From positions 43,024-107,023 of the forward strand of contig JAIUOC010000003.1 of assembly GCA_020161265.1 (NCBI GenBank): a stretch of 64,000 nucleotides of DNA. The letters run 5' to 3'. The notes under the pieces are model-generated. The model was not told where the DNA came from. It did not search any database and saw only the letters and a program-made list of their open reading frames with translations. Positions 1 to 64,000 of this stretch are shown one piece after another. Within the stretch, counting starts at the first letter, position 1. Each line of letters opens with the position of its first letter. This DNA comes from Chloroflexota bacterium. Its GTDB lineage: Bacteria; Chloroflexota; Chloroflexia; Chloroflexales; Herpetosiphonaceae. A program made the position numbers and the translations under genes.

Positions 1-92
1 GCTGGGCCAATCTGATCGTGCATTTCGGCTTGGGTTCCAGTGACGCACAATTGCACCACCGGATTGGTTTGATCAAGCAGTGGATTACTCAT
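1..92 (-). CDS. 5' end of a hypothetical protein (N-terminus MSNPLLDQTNPVVQLCVTGTQAEMHDQIGPA...), running off the window start
   Basis: ATG at 92..90 on the minus strand overlaps the upstream stop by 8 nt (ATGAGTAA). Open frame to position 1. Not in the ORF track because it is truncated. Confidence 0.3.
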   Translation of the reverse strand, partial: MSNPLLDQTNPVVQLCVTGTQAEMHDQIGP

Positions 93-537
93 AGCGAAAA
101 TGCCTTGCTGCCAAGCGTCGCCAACGGCGCTGACGATGACGATAAAACACCTGAGCAAACAGCCAGATCAATGGAGTGAGCCAGCCCGCCTCAACCACCA
201 CATGATCTCGATAGCGCGTGCTTGTGCCTTCGACCGCGACCTCGATCGTGTGATCCCAGCGTTTGATGAGTGGGCTATGGCCATTATCGCGTAAAGTAAA
301 GGGATGTTGCTGGGGGTGCGAGATCACAATTGCCTGCTTGCCAACCGGAATCACCCCAAACAAGCGCAATTCGACCCAATAGGTGCCATCGCGCCAAACA
401 TCAGGCAATTGGTTGGGTTGTTTGGGCACGAAGGTCACCAAAGGCTTGGCAACATATTCTAAGAGACGCGAAGTTGTTACATGCTCAATTGCGGTGCTGG
501 CGGCACAATCCAAGCGGGTCGAGAGGTCAACAATCAT
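85..537 (-). CDS. hypothetical protein, 150 aa
   Basis: Track ORF. No recognisable motif. The C-terminal Arg/Trp-rich tail looks unusual. Confidence 0.4.
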   Translation of the reverse strand: MIVDLSTRLDCAASTAIEHVTTSRLLEYVAKPLVTFVPKQPNQLPDVWRDGTYWVELRLFGVIPVGKQAIVISHPQQHPFTLRDNGHSPLIKRWDHTIEVAVEGTSTRYRDHVVVEAGWLTPLIWLFAQVFYRHRQRRWRRLAARHFRYE

Positions 538-926
538 AACAGCAGCCCTTTCTAGATCAGCCCCATTGCTGATATCGCTCTACCTTACAACCTTGACTGC
601 TACTCGGCAAGCCCAAATTGCCAAAATCGGTTAAAAACGTTCACTCATTCTCCATAACTTTTTCATAGGCAATTGGTACAGTTAACCTAAGCAAGCCCAA
701 AGCGCCGGTGGATGTTGCAAAAAACCTGATTTGGGCTTGCGCAACGATTGAACTCGCGTGAAAGAGTTGTGTATGTTGTATCCAGTGCTATTTAGCTGGC
801 CATGGAGCCGTAATTTCGTCCAACAACTACGTCGGATCTACCATTTTTCCGAGCCTCAATAACATTCAAATTAAACCAAATGCGGAGAGCCAAAGCTCCC
901 CGCTGCATAATAAGCTATCTGCAAGT

Positions 927-1376
927 TTACAATTTAAGCGCTTCGGCGACATCATTGACTAAAATCGTATATTCACCTGGCTTTAGCTCGCCCTCGATTT
1001 GAATAATGGTGCTAAATGGCGAGATCTGTTGGTTACACATGGCATCTTTAGGCCGAATTGTTGTGACTTCAATTTTGATTGTGTTGCCGTCGATCGATTG
1101 TTTGGCTTCATGGAAGGCGGTACAACCATCGTTGAGCATGCCGTTAATTTCAACCGATACTTGGGGCGGCATTGATTCTTTGACCGAAACCGCAACACTT
1201 TCGATCAGCATCGGATTAATCTCACTTTGCGCAAGATCGGGGGTGGGGTAAGCCGCGCTATCGCTGGTGGGAGTTGCGGCAACGGTGGCCGTAGGAACGG
1301 TGGTCGGTGTGCTTTCTGCGGTGCCGCATGCTGCTAAAACGGAGGTCAAAACGAGCAGCAAAAATCCCTTACGCAT
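927..1376 (-). CDS. secreted lipoprotein, function unknown
   Basis: N-terminal signal peptide with lipobox LAAC-G, then a Thr/Pro-rich linker. 149 aa. Confidence 0.6.
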   Translation of the reverse strand: MRKGFLLLVLTSVLAACGTAESTPTTVPTATVAATPTSDSAAYPTPDLAQSEINPMLIESVAVSVKESMPPQVSVEINGMLNDGCTAFHEAKQSIDGNTIKIEVTTIRPKDAMCNQQISPFSTIIQIEGELKPGEYTILVNDVAEALKL

Positions 1377-1469
1377 TCGGTAAAACTCCTTTAATCATGC
1401 TGGCCTTGTGCCAACGTGCTTACTAAATTCAACGCTAGCATAGCAGATTTTGTTCCTGCCTAAGTTTGA

Positions 1470-1620
1470 AACCACGAAGCACACGAAGTTGATTTTTGAT
1501 CCACGAAGGACACGAAGGACGAGGGATGAGGGATCAGGGATCAGGTTAATACAGCGTGTTTCAAGCTGCTGACCCCTCGCCCCTGAATCCTGACCCCTCA
1601 CACCCTCTGCGCCTCTGCAT
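1470..1620. repeat. intergenic modular word repeat (cacgaag / gagggat / cagggatcagg, then inverted cctgaatcctgacccc)
   Basis: The same short G/C-rich words recur in at least ten intergenic regions of this window. Inverted arrangement implies hairpins. Confidence 0.7.
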
Positions 1621-1668
1621 TAAAGCCTGAGGCCTCTTTTTTGATTTTTGCCTTCTGACTTTTGACTT

Positions 1669-2919
1669 TCATCCTTGCTCAAGCGCTTGTTCGGCTTTAA
1701 TCAAGGCATCGGCGGCTTTGAGCATCTGTTCGCGGCGGGCGGCGCTGATATTGCTGCTTTCAAGATAAATTTCGAGGGCACGGCGCGGGGTTAATCCTTC
1801 ATTCAATTCGCTGGCAACCGCAGCATAGCGAGTGCGTTCGCTGCGTTGGGCCTCAATCGCAATGCTGGCGATCACATGGGTTTCGGCTGCTTCGAGCAAG
1901 CGTCGCAGTTCTGTTTCATCAAGTTGTGGGCGTTGCTCAGCAGCTGCACTAATTAACAAACGCACCACCGCGCCATTCAAATCACGCTTACTAATTGCTT
2001 GGGCCACTCGCTCCATGGGGTCGCTGCTGCCAGTTACATCAACTTTAATCGTAACGAATGGGCGCGGGTGTACCGCAATGGGCTGATAGCTGGCATCTTC
2101 CCAATTATTTTCAATTTCAACAATTACCACCTGTTTTTGCTCGGATTCCTCGCTAAAATCGATGCGCTCAATTGAGCCTGGGTAGATCATTGGGGGATTT
2201 TCGCTGAGCACTTGATAGCGGTGAATATGGCCCAAGGCCACATATTGAATGCCTGGCTGGGCCAAAAGTGATGGCGGCAGAATCAGATCGTTGCCTAGCA
2301 TCACCGAGCGTTCAGCGCCATACGTGGCATTAGAAACAGTGCCATGAAAGGTCAAAATTGCTGGTAAATCGCCGCGCAACCGCTCAGGCACTTGTTCGAG
2401 CCAAGCCCCGACCCGCCGCAACAATTCAGCTTCGAGTTCAGCAAATGGCAATTCACGAATATCATCTTTGGTCAAAATGGCGTGGCGGCTGATCCATGGC
2501 ACGGCCACAATTTGAATGCTACCTGCGCGAGTTTCGATCGTATGAATCCCAAGCCGATCGGCAATTGTTACCCCGTCGATGGCGAGGGTATCGAAAATTT
2601 CGACCGAATGAGCCTTGCCTGCGGCGGCTGAAACATCGTGATTGCCAACCAACATAAATACTGGAATGCCACGATCGAGCACACTGCGCAGGCGACGAGC
2701 AAATTCACGTTGATGGGTTGGGTTGGGCGTGCGGTTTTTGTAAATATCGCCAGCAATCAGCACCAAATCAACATCATGCTCGATGCCAATCTGCAAAGCC
2801 TCGGCAAACCGATCAAGATAATCGATTAAGCGGGTATTGAGGCCAGTTGTGCTATCGATTCGGCCATAATTTTCCATGCCAATGTGAATATCTGCGAGGT
2901 GAAGAATTTTCATGCCCAA
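1669..2919 (-). CDS. sbcD: DNA repair exonuclease SbcD/Mre11 family (calcineurin-like metallophosphoesterase)
   Basis: N-terminal motifs ILHLADIHIG, GDIYKN and GNHD are typical of Mre11/SbcD. 416 aa. No SbcC/Rad50 partner adjacent. Confidence 0.85.
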   Translation of the reverse strand: MGMKILHLADIHIGMENYGRIDSTTGLNTRLIDYLDRFAEALQIGIEHDVDLVLIAGDIYKNRTPNPTHQREFARRLRSVLDRGIPVFMLVGNHDVSAAAGKAHSVEIFDTLAIDGVTIADRLGIHTIETRAGSIQIVAVPWISRHAILTKDDIRELPFAELEAELLRRVGAWLEQVPERLRGDLPAILTFHGTVSNATYGAERSVMLGNDLILPPSLLAQPGIQYVALGHIHRYQVLSENPPMIYPGSIERIDFSEESEQKQVVIVEIENNWEDASYQPIAVHPRPFVTIKVDVTGSSDPMERVAQAISKRDLNGAVVRLLISAAAEQRPQLDETELRRLLEAAETHVIASIAIEAQRSERTRYAAVASELNEGLTPRRALEIYLESSNISAARREQMLKAADALIKAEQALEQG

Positions 2920-3049
2920 GATACCTTTAATAGCTCATGTGTTTGGTTAGTCTACCACAATCGGCGGCTCATGGTAGACTGAAAAGGCCGCCAGTTAATC
3001 AAGCTTGTTTGGGCTTGGCGGTTGTTCTTGCGCGGAAAGGATTTTGATC

Positions 3050-3655
3050 ATGTCGGTTAGTGTCGATGTCTGGTCGGATTTTGTTTGCCCCTTTTGTTTT
3101 CTTGTTTCAACCAACCTCAAACGCTTGGCTGAAACTCATGATATTCAATTAACTTGGCATGCCTTTGAGTTGCGGCCATTTGGCTCGCCGCCACCCGATG
3201 CGCAATATCGCCAGTTTATCGCTGAGAAAACGCCAGCGATGGTAGCAATGGCGAAAACCCAATATGGCGTGGATATTAATCAAGGGCCATTTGGCATCGA
3301 TAGCCGTTGGGCGCATCGAGCAGCCAAATGGGCTGAGCAACAAGGCCAAGGCGATGCGTTTGCCCAAGCCGTACTTTCGGCCTATTGGTTGCAAGCCCAA
3401 GATATTAGCCAGCCAGCAGTTTTAGCAGCGTGCGCCGCAGCAGTGGGGCTTGATGCCAGCAATCTCGCTGCCATTCTCGCTGATCCACTCTATGATGCTG
3501 CGGTTGAGGAAGATATTGCTTTAGCCCAGCAACTCCGTTTGAGTGGCGTGCCTGCGAGTGTGTTTGCTAAGCGCTACTTGGTGGTCGGCGCACAACCCTA
3601 TGAAGTCTTTGCTGATGTGTTGCAGCAAGCCAACGAGCCACCAGCCAGCAACTAG
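3050..3655 (+). CDS. DsbA-like thioredoxin-fold oxidoreductase (FrnE/2-hydroxychromene-2-carboxylate isomerase-like)
   Basis: CPFC active-site motif near the N-terminus (WSDFVCPFCF). ATG at 3050 inside the longer track ORF, with a purine-rich RBS upstream. Confidence 0.7.
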   Translation: MSVSVDVWSDFVCPFCFLVSTNLKRLAETHDIQLTWHAFELRPFGSPPPDAQYRQFIAEKTPAMVAMAKTQYGVDINQGPFGIDSRWAHRAAKWAEQQGQGDAFAQAVLSAYWLQAQDISQPAVLAACAAAVGLDASNLAAILADPLYDAAVEEDIALAQQLRLSGVPASVFAKRYLVVGAQPYEVFADVLQQANEPPASN

Positions 3656-3670
3656 AGGAGGTTGTCAATT

Positions 3671-4654
3671 ATGAATGAACAAGCCTATCGGGCCGCTAGC
3701 GAGCATGCAGTTTATCTTGATCGCTCGTCAGCTGGTTGTATCGAAATTACTGGTCGCGACCGTTTGGTCTTAATCAATCGGCTTTCGACCAATGCAGTGC
3801 TCAATTTAGCGCCTGGCACTGGCCAAATCACTGTGCTAACCACCAATATTGGGCGAATTATCGATTTAATTACGGTGTTGGCAATTGATGATGATACGAT
3901 TTGGGTGATTACCAGTGCTAATCGCGGGGCGCAATTAACGACCTATTTTGGCCGTAACAAGTTTTATGGCGACCAATTTAAAGTACGCGATGTGACCGAG
4001 AGCGTCCATCAGATGCGGGTGTATGGCAGCCAAGCCAGCGCAATGCTCGAACGCTTGACCAGCCAAAGCTTGGAGCACGTTGGTTTATGGCAACACCTCA
4101 GCGCTGAAATCGATGGCTGTCCAGTGCGTTTAGCGCGAATTCGTCCGATGCGCGGCGCGGGCTGGGCTATTTTTGCCGATCTTGCGGCGGCTGATGCATT
4201 GTGTGAAGCCTTCGATGATGCAAATGCTGCCTTACTTGACCGTCCGACGTATCACACATTGCGGGTCGAAGCTGGCTATCCGGCGCTGAATGAACTCAAC
4301 GAGGAGTTTATTCCGCTTGAAGCTAATTTGTGGGATGCAGTCAGTTTCAACAAAGGTTGTTATATCGGCCAAGAAATTATTGCCCGCATGGATAGTCGCG
4401 GGCGTTTGGCCAAAAAGCTGCAAGGTTTACGCCTAAGCGGCGCAGTTGAAGTACCCGCAACGCTGACTAAAAATAGCCAAGATGCTGGCACATTGACCAG
4501 CGTGGTTTGGTCGCCAGCCTTGAATCAGTACATTGGTTTGGGCTATGTGCGTACTGGCCACGAGCTTGGTAGCGAATTGACTATTGGTGAGCAGCAGGCT
4601 ACCGTGGTTGAATTGCCGTTTATTGCGCAAACTGAACCAACGACGGTTGAGTAG
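3671..4654 (+). CDS. ygfZ: folate-binding YgfZ / aminomethyltransferase (GcvT)-like protein
   Basis: GcvT-fold N-terminus and the conserved KGCYIGQE motif. GAGGAGG RBS 9 nt upstream of ATG 3671. Track ORF starts at TTG 3662. Confidence 0.75.
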   Translation: MNEQAYRAASEHAVYLDRSSAGCIEITGRDRLVLINRLSTNAVLNLAPGTGQITVLTTNIGRIIDLITVLAIDDDTIWVITSANRGAQLTTYFGRNKFYGDQFKVRDVTESVHQMRVYGSQASAMLERLTSQSLEHVGLWQHLSAEIDGCPVRLARIRPMRGAGWAIFADLAAADALCEAFDDANAALLDRPTYHTLRVEAGYPALNELNEEFIPLEANLWDAVSFNKGCYIGQEIIARMDSRGRLAKKLQGLRLSGAVEVPATLTKNSQDAGTLTSVVWSPALNQYIGLGYVRTGHELGSELTIGEQQATVVELPFIAQTEPTTVE

Positions 4655-4702
4655 CATGCAGCAGCAACCGCTGAGATTGGAATGATTTTGGCGGTTGCTG
4701 GT

Positions 4703-5377
4703 TCACTTTTGGGTGCTGGCGATTTCGCCTAGGCCAACGGCTGGCCCCAAAAAGGTTGGTTGGGGCTGGCTGATGTGAACCTCAAACAGGGCTTTGCAAC
4801 GGGCCAGCCATTCGCGGGTGGTGTAGCGGATTTGGGTTGCTGGTGGATAATAGGTCGTGCTTTGCTCTGGCTTGAAATTCCAATCGGGGATGCTCAGGCC
4901 AATCGCGGCCACACCCAATTCACGACAAGTATAAATTGCCCGAGGTAGATGGTAATCTTGGGTAACCAGGATTGCTTGATTTACGCCGAAAATGGCTTTG
5001 GCGCGGTAACAAGTTTCGTAAGTGCTAAAACCAGCATAATCACGGGTGATGGCGCTGGCTGGTATGCCGTGGGCGATCGCATAATCACGCATCACGCTTA
5101 CTTCATCGTAGTTGGTTTGGCTATTATCGCCGCTCATGAGCAAATGCTGGACGCGGCCTGCTTGATAGAGCTGAATTGCACCATCAAGCCGCTCACGTAG
5201 GGCGGCACTTGGTTGATTGTAGCGAATACCAGCCCCAAATACGATTGCAACTTGTTGGCTTGGAATGCTCGCCACATCAGCAAAACGATAATTGGCAGTT
5301 GCCCAGCGCACCCAACCATTGACCAGTAACAGACCTAAAATTGCCAGCAATGCCAAGCGTAAACCAAATTTGAGCAA
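4703..5377 (-). CDS. SanA/YdcF-like DUF218 membrane protein
   Basis: N-terminal TM helix then a DUF218-like core (VAIVFGAG...LLMSGDN...ILVTQDYHLPRA). TTG start placed directly after the stop of the upstream kinase gene. The longer track ORF overlaps the kinase. Confidence 0.6.
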   Translation of the reverse strand: MLKFGLRLALLAILGLLLVNGWVRWATANYRFADVASIPSQQVAIVFGAGIRYNQPSAALRERLDGAIQLYQAGRVQHLLMSGDNSQTNYDEVSVMRDYAIAHGIPASAITRDYAGFSTYETCYRAKAIFGVNQAILVTQDYHLPRAIYTCRELGVAAIGLSIPDWNFKPEQSTTYYPPATQIRYTTREWLARCKALFEVHISQPQPTFLGPAVGLGEIASTQK

Positions 5378-5378
5378 T

Positions 5379-7754
5379 TTACGTGGTTGTAGGCGGTTGC
5401 TCGACTCGCCGCCGAACTTGCTCGCGCACCAACGCCAAAATCTCTTCACGCCGCACATTCCCCTTACTGACCACCCGTTCAACGGTCTCTTCAAGCTGTT
5501 GCCGCTCAGCTTCGGTGAGTTCTTTGGCCGAAACCACAATAATCGGCAAATCGCGGAATTGCTCAAGCTCTTGCAAGGCCGCGATCGTTTCAAACCCATC
5601 CATTTCGGGCATCATGAGATCGAGAATCATCGCGCCAAATGGGCGGCTATGCAATGCGCCCAAGGCTTCGCGCCCGTTGGCAGCCTCATAGACTTTCCAT
5701 CCAGCGCCTTCGAGCATGCGTCGCAGCATCGCCCGACTATCCTGATCATCATCGACCACCAAAACCAATTGGGTTTTAGCATTTTGCGGGTCGATACAAC
5801 TACGCAGCGTGCGCAGCAATTGGCCGCGATCAACGGGCTTAATCAAATAATCATAAACCCCAAACGAAACCCCTTGGTTTGGTTCGGCCACAATCGTATG
5901 CATAATCACCGGAATTGCCGCAATTTTGGGGTCGGCCTTGATTTCGGCTAAAATCTCCCAACCATTGACATGGCCTGGCAACAACACATCGAGCAAAATT
6001 GCCGTTGGATGATGATTGCGCACCATCGCTAAGCCATCTTCACCATCAAATGCACTGAGTACGCTCCAGCCCTCGCGCTTGAGCGTGCGTGAAAGCAGGT
6101 GGTGGACATTACGATCATCGTCGATAATTAGCACTTTGGGTTGGTTGTTGTTGGCATCGCTGATGATAATCGGCGCTTCATCAAACAATGAAACTGGAGC
6201 CATATCGATGACTGATTGTGGTAGGTGCACGCTGAAGGTTGAGCCAACTCCCAATTCACTTTGTACCCGAATATCGCCGCCGAGCAATTGAGCCAAGCGC
6301 CGACTTAAGGCCAACCCCAGCCCAGTGCCGCCATATTTACGGGTGGTCGAGGCATCGGCTTGGGTAAATGGCTGAAACAAGCGTGATAATTGGGCGTTGC
6401 TCATGCCAATACCATTATCATGCACGCTGAAATCGATCCAACCTGCTTCCTCGCTTGGTTGGACGCGTAGGGTGATGCGGCCATGCTCAGTGAATTTCGC
6501 CGCGTTGCTCAGCAAATTGACCAAAATCTGGCGTAAACGGGTCTCATCGCTAATCATCGTCAGCAAACCAGCTGCTGATTCGATCACCAAGCGATTTTCA
6601 TTTTTGATGATCATGGGATCGACGGTTGAGCGCACATCATGCAGCAGTTGGGGCAGCGAAATTTCCTCAGGCAAAATCTCAACCTTGCCCGATTCAATCT
6701 TGGCCAAATCCAAAATATCGTTGATCAAGGTCAGTAGATGTCGCCCTGAGAGCCGAATCCGATCGAGATCTTCGATCATCGCGGTTTGGCCGAGGTCTTC
6801 ACATTCTTCTTGGAGAATTTCGCTATAGCCGATGATCGCATTAAGTGGGGTGCGCAATTCGTGGCTCATATTGGCCAAGAAATTACTTTTGGCGCGATTG
6901 GCTTCTTCGGCCACAAATTGCAAGCGTTGGGCATGATCTTTGGCTTGCTCAAGCCGTTCGATTTGGCCACGAATCGTTTGGGCCATGGTATTGAACATCG
7001 CGGCGAGGCGACCTACTTCATCATAACGGCGAATTGGAATATCGGTGGTAAAATCGCCATCAGCAAAGCGCTGTGCTCCATCGCGCACCAACTTGAATTG
7101 GCCGCCAACCCGCCCCAGCAGATAGTAGACAAACAGAATGAGCAACACAAATATGGCCAAGCTGCGTCCAGTCAGCGCCACAATCATGCGGCCATTTTGC
7201 TTGGTAATTGTCGTTTCAAGTGCTTCAGATTGATCATCAATGATATCGGATAGCACTTGGGTGGCCTCGTCGAGTTGATCGGCGCGTTCGTCGAGTACTT
7301 CCCATGCGTAAAGTTCAGCCGCCGAGCGAGTTGGCGCTGATTCTTGCAAACGTAGATCGATTTGAGCGAGGTAGGCAACACCGGCATCTTGGTAGTCGGT
7401 GCTGAGTTTTTGGACATTTTCGAAGGCGATTTTGGTTTCTGGGTTCGGCTGTATGTTCTTGAAGAATTGTTCAAGCTCTAGGCGTTTGTCATCGAAGGCT
7501 TGGCGATAACGGGTATAGTGTTCACGCTCCTCGACTTCACCTAAGGCATAGGCATCGAGTGCATGGGCTTGATATTGAGTATAGAGGCTAATTTCGCGAG
7601 CTAAACGTTCGGCATCTTCTAAATCAATCACATATTCAATATCATTATTGAGCATGCTACGCTCAACAACCCCGATGATATTTAATCCGGTCATTAAGCT
7701 CAAAATGATCGCTGCAATCGTGATCATTGTACGGCGTACCGACCCGCGTTTCAT
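5379..7754 (-). CDS. hybrid sensor histidine kinase (2 TM, HAMP, HisKA, HATPase_c, two receiver domains)
   Basis: H-box SHELRTPLN, G-box GGTGLGLALS, and two REC domains with DD...D...K signatures (VLIIDDD, LVLVVDDD). Start taken at MKRGS (7754). The track ORF extends to 7787. Confidence 0.85.
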   Translation of the reverse strand: MKRGSVRRTMITIAAIILSLMTGLNIIGVVERSMLNNDIEYVIDLEDAERLAREISLYTQYQAHALDAYALGEVEEREHYTRYRQAFDDKRLELEQFFKNIQPNPETKIAFENVQKLSTDYQDAGVAYLAQIDLRLQESAPTRSAAELYAWEVLDERADQLDEATQVLSDIIDDQSEALETTITKQNGRMIVALTGRSLAIFVLLILFVYYLLGRVGGQFKLVRDGAQRFADGDFTTDIPIRRYDEVGRLAAMFNTMAQTIRGQIERLEQAKDHAQRLQFVAEEANRAKSNFLANMSHELRTPLNAIIGYSEILQEECEDLGQTAMIEDLDRIRLSGRHLLTLINDILDLAKIESGKVEILPEEISLPQLLHDVRSTVDPMIIKNENRLVIESAAGLLTMISDETRLRQILVNLLSNAAKFTEHGRITLRVQPSEEAGWIDFSVHDNGIGMSNAQLSRLFQPFTQADASTTRKYGGTGLGLALSRRLAQLLGGDIRVQSELGVGSTFSVHLPQSVIDMAPVSLFDEAPIIISDANNNQPKVLIIDDDRNVHHLLSRTLKREGWSVLSAFDGEDGLAMVRNHHPTAILLDVLLPGHVNGWEILAEIKADPKIAAIPVIMHTIVAEPNQGVSFGVYDYLIKPVDRGQLLRTLRSCIDPQNAKTQLVLVVDDDQDSRAMLRRMLEGAGWKVYEAANGREALGALHSRPFGAMILDLMMPEMDGFETIAALQELEQFRDLPIIVVSAKELTEAERQQLEETVERVVSKGNVRREEILALVREQVRRRVEQPPTTT

Positions 7755-7815
7755 GCAAACTTCCTTAGCCAAGCCAACTGATTCCATTGCTATTATACTC
7801 TATGCTGTCTAGCGA

Positions 7816-9522
7816 TCACCATTCGCTCGTTTGGTCGCGAAATTGCTCTAAAAGCAGAAAACTTATGAAGGTTATGCCCATCAAAAGGCTGCTCATTGCT
7901 AAGGCTTGGCCATAGTTGCTGGCCCCTGGTTGGCCTAAAAAGCGAAAGATCACGACTGGCATGGTGGCGGTGGCTGGGCTGGTTACGCTCACCACCAAGG
8001 CTGCGCCAAAATCGCCCAACGATACAGTAAAGGCAAATAAGCCTGCGGCCATGATGCTTGGCAGCAGCAAGCCCAAATCAACTTCACGCCAAGCCTGCCA
8101 TGGTTTTGCACCCAACATTCGAGCTGCTTCGCGCAACTGTGGGTTTAAACGGCGCAAGGCTGGCACCATGGTGCGAATCACAAACGGCAAGGCTAACAGG
8201 GTGTGAGCAAGCGGCAACAAACCTGACCAACGGCGCAGATCGGGTGTTTCCCAACCCCAAAATGCATATGAACGAAAAGCGATAATATAGCCTAAGCCGA
8301 CTGTTACTGCCGATGTGCCCAAGGGGAGCATCAACACACCATCGAGCAAGCGGCTCAAGCGGCCTTGGGGTTGGGCCAATAGATAGGCGCAGGGCAAACC
8401 AAAAATTAACGCCAAGATCGTGGTAATGCCCGCATAGCGCAATGAGTTGAGCATGGCTTGGGTTGGCGGTACATAGGCATAACTACCACGCTGATTAACC
8501 CCTAGCATGCGAAAATACTCAAGGCTCCACTGGCCTTCGATCCGCATTGCTCCCAATACCAAACTTGCTAGCGGCAGCACGATTAAACTACTCGTAAGCA
8601 GCATGACCGCGCCAACCGCCACGCGACTTGGCCAGGTTCGTGCGCGACGCAAGGGCAATCCTTGGGCTTCTTGGGGCACGCTGCTGCGCCGAACCAGCCG
8701 CGTATAAGCCAAGGTCAAGCCCAAACTGGTGAGAATTTGCAAGAGCGAGAGGGTTGCAGCGACAGGCAAGTTAAATTGATGAATCGCTTGATCATAAATT
8801 TCAACTTCGATTGTGCGTTGCTGGCTGCTGCCCAATAACAGCACTGTGCCAAAGGCCGAAAACGTGAAGGTAAACACCAATAATGCTGCTGCCAATAAGG
8901 CGGGCATTGCCAAAGGTAAGGTCACTTCGAGCCAAACTCGCCAGCGCGGCGCACCCAAAACCTGAGCCGAAGCCTCTAATCGTGGATCGTGGTTGCTCCA
9001 ATAGGCTGTCAGCAAACGTACCACCACGGTCAAATTGAAAAAAACATGGGCAATTAAAATCATGCCAAGGCTTTGCTCAAGCTCCAACGGCGGCTGGGTC
9101 AACTCCAACCAAGCCACCAACCAGCGATTGATCAAACCACGCTCACCCAAGAGTGACCGAAAGGCCAAAGCCACCACAACGGTTGGCAGCACAAACGGCA
9201 CGGCAATCAGCGAGCGCAGCAATGCCCGCCCCGGAAATCGATAATGAGCCAAAATATAGGCAGTTGGCACGCCCAAAAGCAAGGTTAACAGGGTTGAAAG
9301 CGTCGCTTGCCAGGCGCTCCAAGCCACAACTTGCAGCAAACTGCGATTGCTGAATACGGTTTGAATTGCCGAGCCAAGGCCTTTTTCGGCAAACGCCCGT
9401 TGCATAATCGCCCAGAGTGGCACACCAAAAAAGAGCACAAAAAAAGCTAGCGCAGGCAAGGCCAAAAGCCAATAGAGCCATTGAATGCGCCGCTGATTAA
9501 TATTTGACATAAAGTTTCTCAA
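7816..9522 (-). CDS. ABC transporter permease, fused double-domain type (iron(III)/thiamine ThiP/FbpB-like)
   Basis: 568 aa, about 12 TM helices, two EAA-like permease repeats. No ATPase or solute-binding protein gene nearby. Confidence 0.7.
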   Translation of the reverse strand: MRNFMSNINQRRIQWLYWLLALPALAFFVLFFGVPLWAIMQRAFAEKGLGSAIQTVFSNRSLLQVVAWSAWQATLSTLLTLLLGVPTAYILAHYRFPGRALLRSLIAVPFVLPTVVVALAFRSLLGERGLINRWLVAWLELTQPPLELEQSLGMILIAHVFFNLTVVVRLLTAYWSNHDPRLEASAQVLGAPRWRVWLEVTLPLAMPALLAAALLVFTFTFSAFGTVLLLGSSQQRTIEVEIYDQAIHQFNLPVAATLSLLQILTSLGLTLAYTRLVRRSSVPQEAQGLPLRRARTWPSRVAVGAVMLLTSSLIVLPLASLVLGAMRIEGQWSLEYFRMLGVNQRGSYAYVPPTQAMLNSLRYAGITTILALIFGLPCAYLLAQPQGRLSRLLDGVLMLPLGTSAVTVGLGYIIAFRSYAFWGWETPDLRRWSGLLPLAHTLLALPFVIRTMVPALRRLNPQLREAARMLGAKPWQAWREVDLGLLLPSIMAAGLFAFTVSLGDFGAALVVSVTSPATATMPVVIFRFLGQPGASNYGQALAMSSLLMGITFISFLLLEQFRDQTSEW

Positions 9523-9542
9523 CTAGCCAAGCTGGAGCGATG

Positions 9543-10109
9543 TTAGCGCCATTCGATTCGTTCGGCGACTTGGGCGCGTAGTTCGGGGCTAAACCACGTT
9601 TCCAACAAGGCTAGCGCCAAATCGATGCCTGCCGAAACCCCTGCCGAGGTGGCGATTGGTGGCGTGATAGTATAGCGTTGTTGGCGTTCAACAGTAATCT
9701 GGCTATTTTCGGCCAAGAGATCCAGTGCGGTGTAGTGGGTGGTGGCCTGTTTGCCATCGAGCAAGCCTGCCGAAGCGAGTACCAACGCGCCTGTGCACAC
9801 TGAAACAACCCAGCCACGTTGCTGTTGTTGGCGTAAATAATCGAGAATTAAGTTGTTGTGACGGGCATGGGTGCGTGCGCCAATCCCACCTGGCACTAAA
9901 ACCACATCAAATGCTGGGGCATCGGCAAAACTATAATCGGACTGGATTTTCAGGCCATAACGAGCTTTGACCGTTTGGGTTTGTTCAGCAACCGTGTGAA
10001 TTGTGAGATCAACCCAATTGCTTGCCATGCCAAACACTTCGAGCGGCCCGATAAAATCCAGTTCCTCGGCATCGTTGAAAATCAAGATACCAATTGATTT
10101 AATGCTCAT
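9543..10109 (-). CDS. DJ-1/PfpI (ThiJ) family protein
   Basis: Nucleophile elbow VCTGALVLASAGLL with conserved Cys. 188 aa. Confidence 0.8.
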   Translation of the reverse strand: MSIKSIGILIFNDAEELDFIGPLEVFGMASNWVDLTIHTVAEQTQTVKARYGLKIQSDYSFADAPAFDVVLVPGGIGARTHARHNNLILDYLRQQQQRGWVVSVCTGALVLASAGLLDGKQATTHYTALDLLAENSQITVERQQRYTITPPIATSAGVSAGIDLALALLETWFSPELRAQVAERIEWR

Positions 10110-10115
10110 GATTGA

Positions 10116-10394
10116 TTACCACGCAATATCAAAGGTTGGCTCACGGTGGGTTGGCTCTTGCCAAGTGACCTCAACATGTTGCACTTTGGCATGAATTGGG
10201 CCGCTATAACACCAACTGATCATGCGCTGCACGCCAGCTTGGCTGCCCTCGAAAATCGCTTCGACGCTGCCATCGGGCAAATTTTTAACCCAGCCACCAA
10301 TTTTGGCCAAACGCGCTTGATCGCGGCAGGTCGCGCGAAAATTGACTCCCTGAACCGTTCCAGTGACAATCACATGAGCCCGCGTTGTTTCCAC
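10116..10394 (-). CDS. acyP: acylphosphatase
   Basis: Signature VTGTVQGVNFR and GWVKNLPDGSVE. 92 aa. Confidence 0.85.
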   Translation of the reverse strand: METTRAHVIVTGTVQGVNFRATCRDQARLAKIGGWVKNLPDGSVEAIFEGSQAGVQRMISWCYSGPIHAKVQHVEVTWQEPTHREPTFDIAW

Positions 10395-10407
10395 ATATCC
10401 CCCTTAT

Positions 10408-11469
10408 TTAGCGAAGTTCTAAGGCTGCCGCCAAGGTTGGTGCTGACAGCACGGTTTGGCGGTTGAGCTTTAACTGTACCATCATTGGAGCTACTTCGGG
10501 TTGTAATCCAGCCAAAATCACCCGCGTGCCTAATAATTTTGCCCCTTGGATAATTCGTTCAAGCATGGTCAGCAAGCTATCGGATGCGACGAGAACGCTG
10601 GTTAAATCGAGAATTAAGGTATTCGCCCGTTGTTCGTGAATGTAGCTTAGCAAGGAATCTTCCACCGCTTTGGCGCGTTGGGTATCGAAGCCGCCGATTA
10701 GTGGTAGCACCACCACATCATCGCCGACGGGCAAGGCCGCCACAGTCAAGGCATCAACCGTTTGGCGCAGCGTCGTTTCGGTTGAAACTAATTGTTGATT
10801 CGAAGTTTCAAGCCGAATTGCCAAGGCAGCTAGTTCGTCGGAGCGCTGTTGCATTGCTTGGCGCGATTGTTCTAATTCATGTTCACGTTGATTAATCACA
10901 TGGGTCAAAATAGTGATAATTGCACCTGTACCAAGTAATAAAATTGTTTGTGAAACAATGGCAAGATATTTATAATTATCATTGACACTCATCATAATCA
11001 GCGAATTTGGATCACTAAAGCCCCAAAAGAGTGTAATTTCATTGATAATTGCAATCAAGTGAATGATAATACTCATTGCTGTTGCGGCAATAATCCAGCG
11101 TGCCCGCGCCAAAATAAAACCTGTGCCCATTAACTCAATACAAATAATCGCAAAATTATACGATACAAAGCCACCAATATTATGATTGACCACGGCTACA
11201 GTAATCGAACTGGCAAAATGCAATACAAGCGTTAATGGATATAAATTGTTTGGCTTGAGTAAGAACATATAACCAACAATTAGTAATCCATGAATAATTG
11301 CCACATAGAAATTAATTTGTGATTGAACATTGGCCCAATCAAAAATTGAAATTGGCAAAAACAATGCTGTAATGCCGAGCATAATTCGCGCATACAATTT
11401 GGCACGTTCAACGGGTAGCTGCTTTGAATCGGGCACGGCTGGCTCCTTGTGGGCGTGATTATTTGCCAA
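10408..11469 (-). CDS. integral membrane protein with C-terminal STAS (anti-sigma-factor-antagonist-like) domain
   Basis: About 6-7 N-terminal TM helices, a coiled segment, then a STAS-like C-terminus (VLPLIGGFDTQRAKAVEDSLL...ILDLTSV). 11-nt overlap with mnmE. Confidence 0.6.
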   Translation of the reverse strand: MANNHAHKEPAVPDSKQLPVERAKLYARIMLGITALFLPISIFDWANVQSQINFYVAIIHGLLIVGYMFLLKPNNLYPLTLVLHFASSITVAVVNHNIGGFVSYNFAIICIELMGTGFILARARWIIAATAMSIIIHLIAIINEITLFWGFSDPNSLIMMSVNDNYKYLAIVSQTILLLGTGAIITILTHVINQREHELEQSRQAMQQRSDELAALAIRLETSNQQLVSTETTLRQTVDALTVAALPVGDDVVVLPLIGGFDTQRAKAVEDSLLSYIHEQRANTLILDLTSVLVASDSLLTMLERIIQGAKLLGTRVILAGLQPEVAPMMVQLKLNRQTVLSAPTLAAALELR

Positions 11470-12823
11470 TACAAAAGCGACTAAAGATCATATTCAATAA
11501 ATCATGTTCGACCGTTTCGCCAGTAATTTCGCCTAGGCTGGCGATTGCTTCGTGCAAATCGATCGCAATCAGATCAACAGGGCGGCCTTCGCGTAAGCCT
11601 TGGATGGCTTGTTCTAAGGCGGCGTTGGCGCGGCGCAAAGCCTCGCGATGGCGTGGATTGGTGACTAAGCGGGCATCGCTGAGCGGCAAACCACCAAGCA
11701 ACTGTTCGGCTACCATTGTACCTAAATAATCCAAGCCTGTGCCAGCCTGCGACGAGATTGCGATGCTGCCACGGAGCTTGGGGTGGCTTTGAGTCAGCGC
11801 GGTTAAATCGGCATGTTGACCTAAATCGGCTTTGGTCGCAATGACGATTGTGGGTCGTTCATGAGTTAATCGAGCAATTGCCAAATCTTCTGGGCTTAGC
11901 GGCTGCGAACCATCGATCAAGAGTAATACCAAATCGGCTTTGCTGAGGGCGGCGCGTGAGCGTTCGACCCCAATTCGTTCAACGAGATCGTCAGTTTCGG
12001 TAATTCCAGCGGTATCAATCAGCACCACCGGAATTCCGCCCAGATTGGCGGTTTCTTCCAAGGTATCGCGGGTTGTGCCAGGAATAGCGGTGACGATGGC
12101 GCGTTCGGTGCGCAATAGGGCATTCATCAAACTCGATTTGCCAGCGTTGGGCCGACCAACCAAGGCGGCGCGTGCCCCTTCGCGCACGACCACGCCTTGA
12201 TCGGCCCCAGCAAGCAGTTGGCTGAGCAGGCTTTGGGCTTGCTGCAAGGGCTGTTGTAGTTCCTCGCTGGGCACATCATCTTCGGGAAAATCGGTGAGGG
12301 CAGTGACATAGGCCAATGGATACATCAACTGCTCGCGCAACGTGCGCAGATCACGCGAAAGCCCGCCGCCCAGTTGATCGAGCGCCAAGCTAAGCCCCAA
12401 GTTGGTTTGAGCTTCGATCACATCGAGGGTTGCCTCAGCTTGCACTAAATCGATGCGGCCATTGGCAAAAGCGCGTAGGCTAAATTCGCCTGGGTTAGCT
12501 AAACGAGCGCCATGGGCCAGAGCCAACGTTAGGGTGCGGCGCAAGGGCAGCGGGCCGCCGTGGCAGTGAATTTCTAAAATATCTTCACCGGTGAACGAGC
12601 GTGGCCCCTTGAAAAAAACCGCCAAAACTTCATCCACAACCTGTCCATGTTCATCGAGCACATGGCCATAGCGCATTTGGTAAGAGCGCCAAGCGCCTTT
12701 GCGGCGCGGTTTGATCAAGGCTTGGGCGATGGCTAAGCTTTGGGGGCCGCTGACCCGAATAATCCCAACCCCGCCAACGCCAGGTGGGGTGGCCAACGCA
12801 GCGATCGTATCAGCGTAGAGCAT
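11459..12823 (-). CDS. mnmE: tRNA modification GTPase MnmE (TrmE)
   Basis: G-domain GRPNAGKSSLMNALL and DTAG, C-terminal CIGK motif. Start at internal Met (MLYADTIAALATPPG). The track ORF is longer. Confidence 0.9.
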   Translation of the reverse strand: MLYADTIAALATPPGVGGVGIIRVSGPQSLAIAQALIKPRRKGAWRSYQMRYGHVLDEHGQVVDEVLAVFFKGPRSFTGEDILEIHCHGGPLPLRRTLTLALAHGARLANPGEFSLRAFANGRIDLVQAEATLDVIEAQTNLGLSLALDQLGGGLSRDLRTLREQLMYPLAYVTALTDFPEDDVPSEELQQPLQQAQSLLSQLLAGADQGVVVREGARAALVGRPNAGKSSLMNALLRTERAIVTAIPGTTRDTLEETANLGGIPVVLIDTAGITETDDLVERIGVERSRAALSKADLVLLLIDGSQPLSPEDLAIARLTHERPTIVIATKADLGQHADLTALTQSHPKLRGSIAISSQAGTGLDYLGTMVAEQLLGGLPLSDARLVTNPRHREALRRANAALEQAIQGLREGRPVDLIAIDLHEAIASLGEITGETVEHDLLNMIFSRFCIGK

Positions 12824-13191
12824 TAGCGCAACCTCGATGTACTGGTCAAGGGCATAGTTGCGGGCATACTTTGCACATGGCAAAAGCCACAGGTTGGCGC
12901 AAAACTATGGTTAAAACTGGGAGCGGTCGGCAAGCCAGCGTTATGGCAGGTTTTACAATCGGCGACTGCCACCGATAAATCATGGTTTGGCAGTTCTTTG
13001 ACATCGGGGCCATAGGCGGCGGCAAAGGCAAAAACCCAGGTTGCCACAATCACCACACCAGTCATGGCAAACATCAAACGCATCGGCCAACTGCGCATCA
13101 TCGCACGATAGCGGGCGCGAGCTGCCGCTTTATCGAAAACCGGCGCAGCATCTGGCTGCTCATCGGGCAGCATCTCAGGTGCATCGCTCAT
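12823..13191 (-). CDS. small membrane-anchored protein with two CxxCH motifs (putative di-haem c-type cytochrome)
   Basis: One TM helix (LMFAMTGVVIVATWVFAFAAAY) followed by CKTCH and CGFCH. 122 aa. Confidence 0.5.
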   Translation of the reverse strand: MSDAPEMLPDEQPDAAPVFDKAAARARYRAMMRSWPMRLMFAMTGVVIVATWVFAFAAAYGPDVKELPNHDLSVAVADCKTCHNAGLPTAPSFNHSFAPTCGFCHVQSMPATMPLTSTSRLR

Positions 13192-13455
13192 AGGGCAACA
13201 TCCTTCTAGAATTGAGCTAGTTAATCAAATCGGCTAGATCATATCATACTGTGAGTTGGGTCGTGTGTTTGACCAAGCCGATTTTTTCGGGTACAGTTCT
13301 TGCATAGAGGCCCATGCCCAAATGAATACTGTCTCGTAGCCGAGGCAACCATGGTGGAGTCAGTCGCAGTAATGCGGCTTTTTTAGTTTAGTTTTGGTTG
13401 ATTTGACGGATATAGCAGGGTATAGCCGCAAGCACGACCAAATTAGGAGGAGCGT

Positions 13456-14793
13456 ATGTCGCTGGTCTTGGTTCAATCCAACGTCGCCCCTTCGCCTGCC
13501 GCCGCTGCTGGAGGCGATGGAATGTCGCCGCTGTTGCAGTTGGTGTTGGCTTTGGCCGTTTTGATCGCCGCTGCCAAAATTGGTGGGCTTGTGAGCACCA
13601 AGCTCAAACAACCTGCCGTTTTAGGCGAGCTTTTAGTGGGGATTTTGCTTGGCCCCAGTGTTTTGGATTTTCTCAACCTAAGCTTTTTCACCAGCACCCA
13701 CTTACAAGATACGGTTTTTGAGATTGCCGAAATTGGGGTGATTTTCTTGATGTTTGTGGCTGGGCTTGAGGTTAAATTGCCCGATCTGCTGGCGGCGGGC
13801 AAGGTCTCGACGATCGCTGGAGTGTTGGGGGTCATCATCCCATTGCTTGGTGGTTTTGCCCTCGCATGGTTCTGGCCGAATAACTATTCATTCACCAAAA
13901 GCCTGTTTATTGGCATTTTGCTGACCGCTACCAGCGTTTCGATTTCGGCCCAAACCTTGCTTGAATTGGGCAAATTGCGTTCACGGGTTGGGCTATCGTT
14001 GTTGGGCGCGGCGATTGTCGATGATGTGTTGGTAATTGTCTTGCTTTCGACCTTTGTGGCCTTGACGGCGAGCAGCGGCGGCGGGGTTATGACAGTGCTG
14101 AGCATTGTCGGCGTGATGCTGCTGTATTTCGTGGTGATGAGCATTTTTGGGCTACGCGCTTTGCCATGGATTATTCGTAAAGCTGCTAAATTGCCGATTA
14201 GTCAACCGTTGGTGAGCACGGCGCTGGTGTTGGTACTGTTTGCCTCGTGGAGCGCCGAAGCCTTGGGTGGGGTGGCGGCGATTACTGGGGCATTTTTGAT
14301 GGGCGTATTTTTGGGCCGCACGCCCTATCACAACCGGATTGAAGATGGCGTGCAAACCTTGACCTATGCCTTCTTTGTGCCAATCTTCTTTGCGAGCATC
14401 GGCTTGCATGCCAATATTTTCTCGTTGCCAAGCGATTTGGTGGCCTTCGCCGCTGTGCTGTGTGTGATTGCAGTGGTTACTAAGATTGTAGGCTGTGGGC
14501 TGGGGGCAAAAATTGGCGGCATGAACAATAAAGAATCGCTGCAAGTTGGTTTGGGCATGATTTCGCGGGGCGAAGTTGGCTTGATTGTGGCTAGTGTTGG
14601 GATTCGTCAAGGCATTATTGGCGAAGATGTGTTTGCCATGACCGTGCTGATGGTGCTTGTAACCACCTTGGTCACTCCCTTATTATTACGCTGGTCGTTT
14701 GGCAATGAACAAACACCCAAAGATCAAGAAAAGCCCAAATCTGAAAAACCCGTGCTAAAACCTGCCCATGCTGGCGAAGAAGCAGGCCATTAA
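13456..14793 (+). CDS. cation:proton antiporter (CPA1/CPA2, Na+/H+ exchanger family)
   Basis: 12-13 TM helices with typical KefB/NapA-like N-terminus. AGGAGG RBS upstream. Confidence 0.85.
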   Translation: MSLVLVQSNVAPSPAAAAGGDGMSPLLQLVLALAVLIAAAKIGGLVSTKLKQPAVLGELLVGILLGPSVLDFLNLSFFTSTHLQDTVFEIAEIGVIFLMFVAGLEVKLPDLLAAGKVSTIAGVLGVIIPLLGGFALAWFWPNNYSFTKSLFIGILLTATSVSISAQTLLELGKLRSRVGLSLLGAAIVDDVLVIVLLSTFVALTASSGGGVMTVLSIVGVMLLYFVVMSIFGLRALPWIIRKAAKLPISQPLVSTALVLVLFASWSAEALGGVAAITGAFLMGVFLGRTPYHNRIEDGVQTLTYAFFVPIFFASIGLHANIFSLPSDLVAFAAVLCVIAVVTKIVGCGLGAKIGGMNNKESLQVGLGMISRGEVGLIVASVGIRQGIIGEDVFAMTVLMVLVTTLVTPLLLRWSFGNEQTPKDQEKPKSEKPVLKPAHAGEEAGH

Positions 14794-14813
14794 TTGGCTT
14801 TACAAAGGAGTAA

Positions 14814-15182
14814 ATGATGAATCAACCACAAGTCGAATCGTTAATGTTTATTTTGAATGATGTTGATCTATTAAATGAAGTATTGCGCGTCTGGGAAGAA
14901 CATGGCGTGCGCGGCGTGACGGTGTTGCGCAGCACTGGCCTTGGGCGAATTGGCAATGCGTTGTATCGCGATGATGCGCCCTTATTTCCCTCGCTACGTG
15001 AATTACTCGAAGATGATGAAATGCATCATTTTACGCTGTTGACCGTGGTGCAAAGTAGCCAAGTTGAGCAATTGGTCGCAGTGACCGAGCAAATCACTGG
15101 CTCGCTCAACAATCCCAATACTGGCTTGATTTTTACCATGCCAATTAATCGGGTTTTTGGTGGAACCCGTAATTTCGAGTAA
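14814..15182 (+). CDS. P-II-like (GlnB-fold) small regulatory protein
   Basis: About 120 aa. GVRGVTVLRSTGLGRIG resembles the P-II T-loop region. Lies 20 nt downstream of the antiporter gene. Confidence 0.5.
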   Translation: MMNQPQVESLMFILNDVDLLNEVLRVWEEHGVRGVTVLRSTGLGRIGNALYRDDAPLFPSLRELLEDDEMHHFTLLTVVQSSQVEQLVAVTEQITGSLNNPNTGLIFTMPINRVFGGTRNFE

Positions 15183-15305
15183 GGGCTAGTTAGGGGCCAG
15201 GATTCAGGGGCTAGGGGTCAGGAAGTTGGCTTATTCATAAGCTCGTCTAAAACGGGGCGATTGAAACCCAAGCCTAATCCCTAACCCCTGAATCCTAACC
15301 CCTCG
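15183..15305. repeat. inverted word repeat (ggattcaggggctaggggtcagg ... cctaacccctgaatcctaacccc), probable bidirectional terminator
   Basis: Sits between convergent genes. Perfect inverted arms. Confidence 0.7.
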
Positions 15306-15734
15306 TTAAAACCCCAACCGCTCGATGTGTTGTTCGACCAAAGTGGTGATTTCGGGGTGCTGCTCGGCTACATCAAGCAACAAACTACGAATTTGGCTAT
15401 CATCAAGTTCATCGAGGGTCGCACGAATTGGCGGGCGCTGAACAACTTGTTCGGGGCAATACAGCAGAAACAGCAGCACTGCAACGCTATGTTTGCAGAT
15501 CGGGCCATAATCATAGGGGCAGGTGCATTGGGTTGAAAGTTGCTCGGCAGTTTGAGCGTGCACCGCAACATCATAGAGATAATCTTCGCTGCCACACACC
15601 ACGGCCTGAATCACATTGCCGCGTTGCAGCACTGATTCAACCATGCCACTTTCGAAGTATTCTAAGCCGCGTTCAAAACTACGTTCGCCAGCCATCGCCT
15701 GAATTTGCGCATCAGAAATCACTGGAAAATCCAT
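15306..15734 (-). CDS. SWIM zinc-finger domain protein
   Basis: CxCx(8)CxH motif (CTCPYDYGPICKH). Start at MDFPV with GAGGTGG RBS. Confidence 0.65.
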   Translation of the reverse strand: MDFPVISDAQIQAMAGERSFERGLEYFESGMVESVLQRGNVIQAVVCGSEDYLYDVAVHAQTAEQLSTQCTCPYDYGPICKHSVAVLLFLLYCPEQVVQRPPIRATLDELDDSQIRSLLLDVAEQHPEITTLVEQHIERLGF

Positions 15735-15742
15735 AACCACCT

Positions 15743-16243
15743 CTAGCTGGTAGGAGTTGTTAAATCGAGCATCCATTGTTGAATACTCTCAACCAGCGTT
15801 TTAGGTTCAGTATCGACCGTCAAGGTTAGGGCATTACTGGGCATTTCCAAGGTTGCCAATTGGCTTGTTAGCAGGCTGCTTGGCATAAAATGATTACTGC
15901 GCTGTTGCAAACGCTCTTGAATTAATGTGGGATCACCGACCAAATGCACAAAATGCACCTGTTGATCGACTGCTAAATAATTGCGATATTCGGCGCGTAA
16001 GGCCGAGCATGCCAAGACTAAACTGCGATTTTGGGCCAAGGCGGCGCTAATCTGTTCGCGCACTAAGGCTAGCCAAGGCCAGCGATCAGCATCGGTTAAT
16101 GGCTGACCGTTGGCCATTTTTTGGCGATTGGCCTCAGGATGTAAATCGTCAGCATCGATAAATTGCCAGCCTTGGGTCGTTGCCAATAATTGGCCAACCG
16201 TGGTTTTGCCCACTCCACTCACGCCCATAACCACAATCACCAT
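15743..16243 (-). CDS. gntK: gluconokinase (shikimate/gluconate kinase family)
   Basis: P-loop GVSGVGKTT. FIDADDLHP...NRQKMANGQPLTDADRWPWL is typical of GntK. Confidence 0.8.
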   Translation of the reverse strand: MVIVVMGVSGVGKTTVGQLLATTQGWQFIDADDLHPEANRQKMANGQPLTDADRWPWLALVREQISAALAQNRSLVLACSALRAEYRNYLAVDQQVHFVHLVGDPTLIQERLQQRSNHFMPSSLLTSQLATLEMPSNALTLTVDTEPKTLVESIQQWMLDLTTPTS

Positions 16244-16315
16244 AACAACTCCATTTAAATCAAAAAGAGAGAGTTGGTGGTTGCCAACTCCCTCGAATGC
16301 GAATCTGCGGTAGCT

Positions 16316-17245
16316 TTAGAACTGGAGGCTATGGCGTTGAACCACGGTGGCGCGAAGCAGGAACATCCCGCCGATGCCAACCCCAGCGCTAAGGTAAAAC
16401 CAGATAAAGGCCGCTGGTAAGCTGATTGCGGCCAAACCGACTGAAGGCAAAACCACAACCAAGCTACCAACCAAGACGGCGGCTGGCCCTTGCAAATTGA
16501 GTCGTTGGCCAATTACCATGGCGATTGCGGCTAAGCCAATCAAGTATGGCACTTGGGCAATCAACAAGATCACTGGCAAAACAGCCAAGCCAATCAGCGA
16601 GAAGACCAAGAGCAGGGCGACAATCCCAACAACCGCCACCGAGAGCACTGACCACATCAAGCCCAAGCCCAAAGCACGTTGGCTGGCTAAGCGAATAATT
16701 TGAGCACCGCTGGCAACCGAGCGTGGCCAAATCAAGCTGAGCAAGGTTGCAATAATTGTGGCCAAAATTGCCAAAACTACTGCTAGAATCACGCGGGTTG
16801 TGGTAGTTAGGGTTTGATTGCCCTCAATCGGCAAGAGCGCAGTTGCGCCACTATCGCTGACATTACCATTGAATATAGCCCCAACTTGGGCGATATCAGC
16901 GCCTTGTTGCAACTGAACCTCGCCTGTGGCGGCCATCACATTGCCTTGAGCAATTGAATCGGCTTCGAAGGTTACATTGCCAAACAAACTGACTACATCG
17001 CCTTCGACTGAGCCACGCACAATAATCGAGCCAGTGACTGAAGTGACATCGCCTTCAACCACCCCATCGATTATGATAGGCTGGCTGATGGTCGCAACGT
17101 CGCCACTTTCGGTTGAGCCAGCCCGAACCACCAAAGCATCGCCATCGGTTCGCAGAGCTTGAGCAAAGACTAAAGAAGGTGAGGCGATAATAATTAAGGC
17201 TAGAATAACCCAGCCAAATAACAAGGCTCGTGGATTGCGGTTCAT
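16316..17245 (-). CDS. membrane protein with bactofilin-like beta-helical repeat domain and C-terminal multi-TM region
   Basis: Signal/TM, repeated G-x-V-x-G-D-V segments, and 4-5 C-terminal TM helices. 4-nt overlap with the anti-sigma gene. Confidence 0.6.
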   Translation of the reverse strand: MNRNPRALLFGWVILALIIIASPSLVFAQALRTDGDALVVRAGSTESGDVATISQPIIIDGVVEGDVTSVTGSIIVRGSVEGDVVSLFGNVTFEADSIAQGNVMAATGEVQLQQGADIAQVGAIFNGNVSDSGATALLPIEGNQTLTTTTRVILAVVLAILATIIATLLSLIWPRSVASGAQIIRLASQRALGLGLMWSVLSVAVVGIVALLLVFSLIGLAVLPVILLIAQVPYLIGLAAIAMVIGQRLNLQGPAAVLVGSLVVVLPSVGLAAISLPAAFIWFYLSAGVGIGGMFLLRATVVQRHSLQF

Positions 17246-17778
17246 CGTTCTACCTCCACAAGCAGCGCCGGTGAAGGGGTCAACAAACGTCGCCAGATCA
17301 TCAGTGCTGCACCTGCAAGCACAAGAACACCAAGGAGCAAGGGAATGCCAACCAAACCAAGCGTGGCGGCCATAGGCTTACCAGCCAGCGTCAAGGCCAA
17401 AACCCCTCGTCCAGCGGTTGAATCAACTCCACCAAAAGTTGTGGCAGGCAACGAGCTATCAAACAAGACCCCATAACCGCCCCACAGGACGATTAATGTG
17501 ACGAAGCCCAGAACCACACCCCACAGCACACGTTGACGTAAGGCACGGCTACGGGCTTGAGTTGCGGCAAGCGCAGGAGTCGCAGGTAATTTTGCCATCA
17601 GGCTGGCGGCAAAATTTGGCGGTGGAATAGCCGATTTAGGGGCGGCTAAGGCGGCGGGCAATTGCCCAAGTTCATCGAGGCACATTGGGCACTCCTGTAC
17701 ATGGCGAGAAATGGTTTGTTGATCGTCAGGGTCATCTGGTTGCTGAGCGCGTAGCTCGCGAATTGAACGGCATGTCAT
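17242..17778 (-). CDS. zinc-finger (zf-HC2) anti-sigma factor, single-pass membrane
   Basis: HVQECPMC motif at the N-terminus and a TM helix. Overlaps the sigma factor gene by 4 nt. Confidence 0.65.
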   Translation of the reverse strand: MTCRSIRELRAQQPDDPDDQQTISRHVQECPMCLDELGQLPAALAAPKSAIPPPNFAASLMAKLPATPALAATQARSRALRQRVLWGVVLGFVTLIVLWGGYGVLFDSSLPATTFGGVDSTAGRGVLALTLAGKPMAATLGLVGIPLLLGVLVLAGAALMIWRRLLTPSPALLVEVER

Positions 17779-18332
17779 AGCTCTGCTCCTTGTTTATCCA
17801 ACGCGGCAGCCACCATGTTGCGAGCACGATGCAGCCGAGTTTTAACCGCACTTTCTGATAGCCCCGTAATATTTTCGATCTCCTGATATGAGAGATCATT
17901 CCAATAGCGTAGCACTGCCACCAGCCGATAATGATCGGGCAGAGTAGCCAAGGCACGTTGGACGGCATCGCGCAACTCACTACGCAATGCTGAACGTTCA
18001 GGACCATCATCGGTACTTGGTAGGGCAAATGCCAAATCATCAAGTGGCACTATCGGTCGCCGTCGGCGTAAGCGGTCAATGCAGTAATTCGATGCGACTG
18101 AAAAGAGCCATGTAGAAAACTTGCGGCTTTGATCGAACGTTTCAAGCTTGGTATAGGCCCGGATGAAAATTTCTTGAGCGGCATCTTCGGCCTCGTGGCC
18201 ATCGTGCAACATCCGGTAGGCCAAGTTGAAAATTGGCCCTTGATACAGCTCGACAATCCGTTGAAATGCAATTTGGTCGCCACGAATTGTCGCCCGCACC
18301 AGCGTCAATTCTTCACTATTGATCTCTGTCAC
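17775..18332 (-). CDS. ECF-type RNA polymerase sigma-70 factor
   Basis: Region 2 (LAYRMLHDGHEAEDAAQEIFIRAY) and region 4 HTH (SYQEIENITGLSESAVKTRLHRAR). Confidence 0.85.
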   Translation of the reverse strand: MTEINSEELTLVRATIRGDQIAFQRIVELYQGPIFNLAYRMLHDGHEAEDAAQEIFIRAYTKLETFDQSRKFSTWLFSVASNYCIDRLRRRRPIVPLDDLAFALPSTDDGPERSALRSELRDAVQRALATLPDHYRLVAVLRYWNDLSYQEIENITGLSESAVKTRLHRARNMVAAALDKQGAEL

Positions 18333-18603
18333 GCGATTCTACCTCGCACCACTATACTCGGTACGCGCTGAGCAAGGGTAATGTTTCATAGTCGAGAGGG
18401 GATTGTTGTTTCCCATCGGTGTGATACAAGCTATGGTACCTAAGGATGGCCTAAATGGCAAAATTGGCTTCTACTACTAGAAGTTTGATGATTTTTTGGG
18501 CAATCAATCATGTGAATCCAATAGCTCACTAATAGTATTCTGCGAGAACCTCGCGTATAATGCACAGTGGCTTTTAATCGTGTTCGTTGAAAGGAACTGT
18601 CCG

Positions 18604-19989
18604 ATGACCAATCCACCACAAGGGCTGGAAGAAACCACCCAAGGTGGCCCGCAGCGGCCTGTCGTGCCGCCACAGCGGGTTCAAATTCGCTGTCAAAATT
18701 GCCAAACGCCGTTTGTGGTGGCACTTTGGACATACGTCGATGTTGGGGTGCAGCCTGAATTAAAAGGTGCGATGCTTTCAGGTCAATTAAATGTTGCAGT
18801 TTGCCCTAGCTGTGGCGCTGGCGGCATGCTGGCCTCACCCTTGATCTACCATGATCCTGAAAAGAAGTTTTTCTGGACGCTCTTTCCACAAGAATTGAAT
18901 TTGCCAACCGAGGAGCAAGAACGCTTTGTTGGCGAGGCTTCGAAAGTGGCCATGCAATTGTTGCCACCCGATGCGCCACGTGGCTATTTGCTGACTCCCC
19001 GCCGTTTCATCACCATGCAAACCATGCTCGAAACCTTGTTGGAAAGTGAAGGCATTACCAAAGAGGTCATGCAAGCGCAACGCCAACGGGTCGAGTTGCT
19101 AAGCCAATTGGCCGAAGCACTCGAAGCTGATCGAGCCGAGAATTTACTCGATTCAGATCAAGGTAAATTGGCTCAAGTGGTGGCTGACAACAAGGCTGCA
19201 CTTGATGGCGAGTTTTTCCTCACGCTCAATTCCTATATCGAAGCTGCCTTGCAACAAGGCCGCGAAGATAGCGCCGAAATGATCGGCGAGTTGAGCCAAC
19301 GAGTGATGCAGTTGAGTGGCTTTGATCCAGTGGCTGCCGGTTTGCAAGAGCCAGCCGTCGAAGATGTGGTTGCCGCTTTGCGCGATGCCGATGATGCCAG
19401 CCTCGAAGATGTGATTAGCAATTATCGACCGTTGATCGATGATGAAACCTTCGAAGCTTGGGATGCCCAAATTGCTGCCTTGCCCGAAGCAGAACAAGCT
19501 GCGGCTCAAGCGCGACGCGACCATATTTACTCAACGTTGGAGCGTATGGATGCTGAAGCCCAAGCTATTTTTGAAAAAGCTAATGGCTTGTTGCGCGATG
19601 CTTTGCAAGCTGAAGATCCACGGGCTTTGTTAGTTGAGCGCCATAAAGAGTTAAGCGAAGCCTTTTTCGTGGTAATCGATGCCAACTTGAATGCAGCGAT
19701 GCGTACCAATCAGCAAATTATTGCCGAGCAATTGATGCTGTTGCGCCAAACTGCTGCCGAAGTGTTGCAAGAGGCCATGACTCCCCAAGAACGCTTGATC
19801 AATCAATTGTTGAGCGCTGAAACTGCTGGCGATGCTACCAAGTTGCTGCGCAAAAATATGGCTTTGGTCAACGGTGATTTTGTTAAGGAAGTCAACGAAT
19901 TGGCCGAGCAAATGGAAAAAGCTGGGCGTAAGGAAGTCGTCGAGCGGCTCCGCCAGGTTGCCCGCGAATCGGCGAGTCTCCTATTTTAA
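18604..19989 (+). CDS. CpXC-domain protein with long alpha-helical C-terminal region
   Basis: CQNCQ...CPSCG zinc-ribbon pair typical of CpXC. Start at MTNPPQG. The track ORF is longer. Confidence 0.6.
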   Translation: MTNPPQGLEETTQGGPQRPVVPPQRVQIRCQNCQTPFVVALWTYVDVGVQPELKGAMLSGQLNVAVCPSCGAGGMLASPLIYHDPEKKFFWTLFPQELNLPTEEQERFVGEASKVAMQLLPPDAPRGYLLTPRRFITMQTMLETLLESEGITKEVMQAQRQRVELLSQLAEALEADRAENLLDSDQGKLAQVVADNKAALDGEFFLTLNSYIEAALQQGREDSAEMIGELSQRVMQLSGFDPVAAGLQEPAVEDVVAALRDADDASLEDVISNYRPLIDDETFEAWDAQIAALPEAEQAAAQARRDHIYSTLERMDAEAQAIFEKANGLLRDALQAEDPRALLVERHKELSEAFFVVIDANLNAAMRTNQQIIAEQLMLLRQTAAEVLQEAMTPQERLINQLLSAETAGDATKLLRKNMALVNGDFVKEVNELAEQMEKAGRKEVVERLRQVARESASLLF

Positions 19990-20127
19990 AGGATGAAGGA
20001 TGAGGGATAAATTATGAATAGATTGATCCCTCATCCTTCAATTTTCCAAATAAAAATGGCGTATCTTGGGAATTTTTGATGTTGTGATGCTGGTTTTCAT
20101 CCCTCATCCCTCATCCTTCATCCTTCT
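19990..20127. repeat. intergenic word repeat (ggatgaaggatgagggat, inverted atccctcatccttcatcc)
   Basis: Inverted copies of the gagggat/gaaggat word. Confidence 0.7.
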
Positions 20128-21267
20128 ATGAAAGCTTTACTACGTTCGACAATGGTTCGAGGGTTGGCGCTGGCATTGGCTGGTTTTATCCGTTCAGCGC
20201 CAGCCCAACCTCAACGAATTTTGGTGATCAAGCCTGATCATTTGGGCGATGTGTTGTTGTTGACCCCAGCCTTACGAGCCTTGCGCCAAAACCAACCGCA
20301 AGCCCAGATCAGCGTTTTGGTTGGTTCATGGGCTACCCGCCTCTTGGCCGATAATCCTGATCTTGATGCGATTGAAACCTGTGAGTTTCCTGGCTTTGTG
20401 CGTGGTGCGCAGCCCTCGGCCTTGGCTCCTTATCGCTTGCTTTGGCGCGAAGCTGCCCGTTTACGCAGCATGAATTTTGATACAGCCTTGCTTGCCCGTG
20501 ATGACCACTGGTGGGGCGGCTTGTTGGCGCTTGGAGCTGGCTGTGGCCGCCGAATTGGTTTTGCCCATCCCTTGGTTGCGTCAACATTAACCAACGCTCT
20601 CGCTTGGAATCCAAATGCCCATGTTACTCAGCAAGCCTTGGATTTGGTGGCAGCACTCGGTTCTGAGCAACCGCAAACCCAAACGCTGCGTTTTGTGCCA
20701 AGTGCCGCTGAGCATGCTTGGGCCGAGGCTTGGCTAGCACAGCATCAGATTCAAAAACCATTGGTGGCAATTCAGGCTGGCAGTGGCGGCGCAGCCAAAT
20801 TATGGCCGGCTGACCGTTGGGCACAGGTCGCTAAGCAATTGGCAAATCAAGCTCAAATTGTATTAACTGGTGGTCCAGCCGATGCTGCTGATGTAGCAGC
20901 AATTAGCCAACAGTTGCAAATTCCTCATCTGAATGCAGTTGGTCAGGCCAATTTGGGCCAATTGGCGGCTTTGTTTGGGCGTTGCGCTTTGGTGTTGGGC
21001 GTGGATAACGGCCCCTTGCATTTGGCCGTAAGTCAATTAACCCCAACCATTCATCTATTTGGGCCAGGCGATCGACGACGCTTTGGGCCTTGGGGCGACC
21101 CAACCCGCCACGTTGTGATTGATGCAGACTTAGCCTGCTCGCCATGCGGCGTGTTGACCCATTGTCCACGCCAAACTAAACCCAGCGAGTGCATGACCGC
21201 AATTTCGGTGCAACAGGTGATCGGTCACGCCAAACGTCTACTTGATCAGGCTGGAACCTCGATTTAG
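20128..21267 (+). CDS. glycosyltransferase family 9 (heptosyltransferase-like)
   Basis: N-terminal ILVIKPDHLGDVLLLTPALRAL and the C-terminal GVDNGPLHLA motif are characteristic of GT9. Confidence 0.8.
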   Translation: MKALLRSTMVRGLALALAGFIRSAPAQPQRILVIKPDHLGDVLLLTPALRALRQNQPQAQISVLVGSWATRLLADNPDLDAIETCEFPGFVRGAQPSALAPYRLLWREAARLRSMNFDTALLARDDHWWGGLLALGAGCGRRIGFAHPLVASTLTNALAWNPNAHVTQQALDLVAALGSEQPQTQTLRFVPSAAEHAWAEAWLAQHQIQKPLVAIQAGSGGAAKLWPADRWAQVAKQLANQAQIVLTGGPADAADVAAISQQLQIPHLNAVGQANLGQLAALFGRCALVLGVDNGPLHLAVSQLTPTIHLFGPGDRRRFGPWGDPTRHVVIDADLACSPCGVLTHCPRQTKPSECMTAISVQQVIGHAKRLLDQAGTSI

Positions 21268-21315
21268 CAGGCTACGTATCAGCAGCACAATTAATTTGTT
21301 TTGAGGAAAAGCGTT

Positions 21316-21516
21316 ATGCAACAGTGGGAATATCATGTTGAGCTTGTCGATATTAGTGGTTTTTGGAGTCCAAATGTAGACCCAAGCATTATTAGTCGTA
21401 TGTTCAACAAAGCTGGCAGTGATGGCTGGGAAATTGTAGCGATTGTTGACATAAATAGCGGTCATGGTCAAAGCTCGCGCTTACTAGTAACCTTCAAGCG
21501 TCCACGTCCAGCCTAG
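21316..21516 (+). CDS. DUF4177-like small protein
   Basis: MQQWEYHV...GWEIV pattern. GAGGA RBS upstream of ATG 21316. Confidence 0.5.
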   Translation: MQQWEYHVELVDISGFWSPNVDPSIISRMFNKAGSDGWEIVAIVDINSGHGQSSRLLVTFKRPRPA

Positions 21517-21530
21517 CAATAATCGGTTTA

Positions 21531-21971
21531 ATGCCTGATTTGAAGCCATGCAGGCTATGGTATAGTAGCGCCATCATGAGCGCATTCAAGCATCAGCCAA
21601 CGCGGCATTGGCCTCGGCATATTCAAGCAGTCAGTTGGATTATTTTGATTCAACTGGCTTTGTTTTGCCCAATGGCCTGTATTGCCCATTGTTGGTGGTG
21701 GAGTATGCCAAGCCATTCGGCTGGCGCAGCGCAGCATAGTGCCACGATGTTGGTGTGTGAATTGCATGCTGAACATAGCGATTCTGCGCCGCAGCCAATT
21801 CCCCCCTTGCCTGCTGGCTTGGCCGCTTTTTACCCAATGGTCTTGATATTCTTGGCTGGTTGGGTGCTTGCTTCGCATGGATGGCGAGGTTTTGCCCAAC
21901 AGCATGCGCTTTGGTCAACCTATCATCCCCAAATTATCACGCCCCCGCCACGAATGAGCGCATTCGGCTAA
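21531..21971 (+). CDS. hypothetical Cys/His-rich membrane protein upstream of the copper chaperones
   Basis: Two TM segments. CPMACIAHCWWW and several His. Codon usage only moderately convincing. Confidence 0.4.
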   Translation: MPDLKPCRLWYSSAIMSAFKHQPTRHWPRHIQAVSWIILIQLALFCPMACIAHCWWWSMPSHSAGAAQHSATMLVCELHAEHSDSAPQPIPPLPAGLAAFYPMVLIFLAGWVLASHGWRGFAQQHALWSTYHPQIITPPPRMSAFG

Positions 21972-22005
21972 ATTTTTATCCCAATTACGATTAAATTGCA
22001 TAAGG

Positions 22006-22620
22006 ATGGGTGCCATGAAATACGCTCATTGGCTTTTTGGCTGTGTGCTGCTAGGGCTTGTCTTGAGTTTAAGCAGTTGTGGCACAGCCAGCTATCAGAT
22101 TATTCGGCCAATTGACAACCCAACAGCAGCGCCAGATTTTACCTTGATTGATCAGCATGGTGCCGATTTTCACCTCGCTGAGCAACGTGGCAAAATTGTA
22201 ATTCTCTTTTTTGGCTTTACTGCCTGCCCCGATGTTTGCCCATTGGCTTTAGGGCTTTCGTCACAGGCTCGCAAAAAACTTGCAGATGATGCCGATAAGA
22301 TTCAAATTGCCTTTGTAACGGTCGATCCAGAGCGCGATAATCCCGCGACAATCGATCGCTATGTTTCGCTGTTCGATTCAACGATTTTGGGCTTGAACGG
22401 TGAAACTGAAGTGGTTGAGGCGGTCAAAAAGGCCTATGGCGTGCATGCCGAGCGGCGCGAATTGCCTGATTCGGCCTTGCAATACACCATCGACCATACC
22501 GCTGGCTTATATATCATCGATCAACAAGGACGCTGGTTTGCCATGGCCAACCACGATGTTGATCCAACACTTTTAGCAACTGATCTTGAGACGATGTTGC
22601 AATACATCGATGTTGAATAA
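22006..22620 (+). CDS. SCO1/SenC copper chaperone (thioredoxin fold)
   Basis: CPDVCP motif, signal/TM anchor. 204 aa. Confidence 0.85.
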   Translation: MGAMKYAHWLFGCVLLGLVLSLSSCGTASYQIIRPIDNPTAAPDFTLIDQHGADFHLAEQRGKIVILFFGFTACPDVCPLALGLSSQARKKLADDADKIQIAFVTVDPERDNPATIDRYVSLFDSTILGLNGETEVVEAVKKAYGVHAERRELPDSALQYTIDHTAGLYIIDQQGRWFAMANHDVDPTLLATDLETMLQYIDVE

Positions 22621-22638
22621 TTCTAGGAGCATCTTTCA

Positions 22639-23202
22639 ATGAAACGTTTAATGCTTGGTTTATTGGTCTTGATCTTGGCTGCTTGTGGTTCGGAAACCAC
22701 CTCAACGACCGCTCCTAGCACGAGCAATGGTGCTGCGAATACGCTTGGTTCATTAACAATTGAAGGTTCATTTGCCCGCCCAGCCTTTGCTGCTGCCACG
22801 ATTATGCAAACCCCAACCATGGCAACCACGCCAGTTAGCCCAACGATGGGTGGTGGTATGAGTGGTGGCAGTGCCATGATGGGTAGCAATAGCGCCGCTT
22901 ATATGACGATTCGCAATAGTGGCGCTGCTGATAACTTAATTTCGGCCTCAACCGATGTTGCAGGCAAAGTTGAGTTGCATACCGTTGTGGCCGATGGTGA
23001 TGTGATGCGCATGGAACAGGTCGAAAAAATCGAAGTGCCAGCCAATGGCGAAGCACTCTTGAAACCAGGCGGTTTCCATGTGATGTTGTTGGAAGTCAAG
23101 CAAGATCTCAAGGTTGGCGATACGATTGATTTGAGCTTAACCTTTGAAAAAGCTGGCACGATTACGCTCAAAGTGCCGGTGCAAATGCCCAGTGCGCAAT
23201 AA
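22639..23202 (+). CDS. PCu(A)C copper chaperone (DUF461) lipoprotein with Met-rich segment
   Basis: Lipobox LAAC-G. Met-rich stretch (MGGGMSGGSAMMGS). H(M)x10M...H-x-M pattern FHVMLLEV. Confidence 0.8.
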   Translation: MKRLMLGLLVLILAACGSETTSTTAPSTSNGAANTLGSLTIEGSFARPAFAAATIMQTPTMATTPVSPTMGGGMSGGSAMMGSNSAAYMTIRNSGAADNLISASTDVAGKVELHTVVADGDVMRMEQVEKIEVPANGEALLKPGGFHVMLLEVKQDLKVGDTIDLSLTFEKAGTITLKVPVQMPSAQ

Positions 23203-23280
23203 AGAGCATAGAACATAGAGCATAGAGCCAATCCCTCGTCTAGTTGCTTGCTGGACGAGGGATGTTGATTTTAGCCATTT
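23203..23280. repeat. word repeat (catagaacatagagcatagag) plus hairpin ccctcgtc...gacgaggg, terminator-like
   Basis: 9-bp GC-rich stem immediately after the stop of the copper chaperone gene. Confidence 0.65.
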
Positions 23281-24191
23281 TAGGCGGCCATGGCTTGGTC
23301 GTTTGGGGCTTGACGCACCTGTTCGGCAGCACTGATCCAGCCTTCGATTGTGCTGGGTTTTTTATCTTTGCGGCCAAGATAGCGCTGAACGGCGTTCCAA
23401 TTGTTGCCGCCAACGACTGAGGCATAGCGGGCAAAGAAACGCCGTTCGGCTTCGCTAGCATCGACAGGGCGGCCAGTGCGCTCGGAACTATTGCCAAAAG
23501 CCTCGTCAAGTGCTAGTTCGGGGTAGAGTGTAGCTAGTTTGGCGGGATAATTTGCGCCTAATTTGAGATGCAAAGGCCGTGGTGGCTTGATAATTGGCCG
23601 CATCTGGCGTTGATCACCATCGCGCTCGACGAGGATAATCGCGTCGGCCTCGTAGGTAATATGTTCGTCGGCTAGCACCCGCAAGCCCACATCGGCATGA
23701 TTACGGTCTTCGCTTTGTTCGCTATATTGTTTGGCCAAGTGGCCGATGATAATCACATGAAAGCCATGTTGTTTTAGCTCGGTTAAGCCAGTATAAATTG
23801 CTTGCAGGTTGCGATTGAAGGAGGCATATTCATCAAACTCTATTTGGGTTTTGCGGTCGGTTTCAGCGCCAGCCCGTTGTTGTGCATGGGCCCGCATCGC
23901 TTGCAGCACCTTAGAAACTGAATCGAGCACCACCGTATCGCCACTTTTGCCAAGCCGTTGAATCTCTTGCATAGCTGCCAAAAGTTGTTGCAGCGAGAGC
24001 GTTTGCACCGCTTGAATCGATTTATGGACTCCAGGTTTGCCCAAAAGATTCTTGGCAGCACCCTCGGTATCCAAGATCCAGACCGTGCCACTGCGGCGGG
24101 TGCTGGCGGCTAAGTGCGATTTGCCTGCGCCTGCTTGCCCTGTCAAAATAAATAAACTGCCTGTTTCAAGTTGGTCTAGCGACTGAAACAT
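23280..24191 (-). CDS. RecA-fold P-loop NTPase (AAA_24-like ATPase), stand-alone
   Basis: Walker A GQAGAGKS and Walker B VVLDS. Start at MFQSLDQL with AAAGGAA RBS. Confidence 0.6.
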   Translation of the reverse strand: MFQSLDQLETGSLFILTGQAGAGKSHLAASTRRSGTVWILDTEGAAKNLLGKPGVHKSIQAVQTLSLQQLLAAMQEIQRLGKSGDTVVLDSVSKVLQAMRAHAQQRAGAETDRKTQIEFDEYASFNRNLQAIYTGLTELKQHGFHVIIIGHLAKQYSEQSEDRNHADVGLRVLADEHITYEADAIILVERDGDQRQMRPIIKPPRPLHLKLGANYPAKLATLYPELALDEAFGNSSERTGRPVDASEAERRFFARYASVVGGNNWNAVQRYLGRKDKKPSTIEGWISAAEQVRQAPNDQAMAA

Positions 24192-24348
24192 TGTGCGATT
24201 CCTTTCATGAACTCGGTTACCCATAGCCATTGCTGGCCCGTATCCGTCAATCTACATAAAAAATATAGAACAAATGTTTCAAAGTGTCAAGCCTAAAAAA
24301 GCCACAGGTTGGGGCCTGTGGCTTAAATCGTTGGCGAAATCTTTAGTT

Positions 24349-25560
24349 TTAAGGCTTGAGATCGCTGCCTTCAACCTGTTTTTTGGCTTCGCGGCGGTTG
24401 CGCCGACTTTCGCGACGCTCAGCAACTGTATGGTTTTCAAGCAATTTGCCCTCTTGCTCGACCAAATCGGCCTGCGGGTTGGGTGAATCGACAAGCTTGC
24501 CATGCAGATATGAAAGAATGATGCGGGCAACTGCGGCAATTGGGATCGATATGAGCAAGCCTAAGCCGCCGGCTACCGCTCCCCCCGCCAAAATTGCAAA
24601 GATCACAAAGACCGGATGCACATTGACGATGTGGCCGACCAAATTTGGAATAATAAAGTGATCTTCGAATTGGCGCAGGGCAAAATAGACGGCAATAATT
24701 ACCAACGCTAATACCCAAGGCTCCCAGCCAAACGGGGTTGTGCCTTGGAAAAAGCCTACCAAAGCGGCGATGGCGGTGGCCATGTACGGCCCGATGATTG
24801 GGATAATTTCCAAGAAGCCAGTGGCGATGGCAATAATCAAGGCATATTTGACTTGTAAAATTGAGAGGGCAATAAAACTCAGCACCGACATGATGATAAT
24901 CAGTAAAAACTGACCGCGAATGTAGGCTGAGAGCACCCGATCGATCGAGCTAACCAATTGACGAATTTCATCACGATGGCGTTCGGGAATCAAGCGATAG
25001 AAGTTGTTGGGAATAGTTTCGGCTTGGAGTAGTAAGTAGAAGGTTACGACGAAGTAGACTAGGGTCAAAATAAAGCCTTCGGCCAGCCCAAACAGAAATT
25101 TAGGGGCGGCACCAGGCAAATCTTTAGCAAACGCCGCAATTGCTCCCGATATTTCACGCTCAGCTTCACGCAGATTAATCAATTCGACTCCACGAATCGT
25201 CAATGATTCATGTTTTTCAACATACTTTTTGGCCTCTTCAAGCCAAGTTGGAATAGCCTGAGCAAGGTCATTAATCTGGGTGGTAATAATTGGGACGACG
25301 TTACTCACCAGCAAAGTTAACAGCGCAGACCCGATGATGTAGAGCACAATTACCCACCAAAAACGGGGTGTTTTGGTACGCCGTTGCATCCAGGTAACAA
25401 CTGGATTAAAAATATAGGCCGTGATGATCGCCCAAACAAAGGGGATCATAATATGCCAAGCTTGGTTGACCAAGTATAGGCTAATAATAACAATCGAAAG
25501 GACTGTTACAAACTTTGCGCGAGGTGAGAAACGAATCGGACTAGTTGGCTGAACGTGCAT
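24349..25560 (-). CDS. AI-2E family transporter (PerM/YhhT, UPF0118)
   Basis: About 8 TM helices with the characteristic architecture. Charged C-terminal tail. Confidence 0.8.
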   Translation of the reverse strand: MHVQPTSPIRFSPRAKFVTVLSIVIISLYLVNQAWHIMIPFVWAIITAYIFNPVVTWMQRRTKTPRFWWVIVLYIIGSALLTLLVSNVVPIITTQINDLAQAIPTWLEEAKKYVEKHESLTIRGVELINLREAEREISGAIAAFAKDLPGAAPKFLFGLAEGFILTLVYFVVTFYLLLQAETIPNNFYRLIPERHRDEIRQLVSSIDRVLSAYIRGQFLLIIIMSVLSFIALSILQVKYALIIAIATGFLEIIPIIGPYMATAIAALVGFFQGTTPFGWEPWVLALVIIAVYFALRQFEDHFIIPNLVGHIVNVHPVFVIFAILAGGAVAGGLGLLISIPIAAVARIILSYLHGKLVDSPNPQADLVEQEGKLLENHTVAERRESRRNRREAKKQVEGSDLKP

Positions 25561-25586
25561 AACATCTCCTCCACATGGCCAGTGCG

Positions 25587-25850
25587 TTATTGTTGACGCG
25601 AGCGACCAAGGGGAATATCGGCCTTGAGGTGGTCGGCAGCTTCGCCACGGGTCAAGGTTACTTCAATGGCCTCTGGATTGGTTACTTCAACGTAACGCTC
25701 GATCACGGCAATAATTTCACGTTTCATCTCTTCCATATCGTGGGGCGTGAGATGCACGCGATCATGAACTAAAACCGTCAATAAACGCTCTTTTGCAACC
25801 GACGAACTGTTCTGTTGCTTGCGACCAAAAAGATTATCTAAAAGACCCAT
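25587..25850 (-). CDS. minE: cell division topological specificity factor MinE
   Basis: N-terminal MGLLDNLFGRK membrane-targeting sequence and a conserved core. Confidence 0.9.
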   Translation of the reverse strand: MGLLDNLFGRKQQNSSSVAKERLLTVLVHDRVHLTPHDMEEMKREIIAVIERYVEVTNPEAIEVTLTRGEAADHLKADIPLGRSRQQ

Positions 25851-25895
25851 AGATCCGCTCCATGTGGAAGATAAAGTTGGCTCAACCGCGCCATT

Positions 25896-26696
<801 letters not shown>

Positions 26697-26716
26697 ACAT
26701 GATCCTCAAAGACCCA

Positions 26717-27391
26717 CTAGCGGCGTGGGGCATCCCATGGTACTACTACAATGTTGTCGCCATCAAGGCTGGCTTGTTCAGGGCCAGTTGGGCGATGATT
26801 ATCAGGTGTGCGGGCAAGGTTATCGGCGATCCGCAAGAGGGTTGGGCGCAATTCGAGCGCACAGACAATTGCCTGTTGATTGCCGCCAACACCTGCATGG
26901 ACGGAGCCGCGTAAGCGCCCCCAAATGATGACACTGCCGTGAGCACTAATTTCGGCTCCTGCATTGACATCACCGACCACAACGATATGGCCTTGATGCC
27001 GAATTGCTTGGCCGGAACGCACGGTGCGCCATAAAAATAAGCCTTCGCCTTGCACGACGGGTGGAGGAGTAGACCGTAGGCTGTCGGGATGGCGGGTTTC
27101 TACGCCAGCCTGCCGACCAGTAGTCCGATTGGTTGGTGCGATGGTAATTAATGCGGCTGGCTCAATATCATGTTCAGCCATGATCGCCAAGATCGCCTGT
27201 AGCTCCACATCGGTGATCGAACGCTCACCAACATCGATCAATAATTTTGCGCCATGATAAAACGATGGCCCTTGGGCTAGTTGCTTGCGCAAGGCTTCAA
27301 GGACTTCTTCCCACGCTGCGGTGGGGTGTAAAATCAAGCGCAGCCCGTCACGGCTGCCTTTTAACGTGATGCGCTCTTCCATATCGCGCAT
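26717..27391 (-). CDS. minC: septum formation inhibitor MinC
   Basis: C-terminal beta-helix repeats (IVVVGDVNAGAEISAHGSVIIWG) directly upstream of minD. Confidence 0.85.
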   Translation of the reverse strand: MRDMEERITLKGSRDGLRLILHPTAAWEEVLEALRKQLAQGPSFYHGAKLLIDVGERSITDVELQAILAIMAEHDIEPAALITIAPTNRTTGRQAGVETRHPDSLRSTPPPVVQGEGLFLWRTVRSGQAIRHQGHIVVVGDVNAGAEISAHGSVIIWGRLRGSVHAGVGGNQQAIVCALELRPTLLRIADNLARTPDNHRPTGPEQASLDGDNIVVVPWDAPRR

Positions 27392-27424
27392 TATACCGTT
27401 TCCGTCAAGAAAACGAAAATGCTG

Positions 27425-27480
27425 GTTTTAGGATTCAGGGGCTAGGGTTCAGGGGTCAGATTTGTAGGTACTACGAGTAT
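27425..27480. repeat. intergenic word repeat (ggattcaggggctagggttcaggggtcag)
   Basis: Same word family as at 15183 and 1560. Confidence 0.65.
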
Positions 27481-27503
27481 ACATAAAAGCCTTACCCTTT
27501 TTT

Positions 27504-28598
27504 TTACTCAAGCTGAATCTGCCAAATTGCTCCTTGATTGAGCAGCAAAAATTGTGCTTGATCCAATGCTTGCAGATCGTTGGCATAGCGTGGTTCGCCT
27601 ATAGGGTCATTAATTGGATACACCTGAGTTGGCGACCAATAGACCAGTGTATTGCGATCCAAGGTGCGAACAATAATCCCATCATCAAGCCAAGCCAACG
27701 GCTCTACTCCCAAATTAGTCGCCTGAATGGTATTAAGGCTTGGCTCGTAAATCCGAAAATCATCGCCAAGATAATAGGCCAAGGCTCCGCGAGCATTCCA
27801 AACCAAACGCGGCGTATTTGTGCCACGTTGGCTTTGATCGAGCAACCGAATTTGGTTACTTGGCAGATCGAAAAGCTGCAATTCCAAAGCGCTTTGATCA
27901 CGCACTTGCAGCAACAACGCTAATTGATCGCGATTTGGGCTAAGTTGCAAGCTACCAGCTAGCAATTGCCGCTTAGGCAGCCGAATAATCACCTGCTCCT
28001 GGGTATTACCACCAACTTGCATAATCCGCAGGTCGTCATCACCTGCTGCGTAATACAAGGCATTGTTGGTCATCAAGGCCGCTTGAATCAAGCCATTGGT
28101 TGAGGTCAGTACTGTAGCCGATTGGCCGCTAAATGGCTCGATCGCTTGGAGCAAATCAGGCTGGGATTGCGAACGCCACAAGAGCAAAGCTCCATCACTT
28201 GACCAACCCAAAGCTTGGCCTTGATAACTGCGGCTCAGCGTTATAAAACTCAAGCCTGGTGCATGCAACTCGAATTGTTCGGCAGTGATTGATTGGGTAA
28301 TGAGCCATTGCTGGCTCGGCGACAATGGGCCAAATTGCGTCCGCACAACATCATTTGCGCTAACTAATAGCCGATCACTCGCACTTATAATCGTGTTAGT
28401 ACCAACAGTTGGTATTACCAACGGTGTAATGGTTGGTTGGTTGATGCTGGGAGTTGGGCGAGCGGTAGCCAGCGCCAATAGCGTCGGCGTTGGGCGTAAA
28501 TCCAAGGTCGGAATAACCACAACGGTTGGTTGAGGTTGGGTCAGATCACACCCATACAGCAAACTAATTAGTACCAAAACAATATAGAATCGTTTCAT
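27504..28598 (-). CDS. secreted lipoprotein, probably beta-propeller-like, function unknown
   Basis: Signal peptide with LYGC lipobox, Pro/Thr-rich linker, repetitive beta-rich body. Confidence 0.5.
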   Translation of the reverse strand: MKRFYIVLVLISLLYGCDLTQPQPTVVVIPTLDLRPTPTLLALATARPTPSINQPTITPLVIPTVGTNTIISASDRLLVSANDVVRTQFGPLSPSQQWLITQSITAEQFELHAPGLSFITLSRSYQGQALGWSSDGALLLWRSQSQPDLLQAIEPFSGQSATVLTSTNGLIQAALMTNNALYYAAGDDDLRIMQVGGNTQEQVIIRLPKRQLLAGSLQLSPNRDQLALLLQVRDQSALELQLFDLPSNQIRLLDQSQRGTNTPRLVWNARGALAYYLGDDFRIYEPSLNTIQATNLGVEPLAWLDDGIIVRTLDRNTLVYWSPTQVYPINDPIGEPRYANDLQALDQAQFLLLNQGAIWQIQLE

Positions 28599-28616
28599 AT
28601 CACCATGCTATAATAA

Positions 28617-29267
28617 ATGTTGGAAACGGTTATCAGCAACAGGCAGCCTATGACGAATGATACAATCATTGCAACCGCACCACGACTGGTAATTCGTCGC
28701 TGGCAACGGGCAGATTATCAAACCATGGATCGTTGGCCACCCTTCACCGAACCACTGAGCAGCATTTGGAACTTGCCCGATCGAGTGACGGTTGGCGGCG
28801 ATTGGATGAACGATATTCGGCGAACCTATGCGATAGCTCTACGTGATCATACCCTAGTTGGGCGAATTACGTTACGCAATATTGATTCGGCTAGTGGCTC
28901 GGCGCGGCTTGGCATCACTATTGGCCCCCAATATGTGAGCCAAGGCTATGGCACTGAGGGCTTGGCCGCGTTTCTGCAAGCATTTTTCACCACCTTAGGC
29001 TTTCAAACCATGGTGCTCGATGTGGCCTCAGTCAATGAACGTGCGGTGCGCTGCTATCGCCGGCTTGGCTTTCAATACAATGGTCATCATTGGCGCGATG
29101 CTGGCTGGCGTTTTATGCAAACGCTCGATCAAGCTACTCGCGAACGCATCGCCCCCTTTATCAAGGAAGGTCGCCATGGGGTGTGGGTGCAATTTTACGA
29201 CATGACGCTCGAACGGAGTGATTGGCAAGCGGCTCAACATCGGTCAGTTATCCACGTTAATCAATAA
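28617..29267 (+). CDS. GNAT family N-acetyltransferase (RimJ/RimL-like)
   Basis: Acetyl-CoA binding motif region (QGYGTEGLAAFLQ...GF). Confidence 0.65.
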   Translation: MLETVISNRQPMTNDTIIATAPRLVIRRWQRADYQTMDRWPPFTEPLSSIWNLPDRVTVGGDWMNDIRRTYAIALRDHTLVGRITLRNIDSASGSARLGITIGPQYVSQGYGTEGLAAFLQAFFTTLGFQTMVLDVASVNERAVRCYRRLGFQYNGHHWRDAGWRFMQTLDQATRERIAPFIKEGRHGVWVQFYDMTLERSDWQAAQHRSVIHVNQ

Positions 29268-29281
29268 GAAGGAAGCAGTGT

Positions 29282-29827
29282 ATGTCGCTGATTGCAGGAA
29301 ACTTGGCGGTCGTTCAAAAGCTCCTCGACGGCGCAGCTATGTCGTGGGGCATTTATGGTGGAGCCGCTGCCCACTTCTATGGCAGCCGTCGGCCAATTAA
29401 TGATATTGATATTATTGTTCCAGCCAATACCCTAGGCGAAATTGCCCGCTTGTTGCAACAAGGCCAAAAGGCTGTGCAATATGATGGCGGACGGATTCTA
29501 TGGCGTGGGATTATTTTACAAGAAGATCTGACGATTCGGCTAAATGGCAACGTTTATCCATTTGTGCTTGATCCACCGATGATCGAACGGTTGCAACGCA
29601 AACCATTGCTTGGCTCACGCGTGCTCTTTTTGGCTCCCGAAGATGTGTTAGTCCATAAATTAATTTTGTATCGTGGGCCTGAGCAACAACGGTTTGATAT
29701 TGTCGATTGCGAAGGCATTATCAAGCGCCATCAACTCGACCTTGAGTATTTGCGCCAACGCCTGCAAACCAGCAATGCAACTACCATCGTTACGCCACGC
29801 ATTGCCGATATGGGCGTAACCCTGTAA
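29282..29827 (+). CDS. polymerase-beta superfamily nucleotidyltransferase-fold protein
   Basis: GS...DIDIIV motif (G-S...D-x-D), typical of minimal nucleotidyltransferases such as ANT/Lnu. Confidence 0.5.
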   Translation: MSLIAGNLAVVQKLLDGAAMSWGIYGGAAAHFYGSRRPINDIDIIVPANTLGEIARLLQQGQKAVQYDGGRILWRGIILQEDLTIRLNGNVYPFVLDPPMIERLQRKPLLGSRVLFLAPEDVLVHKLILYRGPEQQRFDIVDCEGIIKRHQLDLEYLRQRLQTSNATTIVTPRIADMGVTL

Positions 29828-29896
29828 GTTTTAAGGCATTATGGGCACATTGCCTGTAGTGCCTTTTTAATCGATTGATGCTCCATCTAGTAGCTT

Positions 29897-30652
29897 ATGA
29901 TGAAAACCACTCAACCAGCCCATCCTATCGCTTGGACGCTCGGCAATCTGCTGCTCTTTTGTGGCATGTATTTGCTGCTGTATGTTGGTGGGATGTACGC
30001 CGATGATTTTTATAATCGCTTAGCGGCACGTGGCGATAGTATGCTACCAATTGCTGCGCCAATTATCACCACCCCTGATCCAGCAATAACGACATTTCAA
30101 GCCCCCACGCTCAATCAACAAACTGCCAACGATCAACCACCAGCGCTGGTTGCCAGCGACCACTCCACGATCAGCCGGATTCAAATTCCGCGTATCGAGG
30201 TTGATCAAAAGGTGATTGAGGTTGGTTGGGAATTGCAAGATGACGTGGCAACATGGCAAGTTGCTAAATATGCAGTTGGTCATCATCAAGGCAGCGCCAA
30301 CCCCGGCGAACCAAGCAATATTGTGCTAGCTGGCCATGTTGGTGGCTCGGCTCCGGTCTTTGATCGTTTGATCGAGACCCAGCCAGGCGACCAAATTGTG
30401 CTCTATAGCAACGGCCAACAATATCTGTATGTGGTGCAATCCAACGAACGGGTGCAAGAAGTTGGCATTTCAGCTGAACAACGCCTAACCAATGCCGCCT
30501 ATATGGACCCAACCCCCGCTGAAACGATAACCCTGATTACCTGTTGGCCGCCAGCCGGCCCCAACGCCTTTGACCAGCGGATTATTGTTCGAGCCGTGCC
30601 CTACACCATCGCCGCCGAGCAACCTGCTGGCAGCAATTGGCAGATGCGCTAA
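29897..30652 (+). CDS. sortase family transpeptidase (class E/F-like)
   Basis: N-terminal TM. Catalytic His in LAGHVGG, TLITC Cys motif, downstream Arg. Confidence 0.8.
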   Translation: MMKTTQPAHPIAWTLGNLLLFCGMYLLLYVGGMYADDFYNRLAARGDSMLPIAAPIITTPDPAITTFQAPTLNQQTANDQPPALVASDHSTISRIQIPRIEVDQKVIEVGWELQDDVATWQVAKYAVGHHQGSANPGEPSNIVLAGHVGGSAPVFDRLIETQPGDQIVLYSNGQQYLYVVQSNERVQEVGISAEQRLTNAAYMDPTPAETITLITCWPPAGPNAFDQRIIVRAVPYTIAAEQPAGSNWQMR

Positions 30653-30733
30653 ATCGATTGCAACAAATTATTATCCCCTGCCGTCAGATGAACAGCTATT
30701 GACAATCTTGGTCATCACAAAGGGGCAATAATT

Positions 30734-31252
30734 ATGACAAAGCGAACTTTAGGCTTGCTGTTGATTGGAGCAGGGATCATTGCACTGTTCAGCAATATAG
30801 GTAATGGCTTTTTTGGGCGCGACCGATATGAGTACGATCACGAATGGAACTCAGAAGTGGCCTATGCTGTTTCCCAAGGCGGGGAAGATTTTCACGAAAA
30901 TATGGCTGATTTTGAGGCCGAAATGAGCGATCTACAAGCTGAAATGCGCGGTGTGCAAAGCGAAATCAACGAGGCTGTTGGCTCAAACTGGCGTGAAAGC
31001 GGCGCTGAATTCCGCGAAGAAATGGCCAACTTACGCGAAGAAATGCGCGATGTTCAAGCTGAAATGCGCGATTCCATGCCAGCCGCACCATGGGCCGAGC
31101 CACAACCCCACTTCCAATATGAGTATCACCATCGTGATGGTTCACCCTTTGGCTTCTTGCTGTTTCCGCTCTTAATTGGTGGCGGGATCTTCTTATTGGT
31201 TCGTCGTCGCCGCATGGTCGTTCGTCGTCACCAAGAAATTCATCACTTCTAA
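30734..31252 (+). CDS. membrane-anchored coiled-coil protein with C-terminal hydrophobic segment and RRRR tail
   Basis: N-terminal TM, acidic heptad-like repeats (AEMSDLQAEMRGVQSEINEAV / EEMANLREEMRDVQAEMRD), C-terminal GFLLFPLLIGGGIFLLVRRRR. Confidence 0.5.
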   Translation: MTKRTLGLLLIGAGIIALFSNIGNGFFGRDRYEYDHEWNSEVAYAVSQGGEDFHENMADFEAEMSDLQAEMRGVQSEINEAVGSNWRESGAEFREEMANLREEMRDVQAEMRDSMPAAPWAEPQPHFQYEYHHRDGSPFGFLLFPLLIGGGIFLLVRRRRMVVRRHQEIHHF

Positions 31253-31331
31253 AAAACGTTTTATATAACCAAAAGCCCCTGCAATGACGGTTGCAGGGGC
31301 TTTATTGCGCTTAGGAATAGGCTTGGCAAAT

Positions 31332-32516
31332 TTAGCCCAGCACGCGATTGAGATTCGTTTCGAGTTTTTGACGCAAATCGCGGCGTACTTGTTCGCCAGT
31401 TGCGGGTGTGGTCAACAATCCAGCCACAATCCCCAAAATAAACGAACGCAAGCCAGTGCGGGCACGCCGACCTTTACGCCCAACCTCAGTGGCAACTTCA
31501 CCAGTTTTATGAGCTACAGCCTGAGCTGCATGCTGGGTAGTTTCGCCGACTACATTGGCGGCATCTTTGGCACGTTCACCAACGACGGAAGCCGTTTCCT
31601 TGGCGCGTTCGCCAACCACATTCGCAGCGTCTTTAGCGCGTTCACCAACGACAGAAGCCGTTTCCTTGGCGCGTTCGCCAACCACCGAAGCTGCGCCAGT
31701 AACCGCCGGAATAACGCTGGCACTGACATCTTGGGCTTTGGCGCTGACAGTTTGAGCGACTGAGCGCAAGGTATCGGGAGCGTGCTCACGCGCTTCTTTG
31801 GCGCGTTCAGTTGTGGTTGCCAAAAACTCTTGGACAATTCCACTCAAACGTTGAACCAAATCATTAGCTTGATCGCGGGCATCGGCGCTTTTGCTGCTAG
31901 CCACATTGACTGCACGATGACGCAAATCATCGGCTTGCTCAAGCACGCTCTCGCTGGTGCTGCTCAAGCGTTCGCGTACCTCGGCCACAATATTTTTGGC
32001 TTTATCAGCCAATGTTTCACCTTGATCAAGTGCTTGTTCACGCACATCGGTCAAACGGCTTTTGGTTTGCTCACCCAAATCGCTAGCCCGTTCGCGGCTG
32101 GCGGCAGCAACCGCAGCCAAACCAGCAGTAGCCGCACCAAACAGCGCATTGCCTTTATCACGGCCATCAGCAACTTTTTTGCCCAGCTGATTAATGGTTT
32201 GGTCTAGTTGTTCGCGGCCAGTTTCCAAGCTAGCGTTTAAGCGTTGATTGGCCTGCTTACCAGCTTTGCGCAGCTTCTTTTGTTCACGTTTCAACTCTTT
32301 GCGGGCTTGTTTATTCAGGCTATGCAAATAACTATTGGCATCAGCAGCACGATGTTCAACCTGATCCCGCAGATTTTCGGTCAGCAGGGCAACTTTTTCG
32401 CCCAAGGTTTTGGGGTGATTACGGCGACTGCGTGCCCCTAATACACCACCGACAATGCCACCAGCAACTAAGGCAGCGGTTAATAATGATTGTTGTTGTT
32501 GATCATTCATCATCAA
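31332..32516 (-). CDS. LEA/apolipoprotein-like repeat protein (YtxH-like), membrane-anchored at both ends
   Basis: N- and C-terminal TM helices. Long hydrophilic helical body with five tandem 11-aa repeats (VVGERAKETAS / VVGERAKDAAN), encoded by 33-nt DNA repeats at about 31545-31710. Confidence 0.6.
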   Translation of the reverse strand: MMMNDQQQQSLLTAALVAGGIVGGVLGARSRRNHPKTLGEKVALLTENLRDQVEHRAADANSYLHSLNKQARKELKREQKKLRKAGKQANQRLNASLETGREQLDQTINQLGKKVADGRDKGNALFGAATAGLAAVAAASRERASDLGEQTKSRLTDVREQALDQGETLADKAKNIVAEVRERLSSTSESVLEQADDLRHRAVNVASSKSADARDQANDLVQRLSGIVQEFLATTTERAKEAREHAPDTLRSVAQTVSAKAQDVSASVIPAVTGAASVVGERAKETASVVGERAKDAANVVGERAKETASVVGERAKDAANVVGETTQHAAQAVAHKTGEVATEVGRKGRRARTGLRSFILGIVAGLLTTPATGEQVRRDLRQKLETNLNRVLG

Positions 32517-32714
32517 ACTCCTTTGCTCTAGGATTCGAGCAGCTATCTGCCAAACCTATAGCAAACCCTATACCAAGGGAGTTAGAAGTGATGATCCCCG
32601 AAGGACACGAAGCGCATGAAGGACGAGGCTATGGGCTACTGGCGTTTGGCGATGGGGAATCATGACAATTCCACAAAACGTTCCGCTAGCCCATAGCCCA
32701 TAGCCAAAATATTG
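32517..32714. repeat. intergenic word repeat (cacgaag, ctatgggctagcggaac / gctagcccatagcccatagcc inverted)
   Basis: Inverted catagcc/ggctatg words flank a central segment. Confidence 0.65.
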
Positions 32715-34394
32715 CTAAACAATCATTACTTCTTGGTAAACCCCAAAGACTTCGCGCAACACATCGCACATTTCGCCTAGGGTGGCATAGGCATTCACCG
32801 CCGCCAGAATTGGCTCCATCAGATTGTGCTCACCTTGCGCTGCTTGGCGTAGGTTGTCCATGGCTTCGGCCCAACGAGCTTGATCGCGTTCGTTGCGCAC
32901 TTTGTTGAGTCGAGCCATATGTTTGTTCTCACCATCAGGGTCCATTTGCAAAATTGGAATTTCAATTGGATCATCGACGGTGTATTTGTTCACTCCCACA
33001 AAGCCGCGCTGGCCGCTATCAACTTCTTGTTGGAAGCGATACGATGAATCGGCGATTTGCTGTTGAATCCAGCCTTTTTCCAAGGCCGCTTCCATGCCAC
33101 CTTGTTCTTCGATTCGGCGGAAGTAATCGAGACACTCGGCTTCCATGCGATTGGTCAAGGCCTCGACAAAGTACGAGCCAGCCAACGGATCAATCGTGTT
33201 GGTCACGCCACTTTCTTCAGCAATAATTTGCTGGGTGCGCAAGGCAATGGTCACAGCTTTTTCCGATGGCAAGGCCAGGGCTTCATCCATCGCATCGGTG
33301 TGCAACGATTGTGTCCCGCCGATTACCGCAGCCAATGCTTGAATCGCCACCCGCACGATGTTGTTCTCAGGTTGTTGGGCAGTCAGCGAAACACCTGCTG
33401 TCTGGGTGTGAAATCGCATCCACCACGAACGGGGATTTTTTGCCCCATAAATATCACGCATCTGGCGTGCCCAAACCCGCCGCGCAGCGCGATACTTGGC
33501 AATTTCTTCAAAGAAATCGTTGTGAGCATTGAAGAAATAGGAAATACGCGGCGCAAAATCATCAATATTCAGGCCACGTTTGAGACAAGCCTTGACATAC
33601 GCTATGCCGTCGCCCAGCGTAAAGGCCAACTCTTGGGCAGCCGTAGATCCAGCCTCGCGAATATGATAGCCACTAACTGAGACTGGATTCCACTTGGGCA
33701 TATGTTGGGCGGCAAATTCAATTGTATCAACCACCAAGCGCATCGATGGTGCAATCGGGAAGATATATTCGTTCTGGGCGGCATATTCTTTAAGGATGTC
33801 GTTTTGGAGCGTGCCACCTAATTTGGCGCGTGAAATGCCGCGCTTTTCCGCCGCCGCAATATACATCGCCCAAATAATTGCGGCTGGCGAGTTAATTGTC
33901 ATCGAGGTAGTTACTTGATCGAGTGGAATGCCATCGAACAAAATATCCATATCGGCCAATGAGGTGACGGCCACGCCACACTTGCCAAATTCACCCTCGA
34001 CCAATGGATGATCGGTATCGCGGCCATAGAGCGTCGGCATATCGAAGGCCGTCGAAAGCCCAGTTTGGCCTTGGCTCAGCAGATATTTAAAGCGAGCATT
34101 GGTTTCTTCGGCAGTGCCAAACCCCGCAAACATGCGCATCGTCCAGAGCTTGCCACGATAGCCGGTTGGATGAATCCCACGGGTATAGGGAAACTCACCA
34201 GGAAAGCTAATATCCTTATGATAATCAGTGTCGGCAAGGTCGAGCGGGGTATACAAGCGCTGAATTGGCTCGCTGGAAATCGTGCTAAATAACGCCGGAC
34301 GTTCGGGAGTTTTCTGCAGTGTCGGAGCCAGCGTTTCGTCATTCCAGCGCTCTTGCGCCGCCCGCATCTGAGCTAACTGCTCGGGACTAAACAT
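32715..34394 (-). CDS. methylmalonyl-CoA mutase large (catalytic, N-terminal) subunit, no B12-binding domain
   Basis: Strong MCM signature ([35 protein letters not shown]). 559 aa matches the split-type large subunit. Confidence 0.85.
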
Positions 34395-34439
34395 CGTCGT
34401 TTCCCCCTTGGGTTATGAAAATTCTCAACGTTCACGCGA

Positions 34440-34740
34440 TATGCTTCCATTGTAGCAAAGAAAATCAGAAGGCAGAAGTCAAAAGTCAAAAGTCAAAATA
34501 GAGCTCAGGAGCCAGGGGGCAGAGGTCAGCGATCAGCGTTTAATGCAGAGCGCAGAGTGACCGAAAGGATGAAGGATGAGGGATGACATGTGGGGAGTAG
34601 AGGAAGATAATCAAAAAATCTGTGCCAATCTGTGGCTAAAAACCTTCGCGTGCTTCGCGCTTTTCGTGGTTTCAATCCTTCGTGTGCTTCGTGCTCTTTG
34701 TGGATCAATTTGCAACGCTTGACAATTAGTGTATTATAGA
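34440..34740. repeat. intergenic word repeats ((gaagtcaaaa)x3, cagggggcagaggtcag, ggatgaaggatgagggatg, cttcgcgtgcttcgcg)
   Basis: Several members of the word family in one 300-nt spacer. Confidence 0.65.
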
Positions 34741-34781
34741 CACTAAGTCAGTTTTTCGATTTATATGAAGGATAGCAATAT

Positions 34782-36317
34782 ATGACAACCCGCTTTCAAC
34801 ATGGCATTCTCTTCACTGATCAATATCAATTAACCATGTCGCAGGTATATTATCGCTTGGGTCTGCATGAACGCCCAGCCTTGTTCGACCACTACTTCCG
34901 TTCGTATCCCAATTATGGAGCGCATGCGGCGGGTTATGCGGTGGCCGCTGGGATGCAACCCTTGCTCGAATGGATGGATACCGCCCGTTTTGGCGAGGGC
35001 GAAATTGCCGCGCTCTCAGCCATGAAAGGCCGCACTGGCCAAGCGTTGTTTAGCAGTGATTTCTTGGGCTGGCTGCGCAAATATGGCGATCTGCGCAATG
35101 TGACGATTCGGGCGATTCCCGAGGGGCGCGTGGTGCATCACACCGTACCAATGACGATTGTCGAAGGCCCATTGGTGTTGGCGCAAATTCTCGAAACGCC
35201 GTTGTTGAATATGCTCAACTTCAGCACGCTCATCGCTACCAAAGCGGCACGGGTACGCGAGAGCGCTGGCGATGGCCTATTTTTAGAATTTGGCATGCGC
35301 CGCGCCCAAGGCTGGGGAGCCAATTTGGCCACTCGGGCAGCCCTCATCGGTGGTGCTGATAGCTCATCAAACGTCGGCGCAGCGCTTGATATGGGTGTAC
35401 AACCAAGTGGCACCCATGCCCATAGTTTGGTGCAAACTGCCATGGCGTTGGGCATGGGCGAACTAGGCGCGTTCGAAGCCTATGCCGAAGCTTACCCCGA
35501 CGACACGCTGCTGTTGGTCGATACGATCAATACCTTGGAAAGCGGTGTGCCTAATGCAATCAAGGTATTTGAAAAGCTACGTCGCCAAGGCCACAAACCC
35601 GTTGGCATTCGGCTTGATTCGGGCGACTTGGCCTATTTGAGCATTCAGGCCGCCAAAATGCTCAACACTGCCGGATTCCCCGATGTTTCGATTGTGCTTT
35701 CCAATAATCTTGATGAATTGGTAATTTGGCAGATTTTGACCCAAATTCGCGCCGAAGCGCCGCGCTATGGCCTTGAAGCCGATGCCGTAATCAAGCGCTT
35801 GGTGTTTGGGGTTGGCACACATTTGGTCACGTCGTGGGGCGAGCCAGCTTTGGGCGGTGTGTATAAATTAGTTTCATTGTTTGATCGCGATACATGGAAA
35901 CCCGCGATTAAGCTCTCGGAGAACCCGCAGAAAACCCCAACGCCAGGGCGCAAAGCAGCATGGCGGGTGTATGATAGCCGTGGGCGAGCTAGCGCCGATG
36001 TTTTGACCTTAGATGACGAACATCCACAGCAAAGCGAAGCCTTGAACTTGTATCACCCAACTGATGCGAGCAAACAACGCACCCTGACTCCTGCTGACCA
36101 CACAATTGAGGCCTTGTATGCGACGGTGCTCGATTCAGGCCGACGAGTTGTTGATGTGCCCGATTTGGCCGAGTTGCGCGAACGGCGGGTGCGCGATTTA
36201 GCGCGGCTTGATCCTGGGGTCTTGCGTTTGGTTAATCCCCACATTTACCACGTTTCGCTTAGCCAACGCTTATGGGAATTGAAACAGAACCTGATTAAAG
36301 AGATGCGCAAGGGCTAA
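34782..36317 (+). CDS. pncB: nicotinate phosphoribosyltransferase
   Basis: N-terminal [10 protein letters not shown] and overall NAPRTase length (511 aa). Confidence 0.85.
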
Positions 36318-36574
36318 GCGCGATCAAACGCCTTGAGATTGGCCACGTTAATAATCAACTGGCAAATTTAAGGCTTATTTATGAAAATTTTTAATAAATT
36401 TATTATTCGATCAGCCCAAGCGATGCTGCCAAAGAATCCTGCAGGCGACACCATTAACCATGGATTGCTTGCAGGATTCGTGGTCAGTTGGGGCAAATTG
36501 ATCACCGCAACAAGGATTTTTATGCTATGATTGACAATCGTAACCCAATGTACAAGGACAATGGTGTTTGTGCA

Positions 36575-37420
36575 ATGTACCTTCCTCAAGCAACTCAACG
36601 CCTCATCGAATTGGCGTTAGCAGAAGACCTCGATGGTGGCGACTTAACATCACTTGCCACAATTCCGGCTGATTTAGCCGCCAAAGCCCATGTTTTAGTT
36701 AAAGATCAGGGTGTACTCGCGGGCATGGACGTTGCAGCGGCGGTTTGCCGTTTGGTAGACTCGGCCTTAGAATGGCAACCAGTGTTAGGCGATGGTTCAG
36801 CTGTGGAATATGGCACGATTGTGGCCTACCTCAGTGGGCCAGCTCGCTCAGTGCTGATGGCCGAACGCACCGTACTTAACTTTTTACAGCGGCTTTCGGG
36901 CATTGCCAGCAAAACGGCGCTCTATGTCGCCAAAATCGCCGATACCCAAGCCAAACTCGTTGATACGCGCAAAACCACGCCAGGCTGGCGGGCTTTGGAA
37001 AAAGCCGCAGTACGGGCAGGTGGTGGCGCAAATCATCGGTTTAATTTGGGCGATGGCGTGCTGATCAAAGACAATCATCTGGCGCTTGGTGGGCATGATA
37101 TTGTGGGCGCAATTCAGCGGGCACGGGCTGTCGCGCCGCATACCACCAAAATCGAGGTTGAAGTTGAAGATTTGGCGGGGGTACAAGCAGCACTTGAGGC
37201 GGGAGCCGATATCATTATGCTCGATAATATGTCGATTGAAGCCATGCGCGAGGCCGTACAGTTAATCGCTGGGCGGGCTTTGGTCGAGGCTTCGGGCGGC
37301 ATCACGCTTGAGCGAATTCGGGCGGTCGCGGAAACGGGAGTCAATGTAATTTCCTGTGGTGCGATTACCCACTCGGCAACGGCGCTCGACATCAGCTTGG
37401 ACATTGCAATCAATTCGTAA
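36575..37420 (+). CDS. nadC: nicotinate-nucleotide pyrophosphorylase (quinolinate phosphoribosyltransferase)
   Basis: QPRTase core (TRKTTPGWR, IKDNH, IMLDNM). Start at MYLPQATQ. The track ORF is longer. Confidence 0.85.
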   Translation: MYLPQATQRLIELALAEDLDGGDLTSLATIPADLAAKAHVLVKDQGVLAGMDVAAAVCRLVDSALEWQPVLGDGSAVEYGTIVAYLSGPARSVLMAERTVLNFLQRLSGIASKTALYVAKIADTQAKLVDTRKTTPGWRALEKAAVRAGGGANHRFNLGDGVLIKDNHLALGGHDIVGAIQRARAVAPHTTKIEVEVEDLAGVQAALEAGADIIMLDNMSIEAMREAVQLIAGRALVEASGGITLERIRAVAETGVNVISCGAITHSATALDISLDIAINS

Positions 37421-37534
37421 CGTGCTCATCAGTAGGTTATAAGCAATTTATCAGGTTGGCCATGCTACTATTACGCAGTCAGTACTGAGCAATTGCTTAC
37501 GAACGATTTAGTGCATCGACAAAAGGAGAATGCC

Positions 37535-39295
37535 ATGCGACGACGATGGGTTCGTCTTGGCCTGCTCATGCTTATTGCCATGGGCGTAGTGCTACCTGGA
37601 ACCAAGGCCGAGGCTACACCGCCGCCGCCCTTAGCCCAGTATTTCCCCGAAACCGGGCAATCAGCGGTCAACTATTTCTGGCAATTTTGGAAGAATACGC
37701 CGAATGCCATGCGCGTGTTGGGCTATCCCATTTCCTTGCCATTTATCCAAGAAAGCTTTACCGAGCCTGGTAAATTCTATTTGGTGCAATATTTCGAACG
37801 CGCCATCTTAGAAGAACACCCTGAAAACTTCAATCACCCAACCAATGGCAACAAATACTTTGTGCTTGGGCGGTTGCTGGGCAAAGAATTGGCCAAGGGT
37901 CGCGAAAATGAGCCAGCCTTCAAGCCAGTGGCTAACCCCAATAATGGTACGGTTTGGTTTCCTGAAACTCAACATACCCTGACCAACACGCCTGGCCCAT
38001 TTTTGACCTTCTGGCGCAATTATGGTGGTCTCTCGGTGTTTGGCTATCCTTTGTCAGAGCCATTCCAAGAGCTGAACCCTGATACTGGTAAAGTCTATTG
38101 GGTGCAATATTTCGAGCGTAATCGTTTCGAATATCATCCCGAAGAAAAACCTGAATTCCAAGTGTTGCTTGGTTTGTTGGGTAAACAATACTATAACGAA
38201 CATAAGCATGAGCCAAAATTGGCCGTCAAGGAATGGTTTTTCCGCTATCACACCCGCGCCGAAGCCATCCCAGCCGATTTTGTCTATGGCTACAATGTTC
38301 AAGCCTTCTACCAAGAACGTGATCGTTTGTATCAATTGGTCAACAATGCCGCCTTTGGTTGGATTCGCCAACAAGCACCTTGGGAAGATCTCCAAGCTGC
38401 TGACGGCACAATCTACTGGGGTGAGTTAGATAAAGTTATCAACGACGCGCATGCCAAGGGCATTAAAGTCTTGTTGAGTGTGGTTCGTTCGCCGGAATGG
38501 GCTAGCGAAAATGGCACGCACGGCTTGCCATCACGCCGCAACTTCCCCAAATTTGGCGATTTTATGCAGCGCATGGCGCAACGCTATAAAGGCAAAGTCC
38601 AAGCTTACGAAATTTGGAACGAGCAAAATTATGCAATTGAAAACGGTGGCGTGGTAGCTCCAGCAGCCTATTATGTGGATATGCTGGAATATGCCTACAA
38701 AGGCGTAAAAGCTGCTGACCCTGAAGCAATTGTGGTTTCTGGCTCACCAACCCCAACTGCCACCAATCGCACTGATATTGCAGTTGATGAGTTGATTTAC
38801 TTTGCCCAAATGTTTGCAATTCCAAAATTCTGGAATAACGTTGACGTAATTGGTGCGCACTTCGGCGGCACTTACAATCCACCAGATACCAAGTGGCCCG
38901 ATAACCCAGGCCCAGGCCCAGGTTGGCGCGACAACTCGGAATTCTACTGGCGGCGGATTGAAGATGTACGCCAAGTGTTGGTCAATAGTGGCAACGGCGA
39001 CCGCCAAATTTGGGTAACCGAAATTGGCTGGGCCACTGCCAACACCAGCCCAGGCTTTGAGTACGGTAACTCGAATACGCTCGAAGAACAGGGAGCCTAT
39101 CTCGAACGAGCAATGTATATGGCTCGCTACGATTACGCTCCATGGGTTGGCGCAATGTTCGTGTGGAACTTAAACTTCGCGGTGACCTCACCCGATGCGC
39201 TGCACGAAACTGCTTCATTTGGGGTATTGAACCCTGATTGGAGTCCACGCCCAGCCTATACCCGCTTGCAACAGTTTGCAGCAACCCATAAATAA
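37535..39295 (+). CDS. secreted clan GH-A glycoside hydrolase (GH5/GH39-like) with two N-terminal LGFP-like repeats
   Basis: Signal peptide MRRRWVRLGLLMLIAMG. Two about 130-aa repeats containing LGYPIS/FGYPLS...YFER. Catalytic-type motifs YEIWNEQN (acid/base) and WVTEIGW (nucleophile). AAGGAG RBS. Confidence 0.7.
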   Translation: MRRRWVRLGLLMLIAMGVVLPGTKAEATPPPPLAQYFPETGQSAVNYFWQFWKNTPNAMRVLGYPISLPFIQESFTEPGKFYLVQYFERAILEEHPENFNHPTNGNKYFVLGRLLGKELAKGRENEPAFKPVANPNNGTVWFPETQHTLTNTPGPFLTFWRNYGGLSVFGYPLSEPFQELNPDTGKVYWVQYFERNRFEYHPEEKPEFQVLLGLLGKQYYNEHKHEPKLAVKEWFFRYHTRAEAIPADFVYGYNVQAFYQERDRLYQLVNNAAFGWIRQQAPWEDLQAADGTIYWGELDKVINDAHAKGIKVLLSVVRSPEWASENGTHGLPSRRNFPKFGDFMQRMAQRYKGKVQAYEIWNEQNYAIENGGVVAPAAYYVDMLEYAYKGVKAADPEAIVVSGSPTPTATNRTDIAVDELIYFAQMFAIPKFWNNVDVIGAHFGGTYNPPDTKWPDNPGPGPGWRDNSEFYWRRIEDVRQVLVNSGNGDRQIWVTEIGWATANTSPGFEYGNSNTLEEQGAYLERAMYMARYDYAPWVGAMFVWNLNFAVTSPDALHETASFGVLNPDWSPRPAYTRLQQFAATHK

Positions 39296-39383
39296 TTAAC
39301 CGAGGTCGGTTGCAACAACACGAAGATCACGCTCTGAAGCCAGTGTTGTGATCTTCGTGTTGTTGTCTGACGAGGAGTTTGAT

Positions 39384-40610
39384 ATGCCTAAATCACGCTG
39401 GTTAAGTGCCGCCATGGTCTGCTTGCTAGCAGTTAATCTTTTGGCGGCGTGTGGTGGCGATAGTGCGCCCACTACCCAACCAACCAATCCTGACGCAGCG
39501 ACGGCTACCCCCGAAACTGCTGCCCCAACCACTGATAGCAATCCACCAGTAACGACGGGCAACCCTTTACAATTGCCCTATTTGCAATATGGGGCAGCGG
39601 CGCAACTGTACTATACTGATCGTAATCGCGCCTTGACCTTGATGAACAACGCTGGGTTCGATTGGGTGCGCCAACAGATTCAATGGAAAGATATTGAAGG
39701 CCCAAAAGGCAATTTTGGCTGGGGCGAGCTTGATGCAATTGTGGCTGATGCCAACGCCAAAAATATCAAGGTATTGTTGAGCATTGTGCGTTCGCCATCG
39801 TGGGCACGCGCCGATGGCACCAACGGCATGCCCGATAACATCAAAGATTTTGGCGATTTCGTCGAAGCCTTGGTGGTGCGCTACAAAGGCAAGGTCCAAG
39901 CCTACGAAATTTGGAACGAGCAAAATCTTGATCATGAAAATGGCGGCTCGCGTGAGTCGATCGACGCTACCAAATATGTTGATCTGTTAGTTGAAGCCTA
40001 CAATCGGATCAAACCAATCGATCCTGAGGCCTTTGTGATTTCAGGCGCATTGACTTCAACTGGCGATTCACCAGCGGCGATCGATGATCTGACCTACTTT
40101 GAACAAATGTTTAGCTACAAAGATGGCATTTTCAAAGATCACATCGATGGTGTGGGTTTCCATCCTTCGCCATCGTACAATCCGCCAGCGACCTTATGGC
40201 CCGACCAGCCCGGCCCAGGCCCAGGTTGGCTCGAAAGCCCAACCCACTACTTCCGCCATATCGAAAACCTCAAAATCTTGATGGATAAATATGGCATGCA
40301 AGATTATCAAGTGTGGGTGACCGAGTTTGGCTGGGCGACCCAAAACACCAGCCCAGGCTATGAGTATGGCAACGAAATTAGCTTTGAACAACAAGGCCAA
40401 TATGTGCTCGATGCGTTGCAAATAACCCGCCGCGATTACCCTTGGGTGGCCACCATGTTTGTGTGGAACCTCAATTTTGCGGTAACCTCGCCTGATCCGC
40501 TTGATCAAACTGCCTCATTTGGCATTCTCAACCCCGATTGGAGTCCCCGGCCAGTCTTTGAAAAAATTCAAGGCTTTATTAACGCCGTTAAGACCGAAGA
40601 AGGTCGCTAA
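39384..40610 (+). CDS. lipoprotein clan GH-A glycoside hydrolase, paralogue of the upstream gene
   Basis: Lipobox LAAC-GG, Pro/Thr linker, the same YEIWNEQN and WVTEFGW motifs. GAGGAG RBS. Confidence 0.7.
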   Translation: MPKSRWLSAAMVCLLAVNLLAACGGDSAPTTQPTNPDAATATPETAAPTTDSNPPVTTGNPLQLPYLQYGAAAQLYYTDRNRALTLMNNAGFDWVRQQIQWKDIEGPKGNFGWGELDAIVADANAKNIKVLLSIVRSPSWARADGTNGMPDNIKDFGDFVEALVVRYKGKVQAYEIWNEQNLDHENGGSRESIDATKYVDLLVEAYNRIKPIDPEAFVISGALTSTGDSPAAIDDLTYFEQMFSYKDGIFKDHIDGVGFHPSPSYNPPATLWPDQPGPGPGWLESPTHYFRHIENLKILMDKYGMQDYQVWVTEFGWATQNTSPGYEYGNEISFEQQGQYVLDALQITRRDYPWVATMFVWNLNFAVTSPDPLDQTASFGILNPDWSPRPVFEKIQGFINAVKTEEGR

Positions 40611-40680
40611 ATCAATGATTCGGCATAGAGCAGCAGCTTTATGCCGAACTGCACTCCTCATGCCACAGCCGTCAAGACTC

Positions 40681-40689
40681 TGGTATACT
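40681..40689 (+). promoter_or_regulatory. extended -10 promoter element TGGTATACT ahead of the NuoB-like operon
   Basis: TGnTATAcT about 20 nt upstream of ATG 40710. Preceded by a 9-bp hairpin (ttcggcata...tatgccgaa at 40618-40648) that would terminate the hydrolase gene. Confidence 0.4.
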
Positions 40690-40709
40690 AGCACGCGGTT
40701 TCATACACA

Positions 40710-41096
40710 ATGGAGGTCAGCGTGATTGCGGTTTATCACCTAAATGCTGGCTCAACTGGCATCGAAGTTCGGATTTTGGCTGAGGCTATTCGTAGCGCCC
40801 GCAACCTGACATGGGCCGCAACTCCGGCTCATGCTGATATTTTTGTGCTGACTGGGCCAATTCCGCTGCTGTTACGCCCAGCTTTGAGCAATGTTTGGCG
40901 CGATTTTATTGCTGACCGTGCGCCATTAATTGCCTTGGGTCGCGCCAGCATCGATGGGCATCCATTTGGGCGCGGTGGCTTGGCCGAGCTACCAGAAATT
41001 CAAGTAGCCGCCAAAATCGATGGCGATCCGCCAACGGTTGCGGCAATTCAGGCCGGCATTGTCCAAGCCCTCAATGCCCGTACCGCCAAACACTAA
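40710..41096 (+). CDS. NuoB / hydrogenase-small-subunit-like protein (Oxidored_q6 fold) lacking Fe-S cysteine ligands
   Basis: HADIFVLTGPIP...LIALGRASIDGHPFG aligns with NuoB ADVMIVAGT...VISMGSCANSGG, with all Cys replaced. Alternative GTG start at 40722 with GGAGG RBS. Confidence 0.55.
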   Translation: MEVSVIAVYHLNAGSTGIEVRILAEAIRSARNLTWAATPAHADIFVLTGPIPLLLRPALSNVWRDFIADRAPLIALGRASIDGHPFGRGGLAELPEIQVAAKIDGDPPTVAAIQAGIVQALNARTAKH

Positions 41097-41105
41097 AGGT
41101 CGTTT

Positions 41106-41951
41106 ATGAATACATTGCTTCAACAATTGATTGCTGCGTTGCTCTATCCGGGTATGCTCACCACAATGTTGTTAACCCTCGCCGTGATTGGCATTACCAA
41201 GTTGCATGCGCCTGGGGGTGGCTTAAGCCGTGGTTTTTTAGCAGCCTTGCAGGGCAAAACTTCGCTCAATCTAGCGCTAGCAGCACTTTTGGCGCTCATT
41301 GCCCCAGCATTTTTGCCATGGGCTGGCTCGCCGCTGGTAACACCCCGCTTGGGCCAATTATGGTTGGCTTGGGCCTTGCTCGAAACCTCGTTTATGCTAG
41401 CGCTCATGCCTGGTTTACAAAGTTTGGCCGCTGCGAGCGTGCGAGCCGCCATGCGCGAGGCCCAACTCAGTAGCGCAGGTCGAATTGTGCTCTGGCTAGC
41501 ACTGGGAGTAGCACTTTGGACAGGCGATAATTGGCAGTGGAACATTGTGCCAGCCCGGGTTTTGGCATTAATCGCAGCGGCAATGGCCTTGCCTGTGGCG
41601 CTTGGTTGGGGTCCATTTGCCCACGATTGGAGCCTTACTCCAGGCGGCCCCGAAGCCGAACTTAACCGTGCTAGTGCTGAGCTAGCCCAATGGGGTCGCG
41701 CAATTCGGGCAACAGTTTTGTTAACCTTGATTCCACTCTTGGGTTTTCCAATCACGGCAGGCTTGCATTGGTCGCTGCATGTGGCCTTGACCATCGCGAC
41801 GACCTTGGCCTTGGCGGGAGTTGGCCGTTATATTAATGGTTCAACGGTGCGCCAACCCTTGAATGAGAGCTTGCGTTGGTGTTACACCCGCGCCTTGCCT
41901 TTAGCCTTGCTGAGCGGAATTGTCTTGGTTGCGATGCAGCGCTGGTTGTAG
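41106..41951 (+). CDS. polytopic membrane protein, weakly NuoH/HycD-like
   Basis: About 8 TM helices. The first loop APGGGLSRGFLAALQ resembles the NuoH GPNxxGPxGLLQ motif. Confidence 0.45.
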   Translation: MNTLLQQLIAALLYPGMLTTMLLTLAVIGITKLHAPGGGLSRGFLAALQGKTSLNLALAALLALIAPAFLPWAGSPLVTPRLGQLWLAWALLETSFMLALMPGLQSLAAASVRAAMREAQLSSAGRIVLWLALGVALWTGDNWQWNIVPARVLALIAAAMALPVALGWGPFAHDWSLTPGGPEAELNRASAELAQWGRAIRATVLLTLIPLLGFPITAGLHWSLHVALTIATTLALAGVGRYINGSTVRQPLNESLRWCYTRALPLALLSGIVLVAMQRWL

Positions 41952-41961
41952 GAGAGAAGCG

Positions 41962-42933
41962 ATGACTGCCTTATTGCTTGAGAAAATCGTCAAACGTTTT
42001 GATACGACAACCATTTTGCGCCAACTCAATTTGCTGGTGCAAGAAGGTCAGGTTTATGGGTTGCTGGGAGCCAATGGCGCGGGCAAATCAACCTTAATTC
42101 ACTTGATTATGGGGTTTTTATATCCCGATAGTGGTCGAATTGAGGTTTTTGGTAAAACGCCCACCGCCATGCACGGCCAAATTGGCTACTTGCCCGAACG
42201 CCTACGCTACCACACCCACTGTAGCGCCCGCGAATACCTGACCTATATGGGCAATTTTGGTGGCATGCGCGGAGCCGGCCTCACCAGCCGCATCAACGAT
42301 TTGCTCGAATTGGTTGGCCTAACCGAAGCTGCCGATAAACGCATGCGCAATTACTCCAAGGGCATGACTCAGCGCGTTGGAATCGCCCAAGCCTTGCTGA
42401 GCGACCCGCAACTGTTGCTGATCGATGAGCCATCATCAGGCCTCGATCCTCAGGGCCAACTTGAAATGCGCGATCTCCTGCTGGATTTACGCAGCCAAGG
42501 CCATACCATTTTGATCTGCTCACATCAGCTTGATGAGATTGAGGCGGTTTGTAATCGGGTGGGCATTTTGGTGCATGGTGCAATTGCCGCCGAAACCGAT
42601 TTAGCTCAACTTACTGGCACAAATGGCGTGGTGATCACGCTTAAAGAAACTCCAACCGATGCGCTGGATTTTGCCCTGCGTTCGATCGACCCAAGCATTG
42701 TACGTGATGATCGCTTTATCACTGTGCCCGAAAATAGCCCAAGCTTGCAAGGGCGCTTATTGCAATTATTGCTTGACGAAGGTTATACCGTGGCTTCGCT
42801 CCAACCAAGCCTTGGCAATCTGCGCGATCTCTATTTGCACGTTGTATCGGGCAAAGAACCACCAGCTGAAATGCAGCCCCAAGCACCGCTGGCCATTCTA
42901 GATAGTTTGTTAGCTGGCGAGGAGCAGCAATAA
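41962..42933 (+). CDS. ABC transporter ATP-binding protein
   Basis: Walker A GANGAGKST, signature YSKGMTQR, Walker B LLLIDEP, H-loop. Extra C-terminal domain. Start at MTALLLEK with GGAGAG RBS. Confidence 0.85.
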   Translation: MTALLLEKIVKRFDTTTILRQLNLLVQEGQVYGLLGANGAGKSTLIHLIMGFLYPDSGRIEVFGKTPTAMHGQIGYLPERLRYHTHCSAREYLTYMGNFGGMRGAGLTSRINDLLELVGLTEAADKRMRNYSKGMTQRVGIAQALLSDPQLLLIDEPSSGLDPQGQLEMRDLLLDLRSQGHTILICSHQLDEIEAVCNRVGILVHGAIAAETDLAQLTGTNGVVITLKETPTDALDFALRSIDPSIVRDDRFITVPENSPSLQGRLLQLLLDEGYTVASLQPSLGNLRDLYLHVVSGKEPPAEMQPQAPLAILDSLLAGEEQQ

Positions 42934-43712
42934 TGGCAAAACTTCGACAAATTTGGGCTTGGACACGCTTCATCTGGAGCGAATACCAACGCACTGGGCG
43001 TTTTTTGGTTGAGCTAGGGGCATTAATTATTTTTGCCTATGTCTTTCTGCGCAAACCCAATGTTGATGCTCATCTTACAGCTACCCAGTTCTTTGGCATG
43101 ACCGCAATTTTTGTGCTCTGTCAGACAATTTTCACCACCACGATGATGGCAGGCCTTGGTAATCGGCCGCAAGGCTATGTGGTTTTGGCGCGCTCATTGG
43201 GCCGCAAAGGCTATTTAGTTGGCCTCTTTTTAGTCGCCTTTTTAATTAGCTTGGTCAATTTAATCCTTTGTACCATCATCGTCACCATCATCAACAAGCC
43301 TGTATTGTGGGATGCAGTGATTTGGGGTGCGGGAGCCTTGCCGCTGATTTTAGATATTGCTTTGATAACCGCCTTGGTACTTCTACTTTCAAGTTTGGTG
43401 CTTTCACAAGGCTGGCGCTTGAGCATTTTGGCGGTCATTGCCTTGGCTTCGTTGAGCACCAGCGATATTTTCACCAACACCTTTGATCCGAATGGGAGCT
43501 TGGGCAAAATTTTGGCAGCAATTCGCACGATTGTTGGCATTCCACTAACGCCATTGTTTGCAGGCTTTGAGCTAGCAGTCACGCGCCAAGCCTATGAGAG
43601 CAATTTGAATCAAGCCTTGGCAATTTTGGGTGGTCAGGCTGCGCTATTAATCGCGGTCAGTGCGTTTGGTTTTTTTGCTTTTGAACGGCGCGATATTATT
43701 CTAGGAGCCTAA
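42933..43712 (+). CDS. ABC-2 type transporter permease
   Basis: 6 TM helices. Start overlaps the ATPase stop (ATAATGG). Confidence 0.65.
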   Translation: MAKLRQIWAWTRFIWSEYQRTGRFLVELGALIIFAYVFLRKPNVDAHLTATQFFGMTAIFVLCQTIFTTTMMAGLGNRPQGYVVLARSLGRKGYLVGLFLVAFLISLVNLILCTIIVTIINKPVLWDAVIWGAGALPLILDIALITALVLLLSSLVLSQGWRLSILAVIALASLSTSDIFTNTFDPNGSLGKILAAIRTIVGIPLTPLFAGFELAVTRQAYESNLNQALAILGGQAALLIAVSAFGFFAFERRDIILGA

Positions 43713-43713
43713 G

Positions 43714-44919
43714 GTGCAAGCTGATGTGTTGGTCATTGGCGCAGGCCTTGCTGGCTTGTGGAGCGCAATCATCCATGCGCAAGCAGGTCGCAAGGTTACT
43801 CTATTGGCCAAAGGCCAAGGAACATTGCCCTGGAGTAGTGGTTGCCTTGATCTCGTGCCGCAACACCCAACCAACTCAGATCATCCCTACCCCATGCTCC
43901 AAGCCGTGCTTGAACCAGCTACCCAAGCTTGGCTTAAATTCACTCAAGCGCAGGATTATCGCTTTGTTGCCAATTTAAAGCAGCATTATTGGCTGCCAAC
44001 CGCAATTGGTACATGGCGGCCAACCAACGCTGTACCATTAACCATGCTCAACGCTGAACGCTCGATTATTAGCAATTATCGGGTGTTGGTGCTGGGCTTC
44101 CGCGAATTACGCGATTTCTTTCCGCCCTTGTTGGCTGCACGCCTGCAACAACACGGCATTGCTGCCCGTGGCAGTTACTTAACCATGCCAACCAGCCAGC
44201 GCTCCCGTGATTTCAATAGCGTTAATTTGGCCCGTTTATGCGAACAAGTCAGTTTTCGCCAAGCTCTGATCAAGCATATCGATCAGATTCGTGGTGATGC
44301 CCAATTGCTGCTGTTTCCCGCCATGCTTGGCATCAGCCACAGCACTAGCATCATCAACGAGTTGCAAACCGCCTTAGGATGTTTAGTAGCTGAAGTGCCA
44401 ACCCTGCCGACCAATGTAGCCGGATTACGTTTGCAACGCATGTTGCTAGACCAATTTGAGCAATTGAACGGGCGAATACAACTGAATGCCGAGGTTATTC
44501 GCGGCGAATTTGTTGATCAACGCTTGGTGGCGGTGTATAGTGCGGCGGCGGCTCGCGAACAGCGCCACACTGCTGGGCACTATATTTTGGCAACTGGCGG
44601 GATTGGCGGCGGTGGTTTACGTGCCGATTATCCCAATGGTTTACGCGAAACAGCGCTGAATTTGCCAGTTCAGCAGCCAACCGAGCGTGATCAATGGTTC
44701 GCGGCCAATGTACATGCCCAACATCAACTCTTCAAAGCGGGGATTGCAGTCAATCAACATCTTCAGCCAATTGATGCCCAACAGCAGCCAATCGCCGAAA
44801 ATCTGCAAGTAGTTGGGGCCGCCTTAGCTGGATGTGACCCAATTCGTGAACGCTGGGTTGAGGGTTTAGCCCTTGCCAGTGCCAGCCATGCCTTTGAGAG
44901 TCGAGGGTTCAGGGGCTAG
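43714..44919 (+). CDS. GlpB-like FAD-binding protein (anaerobic glycerol-3-phosphate dehydrogenase subunit B family)
   Basis: N-terminus DVLVIGAGLAGLWSA...LAKGQGTLPWSSGCLDLV and internal PTLPTNVAGLRLQ align with GlpB. GTG start with AGGAG RBS. No glpA/glpC nearby. Confidence 0.65.
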   Translation: MQADVLVIGAGLAGLWSAIIHAQAGRKVTLLAKGQGTLPWSSGCLDLVPQHPTNSDHPYPMLQAVLEPATQAWLKFTQAQDYRFVANLKQHYWLPTAIGTWRPTNAVPLTMLNAERSIISNYRVLVLGFRELRDFFPPLLAARLQQHGIAARGSYLTMPTSQRSRDFNSVNLARLCEQVSFRQALIKHIDQIRGDAQLLLFPAMLGISHSTSIINELQTALGCLVAEVPTLPTNVAGLRLQRMLLDQFEQLNGRIQLNAEVIRGEFVDQRLVAVYSAAAAREQRHTAGHYILATGGIGGGGLRADYPNGLRETALNLPVQQPTERDQWFAANVHAQHQLFKAGIAVNQHLQPIDAQQQPIAENLQVVGAALAGCDPIRERWVEGLALASASHAFESRGFRG

Positions 44920-45097
44920 AGGTCAGGGATCAGTTTGGATTACGAAGATAGGTATTGGCTGAAGGCTATTGGCTTTTGCTATTCCAATCAATCTCCGATA
45001 GCCCATAGCCTATAGTCATACACTGCTCTGCGTCGCTGGGTTAACCCTAGCCCCTGAACCCTGACCCCTATGTTCTATGCTCTATGTTCTATGTTTT
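44903..45097. repeat. word repeat with inverted arms (ggttcaggggctagaggtcagggatcag ... ccctagcccctgaaccctgacccc; catagcc words; atgttctatgctctatg)
   Basis: Begins inside the last codons of the GlpB-like gene. Long inverted repeat between convergent genes. Confidence 0.7.
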
Positions 45098-45616
45098 TTA
45101 CCGAACCGTCATAACTTCAACATCGAACACCAAATCGGCGTTAGCTGGAATCGTCCCCTGACCTTGCGCTCCATAACCCAAGGCGGAAGGGATGATCAAG
45201 CGGCGCTTGCCACCTTGCTTGATGCCAACTAAGCCTTCGTTCCAGCCATCAATCACCATGGCTGCACCGACATTTTCGACCGGATATGGCTGACCACCAA
45301 CATTCGAATCGAATTGTGAGCCATCGGATTTAAGGTAGCCAGTGTAAAAAACCTCAGCGGTTGAGCCAGCAGTTACTTCAGGGCCACTACCGACCACAAT
45401 ATCCACATAGCGCAAGCCGCTGGCAGTTTGCTTAACTTCTAAACCATTGGGCAGTGCTGGAATAACTGCCGAAACATCTGAAATGTCTAGGCCAGTGGTT
45501 GCTGAGGTTGGAACAGCAGTCGGGTTTTCAGGGCGAGCAATCTCACCACAGCCAATCAAACTTGCTGCAACCAACATCGAAAAAAGAATACGCTTCACAG
45601 AAAGCCCTTTCATCAC
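45098..45616 (-). CDS. FKBP-type peptidyl-prolyl cis-trans isomerase lipoprotein
   Basis: Lipobox LIGC-G. FKBP core (AEVFYTGYLKSDGSQFDS...DLVFDVEV). Confidence 0.85.
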   Translation of the reverse strand: MMKGLSVKRILFSMLVAASLIGCGEIARPENPTAVPTSATTGLDISDVSAVIPALPNGLEVKQTASGLRYVDIVVGSGPEVTAGSTAEVFYTGYLKSDGSQFDSNVGGQPYPVENVGAAMVIDGWNEGLVGIKQGGKRRLIIPSALGYGAQGQGTIPANADLVFDVEVMTVR

Positions 45617-45770
45617 AAATTGAAACCAAACGCCGCTATTATACCTTGCTTCACAGATTCATCAGCTTTACATCATTCTCAAAGTGTGGGCAATCTTCTA
45701 GGATAGGGCGTGGAACAATCTGTGCATGGTTGACGTTATATTGATACGCAAACACAAAGGGGGTTCCCAA

Positions 45771-45863
45771 TGGAACGATTGTCAGACAAAATTTCAGCCG
45801 CATTATTCGTCGTTATGCTTCTGTCGATACCCTTTTTATATGCAATTGTCAGCGGCAGTTAAA
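45771..45863 (+). CDS. 30-aa hydrophobic small ORF (MERLSDKISAALFVVMLLSIPFLYAIVSGS)
   Basis: Not in the track (too short). GGGGG Shine-Dalgarno 7 nt upstream of ATG. A single TM-like helix. Sits upstream of the MoxR cluster. Confidence 0.4.
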
Positions 45864-45932
45864 TTCACTGTCGCCAAATATTAATCTCGCTCAGCACATG
45901 AGTCGTGTATAATGCGGCGAAGGAGATTAGGT

Positions 45933-47621
45933 ATGGCACAACCAACTGAGATTGTTCACCTGCTACGCCCCTTCGGGCGGCGCTTACGCCTTGCCGATAC
46001 ATTGCAATGGCTGAGTCGTACATTTTGGCTTCCGGCACTTGGCTTTGCCTTAATCCAAGGTGCTGGTCGGCTCTTCCCAATTCCTAACTGGACATTATGG
46101 TCGTTAGTGCCCTTCGCGGTTTGGCTGGTTGCCTTACTGGTTGTAGCGCTGCGCCCACAATCGAGCAATCGCATCGCCCAACGTAGCGATCTCGAACTCG
46201 ATTTGCGCGAACGACTCTCGACTGCCCTCGAATTGCACAAACGCGATGATCGCGGGCCACTCGACGATGTTCAATATAATGATGCCCTTGATAAAGCCCG
46301 TACTGCTAATGCTAAGGATATTCGGGTTGCCCCACCACGCAAACATCGTTTATGGTGGGGGTTGGCAGCCTTGTTCTTAATGCTGGGCCTTACCTCGGCT
46401 GTCTTGCCAAACATCCAAAGCAATGTCTTGGCTGAACGCGAGGCGGTCAAAACCGATCTCGAACGGATCGCCGACCGCATCGACCAAACCCGTGAAGAAA
46501 TTGCCAAAGACGAAACGCTTTCGCCTGAAGAACGCGCCGAATTGGATCGCCAATTGGCTGAATTATCCAAAGATTTGCGCGAAAATACTGGCTCACGCGA
46601 AGATGCTTTGGCGAAAATCTCGCGCACCGAACAACAATTGCAAAAGCGCTTGGATTCACGTGCTAGCGCTCGTCAGGCTTCGTTGCAAGAATTGGCCCAA
46701 GCCTTGAAAAACCAGCGTGGAGCCAGCCAAGAGCAACGCCCTGAAGCCAGCGATGCTGCCCAAGAGTTGGAACAAGCAGCGAAAGATGCTGAAAAGATGA
46801 CTCCTGAGCAGCGTGAGCAATTGGCGAATGCGCTTGAACAACAAGCCAACCAAACTGCGGCAACGAATCCTGAATTGGCTCAATCGTTGCGCGATGCTGC
46901 CAGCGCTTTACGCAACGGCAACCTTGCCGATGCTCGCTCAGCGTTGCAACGTGCCAGCAACCAAGCCAGCCAAAGCGCTGAGCAATTGCAAGATCAACAA
47001 GGCGTTGAACAGGCTTTGAGCGAAGTGCAAAATAGCCGTGACCAAGCGGCCCAAGCTGGCCAGCAAGGCCAACAAAATCAACAAGCGGGTCAGCAAGGCC
47101 AGCAAGGCCAGCAGGGTCAGCAAGGCCAGCAGGGTCAGCAAGGCCAGCAGGGTCAACAGGGCCAGCAAGGTCAAGGCCAAGGTCAAGGCCAAGGTCAAGG
47201 CCAGGGTCAGGGCCAAGGCCAAGGTCAAGGCCAAGGTCAGGGCAATGGTCAGGGTCAGGGTGGCGGCAGCCAATCCAACAATCTTGGCTCAGGCAACAGC
47301 AATGGCAGTGGCAATGGCACAGGCCGCAATGATCGCGACTTCCCTGGCACTGGCAACGATAAAGGCCTTGTCTACCAACCATGGAAACCAGGCGCTGCCA
47401 ATGATCCAAGTAGTGTAAGCGGCCAGCCCAATGGCAGCGGTAACGCGCCCAGCCAACCGAGCGGTAGTACTGGCCCAGGCATCGCCAATGGTTCGCAAGT
47501 GCCCTATAATCAAGCTGGCTCGGACTACCAAGAATCGGCAGGGCGGGCGGTGGATAGCGGATACATCCCACCACAATTGAAAAACTTTATCCGCGACTAC
47601 TTTAACCAATTGGAACAGTAA
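45933..47621 (+). CDS. membrane protein with coiled-coil region and Gln/Gly-rich low-complexity tract (DUF4175-like, first gene of MoxR/VWA cluster)
   Basis: Two N-terminal TM helices, a long charged helical region, (QGQQ)n then (GQ)n repeats. Start MAQPTE with AAGGAG RBS and a TGTATAAT -10 upstream. Confidence 0.65.
   Translation: MAQPTEIVHLLRPFGRRLRLADTLQWLSRTFWLPALGFALIQGAGRLFPIPNWTLWSLVPFAVWLVALLVVALRPQSSNRIAQRSDLELDLRERLSTALELHKRDDRGPLDDVQYNDALDKARTANAKDIRVAPPRKHRLWWGLAALFLMLGLTSAVLPNIQSNVLAEREAVKTDLERIADRIDQTREEIAKDETLSPEERAELDRQLAELSKDLRENTGSREDALAKISRTEQQLQKRLDSRASARQASLQELAQALKNQRGASQEQRPEASDAAQELEQAAKDAEKMTPEQREQLANALEQQANQTAATNPELAQSLRDAASALRNGNLADARSALQRASNQASQSAEQLQDQQGVEQALSEVQNSRDQAAQAGQQGQQNQQAGQQGQQGQQGQQGQQGQQGQQGQQGQQGQGQGQGQGQGQGQGQGQGQGQGQGNGQGQGGGSQSNNLGSGNSNGSGNGTGRNDRDFPGTGNDKGLVYQPWKPGAANDPSSVSGQPNGSGNAPSQPSGSTGPGIANGSQVPYNQAGSDYQESAGRAVDSGYIPPQLKNFIRDYFNQLEQ
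47040..47265 (+). repeat. in-frame low-complexity DNA repeats (cagcaaggccagcagggt)n and (caaggccaaggt)n
   Basis: Directly visible tandem 18-nt and 12-nt units encoding QQGQQG and QGQG runs. Confidence 0.85.
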
Positions 47622-47630
47622 GAGGATTCT

Positions 47631-47825
47631 ATGTTTCTAGCCCTTGAGTTAGTGTTTCTTAGCCTCCTCGCAGGCGGTATGTGGACACTGTTGGTCGCAA
47701 CGCGACGCTTCAACATCAGCCAACGTGCAATGACGATTTCGTTTGCTGTTACTGCGCTCGGCTGGATGGGCTTTTTGCTCACCACAATTGCTCTGCTCGT
47801 TTATGCCACGACACAACTCACGTAG
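47631..47825 (+). CDS. small two-TM membrane protein, 64 aa
   Basis: AAGAGGA RBS 5 nt upstream. Two hydrophobic helices. Located between the Q-rich gene and moxR. Confidence 0.45.
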   Translation: MFLALELVFLSLLAGGMWTLLVATRRFNISQRAMTISFAVTALGWMGFLLTTIALLVYATTQLT

Positions 47826-47919
47826 CGAAGAGCAAGAGTTTTAGGTTCAAGGCTATAGGTTCTTGCTTGAATCAGGTATGATTCAGAGACCTATAGCCTT
47901 TTGTTGATAAGGAGTTTGG

Positions 47920-48909
47920 ATGCAATACACTGAACGCGATGCTGAAATGTTCCGGCGCACTGCTGCTGCAATTGAGGCTGAAATTGGCAAGGTGATTGTC
48001 GGGCAACGCGCCTTGATCCGCCAAACATTAATTACCTTGATCGCTGGTGGCAATGCGTTGCTTGAAGGTGTGCCAGGTTTGGCCAAAACAACCTTGATTC
48101 GCACGCTTTCCGAAGCGGTCGATTGCCAATTTAGCCGAATTCAATTTACCCCCGACTTGATGCCTGCTGATATCATCGGCACAACGATTATCGCCGAAGA
48201 TGAGCAAGGTCAAAAAGAATTCCGCTTCCAACGTGGGCCGATTTTCTCCAACTTGGTGCTCGCCGATGAAATTAACCGCGCTACGCCTAAAACTCAATCG
48301 GCGCTACTCGAAGCTATGCAAGAACATACGGTCAGTGTTGCCCGCACCAGTTACAAGCTCGAAGAGCCATTCTTTGTGCTAGCAACCCAAAACCCGCTTG
48401 AAATGGAAGGCACCTATCCATTGCCCGAAGCGCAACTCGACCGTTTCTTCTTCAAAATCAATGTGCCGTTTCCATCACCCCAAGAGTTGGTAGAAATTGC
48501 GCAACGTACCACGGGGACTGATCAAGCGAAGCCACAAAAGGTGATCAACGGCGCTACCTTGATTCAGTTGCAACAGATGGCGCGTTCGGTGCCAGTGGCG
48601 ACCCACGTCTTGAGCTATGCTGCGCGAATTATCAGCGCAACGCACCCCGATAGCCCACTTGCCCCCGAGCAAGTTAAGCGCTATGTGAGCTATGGCTCCA
48701 GCCCTCGTGGCATGCAAGCGTTGATTTTGGCAGGCAAAATTGCGGCCTTACTCGATGGCCGCACCAACGTCGCCTTCCGCGATTTGCGCGAAATGGCCAC
48801 GCCAACCCTGCGTCACCGAATTATCTTGTCGTTTGAGGGTCAAGCTGAGGGAGTTAACAGCGAAAGTATTGTCAATAGCATTTTGGAATCAATTAAGGAA
48901 GAAGCATGA
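47920..48909 (+). CDS. moxR: MoxR-family AAA+ ATPase
   Basis: Walker A GVPGLAKTT, Walker B LADEINR, typical 330-aa MoxR architecture. Confidence 0.9.
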   Translation: MQYTERDAEMFRRTAAAIEAEIGKVIVGQRALIRQTLITLIAGGNALLEGVPGLAKTTLIRTLSEAVDCQFSRIQFTPDLMPADIIGTTIIAEDEQGQKEFRFQRGPIFSNLVLADEINRATPKTQSALLEAMQEHTVSVARTSYKLEEPFFVLATQNPLEMEGTYPLPEAQLDRFFFKINVPFPSPQELVEIAQRTTGTDQAKPQKVINGATLIQLQQMARSVPVATHVLSYAARIISATHPDSPLAPEQVKRYVSYGSSPRGMQALILAGKIAALLDGRTNVAFRDLREMATPTLRHRIILSFEGQAEGVNSESIVNSILESIKEEA

Positions 48910-49631
48910 CCCGCCGTATTGCCCTAATCATTTTAGCCCTTGCTCTGGCCAGTTGCGGTAGCTACGCATCCGATAGTAGCCGCCAAGTCAGCATTCGTCC
49001 AACGATTGTGCCATCAACCCCTGCTCCGCCAGCAACCCAAGATCCGTTGGGCATTGCCAGCGAATTTATTCCGTTAGCAAAACCAGCTCAAATTCCGGCT
49101 GACGATCAACGCTCAATGGGCGATCCTAACGCGCCAGTCACAATTGTTGAATATAGCGATTTCCAATGCCCCTTCTGCCAACGCCATCATGTGTCGGTTT
49201 TCCCCGAACTGAAGGCCAAATATATTGATACTGGTATGGTGCGCTATGTATTCCGCAACTATATCGCTGTGGAAAGCCATACGTCTGCGCCAGCCGCTGG
49301 AGTTGCCAGCTTCTGCGCCATGGATCAAAACAAGTTTTGGGAAATGTATGACATGTTGTTTGTGCGAGCCAGCGAATGGGGCGTTGATCCCAATCTCGCG
49401 CCAACTGTGATGCTCAAGTATGCCGAAGAATTGGACTTGGATACCGCCGCCTTTGCCAAATGCCAAGCCGACCCAGAAGTTTTGGCCAAGGTCAATGCTG
49501 AAACTGCTGAGGCTGTGGCCGCCCAAGCAACTGGTACGCCAGCCTTCTTTATCGGCAACTACATCATTCCTGGGGCTTACCCACTCCAAGGTTTCGATGC
49601 CGCAATTGCCTTGGCAAACCAAAATCAATAA
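48906..49631 (+). CDS. DsbA-family thiol:disulfide oxidoreductase lipoprotein
   Basis: Lipobox LASC-GS. CPFC active site (YSDFQCPFCQRHH). 4-nt overlap with moxR. Confidence 0.8.
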   Translation: MTRRIALIILALALASCGSYASDSSRQVSIRPTIVPSTPAPPATQDPLGIASEFIPLAKPAQIPADDQRSMGDPNAPVTIVEYSDFQCPFCQRHHVSVFPELKAKYIDTGMVRYVFRNYIAVESHTSAPAAGVASFCAMDQNKFWEMYDMLFVRASEWGVDPNLAPTVMLKYAEELDLDTAAFAKCQADPEVLAKVNAETAEAVAAQATGTPAFFIGNYIIPGAYPLQGFDAAIALANQNQ

Positions 49632-49658
49632 TCGTTGGTTGAGTGTGGAGATGTTGCA

Positions 49659-50543
49659 ATGAGCGAACAAGCAGCGCTATTTGAACCACAATTCTTAAAA
49701 CAATTGGATCGTTTGGCGCTGCTGACGCGCCGCAATATTGCTGGCCAGATGCAAGGTGAACGCCGTTCGCCGCGCCGTGGCTCGTCGGTGGAATATGCCG
49801 ACTTCAAGCCCTACACGCCAGGCGATGATTTTCGCCAGATCGACTGGAATTTATATGCGCGTTTGGAGAAATTCTTTCTCAAGCTGTTTGTAGCCGAAGA
49901 AGAAATTACCCTCCACCTGCTGATCGATACCAGCGCTTCGATGGATTGGGGCGAGCCAAACAAGTTGCGCTATGCCGCTCAGGCAGCGGGCGCGTTAGGC
50001 TACATCGCCTTAGCCAGCCTTGATCGAGCGCAAGTCACCAGTTTTGGCGGTGGCAACGAGCAGCGAATTCCGGCAGGGCGGGGGCGGGCAGGTGTGCCGC
50101 CATTATTCAATCTGCTGAATCGACTCAAGGGCAACGGCGATACCAGCTTGTTGCAAGCTAGCCGCCGCTATATTCAAACGGCGCGGGTAGCTGGGCCATT
50201 GTTGTTATGCAGCGATTTGCTCACGCCCGATTGGGAAGAAGCCTTGCGCACGCTTGGCCGCCGCCCATTTGAAATTACTGTGCTGCATGTGCTCTCGCCT
50301 GATGAGCTGAATCCGCCATTCGAGGGCGATTTGAAATTGCTCGATGTTGAGGGTGGCGAATCGCTCGATGTCAGTGCTGATCTCGATTTATTGCAGCGTT
50401 ATGTTGAACGTTTGCAGGCATGGCGCGAAGAAGTTGAGCATTTTTGTACAACTCGTGGCATCAACTATATTTTTGTTGATACCAGCTTGCCTTTGGAATC
50501 ATTGTTGGTTTCAGTGCTACGCGAACGTCAAATTGTACGCTAG
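49659..50543 (+). CDS. DUF58 family protein (MoxR partner)
   Basis: Conserved YADFKPYTPGDDFRQIDWN motif of DUF58. Confidence 0.85.
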   Translation: MSEQAALFEPQFLKQLDRLALLTRRNIAGQMQGERRSPRRGSSVEYADFKPYTPGDDFRQIDWNLYARLEKFFLKLFVAEEEITLHLLIDTSASMDWGEPNKLRYAAQAAGALGYIALASLDRAQVTSFGGGNEQRIPAGRGRAGVPPLFNLLNRLKGNGDTSLLQASRRYIQTARVAGPLLLCSDLLTPDWEEALRTLGRRPFEITVLHVLSPDELNPPFEGDLKLLDVEGGESLDVSADLDLLQRYVERLQAWREEVEHFCTTRGINYIFVDTSLPLESLLVSVLRERQIVR

Positions 50544-50557
50544 AGCTAGAGGGGAAT

Positions 50558-50923
50558 ATGGAGAAACGTAAATTTAAACATTTAAGGACGTTTGTCTATT
50601 CATTAACCGCTGTTTTATGTATTACAGGTCTCTATTTAGCAATCCAACAGAGCCGCTCGTGGATCGGCGTTATTTTAATTATCGCTAGTTTACTTTCTTG
50701 TTATCGTGGTATTCGTTATATTGACTATTTAGAACGTGATGAAGTCATTGATGATCCACGAATAACTCGCCATCGTCAAGAAGCATCCAAAGTTATTTAT
50801 GTATCAATTGTTGATGATGCAGGCAATCTGCTACCCGATGCTGAAGCCAAAGCCAAAATTCGCCAAGCCGAAGCCCAAGCTGGCCCACGCGATACGATTA
50901 TTTCGGTAAAACATAAGGTTTGA
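50558..50923 (+). CDS. hypothetical two-TM membrane protein, AT-rich gene
   Basis: Track ORF. Markedly lower G+C than its neighbours. Confidence 0.5.
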   Translation: MEKRKFKHLRTFVYSLTAVLCITGLYLAIQQSRSWIGVILIIASLLSCYRGIRYIDYLERDEVIDDPRITRHRQEASKVIYVSIVDDAGNLLPDAEAKAKIRQAEAQAGPRDTIISVKHKV

Positions 50924-50924
50924 T

Positions 50925-51485
50925 ATGCAACCAATTGAATTAGAATATAAACTTGATTTTACGGATTATCAGGCAGCCAATTTAGCGATGTTTAAGCACA
51001 GCCCACGCTATCAAGAATCGCTGAATTTAAATCGCTATTACGAACTATTACTGTATGTTTTAGGTGTTGGATTAATCGCCTTCTTTATTGCTGCCCTGAT
51101 TCAAGTTGGGCATTTAATTATTTGGTTAATTGTGCTTGGACTAGTGCTATTAAGTGCTTGGATTGTTTATAACCATCGGGATATGCGTGAATTTACCTTG
51201 GATTATTTACAAAGAAATTATCGGCATGAACAAGCGAGTTTTGAATTACCAACAGCCTTTATCGGTGATTCAAGCCATATTGAAGAAACAAATGCTTGTT
51301 TCAGTAGCAGCTATAAATGGAATTTTATTCAAACTATTTTGGATGAAGCCGAACATATTCTCTTGGTTAGTCATAATAATCGGGTGGTTGTTATACCCAA
51401 GCGAGCATTTAAATCGCCAGCCGATCAGCAGATAGCGTTGCAACAATTTGCCCAATATCATGCTGACGCACAGCTAGCAGAGTGA
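50925..51485 (+). CDS. hypothetical membrane protein (YcxB-like architecture), AT-rich gene
   Basis: Two adjacent TM helices after about 45 aa. Start 2 nt after the previous stop. Low G+C. Confidence 0.5.
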   Translation: MQPIELEYKLDFTDYQAANLAMFKHSPRYQESLNLNRYYELLLYVLGVGLIAFFIAALIQVGHLIIWLIVLGLVLLSAWIVYNHRDMREFTLDYLQRNYRHEQASFELPTAFIGDSSHIEETNACFSSSYKWNFIQTILDEAEHILLVSHNNRVVVIPKRAFKSPADQQIALQQFAQYHADAQLAE

Positions 51486-51494
51486 GTAGATTGT

Positions 51495-53399
51495 ATGGGA
51501 TTTATTGCACCATTAATGTTTATCGCAGGCGGCACGGTTCTGGCAGGAATTGTGGCCATGTACATCTTGCGCCTCCGCCGCGAGGAACGCACGGTTTCGT
51601 CAACCTTTTTATGGAATCAATTGGTTCGCGATGTTGAGGCCAACGCGCCGTGGCAACGCCTCCGCCATAATTGGTTGCTTTGGCTGCAATTGCTCATTGC
51701 CTTGCTCTTGGCGTTTGCCCTGGCCCGACCGTTCAGCCCAACCGTTGGGGTTAGTGGGCAAAATCTCATTGTGATTATCGATCGCTCGGCTTCGATGGGC
51801 GCTACCGATGTTGATACCAATCGGCTGGCAGCTGCCAAGGCTGAAGCAATTCGCTTGGTTGATCAGTTGCCTGATGGCGCACGCGCTACGATTATGGCGA
51901 TCGGCGGCGAGCTTGATGTGCCTGCTGCTGCCACCACTGACCGCCGCGAAATTCGCGATGCAATCGAAGGCATAGAATTGCGCTTAGGTGGTGGCTCGGA
52001 TATGTCGCAAGCCCTGAGTTTGGCTGGGGCATTGGCGGCGCGTGAAGAAGAATCGGAAGTGGCAATTTTGACCGATGGCCAAGTAACCGTGCCAATGAGT
52101 GCCACTTTACCCGCCAAAATTCGCTATTTCCCAGTTGGCACGAGCAACAACAATCAGGCGATCGCGGCAATTGCCTTGAACGAACTAGCGCCAGGCACGT
52201 TGACCTTCTTTGCCCGCGTTACCAACGAAGGCCAAGAGCGGGTTACGCGGCGTTTGTTGGTAACCCTCGATGGCACCTTGTTCAATGCCTATGATCTCGA
52301 AATTTTGCCCGGCCAAGATCAAACCGTCAATATCGATGTGCCAGCAACCGCCACCACGGTTGAGGCGCGGCTTGATGGCAGTGATAGCCTGCCCAGTGAC
52401 GATGTGGCTTGGGCAATTCGCCCATCAAGCGATGCAATTCCGGTGCGTTTTGTCACGCCAGGTAATCGTTTTCTGGCTACGGCCTTGGGCTTGATGCCAC
52501 GGGTACAAGTTTCGGCCTATCTGACTGAAACTGCCACCTTTACTGATACGGCCTTGCTGACGGTGCTCGATGCCAGTTTGCCAGAGCCGTTACCCGCTGG
52601 CAATTTGCTGTTTATCGCACCCTATCGCTCGACCGAATATTTCTCGGTGACTGGAAGTTTGGATCGACCAGTGCCCCGCCCCGCCCCAACCGATGATCCG
52701 TTGTTGCGCAATGTTGAGCTGGGCGAAGTCAATATTTTGAAATCGGCACGGATTGAAAATGCACCTTGGGCACATACGGTGATCGATAGTGCGGCTGGCC
52801 CGTTGCTAATTGCAGGCGAAGTTGATGGGCGACGGATTGCGGTGCTCGGCTTCGACACCCATGATTCCGATTTACCATTGAATATTTCATTTCCATTGTT
52901 GATTGCCAATTTGGTGGGCTACTTAGCACCTGGGACTGGTGGCGATTCGGCGATTTTGCCGCCTGATCAAGAATTAGCCTTTGCGGTAACCAATGATATT
53001 AGCGGCGTGCGCTTAATTCAGCCCAATGGTGAAACCCACGAAGCCACGCCAAGCAATGGCTTGATCAGTTTCGATGGGAGTTTGATGAACCAAGCTGGCA
53101 TTTACAGCGTCGAATTGCTACGCGATGGCGTGGTCAGTAAAACCCAGCGCTATGTAGTCAATGCATATCGCGAAAGCGAAGCCAAAATTACCCCAGTTCA
53201 AGTGCTCGATGTCGCCCAAATTGGCGGCGGTCAAGTTGGCTCAAGCGAAACCACCCAAGCCAAAGCAGGCCGTGAAGAGTGGTGGCGTTGGTTGGCTTTG
53301 GCAGCATTAATTTTTGTGTTGATCGAATGGGTCTTTGCCCAACGTAGCGCCTTCACACGGCTCAAACTGTGGTGGAATGCGCGGCGCAGCGCGGCGTAG
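51495..53399 (+). CDS. BatA-like protein: N-terminal double-TM aerotolerance domain plus von Willebrand factor A domain, C-terminal TM
   Basis: N-terminus MGFIAPLMFIAGG...LRLRREER...FLW. VWA MIDAS motif IDRSASM. Confidence 0.8.
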   Translation: MGFIAPLMFIAGGTVLAGIVAMYILRLRREERTVSSTFLWNQLVRDVEANAPWQRLRHNWLLWLQLLIALLLAFALARPFSPTVGVSGQNLIVIIDRSASMGATDVDTNRLAAAKAEAIRLVDQLPDGARATIMAIGGELDVPAAATTDRREIRDAIEGIELRLGGGSDMSQALSLAGALAAREEESEVAILTDGQVTVPMSATLPAKIRYFPVGTSNNNQAIAAIALNELAPGTLTFFARVTNEGQERVTRRLLVTLDGTLFNAYDLEILPGQDQTVNIDVPATATTVEARLDGSDSLPSDDVAWAIRPSSDAIPVRFVTPGNRFLATALGLMPRVQVSAYLTETATFTDTALLTVLDASLPEPLPAGNLLFIAPYRSTEYFSVTGSLDRPVPRPAPTDDPLLRNVELGEVNILKSARIENAPWAHTVIDSAAGPLLIAGEVDGRRIAVLGFDTHDSDLPLNISFPLLIANLVGYLAPGTGGDSAILPPDQELAFAVTNDISGVRLIQPNGETHEATPSNGLISFDGSLMNQAGIYSVELLRDGVVSKTQRYVVNAYRESEAKITPVQVLDVAQIGGGQVGSSETTQAKAGREEWWRWLALAALIFVLIEWVFAQRSAFTRLKLWWNARRSAA

Positions 53400-53578
53400 A
53401 TAGTTCCCTGATCCTAAAGTTGAGGGAACCCAATCCGATGATTTAGCGTTCATGCTATTCAGTTGAAGTCTAAATCGAAACGAAACCGAAACGTTCAACA
53501 GTTCGGCGTTTGCTGGCGCAAGCTGTTCATGGAGAGGTTCCCGATGCCATTGGCATTTGGCCTTGCTAGGGTGAAGTT

Positions 53579-56431
53579 ATGCTATCGTTTGTCCGACCAG
53601 AATATCTCTGGTTTTTGCTGGCGTTGCCGCTGGTCTGGCTGTTAGGCTGGCTCAATAACCGTGGTCGCACAGGCCAACGCCGTTGGTGGGCCTTGGGGTT
53701 ACGCACACTATTGCTGCTGTGTTTGATCGGCAGCCTTGCCGGAACCCAATTACGCCAGCCAGTTCAAAACCTAACCACGGTGTTTTTGCTCGATAGCTCC
53801 GACTCAATCGCCCCAGGCCAACGCTCTAGCAACGAGCAATTTATTGCCCAAGCACTCGAAACCATGCAAGAAGGCGATAAAGCCGCCGTCGTGGTGTTTG
53901 GCGAAAACGCGTTGGTTGAGCGGGTTCCCTCTGAAATTCAGCGCTTAGGTACGATTCAATCGGTGCCAATTGCTGCCCGTACTGACATCAGCGAAGCAAT
54001 ACAGCTTGGTTTGGCGCTGTTTCCCGCCGATACCCAAAAACGTTTGGTGTTGCTCTCCGATGGCGGCGAGAACAGTGGCCGCGCCTTGGATATGATCCCA
54101 CTGGCGCAACGCCGCAATGTGCCAATTGATATTGTGCCAACAGGCATTGGCCAAGGCAACCCCGAAGTGGCAATTAGTGCCTTTCGTGCACCATCAGCCG
54201 CCCGTTCAGGCCAAGAAATTCAGTTGATCGCTACGATTGAAAGCAATACCGCTCAATCAGCTCAATTGCGCTGGCGAGCCGATGAGCAAATTGTGCTGGA
54301 AGAAGCGATCAATCTGCCAGTGGGCACGAGTAGTTTCACCACCACGCTCGTTGTCAACGACCAAGGCTTCCATCGCTATAGCGCCCAAGTTGTGCCAACC
54401 AGCGATACGCGTGCCCAAAATAATGTGGCGGCTTCATTGGTGCAAATTGGCGGCCCGCCCAAGGTGCTGCTGGTTGAAGGTGAAGTCGGCGATGCAAGTG
54501 CGCTCAAGCCAGCACTCGAAGCTGCCAACCTTGTGCCAGTGGTCGTTCCGGCCACTGGCTTGCCCACCGATTTAGCAGCATTGAGCGATTATGAAGCAGT
54601 CTTGTTGCTGAATGTACCTTCGCGCGATATCGATCAAGATACCCAAAAATTATTACGCTCATATGTTGGCGACCTTGGGCGTGGCTTGGCAATGATCGGC
54701 GGTCGCCAAAGTTTTGGCGTGGGTGGCTACACGGCAACGCCAATCGAAGAAGCCTTGCCTGTCAACATGGATGTGCGCAATCGTCAACAACGCCCTGATA
54801 TTGCCTTGGTGTTTATCATCGATAAGTCGGGCAGTATGGATGCTTGTCACTGTAATGGTGGCGATATGGCGGCGCGTGAAGGTGGCGGCACTCGCAAAAT
54901 CGATATTGCCAAAGAGGCGGTGGCTCAAGCCGCTGCAGTGCTGGGCAAAGACGATAAATTGGGTGTGGTAACCTTCGATGATTCGGCGCATTGGACGATT
55001 CAACTCGACAAAGTGCCTAGCCAAGATGATGTTGTCGCGGCTTTGGCTCCTGTGCCACCAAGCGGCCAAACCAACGTGGTGAGTGGCATGAACGCTGCCT
55101 ATGAGCAATTGCGTCAAAGCGATGCTAAAATCAAACATGCGATTTTGCTGACCGATGGTTGGGGCCATGCCACCGATATCGGATCAATCGCCGAAAACAT
55201 GAATAAAGATGGCATTACGCTCTCGGTAGTTGCAGCAGGCAATGGCTCGGATAACGCTTTGCAACGCTATGCTGAGCTAGGTGGCGGACGCTATTATCCA
55301 GCCCGCGTGATGGAAGAAGTGCCGCAAATCTTCTTGCAAGAAACGATTCAGGCGGTTGGCACTTATATCGTTGAAGAACAATTTACTCCGGCTTATGCTG
55401 GCGATAGCCCGGTGCTGGCCGATTTGCAAGAAGGCTTGCCAAGCTTGTTGGGCTATAACGGCACGGTCGAAAAAGATAACGCTCAAGTTATTTTGACCGC
55501 CAGCGATGGCTCGCCAATTTTGGCCCAATGGCAATATGGGCTTGGTCGGAGCATCGCTTGGACCAGCGATCTCAAGGGCAAATGGGCCAGCAATTGGGTC
55601 ACATGGGATGAATTTCCACGTTTTACGGCGCAGTTGGTGGGCTGGCTTTTGCCACGTATCAGCAACGATAATGTTAGCGGTGAGGCCTCGTTAATTGGCA
55701 GCGACGTGCAAATTGATATTGTTGCCAACGACGAGCAGGGTAATCCGCAAACCGCGATGAATGTTAATGCTCGTTTGGTTGGGCCAACTGGCGAGGCGAT
55801 TGATGCCACCTTGGCTGAAGTTGGGCCTGGGCAATATCGCGCACGGGTGGCTAGCCCAATTGCTGGCACCTATTTGATTCAGGTGATCGGCAATGATGCG
55901 AATGGTAAGCCAGCCTTTGCACGCACCTTGGGCTTGATTGTGCCCTACTCGCCAGAATATCGCCAAGGCCAATCCAACCCTGAATTGCTGAGCACTTTGG
56001 CCAAAGCCACCGCTGGTCGCAGCTTGAGCCAGCCAATGCAAGCGTTTGATCATACGCTGGATGCGGTGCGCCGTGCTACGCCAATTGATTTGGGCTTGTT
56101 ATTTGCAGCATTGGTGTTGCTGTTGCTTGATATTGCAATTCGCCGCCTCAACTTGCGCCGCAAAGATTTTGCCGCCTTGCAAGCAGCTCGCAAAGAGCGC
56201 CAAACGATTGCTGCCGCCCCAACGGCCACCATGAACAGTTTGCAGGGAGCCAAGGGTCGTGCCCGCCAGCAAATGTTTAGCGATAAGAGCGAGCGCGAAG
56301 TTAAGCCCAAAGAAAACCCAGCAACTACGCCATTACCAAGTACACCAAACAATCCAACCAAAGCCGTTGATGAGGCCGAAGATCCACTCGAACGGCTCCG
56401 CGCCGCCAAAAACCGTGCTCGTCGGCAGTAA
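53579..56431 (+). CDS. large BatA/BatB-like protein with two VWA domains and C-terminal TM plus basic tail
   Basis: BatA-type N-terminus (LWFLLALPLVWLL...RRWW). MIDAS motifs LLDSSDS and IIDKSGSM. 950 aa. Confidence 0.8.
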   Translation: MLSFVRPEYLWFLLALPLVWLLGWLNNRGRTGQRRWWALGLRTLLLLCLIGSLAGTQLRQPVQNLTTVFLLDSSDSIAPGQRSSNEQFIAQALETMQEGDKAAVVVFGENALVERVPSEIQRLGTIQSVPIAARTDISEAIQLGLALFPADTQKRLVLLSDGGENSGRALDMIPLAQRRNVPIDIVPTGIGQGNPEVAISAFRAPSAARSGQEIQLIATIESNTAQSAQLRWRADEQIVLEEAINLPVGTSSFTTTLVVNDQGFHRYSAQVVPTSDTRAQNNVAASLVQIGGPPKVLLVEGEVGDASALKPALEAANLVPVVVPATGLPTDLAALSDYEAVLLLNVPSRDIDQDTQKLLRSYVGDLGRGLAMIGGRQSFGVGGYTATPIEEALPVNMDVRNRQQRPDIALVFIIDKSGSMDACHCNGGDMAAREGGGTRKIDIAKEAVAQAAAVLGKDDKLGVVTFDDSAHWTIQLDKVPSQDDVVAALAPVPPSGQTNVVSGMNAAYEQLRQSDAKIKHAILLTDGWGHATDIGSIAENMNKDGITLSVVAAGNGSDNALQRYAELGGGRYYPARVMEEVPQIFLQETIQAVGTYIVEEQFTPAYAGDSPVLADLQEGLPSLLGYNGTVEKDNAQVILTASDGSPILAQWQYGLGRSIAWTSDLKGKWASNWVTWDEFPRFTAQLVGWLLPRISNDNVSGEASLIGSDVQIDIVANDEQGNPQTAMNVNARLVGPTGEAIDATLAEVGPGQYRARVASPIAGTYLIQVIGNDANGKPAFARTLGLIVPYSPEYRQGQSNPELLSTLAKATAGRSLSQPMQAFDHTLDAVRRATPIDLGLLFAALVLLLLDIAIRRLNLRRKDFAALQAARKERQTIAAAPTATMNSLQGAKGRARQQMFSDKSEREVKPKENPATTPLPSTPNNPTKAVDEAEDPLERLRAAKNRARRQ

Positions 56432-56436
56432 GCTTT

Positions 56437-56502
56437 GATCCACGAAGGACACGAAGAAACACTAAAAATAGGTTTTCGTGCCCTTCGTGTCCTTCGTGGA
56501 TC
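56437..56502. terminator. perfect 20-bp inverted repeat (gatccacgaaggacacgaag / cttcgtgtccttcgtggatc) 6 nt after the VWA gene stop
   Basis: Arms at 56437-56456 and 56483-56502 with a 26-nt loop, followed by an A/T-rich stretch. Built from the cacgaag word family. Confidence 0.6.
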
Positions 56503-56514
56503 AAAAATAACTGA

Positions 56515-57006
56515 TCATTTACTCTGTACTTCTGCGTTATATGCTCTATGTTCTATGTTCTTAACCAAGTATGTAGGTTGCTCATGCTCAACCTCAAAGC
56601 CGCAGGCCTGATAAAAACTTGCGGCTTCGGGATTATCGGCTAGCACCCAAACCGCGCTTATAGCCTGTTCGCGCATCCATGCTTCCATTGTTTGCATGAG
56701 AGCTTGGCCGATGCCTTTACGCCGCCATTGGTGATGCACGCCAATTTCATACAGCAAGACCTCGCTACCCTCGCCTGAGCGCAACGGCACAACCACACAA
56801 TACAAAAAGCCCGTAATCAACTCAGCCTCACGCGCAACCCAATACAAGACCGCTGGATTGGCCAAAAACTGGCGTGCTGCCTGATCATCAAGTGCGGTCA
56901 GTGGCTCATCAGTCTCAGGCTCAAGCCCAAATAGCGCATCATCCAACGCCAATTGTTGAATAATCGCCTCGTCGCCAACCCCCAGCCGATCGATGGTGAT
57001 TGCCAT
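56515..57006 (-). CDS. GNAT family N-acetyltransferase
   Basis: Motif A QWRRKGIGQALM and ACGF. The last about 12 codons lie inside the ctatgttctatg word repeat. Confidence 0.75.
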   Translation of the reverse strand: MAITIDRLGVGDEAIIQQLALDDALFGLEPETDEPLTALDDQAARQFLANPAVLYWVAREAELITGFLYCVVVPLRSGEGSEVLLYEIGVHHQWRRKGIGQALMQTMEAWMREQAISAVWVLADNPEAASFYQACGFEVEHEQPTYLVKNIEHRAYNAEVQSK

Positions 57007-57051
57007 GATTTAAACTCCTTTCGTGATGTTGAGACAAGCCCTCCAGCAAGT

Positions 57052-57747
57052 TTAGCGTTCAGGATTCTTGAGAAAGCGTAATGGCCCACTCATTCTATTC
57101 CGCCCATAGACATCAGCAAAGTAATAGCCGCTACTATCTGGCTCCCAAGCGTTGCTACAAATCTCAGGGTAATTATTGGAGTATGAAACAACTAAATCCC
57201 CCACTGGCGATTTGCCAATTGCTGAACGGAAAATTTGGCCTGAGTCAGCAATATATTGTTGATCTGGTGACTTTACATATGGTTCGCGATAATCTGACAT
57301 TAGGAGCGAATCCCACCCAGTCGTAGTTTGCTGATCATCAGGCAGTTCGGCTTTTGTCACCTCTCCTGTGGTTAAGTTAACGAGCCAGTATGGATCTACT
57401 AAAACAATATCTTGCGTTGAATCATTGATCCAGCCCAATTCGTTACTATAGGCATCGATTCCATAGCTATTAGCAGGATACTCAACCTCGTCGCCAGTCT
57501 TTAAATTATAGATTTTCTGTGATCCCCACCCGTCGGTAAATGCCGTTGCTAAAACAAAGTTACGAGCTGGCGAAATAATGCAATCACCGATTGGTTCGTC
57601 AACAATAATCGGCGCAATCCGCGCATTTTCAGGTGTATCTCGGTCAAATATACGATTAATTGCAAAAGCCACAACGCCGATTGCCAAACTACAACTGACT
57701 ACAACGCCCAACAACGTCCACAAAATAACTTTAAGCCAATAAGGCAT
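57052..57747 (-). CDS. hypothetical membrane-anchored protein, AT-rich gene
   Basis: N-terminal TM, then a Tyr/Asp/Trp-rich extracytoplasmic body. Visibly lower G+C than its flanks. Confidence 0.5.
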   Translation of the reverse strand: MPYWLKVILWTLLGVVVSCSLAIGVVAFAINRIFDRDTPENARIAPIIVDEPIGDCIISPARNFVLATAFTDGWGSQKIYNLKTGDEVEYPANSYGIDAYSNELGWINDSTQDIVLVDPYWLVNLTTGEVTKAELPDDQQTTTGWDSLLMSDYREPYVKSPDQQYIADSGQIFRSAIGKSPVGDLVVSYSNNYPEICSNAWEPDSSGYYFADVYGRNRMSGPLRFLKNPER

Positions 57748-57854
57748 GATCTGCTTCCTCTCTGCTGGTTAAAGTTGGTGATTAATTGCTGCTTGACTCT
57801 GCCACTGTGATAGGGTGTAGCATCAACGACATCGGATTTACAAGGATGGTTGCT

Positions 57855-58706
57855 ATGTTCAAGATTGGTGAATTTTCGCGTTTGGCTCAAGTTTCGGTGC
57901 GGATGCTACGCCATTACGACAAATTAGGCTTGCTCATTCCCAACCAAATCGATCAATGGACTGGCTATCGCTACTACTCAGTTGAGCAATTGCCACGGCT
58001 GCATCGCATTGTGGCACTCAATGGCTTAGGGCTAAGTCTCCAACAAATCGGCGAATTATTGAACCATGATGATCTTTCGGCTGATCAACTGCGTGGGATG
58101 TTGCGCCTGCAAGAAGCCCGCTTAACCGCTGAACTGGCCAAAAAGCAAGCCCAACTAGCCGAAGTCAGTGCTCGCTTGGCCCAAATTGAACATGAACAGG
58201 AGCCATGGCCCTACGCCATGATGCTCAAATCGACCGCTGCTGAGCCGATTGTCAGCATGCGAGCGATTGTACCAAGCCTTGATCAAATGGGCTATTACTG
58301 CCATCGGCTTTATGGATCGCTGTATCAACAAGTGCAACAGCAGCGCATCCCAATCCTTGCCCAAGAAATTACGATCTATCACAACGAGGAGTTTATCGAA
58401 ACCGATATTGGAGTCGAGGTAGCAGTCAGTTTGGCCGAGCACAATCTGGCTCAATTGCCCGATAGCAACATCAAGTTTCAAACCCTGCCCAGCCTCGAAT
58501 TGGCCGCAACCCTCGCTTTTGAAGGCAGTTTTAGCGAAATTCACGCCGCTGCTTTGGCCTTGTTGGGCTGGGTTGGCTTGCACAACTACGAAATGATTGG
58601 GCCGCTGCGCGAATTTCATCGTTCAGGGCCAGCCCACAATGCTCAAGGCGGCATTCAAGAGCCAGCGGTAATTGAATTACAACTACCAATCAAACTACGT
58701 GATTAA
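57855..58706 (+). CDS. MerR family transcriptional regulator with C-terminal GyrI-like effector-binding domain (BmrR/TipA-type)
   Basis: HTH MFKIGEFSRLAQVSVRMLRHYDKLGLL, coiled-coil linker, about 150-aa C-terminal ligand-binding domain. Confidence 0.8.
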   Translation: MFKIGEFSRLAQVSVRMLRHYDKLGLLIPNQIDQWTGYRYYSVEQLPRLHRIVALNGLGLSLQQIGELLNHDDLSADQLRGMLRLQEARLTAELAKKQAQLAEVSARLAQIEHEQEPWPYAMMLKSTAAEPIVSMRAIVPSLDQMGYYCHRLYGSLYQQVQQQRIPILAQEITIYHNEEFIETDIGVEVAVSLAEHNLAQLPDSNIKFQTLPSLELAATLAFEGSFSEIHAAALALLGWVGLHNYEMIGPLREFHRSGPAHNAQGGIQEPAVIELQLPIKLRD

Positions 58707-58720
58707 TGAAAGGAATTAAG

Positions 58721-59452
58721 ATGATCGCCACCAAAGCCTATCCTACAACCAACCAAACTGAACGAAGCACGACCAGCAGCTATCGCTGGGCAGCCGGATT
58801 ACTTTTCGCGCAATTTAGCGTGTTTCTAGTTGCCTTTTTGGTACTCAGCAGCGCCATCGATTGGCCTGCGAGCCTCGATAATCCAGCTTCGCAATCGTTG
58901 CCCTTGATTCTACAAGAACGCTCGGCAGTTGCACTCGGCTATACGGCCTATTTCCTTTCGGCGACTATGCTTATTCCCATTGCTTTGCTGCTATGGCAAA
59001 TTCTAGCGAGCGAAAGCGCCTTGATGCGGGTAACTGCTGGCTTGGGCATGTTGGCGGGCTTTGCCAAATTGCTGGGGATTGGGCGTTGGTTGTTGATGAT
59101 GCCAACCCTTGCCGAACAATATAGCGCCACCAGCGATCCTAACCTACGCGCTACGATCGAAGTGATTTACACCAGTTTCAATAATTATGCTGGCGGTGTG
59201 GGCGAACAAATCGGCGTGGCCTTGTTTGGTGGTTTATGGACGGCAGGCGTAGCCTTGACGATTCTGCGCCAAACAACATTGCCGCGCTGGCTGGGTTATA
59301 GCGGGCTGATCGCCGCCGCCAGTGTGTTAGTTTCGCTAATCGAAGTCTACGGTATTAGTGCTGGGCCAATGTTGACGGTCAGCGGCAGTCTTTGGCAATT
59401 TTGGCTGATTACGCTTGGTGGCATGCTATTGCGCCATAAATCCAAAGCCTAA
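58721..59452 (+). CDS. DUF4386-like integral membrane protein
   Basis: 4-5 TM helices. Tightly coupled to the MerR gene (overlapping stop/start region). AAAGGAA RBS. Confidence 0.55.
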   Translation: MIATKAYPTTNQTERSTTSSYRWAAGLLFAQFSVFLVAFLVLSSAIDWPASLDNPASQSLPLILQERSAVALGYTAYFLSATMLIPIALLLWQILASESALMRVTAGLGMLAGFAKLLGIGRWLLMMPTLAEQYSATSDPNLRATIEVIYTSFNNYAGGVGEQIGVALFGGLWTAGVALTILRQTTLPRWLGYSGLIAAASVLVSLIEVYGISAGPMLTVSGSLWQFWLITLGGMLLRHKSKA

Positions 59453-59469
59453 ATTTACTCAGTATTAAG

Positions 59470-59830
59470 ATACCAACCACGATTCGGGGAACACTGAGCT
59501 GAAAGTCTTAGCGTTCTCCGAATATTCGTTTTATCGATTGTCACTGTTCATCCCAAATCCCTTTACTCGTGCACTTCGCGTTCTTCGTGGTTTCAGTTTG
59601 GTTATAAGGTGTCAGGGGCTAGGGGCCAGTTACTTTTTCTTTCTCAGAACCTCACCCAAACTCACCTATATTTCCAATAGCCAATAGCCAATAGCCAATA
59701 GCCAATAGCCTCAATTACTCTGCGCCTCTGGGTTAAAATGTCCTAACCCCTGATCCCTGATCCCTAGCCCTTCGTAACCTTTGCTATTTACCAATGACAA
59801 TGGTATCTTGTGAGGCGATATTGGCAACTT
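59470..59830. repeat. intergenic word repeats including (ccaatagc)x5 tandem and inverted cagggatcagg words
   Basis: ccaatagccaatagccaatagccaatagccaatagcc at about 59685-59721. ggggctaggggccag upstream. cctaacccctgatccctgatccctagccc downstream. Confidence 0.75.
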
Positions 59831-59831
59831 T

Positions 59832-60776
59832 ATGAATTGGAACCAGGCCATGCATTTTGCTGAACTTGCCAGCGTGCACTATCAAACTCCAACGCTCTTA
59901 ACTATTGGCAAATTTGATGGCGTGCATCAAGCCCATCAACAACTCCTGCGCCGCTTGGTCGAACGCGCTCGCCAGCACAATTGCCATAGCGCAGTCTTGA
60001 CCTTCGATCCGCATCCTGATGAGATTTTGCGGCCTGAGCGTGAGATTCGCTACTTGACCACAATCAACGAGCGAGCAGCATTAATGCAAGAGCTGGGCAT
60101 CGATTTGCTGGCGGTGTTGCCGTTCAACCATGCTACCTCACAGCTTAGCCCCAAGGCTTTTTTACAATTACTCTTGAATCATGTGCCAGTCCGTGAATTG
60201 TGGGTTGGGCCAGATTTTAAGCTGGGCCATCGCGGCACTGGCACAATTCCGGTATTAGAGGAGTTAGGTCAAGAGTTGGGATTTACGGTCGAACCAATTC
60301 CCTACTGGACGCTTGATGGCGAGATTGTTAGCTCAACCGCGATTCGCGCCTGCTTAGCTGCTGGCGATGTCCAAACCGCTAATCACTATCTTGGGCGGGC
60401 ATTTAGCTTGCAAGGCACGGTGGTGCCAGGCGATCAGCGTGGGCGCAAGATTGGCTTTCCAACTGCCAATGTGCAAATTGCCAGCAACCATATGTTGCCT
60501 GCTGATGGTGTTTATGTTTGCAAGGTTCAGTTGCTTGATGATCGCCGTAGTTTTGGTGCTGTGACCAACATCGGTGTGCGGCCAACCTTTGGCGTGCTTG
60601 GCCGCGCAGTTGAAGCTCATTTATTTGATTTCAACGAAGATATTTATGGTCGCCCGTTGCGCGTTAGCTTTTTACAGCATATTCGCGGCGAACAAAAATT
60701 TGCTGGCATCGAACAACTGGTGGCCCAGATTGGCCGCGATGCCCAATTTGCTCGTGAATGGCTTGCCAACGCCTAA
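59832..60776 (+). CDS. ribF: bifunctional riboflavin kinase / FMN adenylyltransferase
   Basis: N-terminal FAD-synthetase motifs LTIGKFDGVHQAHQ. C-terminal riboflavin kinase (GFPTANV, G.R.T.G). Alternative start at 59850. Confidence 0.85.
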   Translation: MNWNQAMHFAELASVHYQTPTLLTIGKFDGVHQAHQQLLRRLVERARQHNCHSAVLTFDPHPDEILRPEREIRYLTTINERAALMQELGIDLLAVLPFNHATSQLSPKAFLQLLLNHVPVRELWVGPDFKLGHRGTGTIPVLEELGQELGFTVEPIPYWTLDGEIVSSTAIRACLAAGDVQTANHYLGRAFSLQGTVVPGDQRGRKIGFPTANVQIASNHMLPADGVYVCKVQLLDDRRSFGAVTNIGVRPTFGVLGRAVEAHLFDFNEDIYGRPLRVSFLQHIRGEQKFAGIEQLVAQIGRDAQFAREWLANA

Positions 60777-60832
60777 AAACCAACCCCTTTTTTAGAATTC
60801 AAAACATTTGTGCGAATTTCTAAAAAAAGGGG

Positions 60833-60861
60833 TTGACTTCTACCCAGCGCAAGAGTATAAT
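60833..60861 (+). promoter_or_regulatory. consensus sigma-70 promoter P1 (TTGACT, 17-nt spacer, TATAAT) with upstream A-tract
   Basis: Seen directly: ttgact at 60833-60838, tataat at 60856-60861. aaaaaaa immediately upstream, consistent with an UP element. Confidence 0.6.
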
Positions 60862-60890
60862 GCCCGCAAGTTTAAACCTCGTATTGTCTC

Positions 60891-60919
60891 TTGACACCTC
60901 CAATCGTTGGTGCTATAAT
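60891..60919 (+). promoter_or_regulatory. consensus sigma-70 promoter P2 (TTGACA, 17-nt spacer, TATAAT)
   Basis: ttgaca at 60891-60896, tataat at 60914-60919. About 215 nt upstream of the rpoB ATG. Confidence 0.6.
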
Positions 60920-61133
60920 CTCCTTTTGCAAAAATAGCTTTTCGTAGTGTTTGGACGAGGCTTTCGATCCACGCCAAGAACTTAAACCAATACCACGCCA
61001 TTGGGCGTATTTTTCGTTGCGCTGCCGCCAAAAGCAGTCAAACTCGCAGCCGGACAACCACAAGTCGCATTTTTGACTACGGGTGTTTGGAGGTGAGCAT
61101 TTTGTGCTTTTGCGGGGCTAGGGAGCGAAGCTG

Positions 61134-64000
61134 ATGCCGCAAGTTCAGTCAACTGTTATCCTGCCACCGCTGATCACGTCCAGTATCTTCCGCGATGACC
61201 AAGGTCGTGCGATGATCGCATCACGTCGGAGTTTTGCTCGCATTACCGATGCGATTGAATTACCGAAGTTGATCGAAACCCAGATCGATTCGTTTCGCTG
61301 GTTTCAACGTGAAGGGCTACGTGAATTGTTCGATGAAATTAATCCCATCGACGATTTCACGGGCAAAAACCTAGAGCTTTCGTTTAGCGATTATGAGTTC
61401 GGCGAACCCCGCTATAACGAATTTGAGTGCCGTGAACGTGATATGACCTACGCCGCACCCCTGCGGGTTCGCGTGCGCTTGAAGGTCAAAACTACCGGTG
61501 AAATCAAGGAAAGCGATATCTTCCTTGGTGACTTCCCATTGATGACCAATAATGGGACGTTTGTGATCAACGGCGCAGAACGGGTTGTTGTGTCGCAGTT
61601 GATTCGCTCACCTGGCGTGTATTTCAAGGAAGAAAAAGAGCCAACCAGCGGTCGTTCGCTCCACAGCGCTAAGTTGATCCCCAACCGTGGTGCTTGGCTG
61701 GAGTTTGAAACGAATAAGCGCGATGTGCTTTCGGTCAAGGTTGATCGCAAACGTAAGTTGCCAGTCACGATCTTGATCCGTGCTGTGTTGGGCTTGTTCG
61801 GCGATAAACCGCTCGATCAATGTGGCCTGAATGAAGACGTGATCGCCTTATTCGGCAATGTCGATGTTAACCGCGACCACCAATATATCGCTTCAACCTT
61901 GGATAAAGACCCATCAACCAATGCCAAAGAAGCGATTATGGAATTGTACAAGCGCTTGCGCCCAGGCGATCCAGCAACCGTCGATAACGCCCGTTCGTTA
62001 TTGGAAACTTTGCTGTTCAACGCCCGCCGCTACGACTTGGGCAAAGTCGGTCGCTATAAATTAAATCGCAATCTCTGGGAAAAAAGCCGCCTCTTCGAAG
62101 GCCAAGAAATTCCCAGCCTAACCATGCGCGTACTCAGCAAAGCCGATTTGTTCAAAATCGTCGAGCGCTTGATCGATCTCAATAATGGGATTGGCAACCC
62201 CGATGATATTGACCACCTCGGGAATCGCCGCGTGCGGACTGTCGGCGAATTGATTCAAACTCAATTCCGCGTCGGTTTGCTGCGGATGGAACGGGTAATC
62301 AAAGAACGCATGTCGTTGCAAGAACCAGAAGCTGCAACTCCCAATGGCTTGATCAATATCCGGCCTGTGGTTGCCGCTATGCGCGAGTTCTTCGGCGGTT
62401 CGCAACTTTCCCAGTTCATGGATCAAACCAATCCATTGGCTGAATTGACCCACAAACGCCGCCTTTCAGCGCTTGGCCCTGGTGGTCTGAGCCGCGATCG
62501 CGCTGGCTTTGAGGTTCGCGACGTTCACCACTCGCACTATGGTCGGATCTGCCCAGTTGAAACGCCTGAAGGTCCAAACATCGGTCTGATCGGTACGATG
62601 TCAACCTTTGCGCGGGTTAACGAAATGGGCTTCCTTGAAACGCCCTATCGTCGCGTCTATCGCGAAGTTGATAATGCCCCGCTCTGGCTTGAACGTGGCA
62701 TGACCACCCGCGATGTGCGTCACCTCAGTACTGGCGAGTTGATCGCCCGCGCTGGAGCACGGGTTGATGCTGAATTAGCCAAGATCATTGCGATCGGTGT
62801 GCTCAATGGCCAATTGCTGCGCGAAGATATTGTCAACCCAGCGACTGGCGATTTGATTGCCGAAGCTGGCTCAGAAATTGACCGTGCCTTGGCAACCAAA
62901 ATTGCCGATTTGCCCTTACGCGCAATCAAAATTCACCCAGTTGTCACCAATGAAACCGACTATTTGCCCGCCGATGAAGAAGATAAGTTCATCATTGCGC
63001 AAGCTAACGCTTTGCTCGACGAACGCTATCGCTTTATCGACCCAACGGTTTCATGCCGCCATGCCGAAGATTTCGTCCAAGCGCCAATCGCCTCGGTCGA
63101 TTATATGGACGTTTCGCCCAAGCAGGTGGTCAGTGTTTCAACCGCGTTGATTCCGTTCTTGGAACACGACGACGCAAACCGTGCCTTGATGGGTTCGAAT
63201 ATGCAGCGCCAAGCTGTGCCGTTGTTGCGCCCTGATGCGCCAATTATCGGTACTGGCATGGAGCACAAAGCCGCCCGCGACTCAGGTCAGGTGGTTGTGG
63301 CTCGTGCCGATGGCGTGGTGCTTTCATCGAATAGCGAACGCATTTTGGTTCGCGAAAACGATGGCACTGAACGCACTTATCCATTGCTCAAGTTCTTGCG
63401 CTCGAACCAAGATACCTGTATCAACCAACGCCCAAGCGTCTTTATCGGCGATAAAATTCGGGCTGGCGAGGTAATTGCGGATAGTTCTTCGACCCAAAAC
63501 GGCGAGCTAGCGCTTGGCCAAAATATTCTCGTGGCCTATATGCCGTGGGAAGGTGGGAACTTCGAAGACGCGATTTTGGTCAGCGAACGCTTGGTACGCG
63601 AAGATATTTTCACCTCGATTCACATTGAAAAATATGAAGTCGAGGCTCGCGATACCAAACTTGGCCCCGAAGAAATTACCCGCGATATTCCGAACGTCGG
63701 CCAAGATAGCCTTAAAAACTTGGACGAACGCGGGATTATCTATGTCGGTGCTGATGTTCAGCCAAACGATATTTTGGTTGGCAAAATCACACCCAAGGGC
63801 GAAACTGACCTGACCGCTGAAGAACGGCTCTTGCGGGCTATCTTCGGTGAAAAGGCTCGCGAAGTTAAAGATAGTAGCTTGCGCGTTCCCAACGGGGTCA
63901 AAGGTAAAGTCATTGATGTCAAGGTCTTTACCCGCGATGAAACAACTGAAATGCCTGTCGGTGTCAATCAAACGGTGCGGGTGATGCTCTGTCAAAAGCG
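61134..64000 (+). CDS. rpoB: DNA-directed RNA polymerase subunit beta, 5' portion (continues past the window end)
   Basis: ATG 61134 with GGGAG RBS. Translation [12 protein letters not shown]...[22 protein letters not shown]...[27 protein letters not shown] is unmistakably RpoB. Open frame to position 64000. Absent from the track because no stop is in the window. Confidence 0.95.

Follow-up and report, generated by a model that had tools for sequence, protein, structure and literature searches.

A cofactor-less, probably hydrogenase-derived NuoB/NuoH-type pair encoded next to type V ABC transporter genes in Herpetosiphon

A Herpetosiphon aurantiacus-like genome carries five closely spaced genes, g1 to g5, which raise the question of what a pair of proteins resembling a hydrogenase or complex I module does beside an ABC transporter. 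A preliminary description of the locus had read it as a single membrane redox or transport machine including a lone GlpB-like flavoprotein. We analyzed it within a stretch of 64,000 nucleotides (64 kb; hereafter the window). All five ORFs lie on the same strand (Table 1), with gaps of 9 nt at g1/g2, 10 nt at g2/g3 and 1 nt at g4/g5 and an overlap of 1 nt at g3/g4. The g2/g3 value holds for a g3 start at ATG 41962, which has the Shine-Dalgarno sequence GGAGAG and agrees with the 323-aa length of the orthologues; counted from this start, the tight packing first noted, with gaps or overlaps of at most 10 nt, was borne out. For g1, the start is probably GTG 40722 (124 aa) and not ATG 40710, because GGAGG lies 5 nt upstream of the former and the homologues begin with MIAV and are 123 to 124 aa long.

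Table 1. Features of the g1-g5 locus, in window coordinates
Feature	Position	Strand	Description
Hairpin	40619..40647	+	TTCGGCATA...TATGCCGAA; 3' of the upstream GH5-like gene
Promoter-like site	40660..40689	+	Weak -35 (ATGCCA), 18-nt spacer, TG-extended -10
g1	40710-41096	+	Cysteine-free MbhJ/NuoB-type hydrogenase small-subunit homologue; 128 aa from ATG 40710
g2	41106-41951	+	Divergent NuoH/HycD/ND1-family membrane protein; 281 aa, ~8 TM helices
g3	41920/41962-42933	+	ABC ATPase, ABC-2/type V class, with C-terminal extension; 323 aa from 41962
g4	42933-43712	+	Type V (ABC-2) ABC permease; 259 aa, no sequence-family assignment
g5	43714-44919	+	GlpB-family FAD flavoprotein; 401 aa
Long hairpin element	44904..45062	.	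Operon end; first arm overlaps the g5 stop codon

The upstream hairpin has an invariant stem and a variable loop in seven Herpetosiphon genomes. It probably ends the transcription unit of the GH5-like gene and would thereby mark the 5' boundary of the operon. The promoter reported in front of g1 is present, with the TG-extended -10 TGGTATACT at 40681-40689. A consensus scan taken alone did not exceed chance (7 sites found versus 5.3 expected), but the block AGACTCTGGTATACTA is invariant in the seven genomes, while the -35 region and the coding third positions vary (dS 0.5-1.1). Together with the tight junctions, this conserved -10 element fits a single transcript. At the 3' end, the large inverted repeat is likewise real, with two perfect 16-nt arms (44904-44919 and 45047-45062) 127 nt apart and a predicted RNA fold of -75 kcal/mol (z = -3.6). 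It belongs, however, to a dispersed REP/MITE-like repeat and is not an operon-specific terminator: the window contains nine matches to the element where 0.28 would be expected. Synteny with strain DSM 785 is interrupted within this copy. The repeat may still act as a terminator or stabiliser.

Searched alone, g1 reached E = 3.7e-4 (20.7 bits) against the Pfam model PF01058 (Oxidored_q6), short of the gathering cut-off of 27; its Roseiflexus orthologue passed the same model with 44.1 bits. A profile built from the 23-sequence g1 family found its best PDB match in MbhJ of the Pyrococcus furiosus membrane-bound hydrogenase MBH (6cfw_J; E = 1.5e-15, full length), and also matched NdhK, Nqo6 and HycG at 1e-11 to 1e-8. 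The cysteine motifs of the family align on those of MbhJ, the sister-clade homologues keeping all three (GSCGGCD, GRCAIDG and DGCPP). There is no cysteine anywhere in g1 itself, and the four Fe-S ligand positions are occupied by T16, E19, A79 and D106; across the Herpetosiphonaceae, the four cysteines are replaced by T/S, E, A/T and D. As judged from these profiles, g1 is a match to the NuoB/[NiFe]-hydrogenase small-subunit family without the ligands of the proximal/N2 [4Fe-4S] cluster, in agreement with its first reading as a cysteine-less NuoB-like protein.

The second gene required a longer route. Alone, g2 gave no sequence match in Pfam or the PDB and failed the Pfam NADHdh model. Its family profile, run against 1.84e9 representatives, matched P0135 (E = 1.3e-10) and P0142 (3e-6) over the full length, both of them bona fide PF00146 proteins (161 and 176 bits on that model), and hhalign of g2 against HycD-like ORFs gave P = 0.0017, compared with 0.13 or worse for controls. 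The AF2 model (pLDDT 83, pTM 0.82) fits the ND1 fold of eight tilted TM helices. Its best Foldseek match in the PDB was HycD of the Escherichia coli formate hydrogenlyase (HycG/HycD; PDB 7Z0S, chain 7z0s_D; E = 1e-5, TM 0.70/0.65), followed by NuoH/ND1 of complex I; the 50 matches listed were HycD, NuoH/ND1 or its NDH-1 homologue. By this sequence bridge and the predicted fold, g2 most likely belongs to the NuoH/HycD family, as had been suspected from one loop. It keeps an R-E motif, R117-E118, which aligns with A-R-E of HycD-type proteins and places E118 on HycD E130. Unlike HycD and NuoH, it is degenerate in the TM1-2 loop motif and in the acidic cluster of the ND1 loop (GWGPFAHDWSLTPGGPEAEL), of which just PF-A-x-D/E and a few acidic residues are left, and it does not carry the conserved ND1-loop motif PFD-x-x-EAE-x-E or the acidic residues of the E-channel. 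Residues E93, R113, R117, Q120 and R126 are invariant, and E118 is present in at least 90% of sequences. In a low-confidence alignment, R126 stands opposite HycD E138, which would be a charge reversal at a residue described as functionally essential in the account of HycD residue roles (PMC9474812).

Together, g3 and g4 make up a type V (ABC-2) transporter whose nearest counterparts are NosFY and PmtCD. The ATPase g3 matched Pfam ABC_tran (2.7e-29), with NosF as its best PDB match (7o0y_B, 2.6e-54), followed by the nucleotide-binding domains of ABCA proteins (ABCA4/ABCA3). The extra C-terminal domain ascribed to it is covered by full-length matches to 4yer_A and Rv1218c. Among subfamily models, DrrA and GldA scored best; g3 does not reach the equivalog cut-offs for DrrA, GldA or NodI and so falls outside these named subfamilies. 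The permease identity proposed for g4 was recovered through its six-TM ABC-2 fold, although no Pfam ABC-2 model recognises it. The pair differs from NosDFY and PmtCD in this respect and in having no NosD/NosL-type or basket-domain partner, its partner genes being NuoB/NuoH-like.

Comparison of gene neighbourhoods showed that the order g1-g2-g3-g4 recurs in about 35 Chloroflexia loci, across order-level divergence, and that these genes are one conserved cassette specific to Chloroflexia. Roseiflexaceae, Chloroflexaceae and Kouleothrix have the cassette as the 3' half of a larger, eight-gene cluster. The four genes in front of it code for a [NiFe]-hydrogenase large subunit (Complex1_49kDa, 1.7e-41), two Mrp/NuoL-type antiporter subunits (Proton_antipo_M, 1.9e-20 and 9.9e-8) and one further membrane protein. 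These upstream large-subunit, antiporter-like and membrane genes were found in about 25 loci, where the cluster is strictly contiguous. The eight-gene cluster is group-4 [NiFe]-hydrogenase/Ehr-like, and the comparison shows that the loss took place on the side of the Herpetosiphonaceae. As the distal half of such a cluster, the cassette traces back to a membrane-bound hydrogenase and not to complex I. The best PDB matches, MbhJ for g1 and HycD for g2, support the same ancestry, and a hydrogenase origin of g1 and g2 is well supported by these comparisons. Of the complex-I remnant originally proposed, the cofactor-less leftover pair therefore stands and the complex I descent does not. The ancestral cluster resembles MBH in combining a large subunit with Mrp-type antiporter-like subunits; the window differs from MBH in having no large, antiporter-like or NuoC/NuoI-type subunit and no cysteine in g1, and the Herpetosiphon cassette has an ABC transporter attached instead.

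Loss of the upstream genes and loss of the ligands go together. All nine Herpetosiphonaceae loci lack both the upstream module and all four small-subunit cysteines, and wherever a gene of the upstream module was detected, at least three of the four are kept, in nearly all such loci all four. The NiFe-binding cysteines of the large subunit show a stepwise degeneration, with four in Roseiflexaceae, three in Chloroflexaceae and none in locus L036. An Ehr-like complex might nevertheless persist in Herpetosiphon, with its large and antiporter-like subunits encoded elsewhere and g1 and g2 as structural, non-redox components. Ehr complexes, relatives of group-4 hydrogenases that have lost the NiFe ligands and kept the membrane modules, provide a precedent (PMC6349859), and the Chloroflexaceae versions of the cluster, kept whole despite partial loss of NiFe ligands, fit that description. 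Yet Ehr complexes keep the large and antiporter-like subunits, and the Herpetosiphon cassette has neither. The group 4 [NiFe] hydrogenase/Ehr large subunit and the antiporter-like subunit are absent from all Herpetosiphonaceae loci, and tblastn for C7, C6, C3 and C4 homologues found none, either in the window (best E = 0.12) or in the 10 kb flanking each Herpetosiphonaceae locus on both sides. Given also the strict contiguity of the cluster elsewhere and the exact coincidence of gene loss with cysteine loss, we regard a complex split across the genome as unlikely, and the missing subunits are presumably absent from the rest of the Herpetosiphon genome as well.

The neighbourhoods also bear on whether the two halves of the cassette belong together at all. 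Two Chloroflexaceae loci (L031 and L035) carry g1-g2 homologues without adjacent ABC genes, so the link between g1-g2 and the transporter is strong and not obligatory. Type V ABC transporters, moreover, normally work as two ATPases and two permeases alone (PmtCD and Wzm-Wzt are among the matches), and g3-g4 could be an exporter that needs no NuoB/NuoH-like partner and shares an operon with g1-g2 for historical reasons. The conservation of gene order in about 35 loci, its persistence after the upstream half was deleted in Herpetosiphonaceae and the intergenic gaps of 10 nt or less all speak against such independence, to which we give little credence.

Despite the loss of ligands, g1-g4 are under strong purifying selection. 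At dS 0.5-1.1, dN/dS was 0.016-0.037 for g1, 0.03-0.04 for g2 and 0.04-0.09 for g3 and g4. That g1 and g2 are non-functional leftovers heading to pseudogenisation might be suspected from the loss of all cofactor ligands and from a g2 too divergent for Pfam. This reading is effectively refuted by the dN/dS values of 0.02-0.04 at dS up to about 1 and is extremely improbable; the ORFs are, besides, intact in the nine Herpetosiphonaceae loci, with 63-98% protein identity, and the family-specific motif IDGHPFGRGG is invariant or nearly so.

The fifth gene has a different history. By sequence, g5 is readily placed: it scored 646.4 bits against NF003726 (cut-off 354), 211.6 bits against TIGR03378 (cut-off 174.15) and 2.7e-42 against FAD_binding_2, and it has an N-terminal FAD motif, features it shares with GlpB of the anaerobic glycerol-3-phosphate dehydrogenase GlpABC. 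It differs from that system in lying 1 nt behind an ABC permease gene, with no GlpA- or GlpC-like ORF in the window, where none of the other ORFs of at least 100 aa has an N-terminal FAD-Rossmann or CxxCxxCxxxCP motif and the Pfam-scanned neighbours are unrelated. The description of g5 as a GlpB homologue without its partners was thus confirmed for the window. A machine made of all five genes would have the flavoprotein docking on the NuoB/NuoH-like module or supplying it with electrons. The local absence of the usual GlpB partners would suit this, as would the 1-nt g4/g5 gap, the position of g5 behind g4 in all six Herpetosiphon-genus loci (L004-L008 and L011) and purifying selection on g5 (dN/dS about 0.10). 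Every locus outside the genus, however, has the cassette without g5; in three other Herpetosiphonaceae loci a GNAT-domain or VTT/DedA gene holds its position. The evolutionary rate of g5 is about threefold that of g1 and g2, and g1 offers no Fe-S ligands and the locus no NuoD-type subunit for a quinone or active site. We therefore consider a five-gene machine distinctly unlikely: g1-g4 alone travel together, and g5, although probably co-transcribed with them, was added to the operon in the genus Herpetosiphon and lies outside the core cassette. The five-gene unit of the preliminary description does not survive this survey.

Its membrane redox machine fares little better. Genes g1-g2 are unlikely to be the basis of such a machine, since g1 lacks Fe-S ligands and the locus encodes no large subunit; unable to carry electrons, the pair would be neither a hydrogenase nor a quinone reductase. 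Strong selection on a cofactor-less pair suggests that an old part of a redox machine has been kept for a new, non-redox job, and we lean, with some reserve, toward a NuoB/NuoH pair of hydrogenase descent that has no redox role and has been kept alongside an ABC exporter. No Ehr complex linked to an ABC transporter was found in the literature searched, in keeping with the initial impression that no characterised system matches the cassette.

For the present function of the g1-g4 cassette we infer the following scheme. In Herpetosiphonaceae, the ancestral eight-gene cluster has lost its proximal half at this locus, and the small subunit its four [4Fe-4S] ligands. In the remaining pair, g1 would be bound to g2 from the cytoplasmic side, in the manner of MbhJ on MbhM, the membrane anchor in MBH (PDB 6CFW), and g2 would have kept a polar intramembrane cavity formed by E93, R113, R117, Q120, R126 and E118 along with the PF-x-D/E start of the ND1 loop. 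The g1/g2 heterodimer may then associate physically with g3 and g4 as the non-redox membrane partner of an ATP-driven g3(2)g4(2) exporter, with an accessory, substrate-handling or coupling subunit as candidate roles. GlpB joined the operon in the genus Herpetosiphon.

We know of no earlier case of an ABC transporter served by a NuoB/NuoH pair. A bolder and rather unlikely extension is that the pair is a true subunit of the ABC machine, a complex I/hydrogenase coupling module recruited to a type V transporter. If so, the ancestral Ehr-like antiporter complex of Roseiflexaceae and Chloroflexaceae and the ABC transporter would be physically joined through the NuoH-like subunit, linking ATP hydrolysis, or substrate export, to an ion-translocating membrane arm, and Herpetosiphon would hold the minimal, redox-free core of this hydrogenase-ABC link.

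The order g1-g2-g3-g4 (genes for a NuoB-like protein, a NuoH-like protein, an ABC ATPase, and an ABC-2 permease) is kept in ~35 Chloroflexia loci. These were identified by tblastn and ORF clustering among 80 loci that the g1 family had recovered from a genome collection. The fifth gene, g5, follows g4 only in six loci of the genus Herpetosiphon (L004-L008 and L011); its place is taken in other Herpetosiphonaceae by a gene for a GNAT-domain or VTT/DedA protein. The machine of five genes put forward in the preliminary description thus gives way to a four-gene core, hereafter the cassette, with GlpB as a genus-level addition. The g5 product scores well over the NCBI curated GlpB cut-offs (646 versus 354 bits for NF003726; 211.6 versus 174 bits for TIGR03378), with no match among PDB sequences. 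No other ORF of the 64 kb window carries an N-terminal FAD-Rossmann or ferredoxin-type Cys motif, and the Pfam-scanned neighbors are otherwise assigned (NAD-salvage enzymes, GH5-like proteins, FKBP, and a MoxR/DUF58/BatA set). Neither GlpA nor GlpC is thus encoded nearby, in agreement with the earlier view of a GlpB devoid of its partners. A metagenome scan for GlpB contexts using a GlpB alignment returned only N-terminal FAD-motif matches. GlpB is very likely cotranscribed with the cassette, and nothing points to core membership.

Searched alone, g1 scored 20.7 bits against Pfam Oxidored_q6, just under the threshold of 27. The profile of its family (proteins of roughly 117-133 aa) matched MbhJ, the small subunit of MBH (6cfw_J), over its full length with E = 1.5e-15, followed by NdhK, Nqo6/NuoB, and HycG. 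In Roseiflexaceae, Chloroflexaceae, and Kouleothrix, family members have the motifs GSCGGCD, GRCAIDG, and DGCPP, which align on GSCNGCD, GACPTGG, and PGCPP of MbhJ, where the motif cysteines are the four [4Fe-4S] ligands. The g1 protein of the window has T, E, A, and D at these four positions and no cysteine anywhere, as had been described from the sequence. Because the outgroups MbhJ, NuoB, and HycG have the cysteines, the Cys-free state of the Herpetosiphonaceae represents a loss. Residues 81-90 of g1, IDGHPFGRGG, are invariant or nearly so in Cys-containing and Cys-free clades and are missing from MbhJ and NuoB, which carry GG-x-F/Y at that position; they are a family-specific signature beside the third former cluster ligand and may form a contact surface that accounts for the retention of g1.

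The g2 sequence found no match in Pfam, NCBIfam, or the PDB sequences, nor did its family profile among PDB sequences. An exhaustive search of 1.84e9 representative proteins with this profile matched only 92, and the family has no Pfam model. The most distant full-length matches, P0135 (E = 1.3e-10) and P0142 (E = 3e-6), are genuine members of Pfam NADHdh, with scores of 161 and 176 bits, respectively, and in their alignments the g2-family RAAxREAQ falls on the NuoH-type SAMREA and GWGPFA..SLTPGG on the canonical ND1-loop motif NPFSxxxAEQEIVAG. The AlphaFold model of g2 (pLDDT 83, pTM 0.82) matched HycD of Escherichia coli FHL best among PDB structures (TM 0.70/0.65), and all 50 fold matches listed are HycD, NuoH/ND1, or its NDH-1 homologue. 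Profile-profile comparison by hhalign with 15 HycD-like ORFs from outgroup loci, where NuoH-type ORFs were collected with jackhmmer, gave P = 0.0017 over 213 columns, against 0.13 or worse for five control membrane families. Sequence bridge, predicted fold, and profile-profile comparison all place g2 in the NuoH/HycD/ND1 family, substantiating a resemblance first suspected from one loop. It is a degenerate member, having lost the TM1-2 loop motif and most acidic residues of the ND1 loop. In a low-confidence alignment, g2 E118 falls on HycD E130 and the invariant g2 R126 on HycD E138, an essential residue (PMC9474812).

The g3 product is an ABC ATPase (ABC_tran, 2.7e-29) whose best solved relative is NosF (2.6e-54); the nucleotide-binding domains of ABCA proteins come next. 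The C-terminal extension of g3 also occurs in TM-type and Rv1218c-type ABC-2 ATPases and so is ordinary for the class. The g4-family profile matched no PDB sequence and Pfam matched none of 21 g4 members; the identity of g4 came from structure alone. The g4 family is the second here to lack a Pfam model.

Pairwise Nei-Gojobori comparison of the window with five other Herpetosiphon genomes (dS 0.5-1.1) gave dN/dS values of 0.016-0.037 for g1, 0.03-0.04 for g2, 0.04-0.07 for g3, 0.04-0.09 for g4, and ~0.10 for g5. The ORFs stay uninterrupted at family-level distances, where g1 identity is 63-73%. The values for g1 and g2 rule out that these are pseudogenes. Since the locus has no NuoD, Fe-S cluster, or antiporter subunits, such constraint on the NuoB/NuoH pair points to a role that does not involve electron transfer.

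The features of the region are collected in the table. The g1 protein is 100% identical to that of Herpetosiphon aurantiacus DSM 785 (CP000875), but DNA identity over this stretch reaches only 95.5% and dS is 0.16-0.26, so the window comes from an H. aurantiacus-like strain other than DSM 785. GTG 40722 is the more likely start of g1, with GGAGG 5 nt upstream and homologues that start with MIAV and are 123-124 aa long. The spacing of g2 and g3 assumes ATG 41962, preceded by a GGAGAG Shine-Dalgarno sequence, as the g3 start. A conserved hairpin lies upstream, at the end of the preceding GH5-like gene. The two GH5-like proteins have near-identical C-terminal catalytic halves, and their arrangement is kept in six of six Herpetosiphon-genus loci. 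MoxR homologues also occur a few kilobases downstream of the cassette in L012, L013, and L039 (Roseiflexaceae or Chloroflexia), which may be coincidence. The repeat length in the 569-aa protein is probably strain-variable.

Features of the cassette and its surroundings in the window
Feature	Position	Remarks
ORFs g1-g5	40710-44919	One strand; g1/g2 9-nt gap, g2/g3 10-nt gap, g3/g4 1-nt overlap, g4/g5 1-nt gap
TG-extended -10 element TGGTATACT	40681-40689	Invariant in 7 Herpetosiphon genomes; -35 region variable
g1 residues 81-90	40950-40979	
GH5-like (Cellulase-family) proteins	37493-39295, 39348-40610	Adjacent, paralogous, secreted; directly upstream of operon
Long hairpin	44904-44919, 45047-45062	Two perfect 16-nt arms; fold -75 kcal/mol, z = -3.6
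Dispersed repeat copies	1576-1591, 15199-15296, 27430-27459, 44904-45062, 59607-59758	Intergenic
Homology break with DSM 785	44972 onward	L004 (DSM 785) 14266 onward
569-aa protein	45912-47621	No Pfam match; N-terminal TM region, coiled-coil-like E/Q/A-rich middle
Tandem GQQ and GQ repeats of 569-aa protein	47058-47261	Periods 6, 9, 18, 27 nt
Bat-type (aerotolerance-like) operon	47920-53399	MoxR AAA+ ATPase, DsbA-like thioredoxin, DUF58, BatA/VWA

A large inverted repeat does stand at the operon end, as first noted, but it is one copy of a dispersed repeat and not an operon-specific terminator. The arm sequence has nine matches in the window, where 0.28 would be expected, and most of them form inverted pairs between genes, which identifies it as a dispersed REP/MITE-like element; the repeats, with termini AGG(A/G)TTCAGGGGCTAG(GGGTCAGGG), pairs mostly 80-160 nt apart, and non-conserved interiors, look like an element family of Herpetosiphon. 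DNA homology to DSM 785 (followed from 36000) ends ~53 nt past the g5 stop, within the element, marking a strain-specific rearrangement at the repeat. Past the break, the window has FKBP (minus strand), a Q/G-rich protein, and then MoxR. After g5, the six loci of the genus Herpetosiphon, among them that of DSM 785, have a 682-aa protein and then a response regulator.

In Roseiflexaceae, Chloroflexaceae, and Kouleothrix, four more genes precede the cassette in ~25 loci, encoding a Complex1_49kDa/NiFe large subunit (~360 aa, 1.7e-41), two Proton_antipo_M proteins (~580 and ~490 aa), and a membrane protein (~240 aa). The large subunit of Roseiflexaceae keeps all four NiFe cysteines (RICGxCSxAH ... 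DxCxACAER), and that of Chloroflexaceae has lost one. In L036, a locus of the Chloroflexaceae MAG SM2_1_1, the large subunit (gene 4882-5997) has none of the four (RISSVAS ... ADAADAEG), and the adjoining small subunit still has its GSCGGC and DGCPP motifs; L036 is thus an intermediate, fully Ehr-like form of this gene cluster. The series is an Ehr-like gradient, Ehr complexes being group-4-hydrogenase relatives that lack the NiFe ligands and keep the membrane modules (PMC6349859). Wherever an upstream-module gene was detected, the small subunit keeps no fewer than three of its four cysteines, and nearly always all four; nine of nine Herpetosiphonaceae loci lack both the four cysteines and the upstream module. 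Several loci of Roseiflexaceae and Kouleothrix (L002, L012, L013, L016, L018, L040, and L041) encode an ArsR/SmtB-type HTH regulator of ~100 aa downstream of the permease, followed in Roseiflexus by an adenylate-cyclase/AAA/TPR protein of ~1430 aa; this hints at possible regulation of the eight-gene cluster by metals or signals.

On the best-supported reading, the Chloroflexia ancestor already had a group-4 [NiFe]-hydrogenase/Ehr-type membrane complex with a genetic tie to a type V ABC transporter, and the cassette is derived from that complex. In the Herpetosiphonaceae, which are aerobic non-phototrophs, the catalytic and antiporter-like genes were dropped from the locus and the small subunit lost its cluster, leaving a cofactor-free NuoB/NuoH-type heterodimer and an ABC exporter. 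As these are maintained as a unit, we propose a non-redox role for the pair, as a membrane partner to the exporter. Against this proposal, the ABC genes are not adjacent in L031 and L035 (Chloroflexaceae), and genes for the missing subunits might lie at another site in the genome; homologues of the four upstream genes were found neither in the window (best E = 0.12) nor in the flanks of the Herpetosiphonaceae loci. Literature searches, of incomplete coverage, on the cassette, a hydrogenase/Ehr-ABC link, Ehr or group-4 enzymes in Chloroflexia, and Herpetosiphon hydrogenase returned general papers only, none of which describes the cassette or such a link.

All parts of the cassette come from known superfamilies; what is new is how they are combined, in that strong selection keeps a redox-dead NuoB/NuoH pair, lacking NuoD, next to an ABC-2 transporter. 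Complex I, MBH, FHL, and Ehr share a NuoB-NuoD-NuoH junction, where chemistry couples to the membrane arm. The Herpetosiphon locus is a natural experiment on this junction, stripped of NuoD, of the Fe-S cluster, and of the antiporter subunits, in which the NuoB/NuoH pair is still strongly conserved, and throughout Chloroflexia a hydrogenase-type cluster is genetically linked to a type V ABC transporter. The graded series, from four NiFe cysteines (Roseiflexaceae) through three (Chloroflexaceae) and none (L036) to deletion of the large subunit (Herpetosiphonaceae), offers an experimentally tractable test of what a complex-I-type junction does alone and of whether coupling between ABC and complex-I-type modules is possible.
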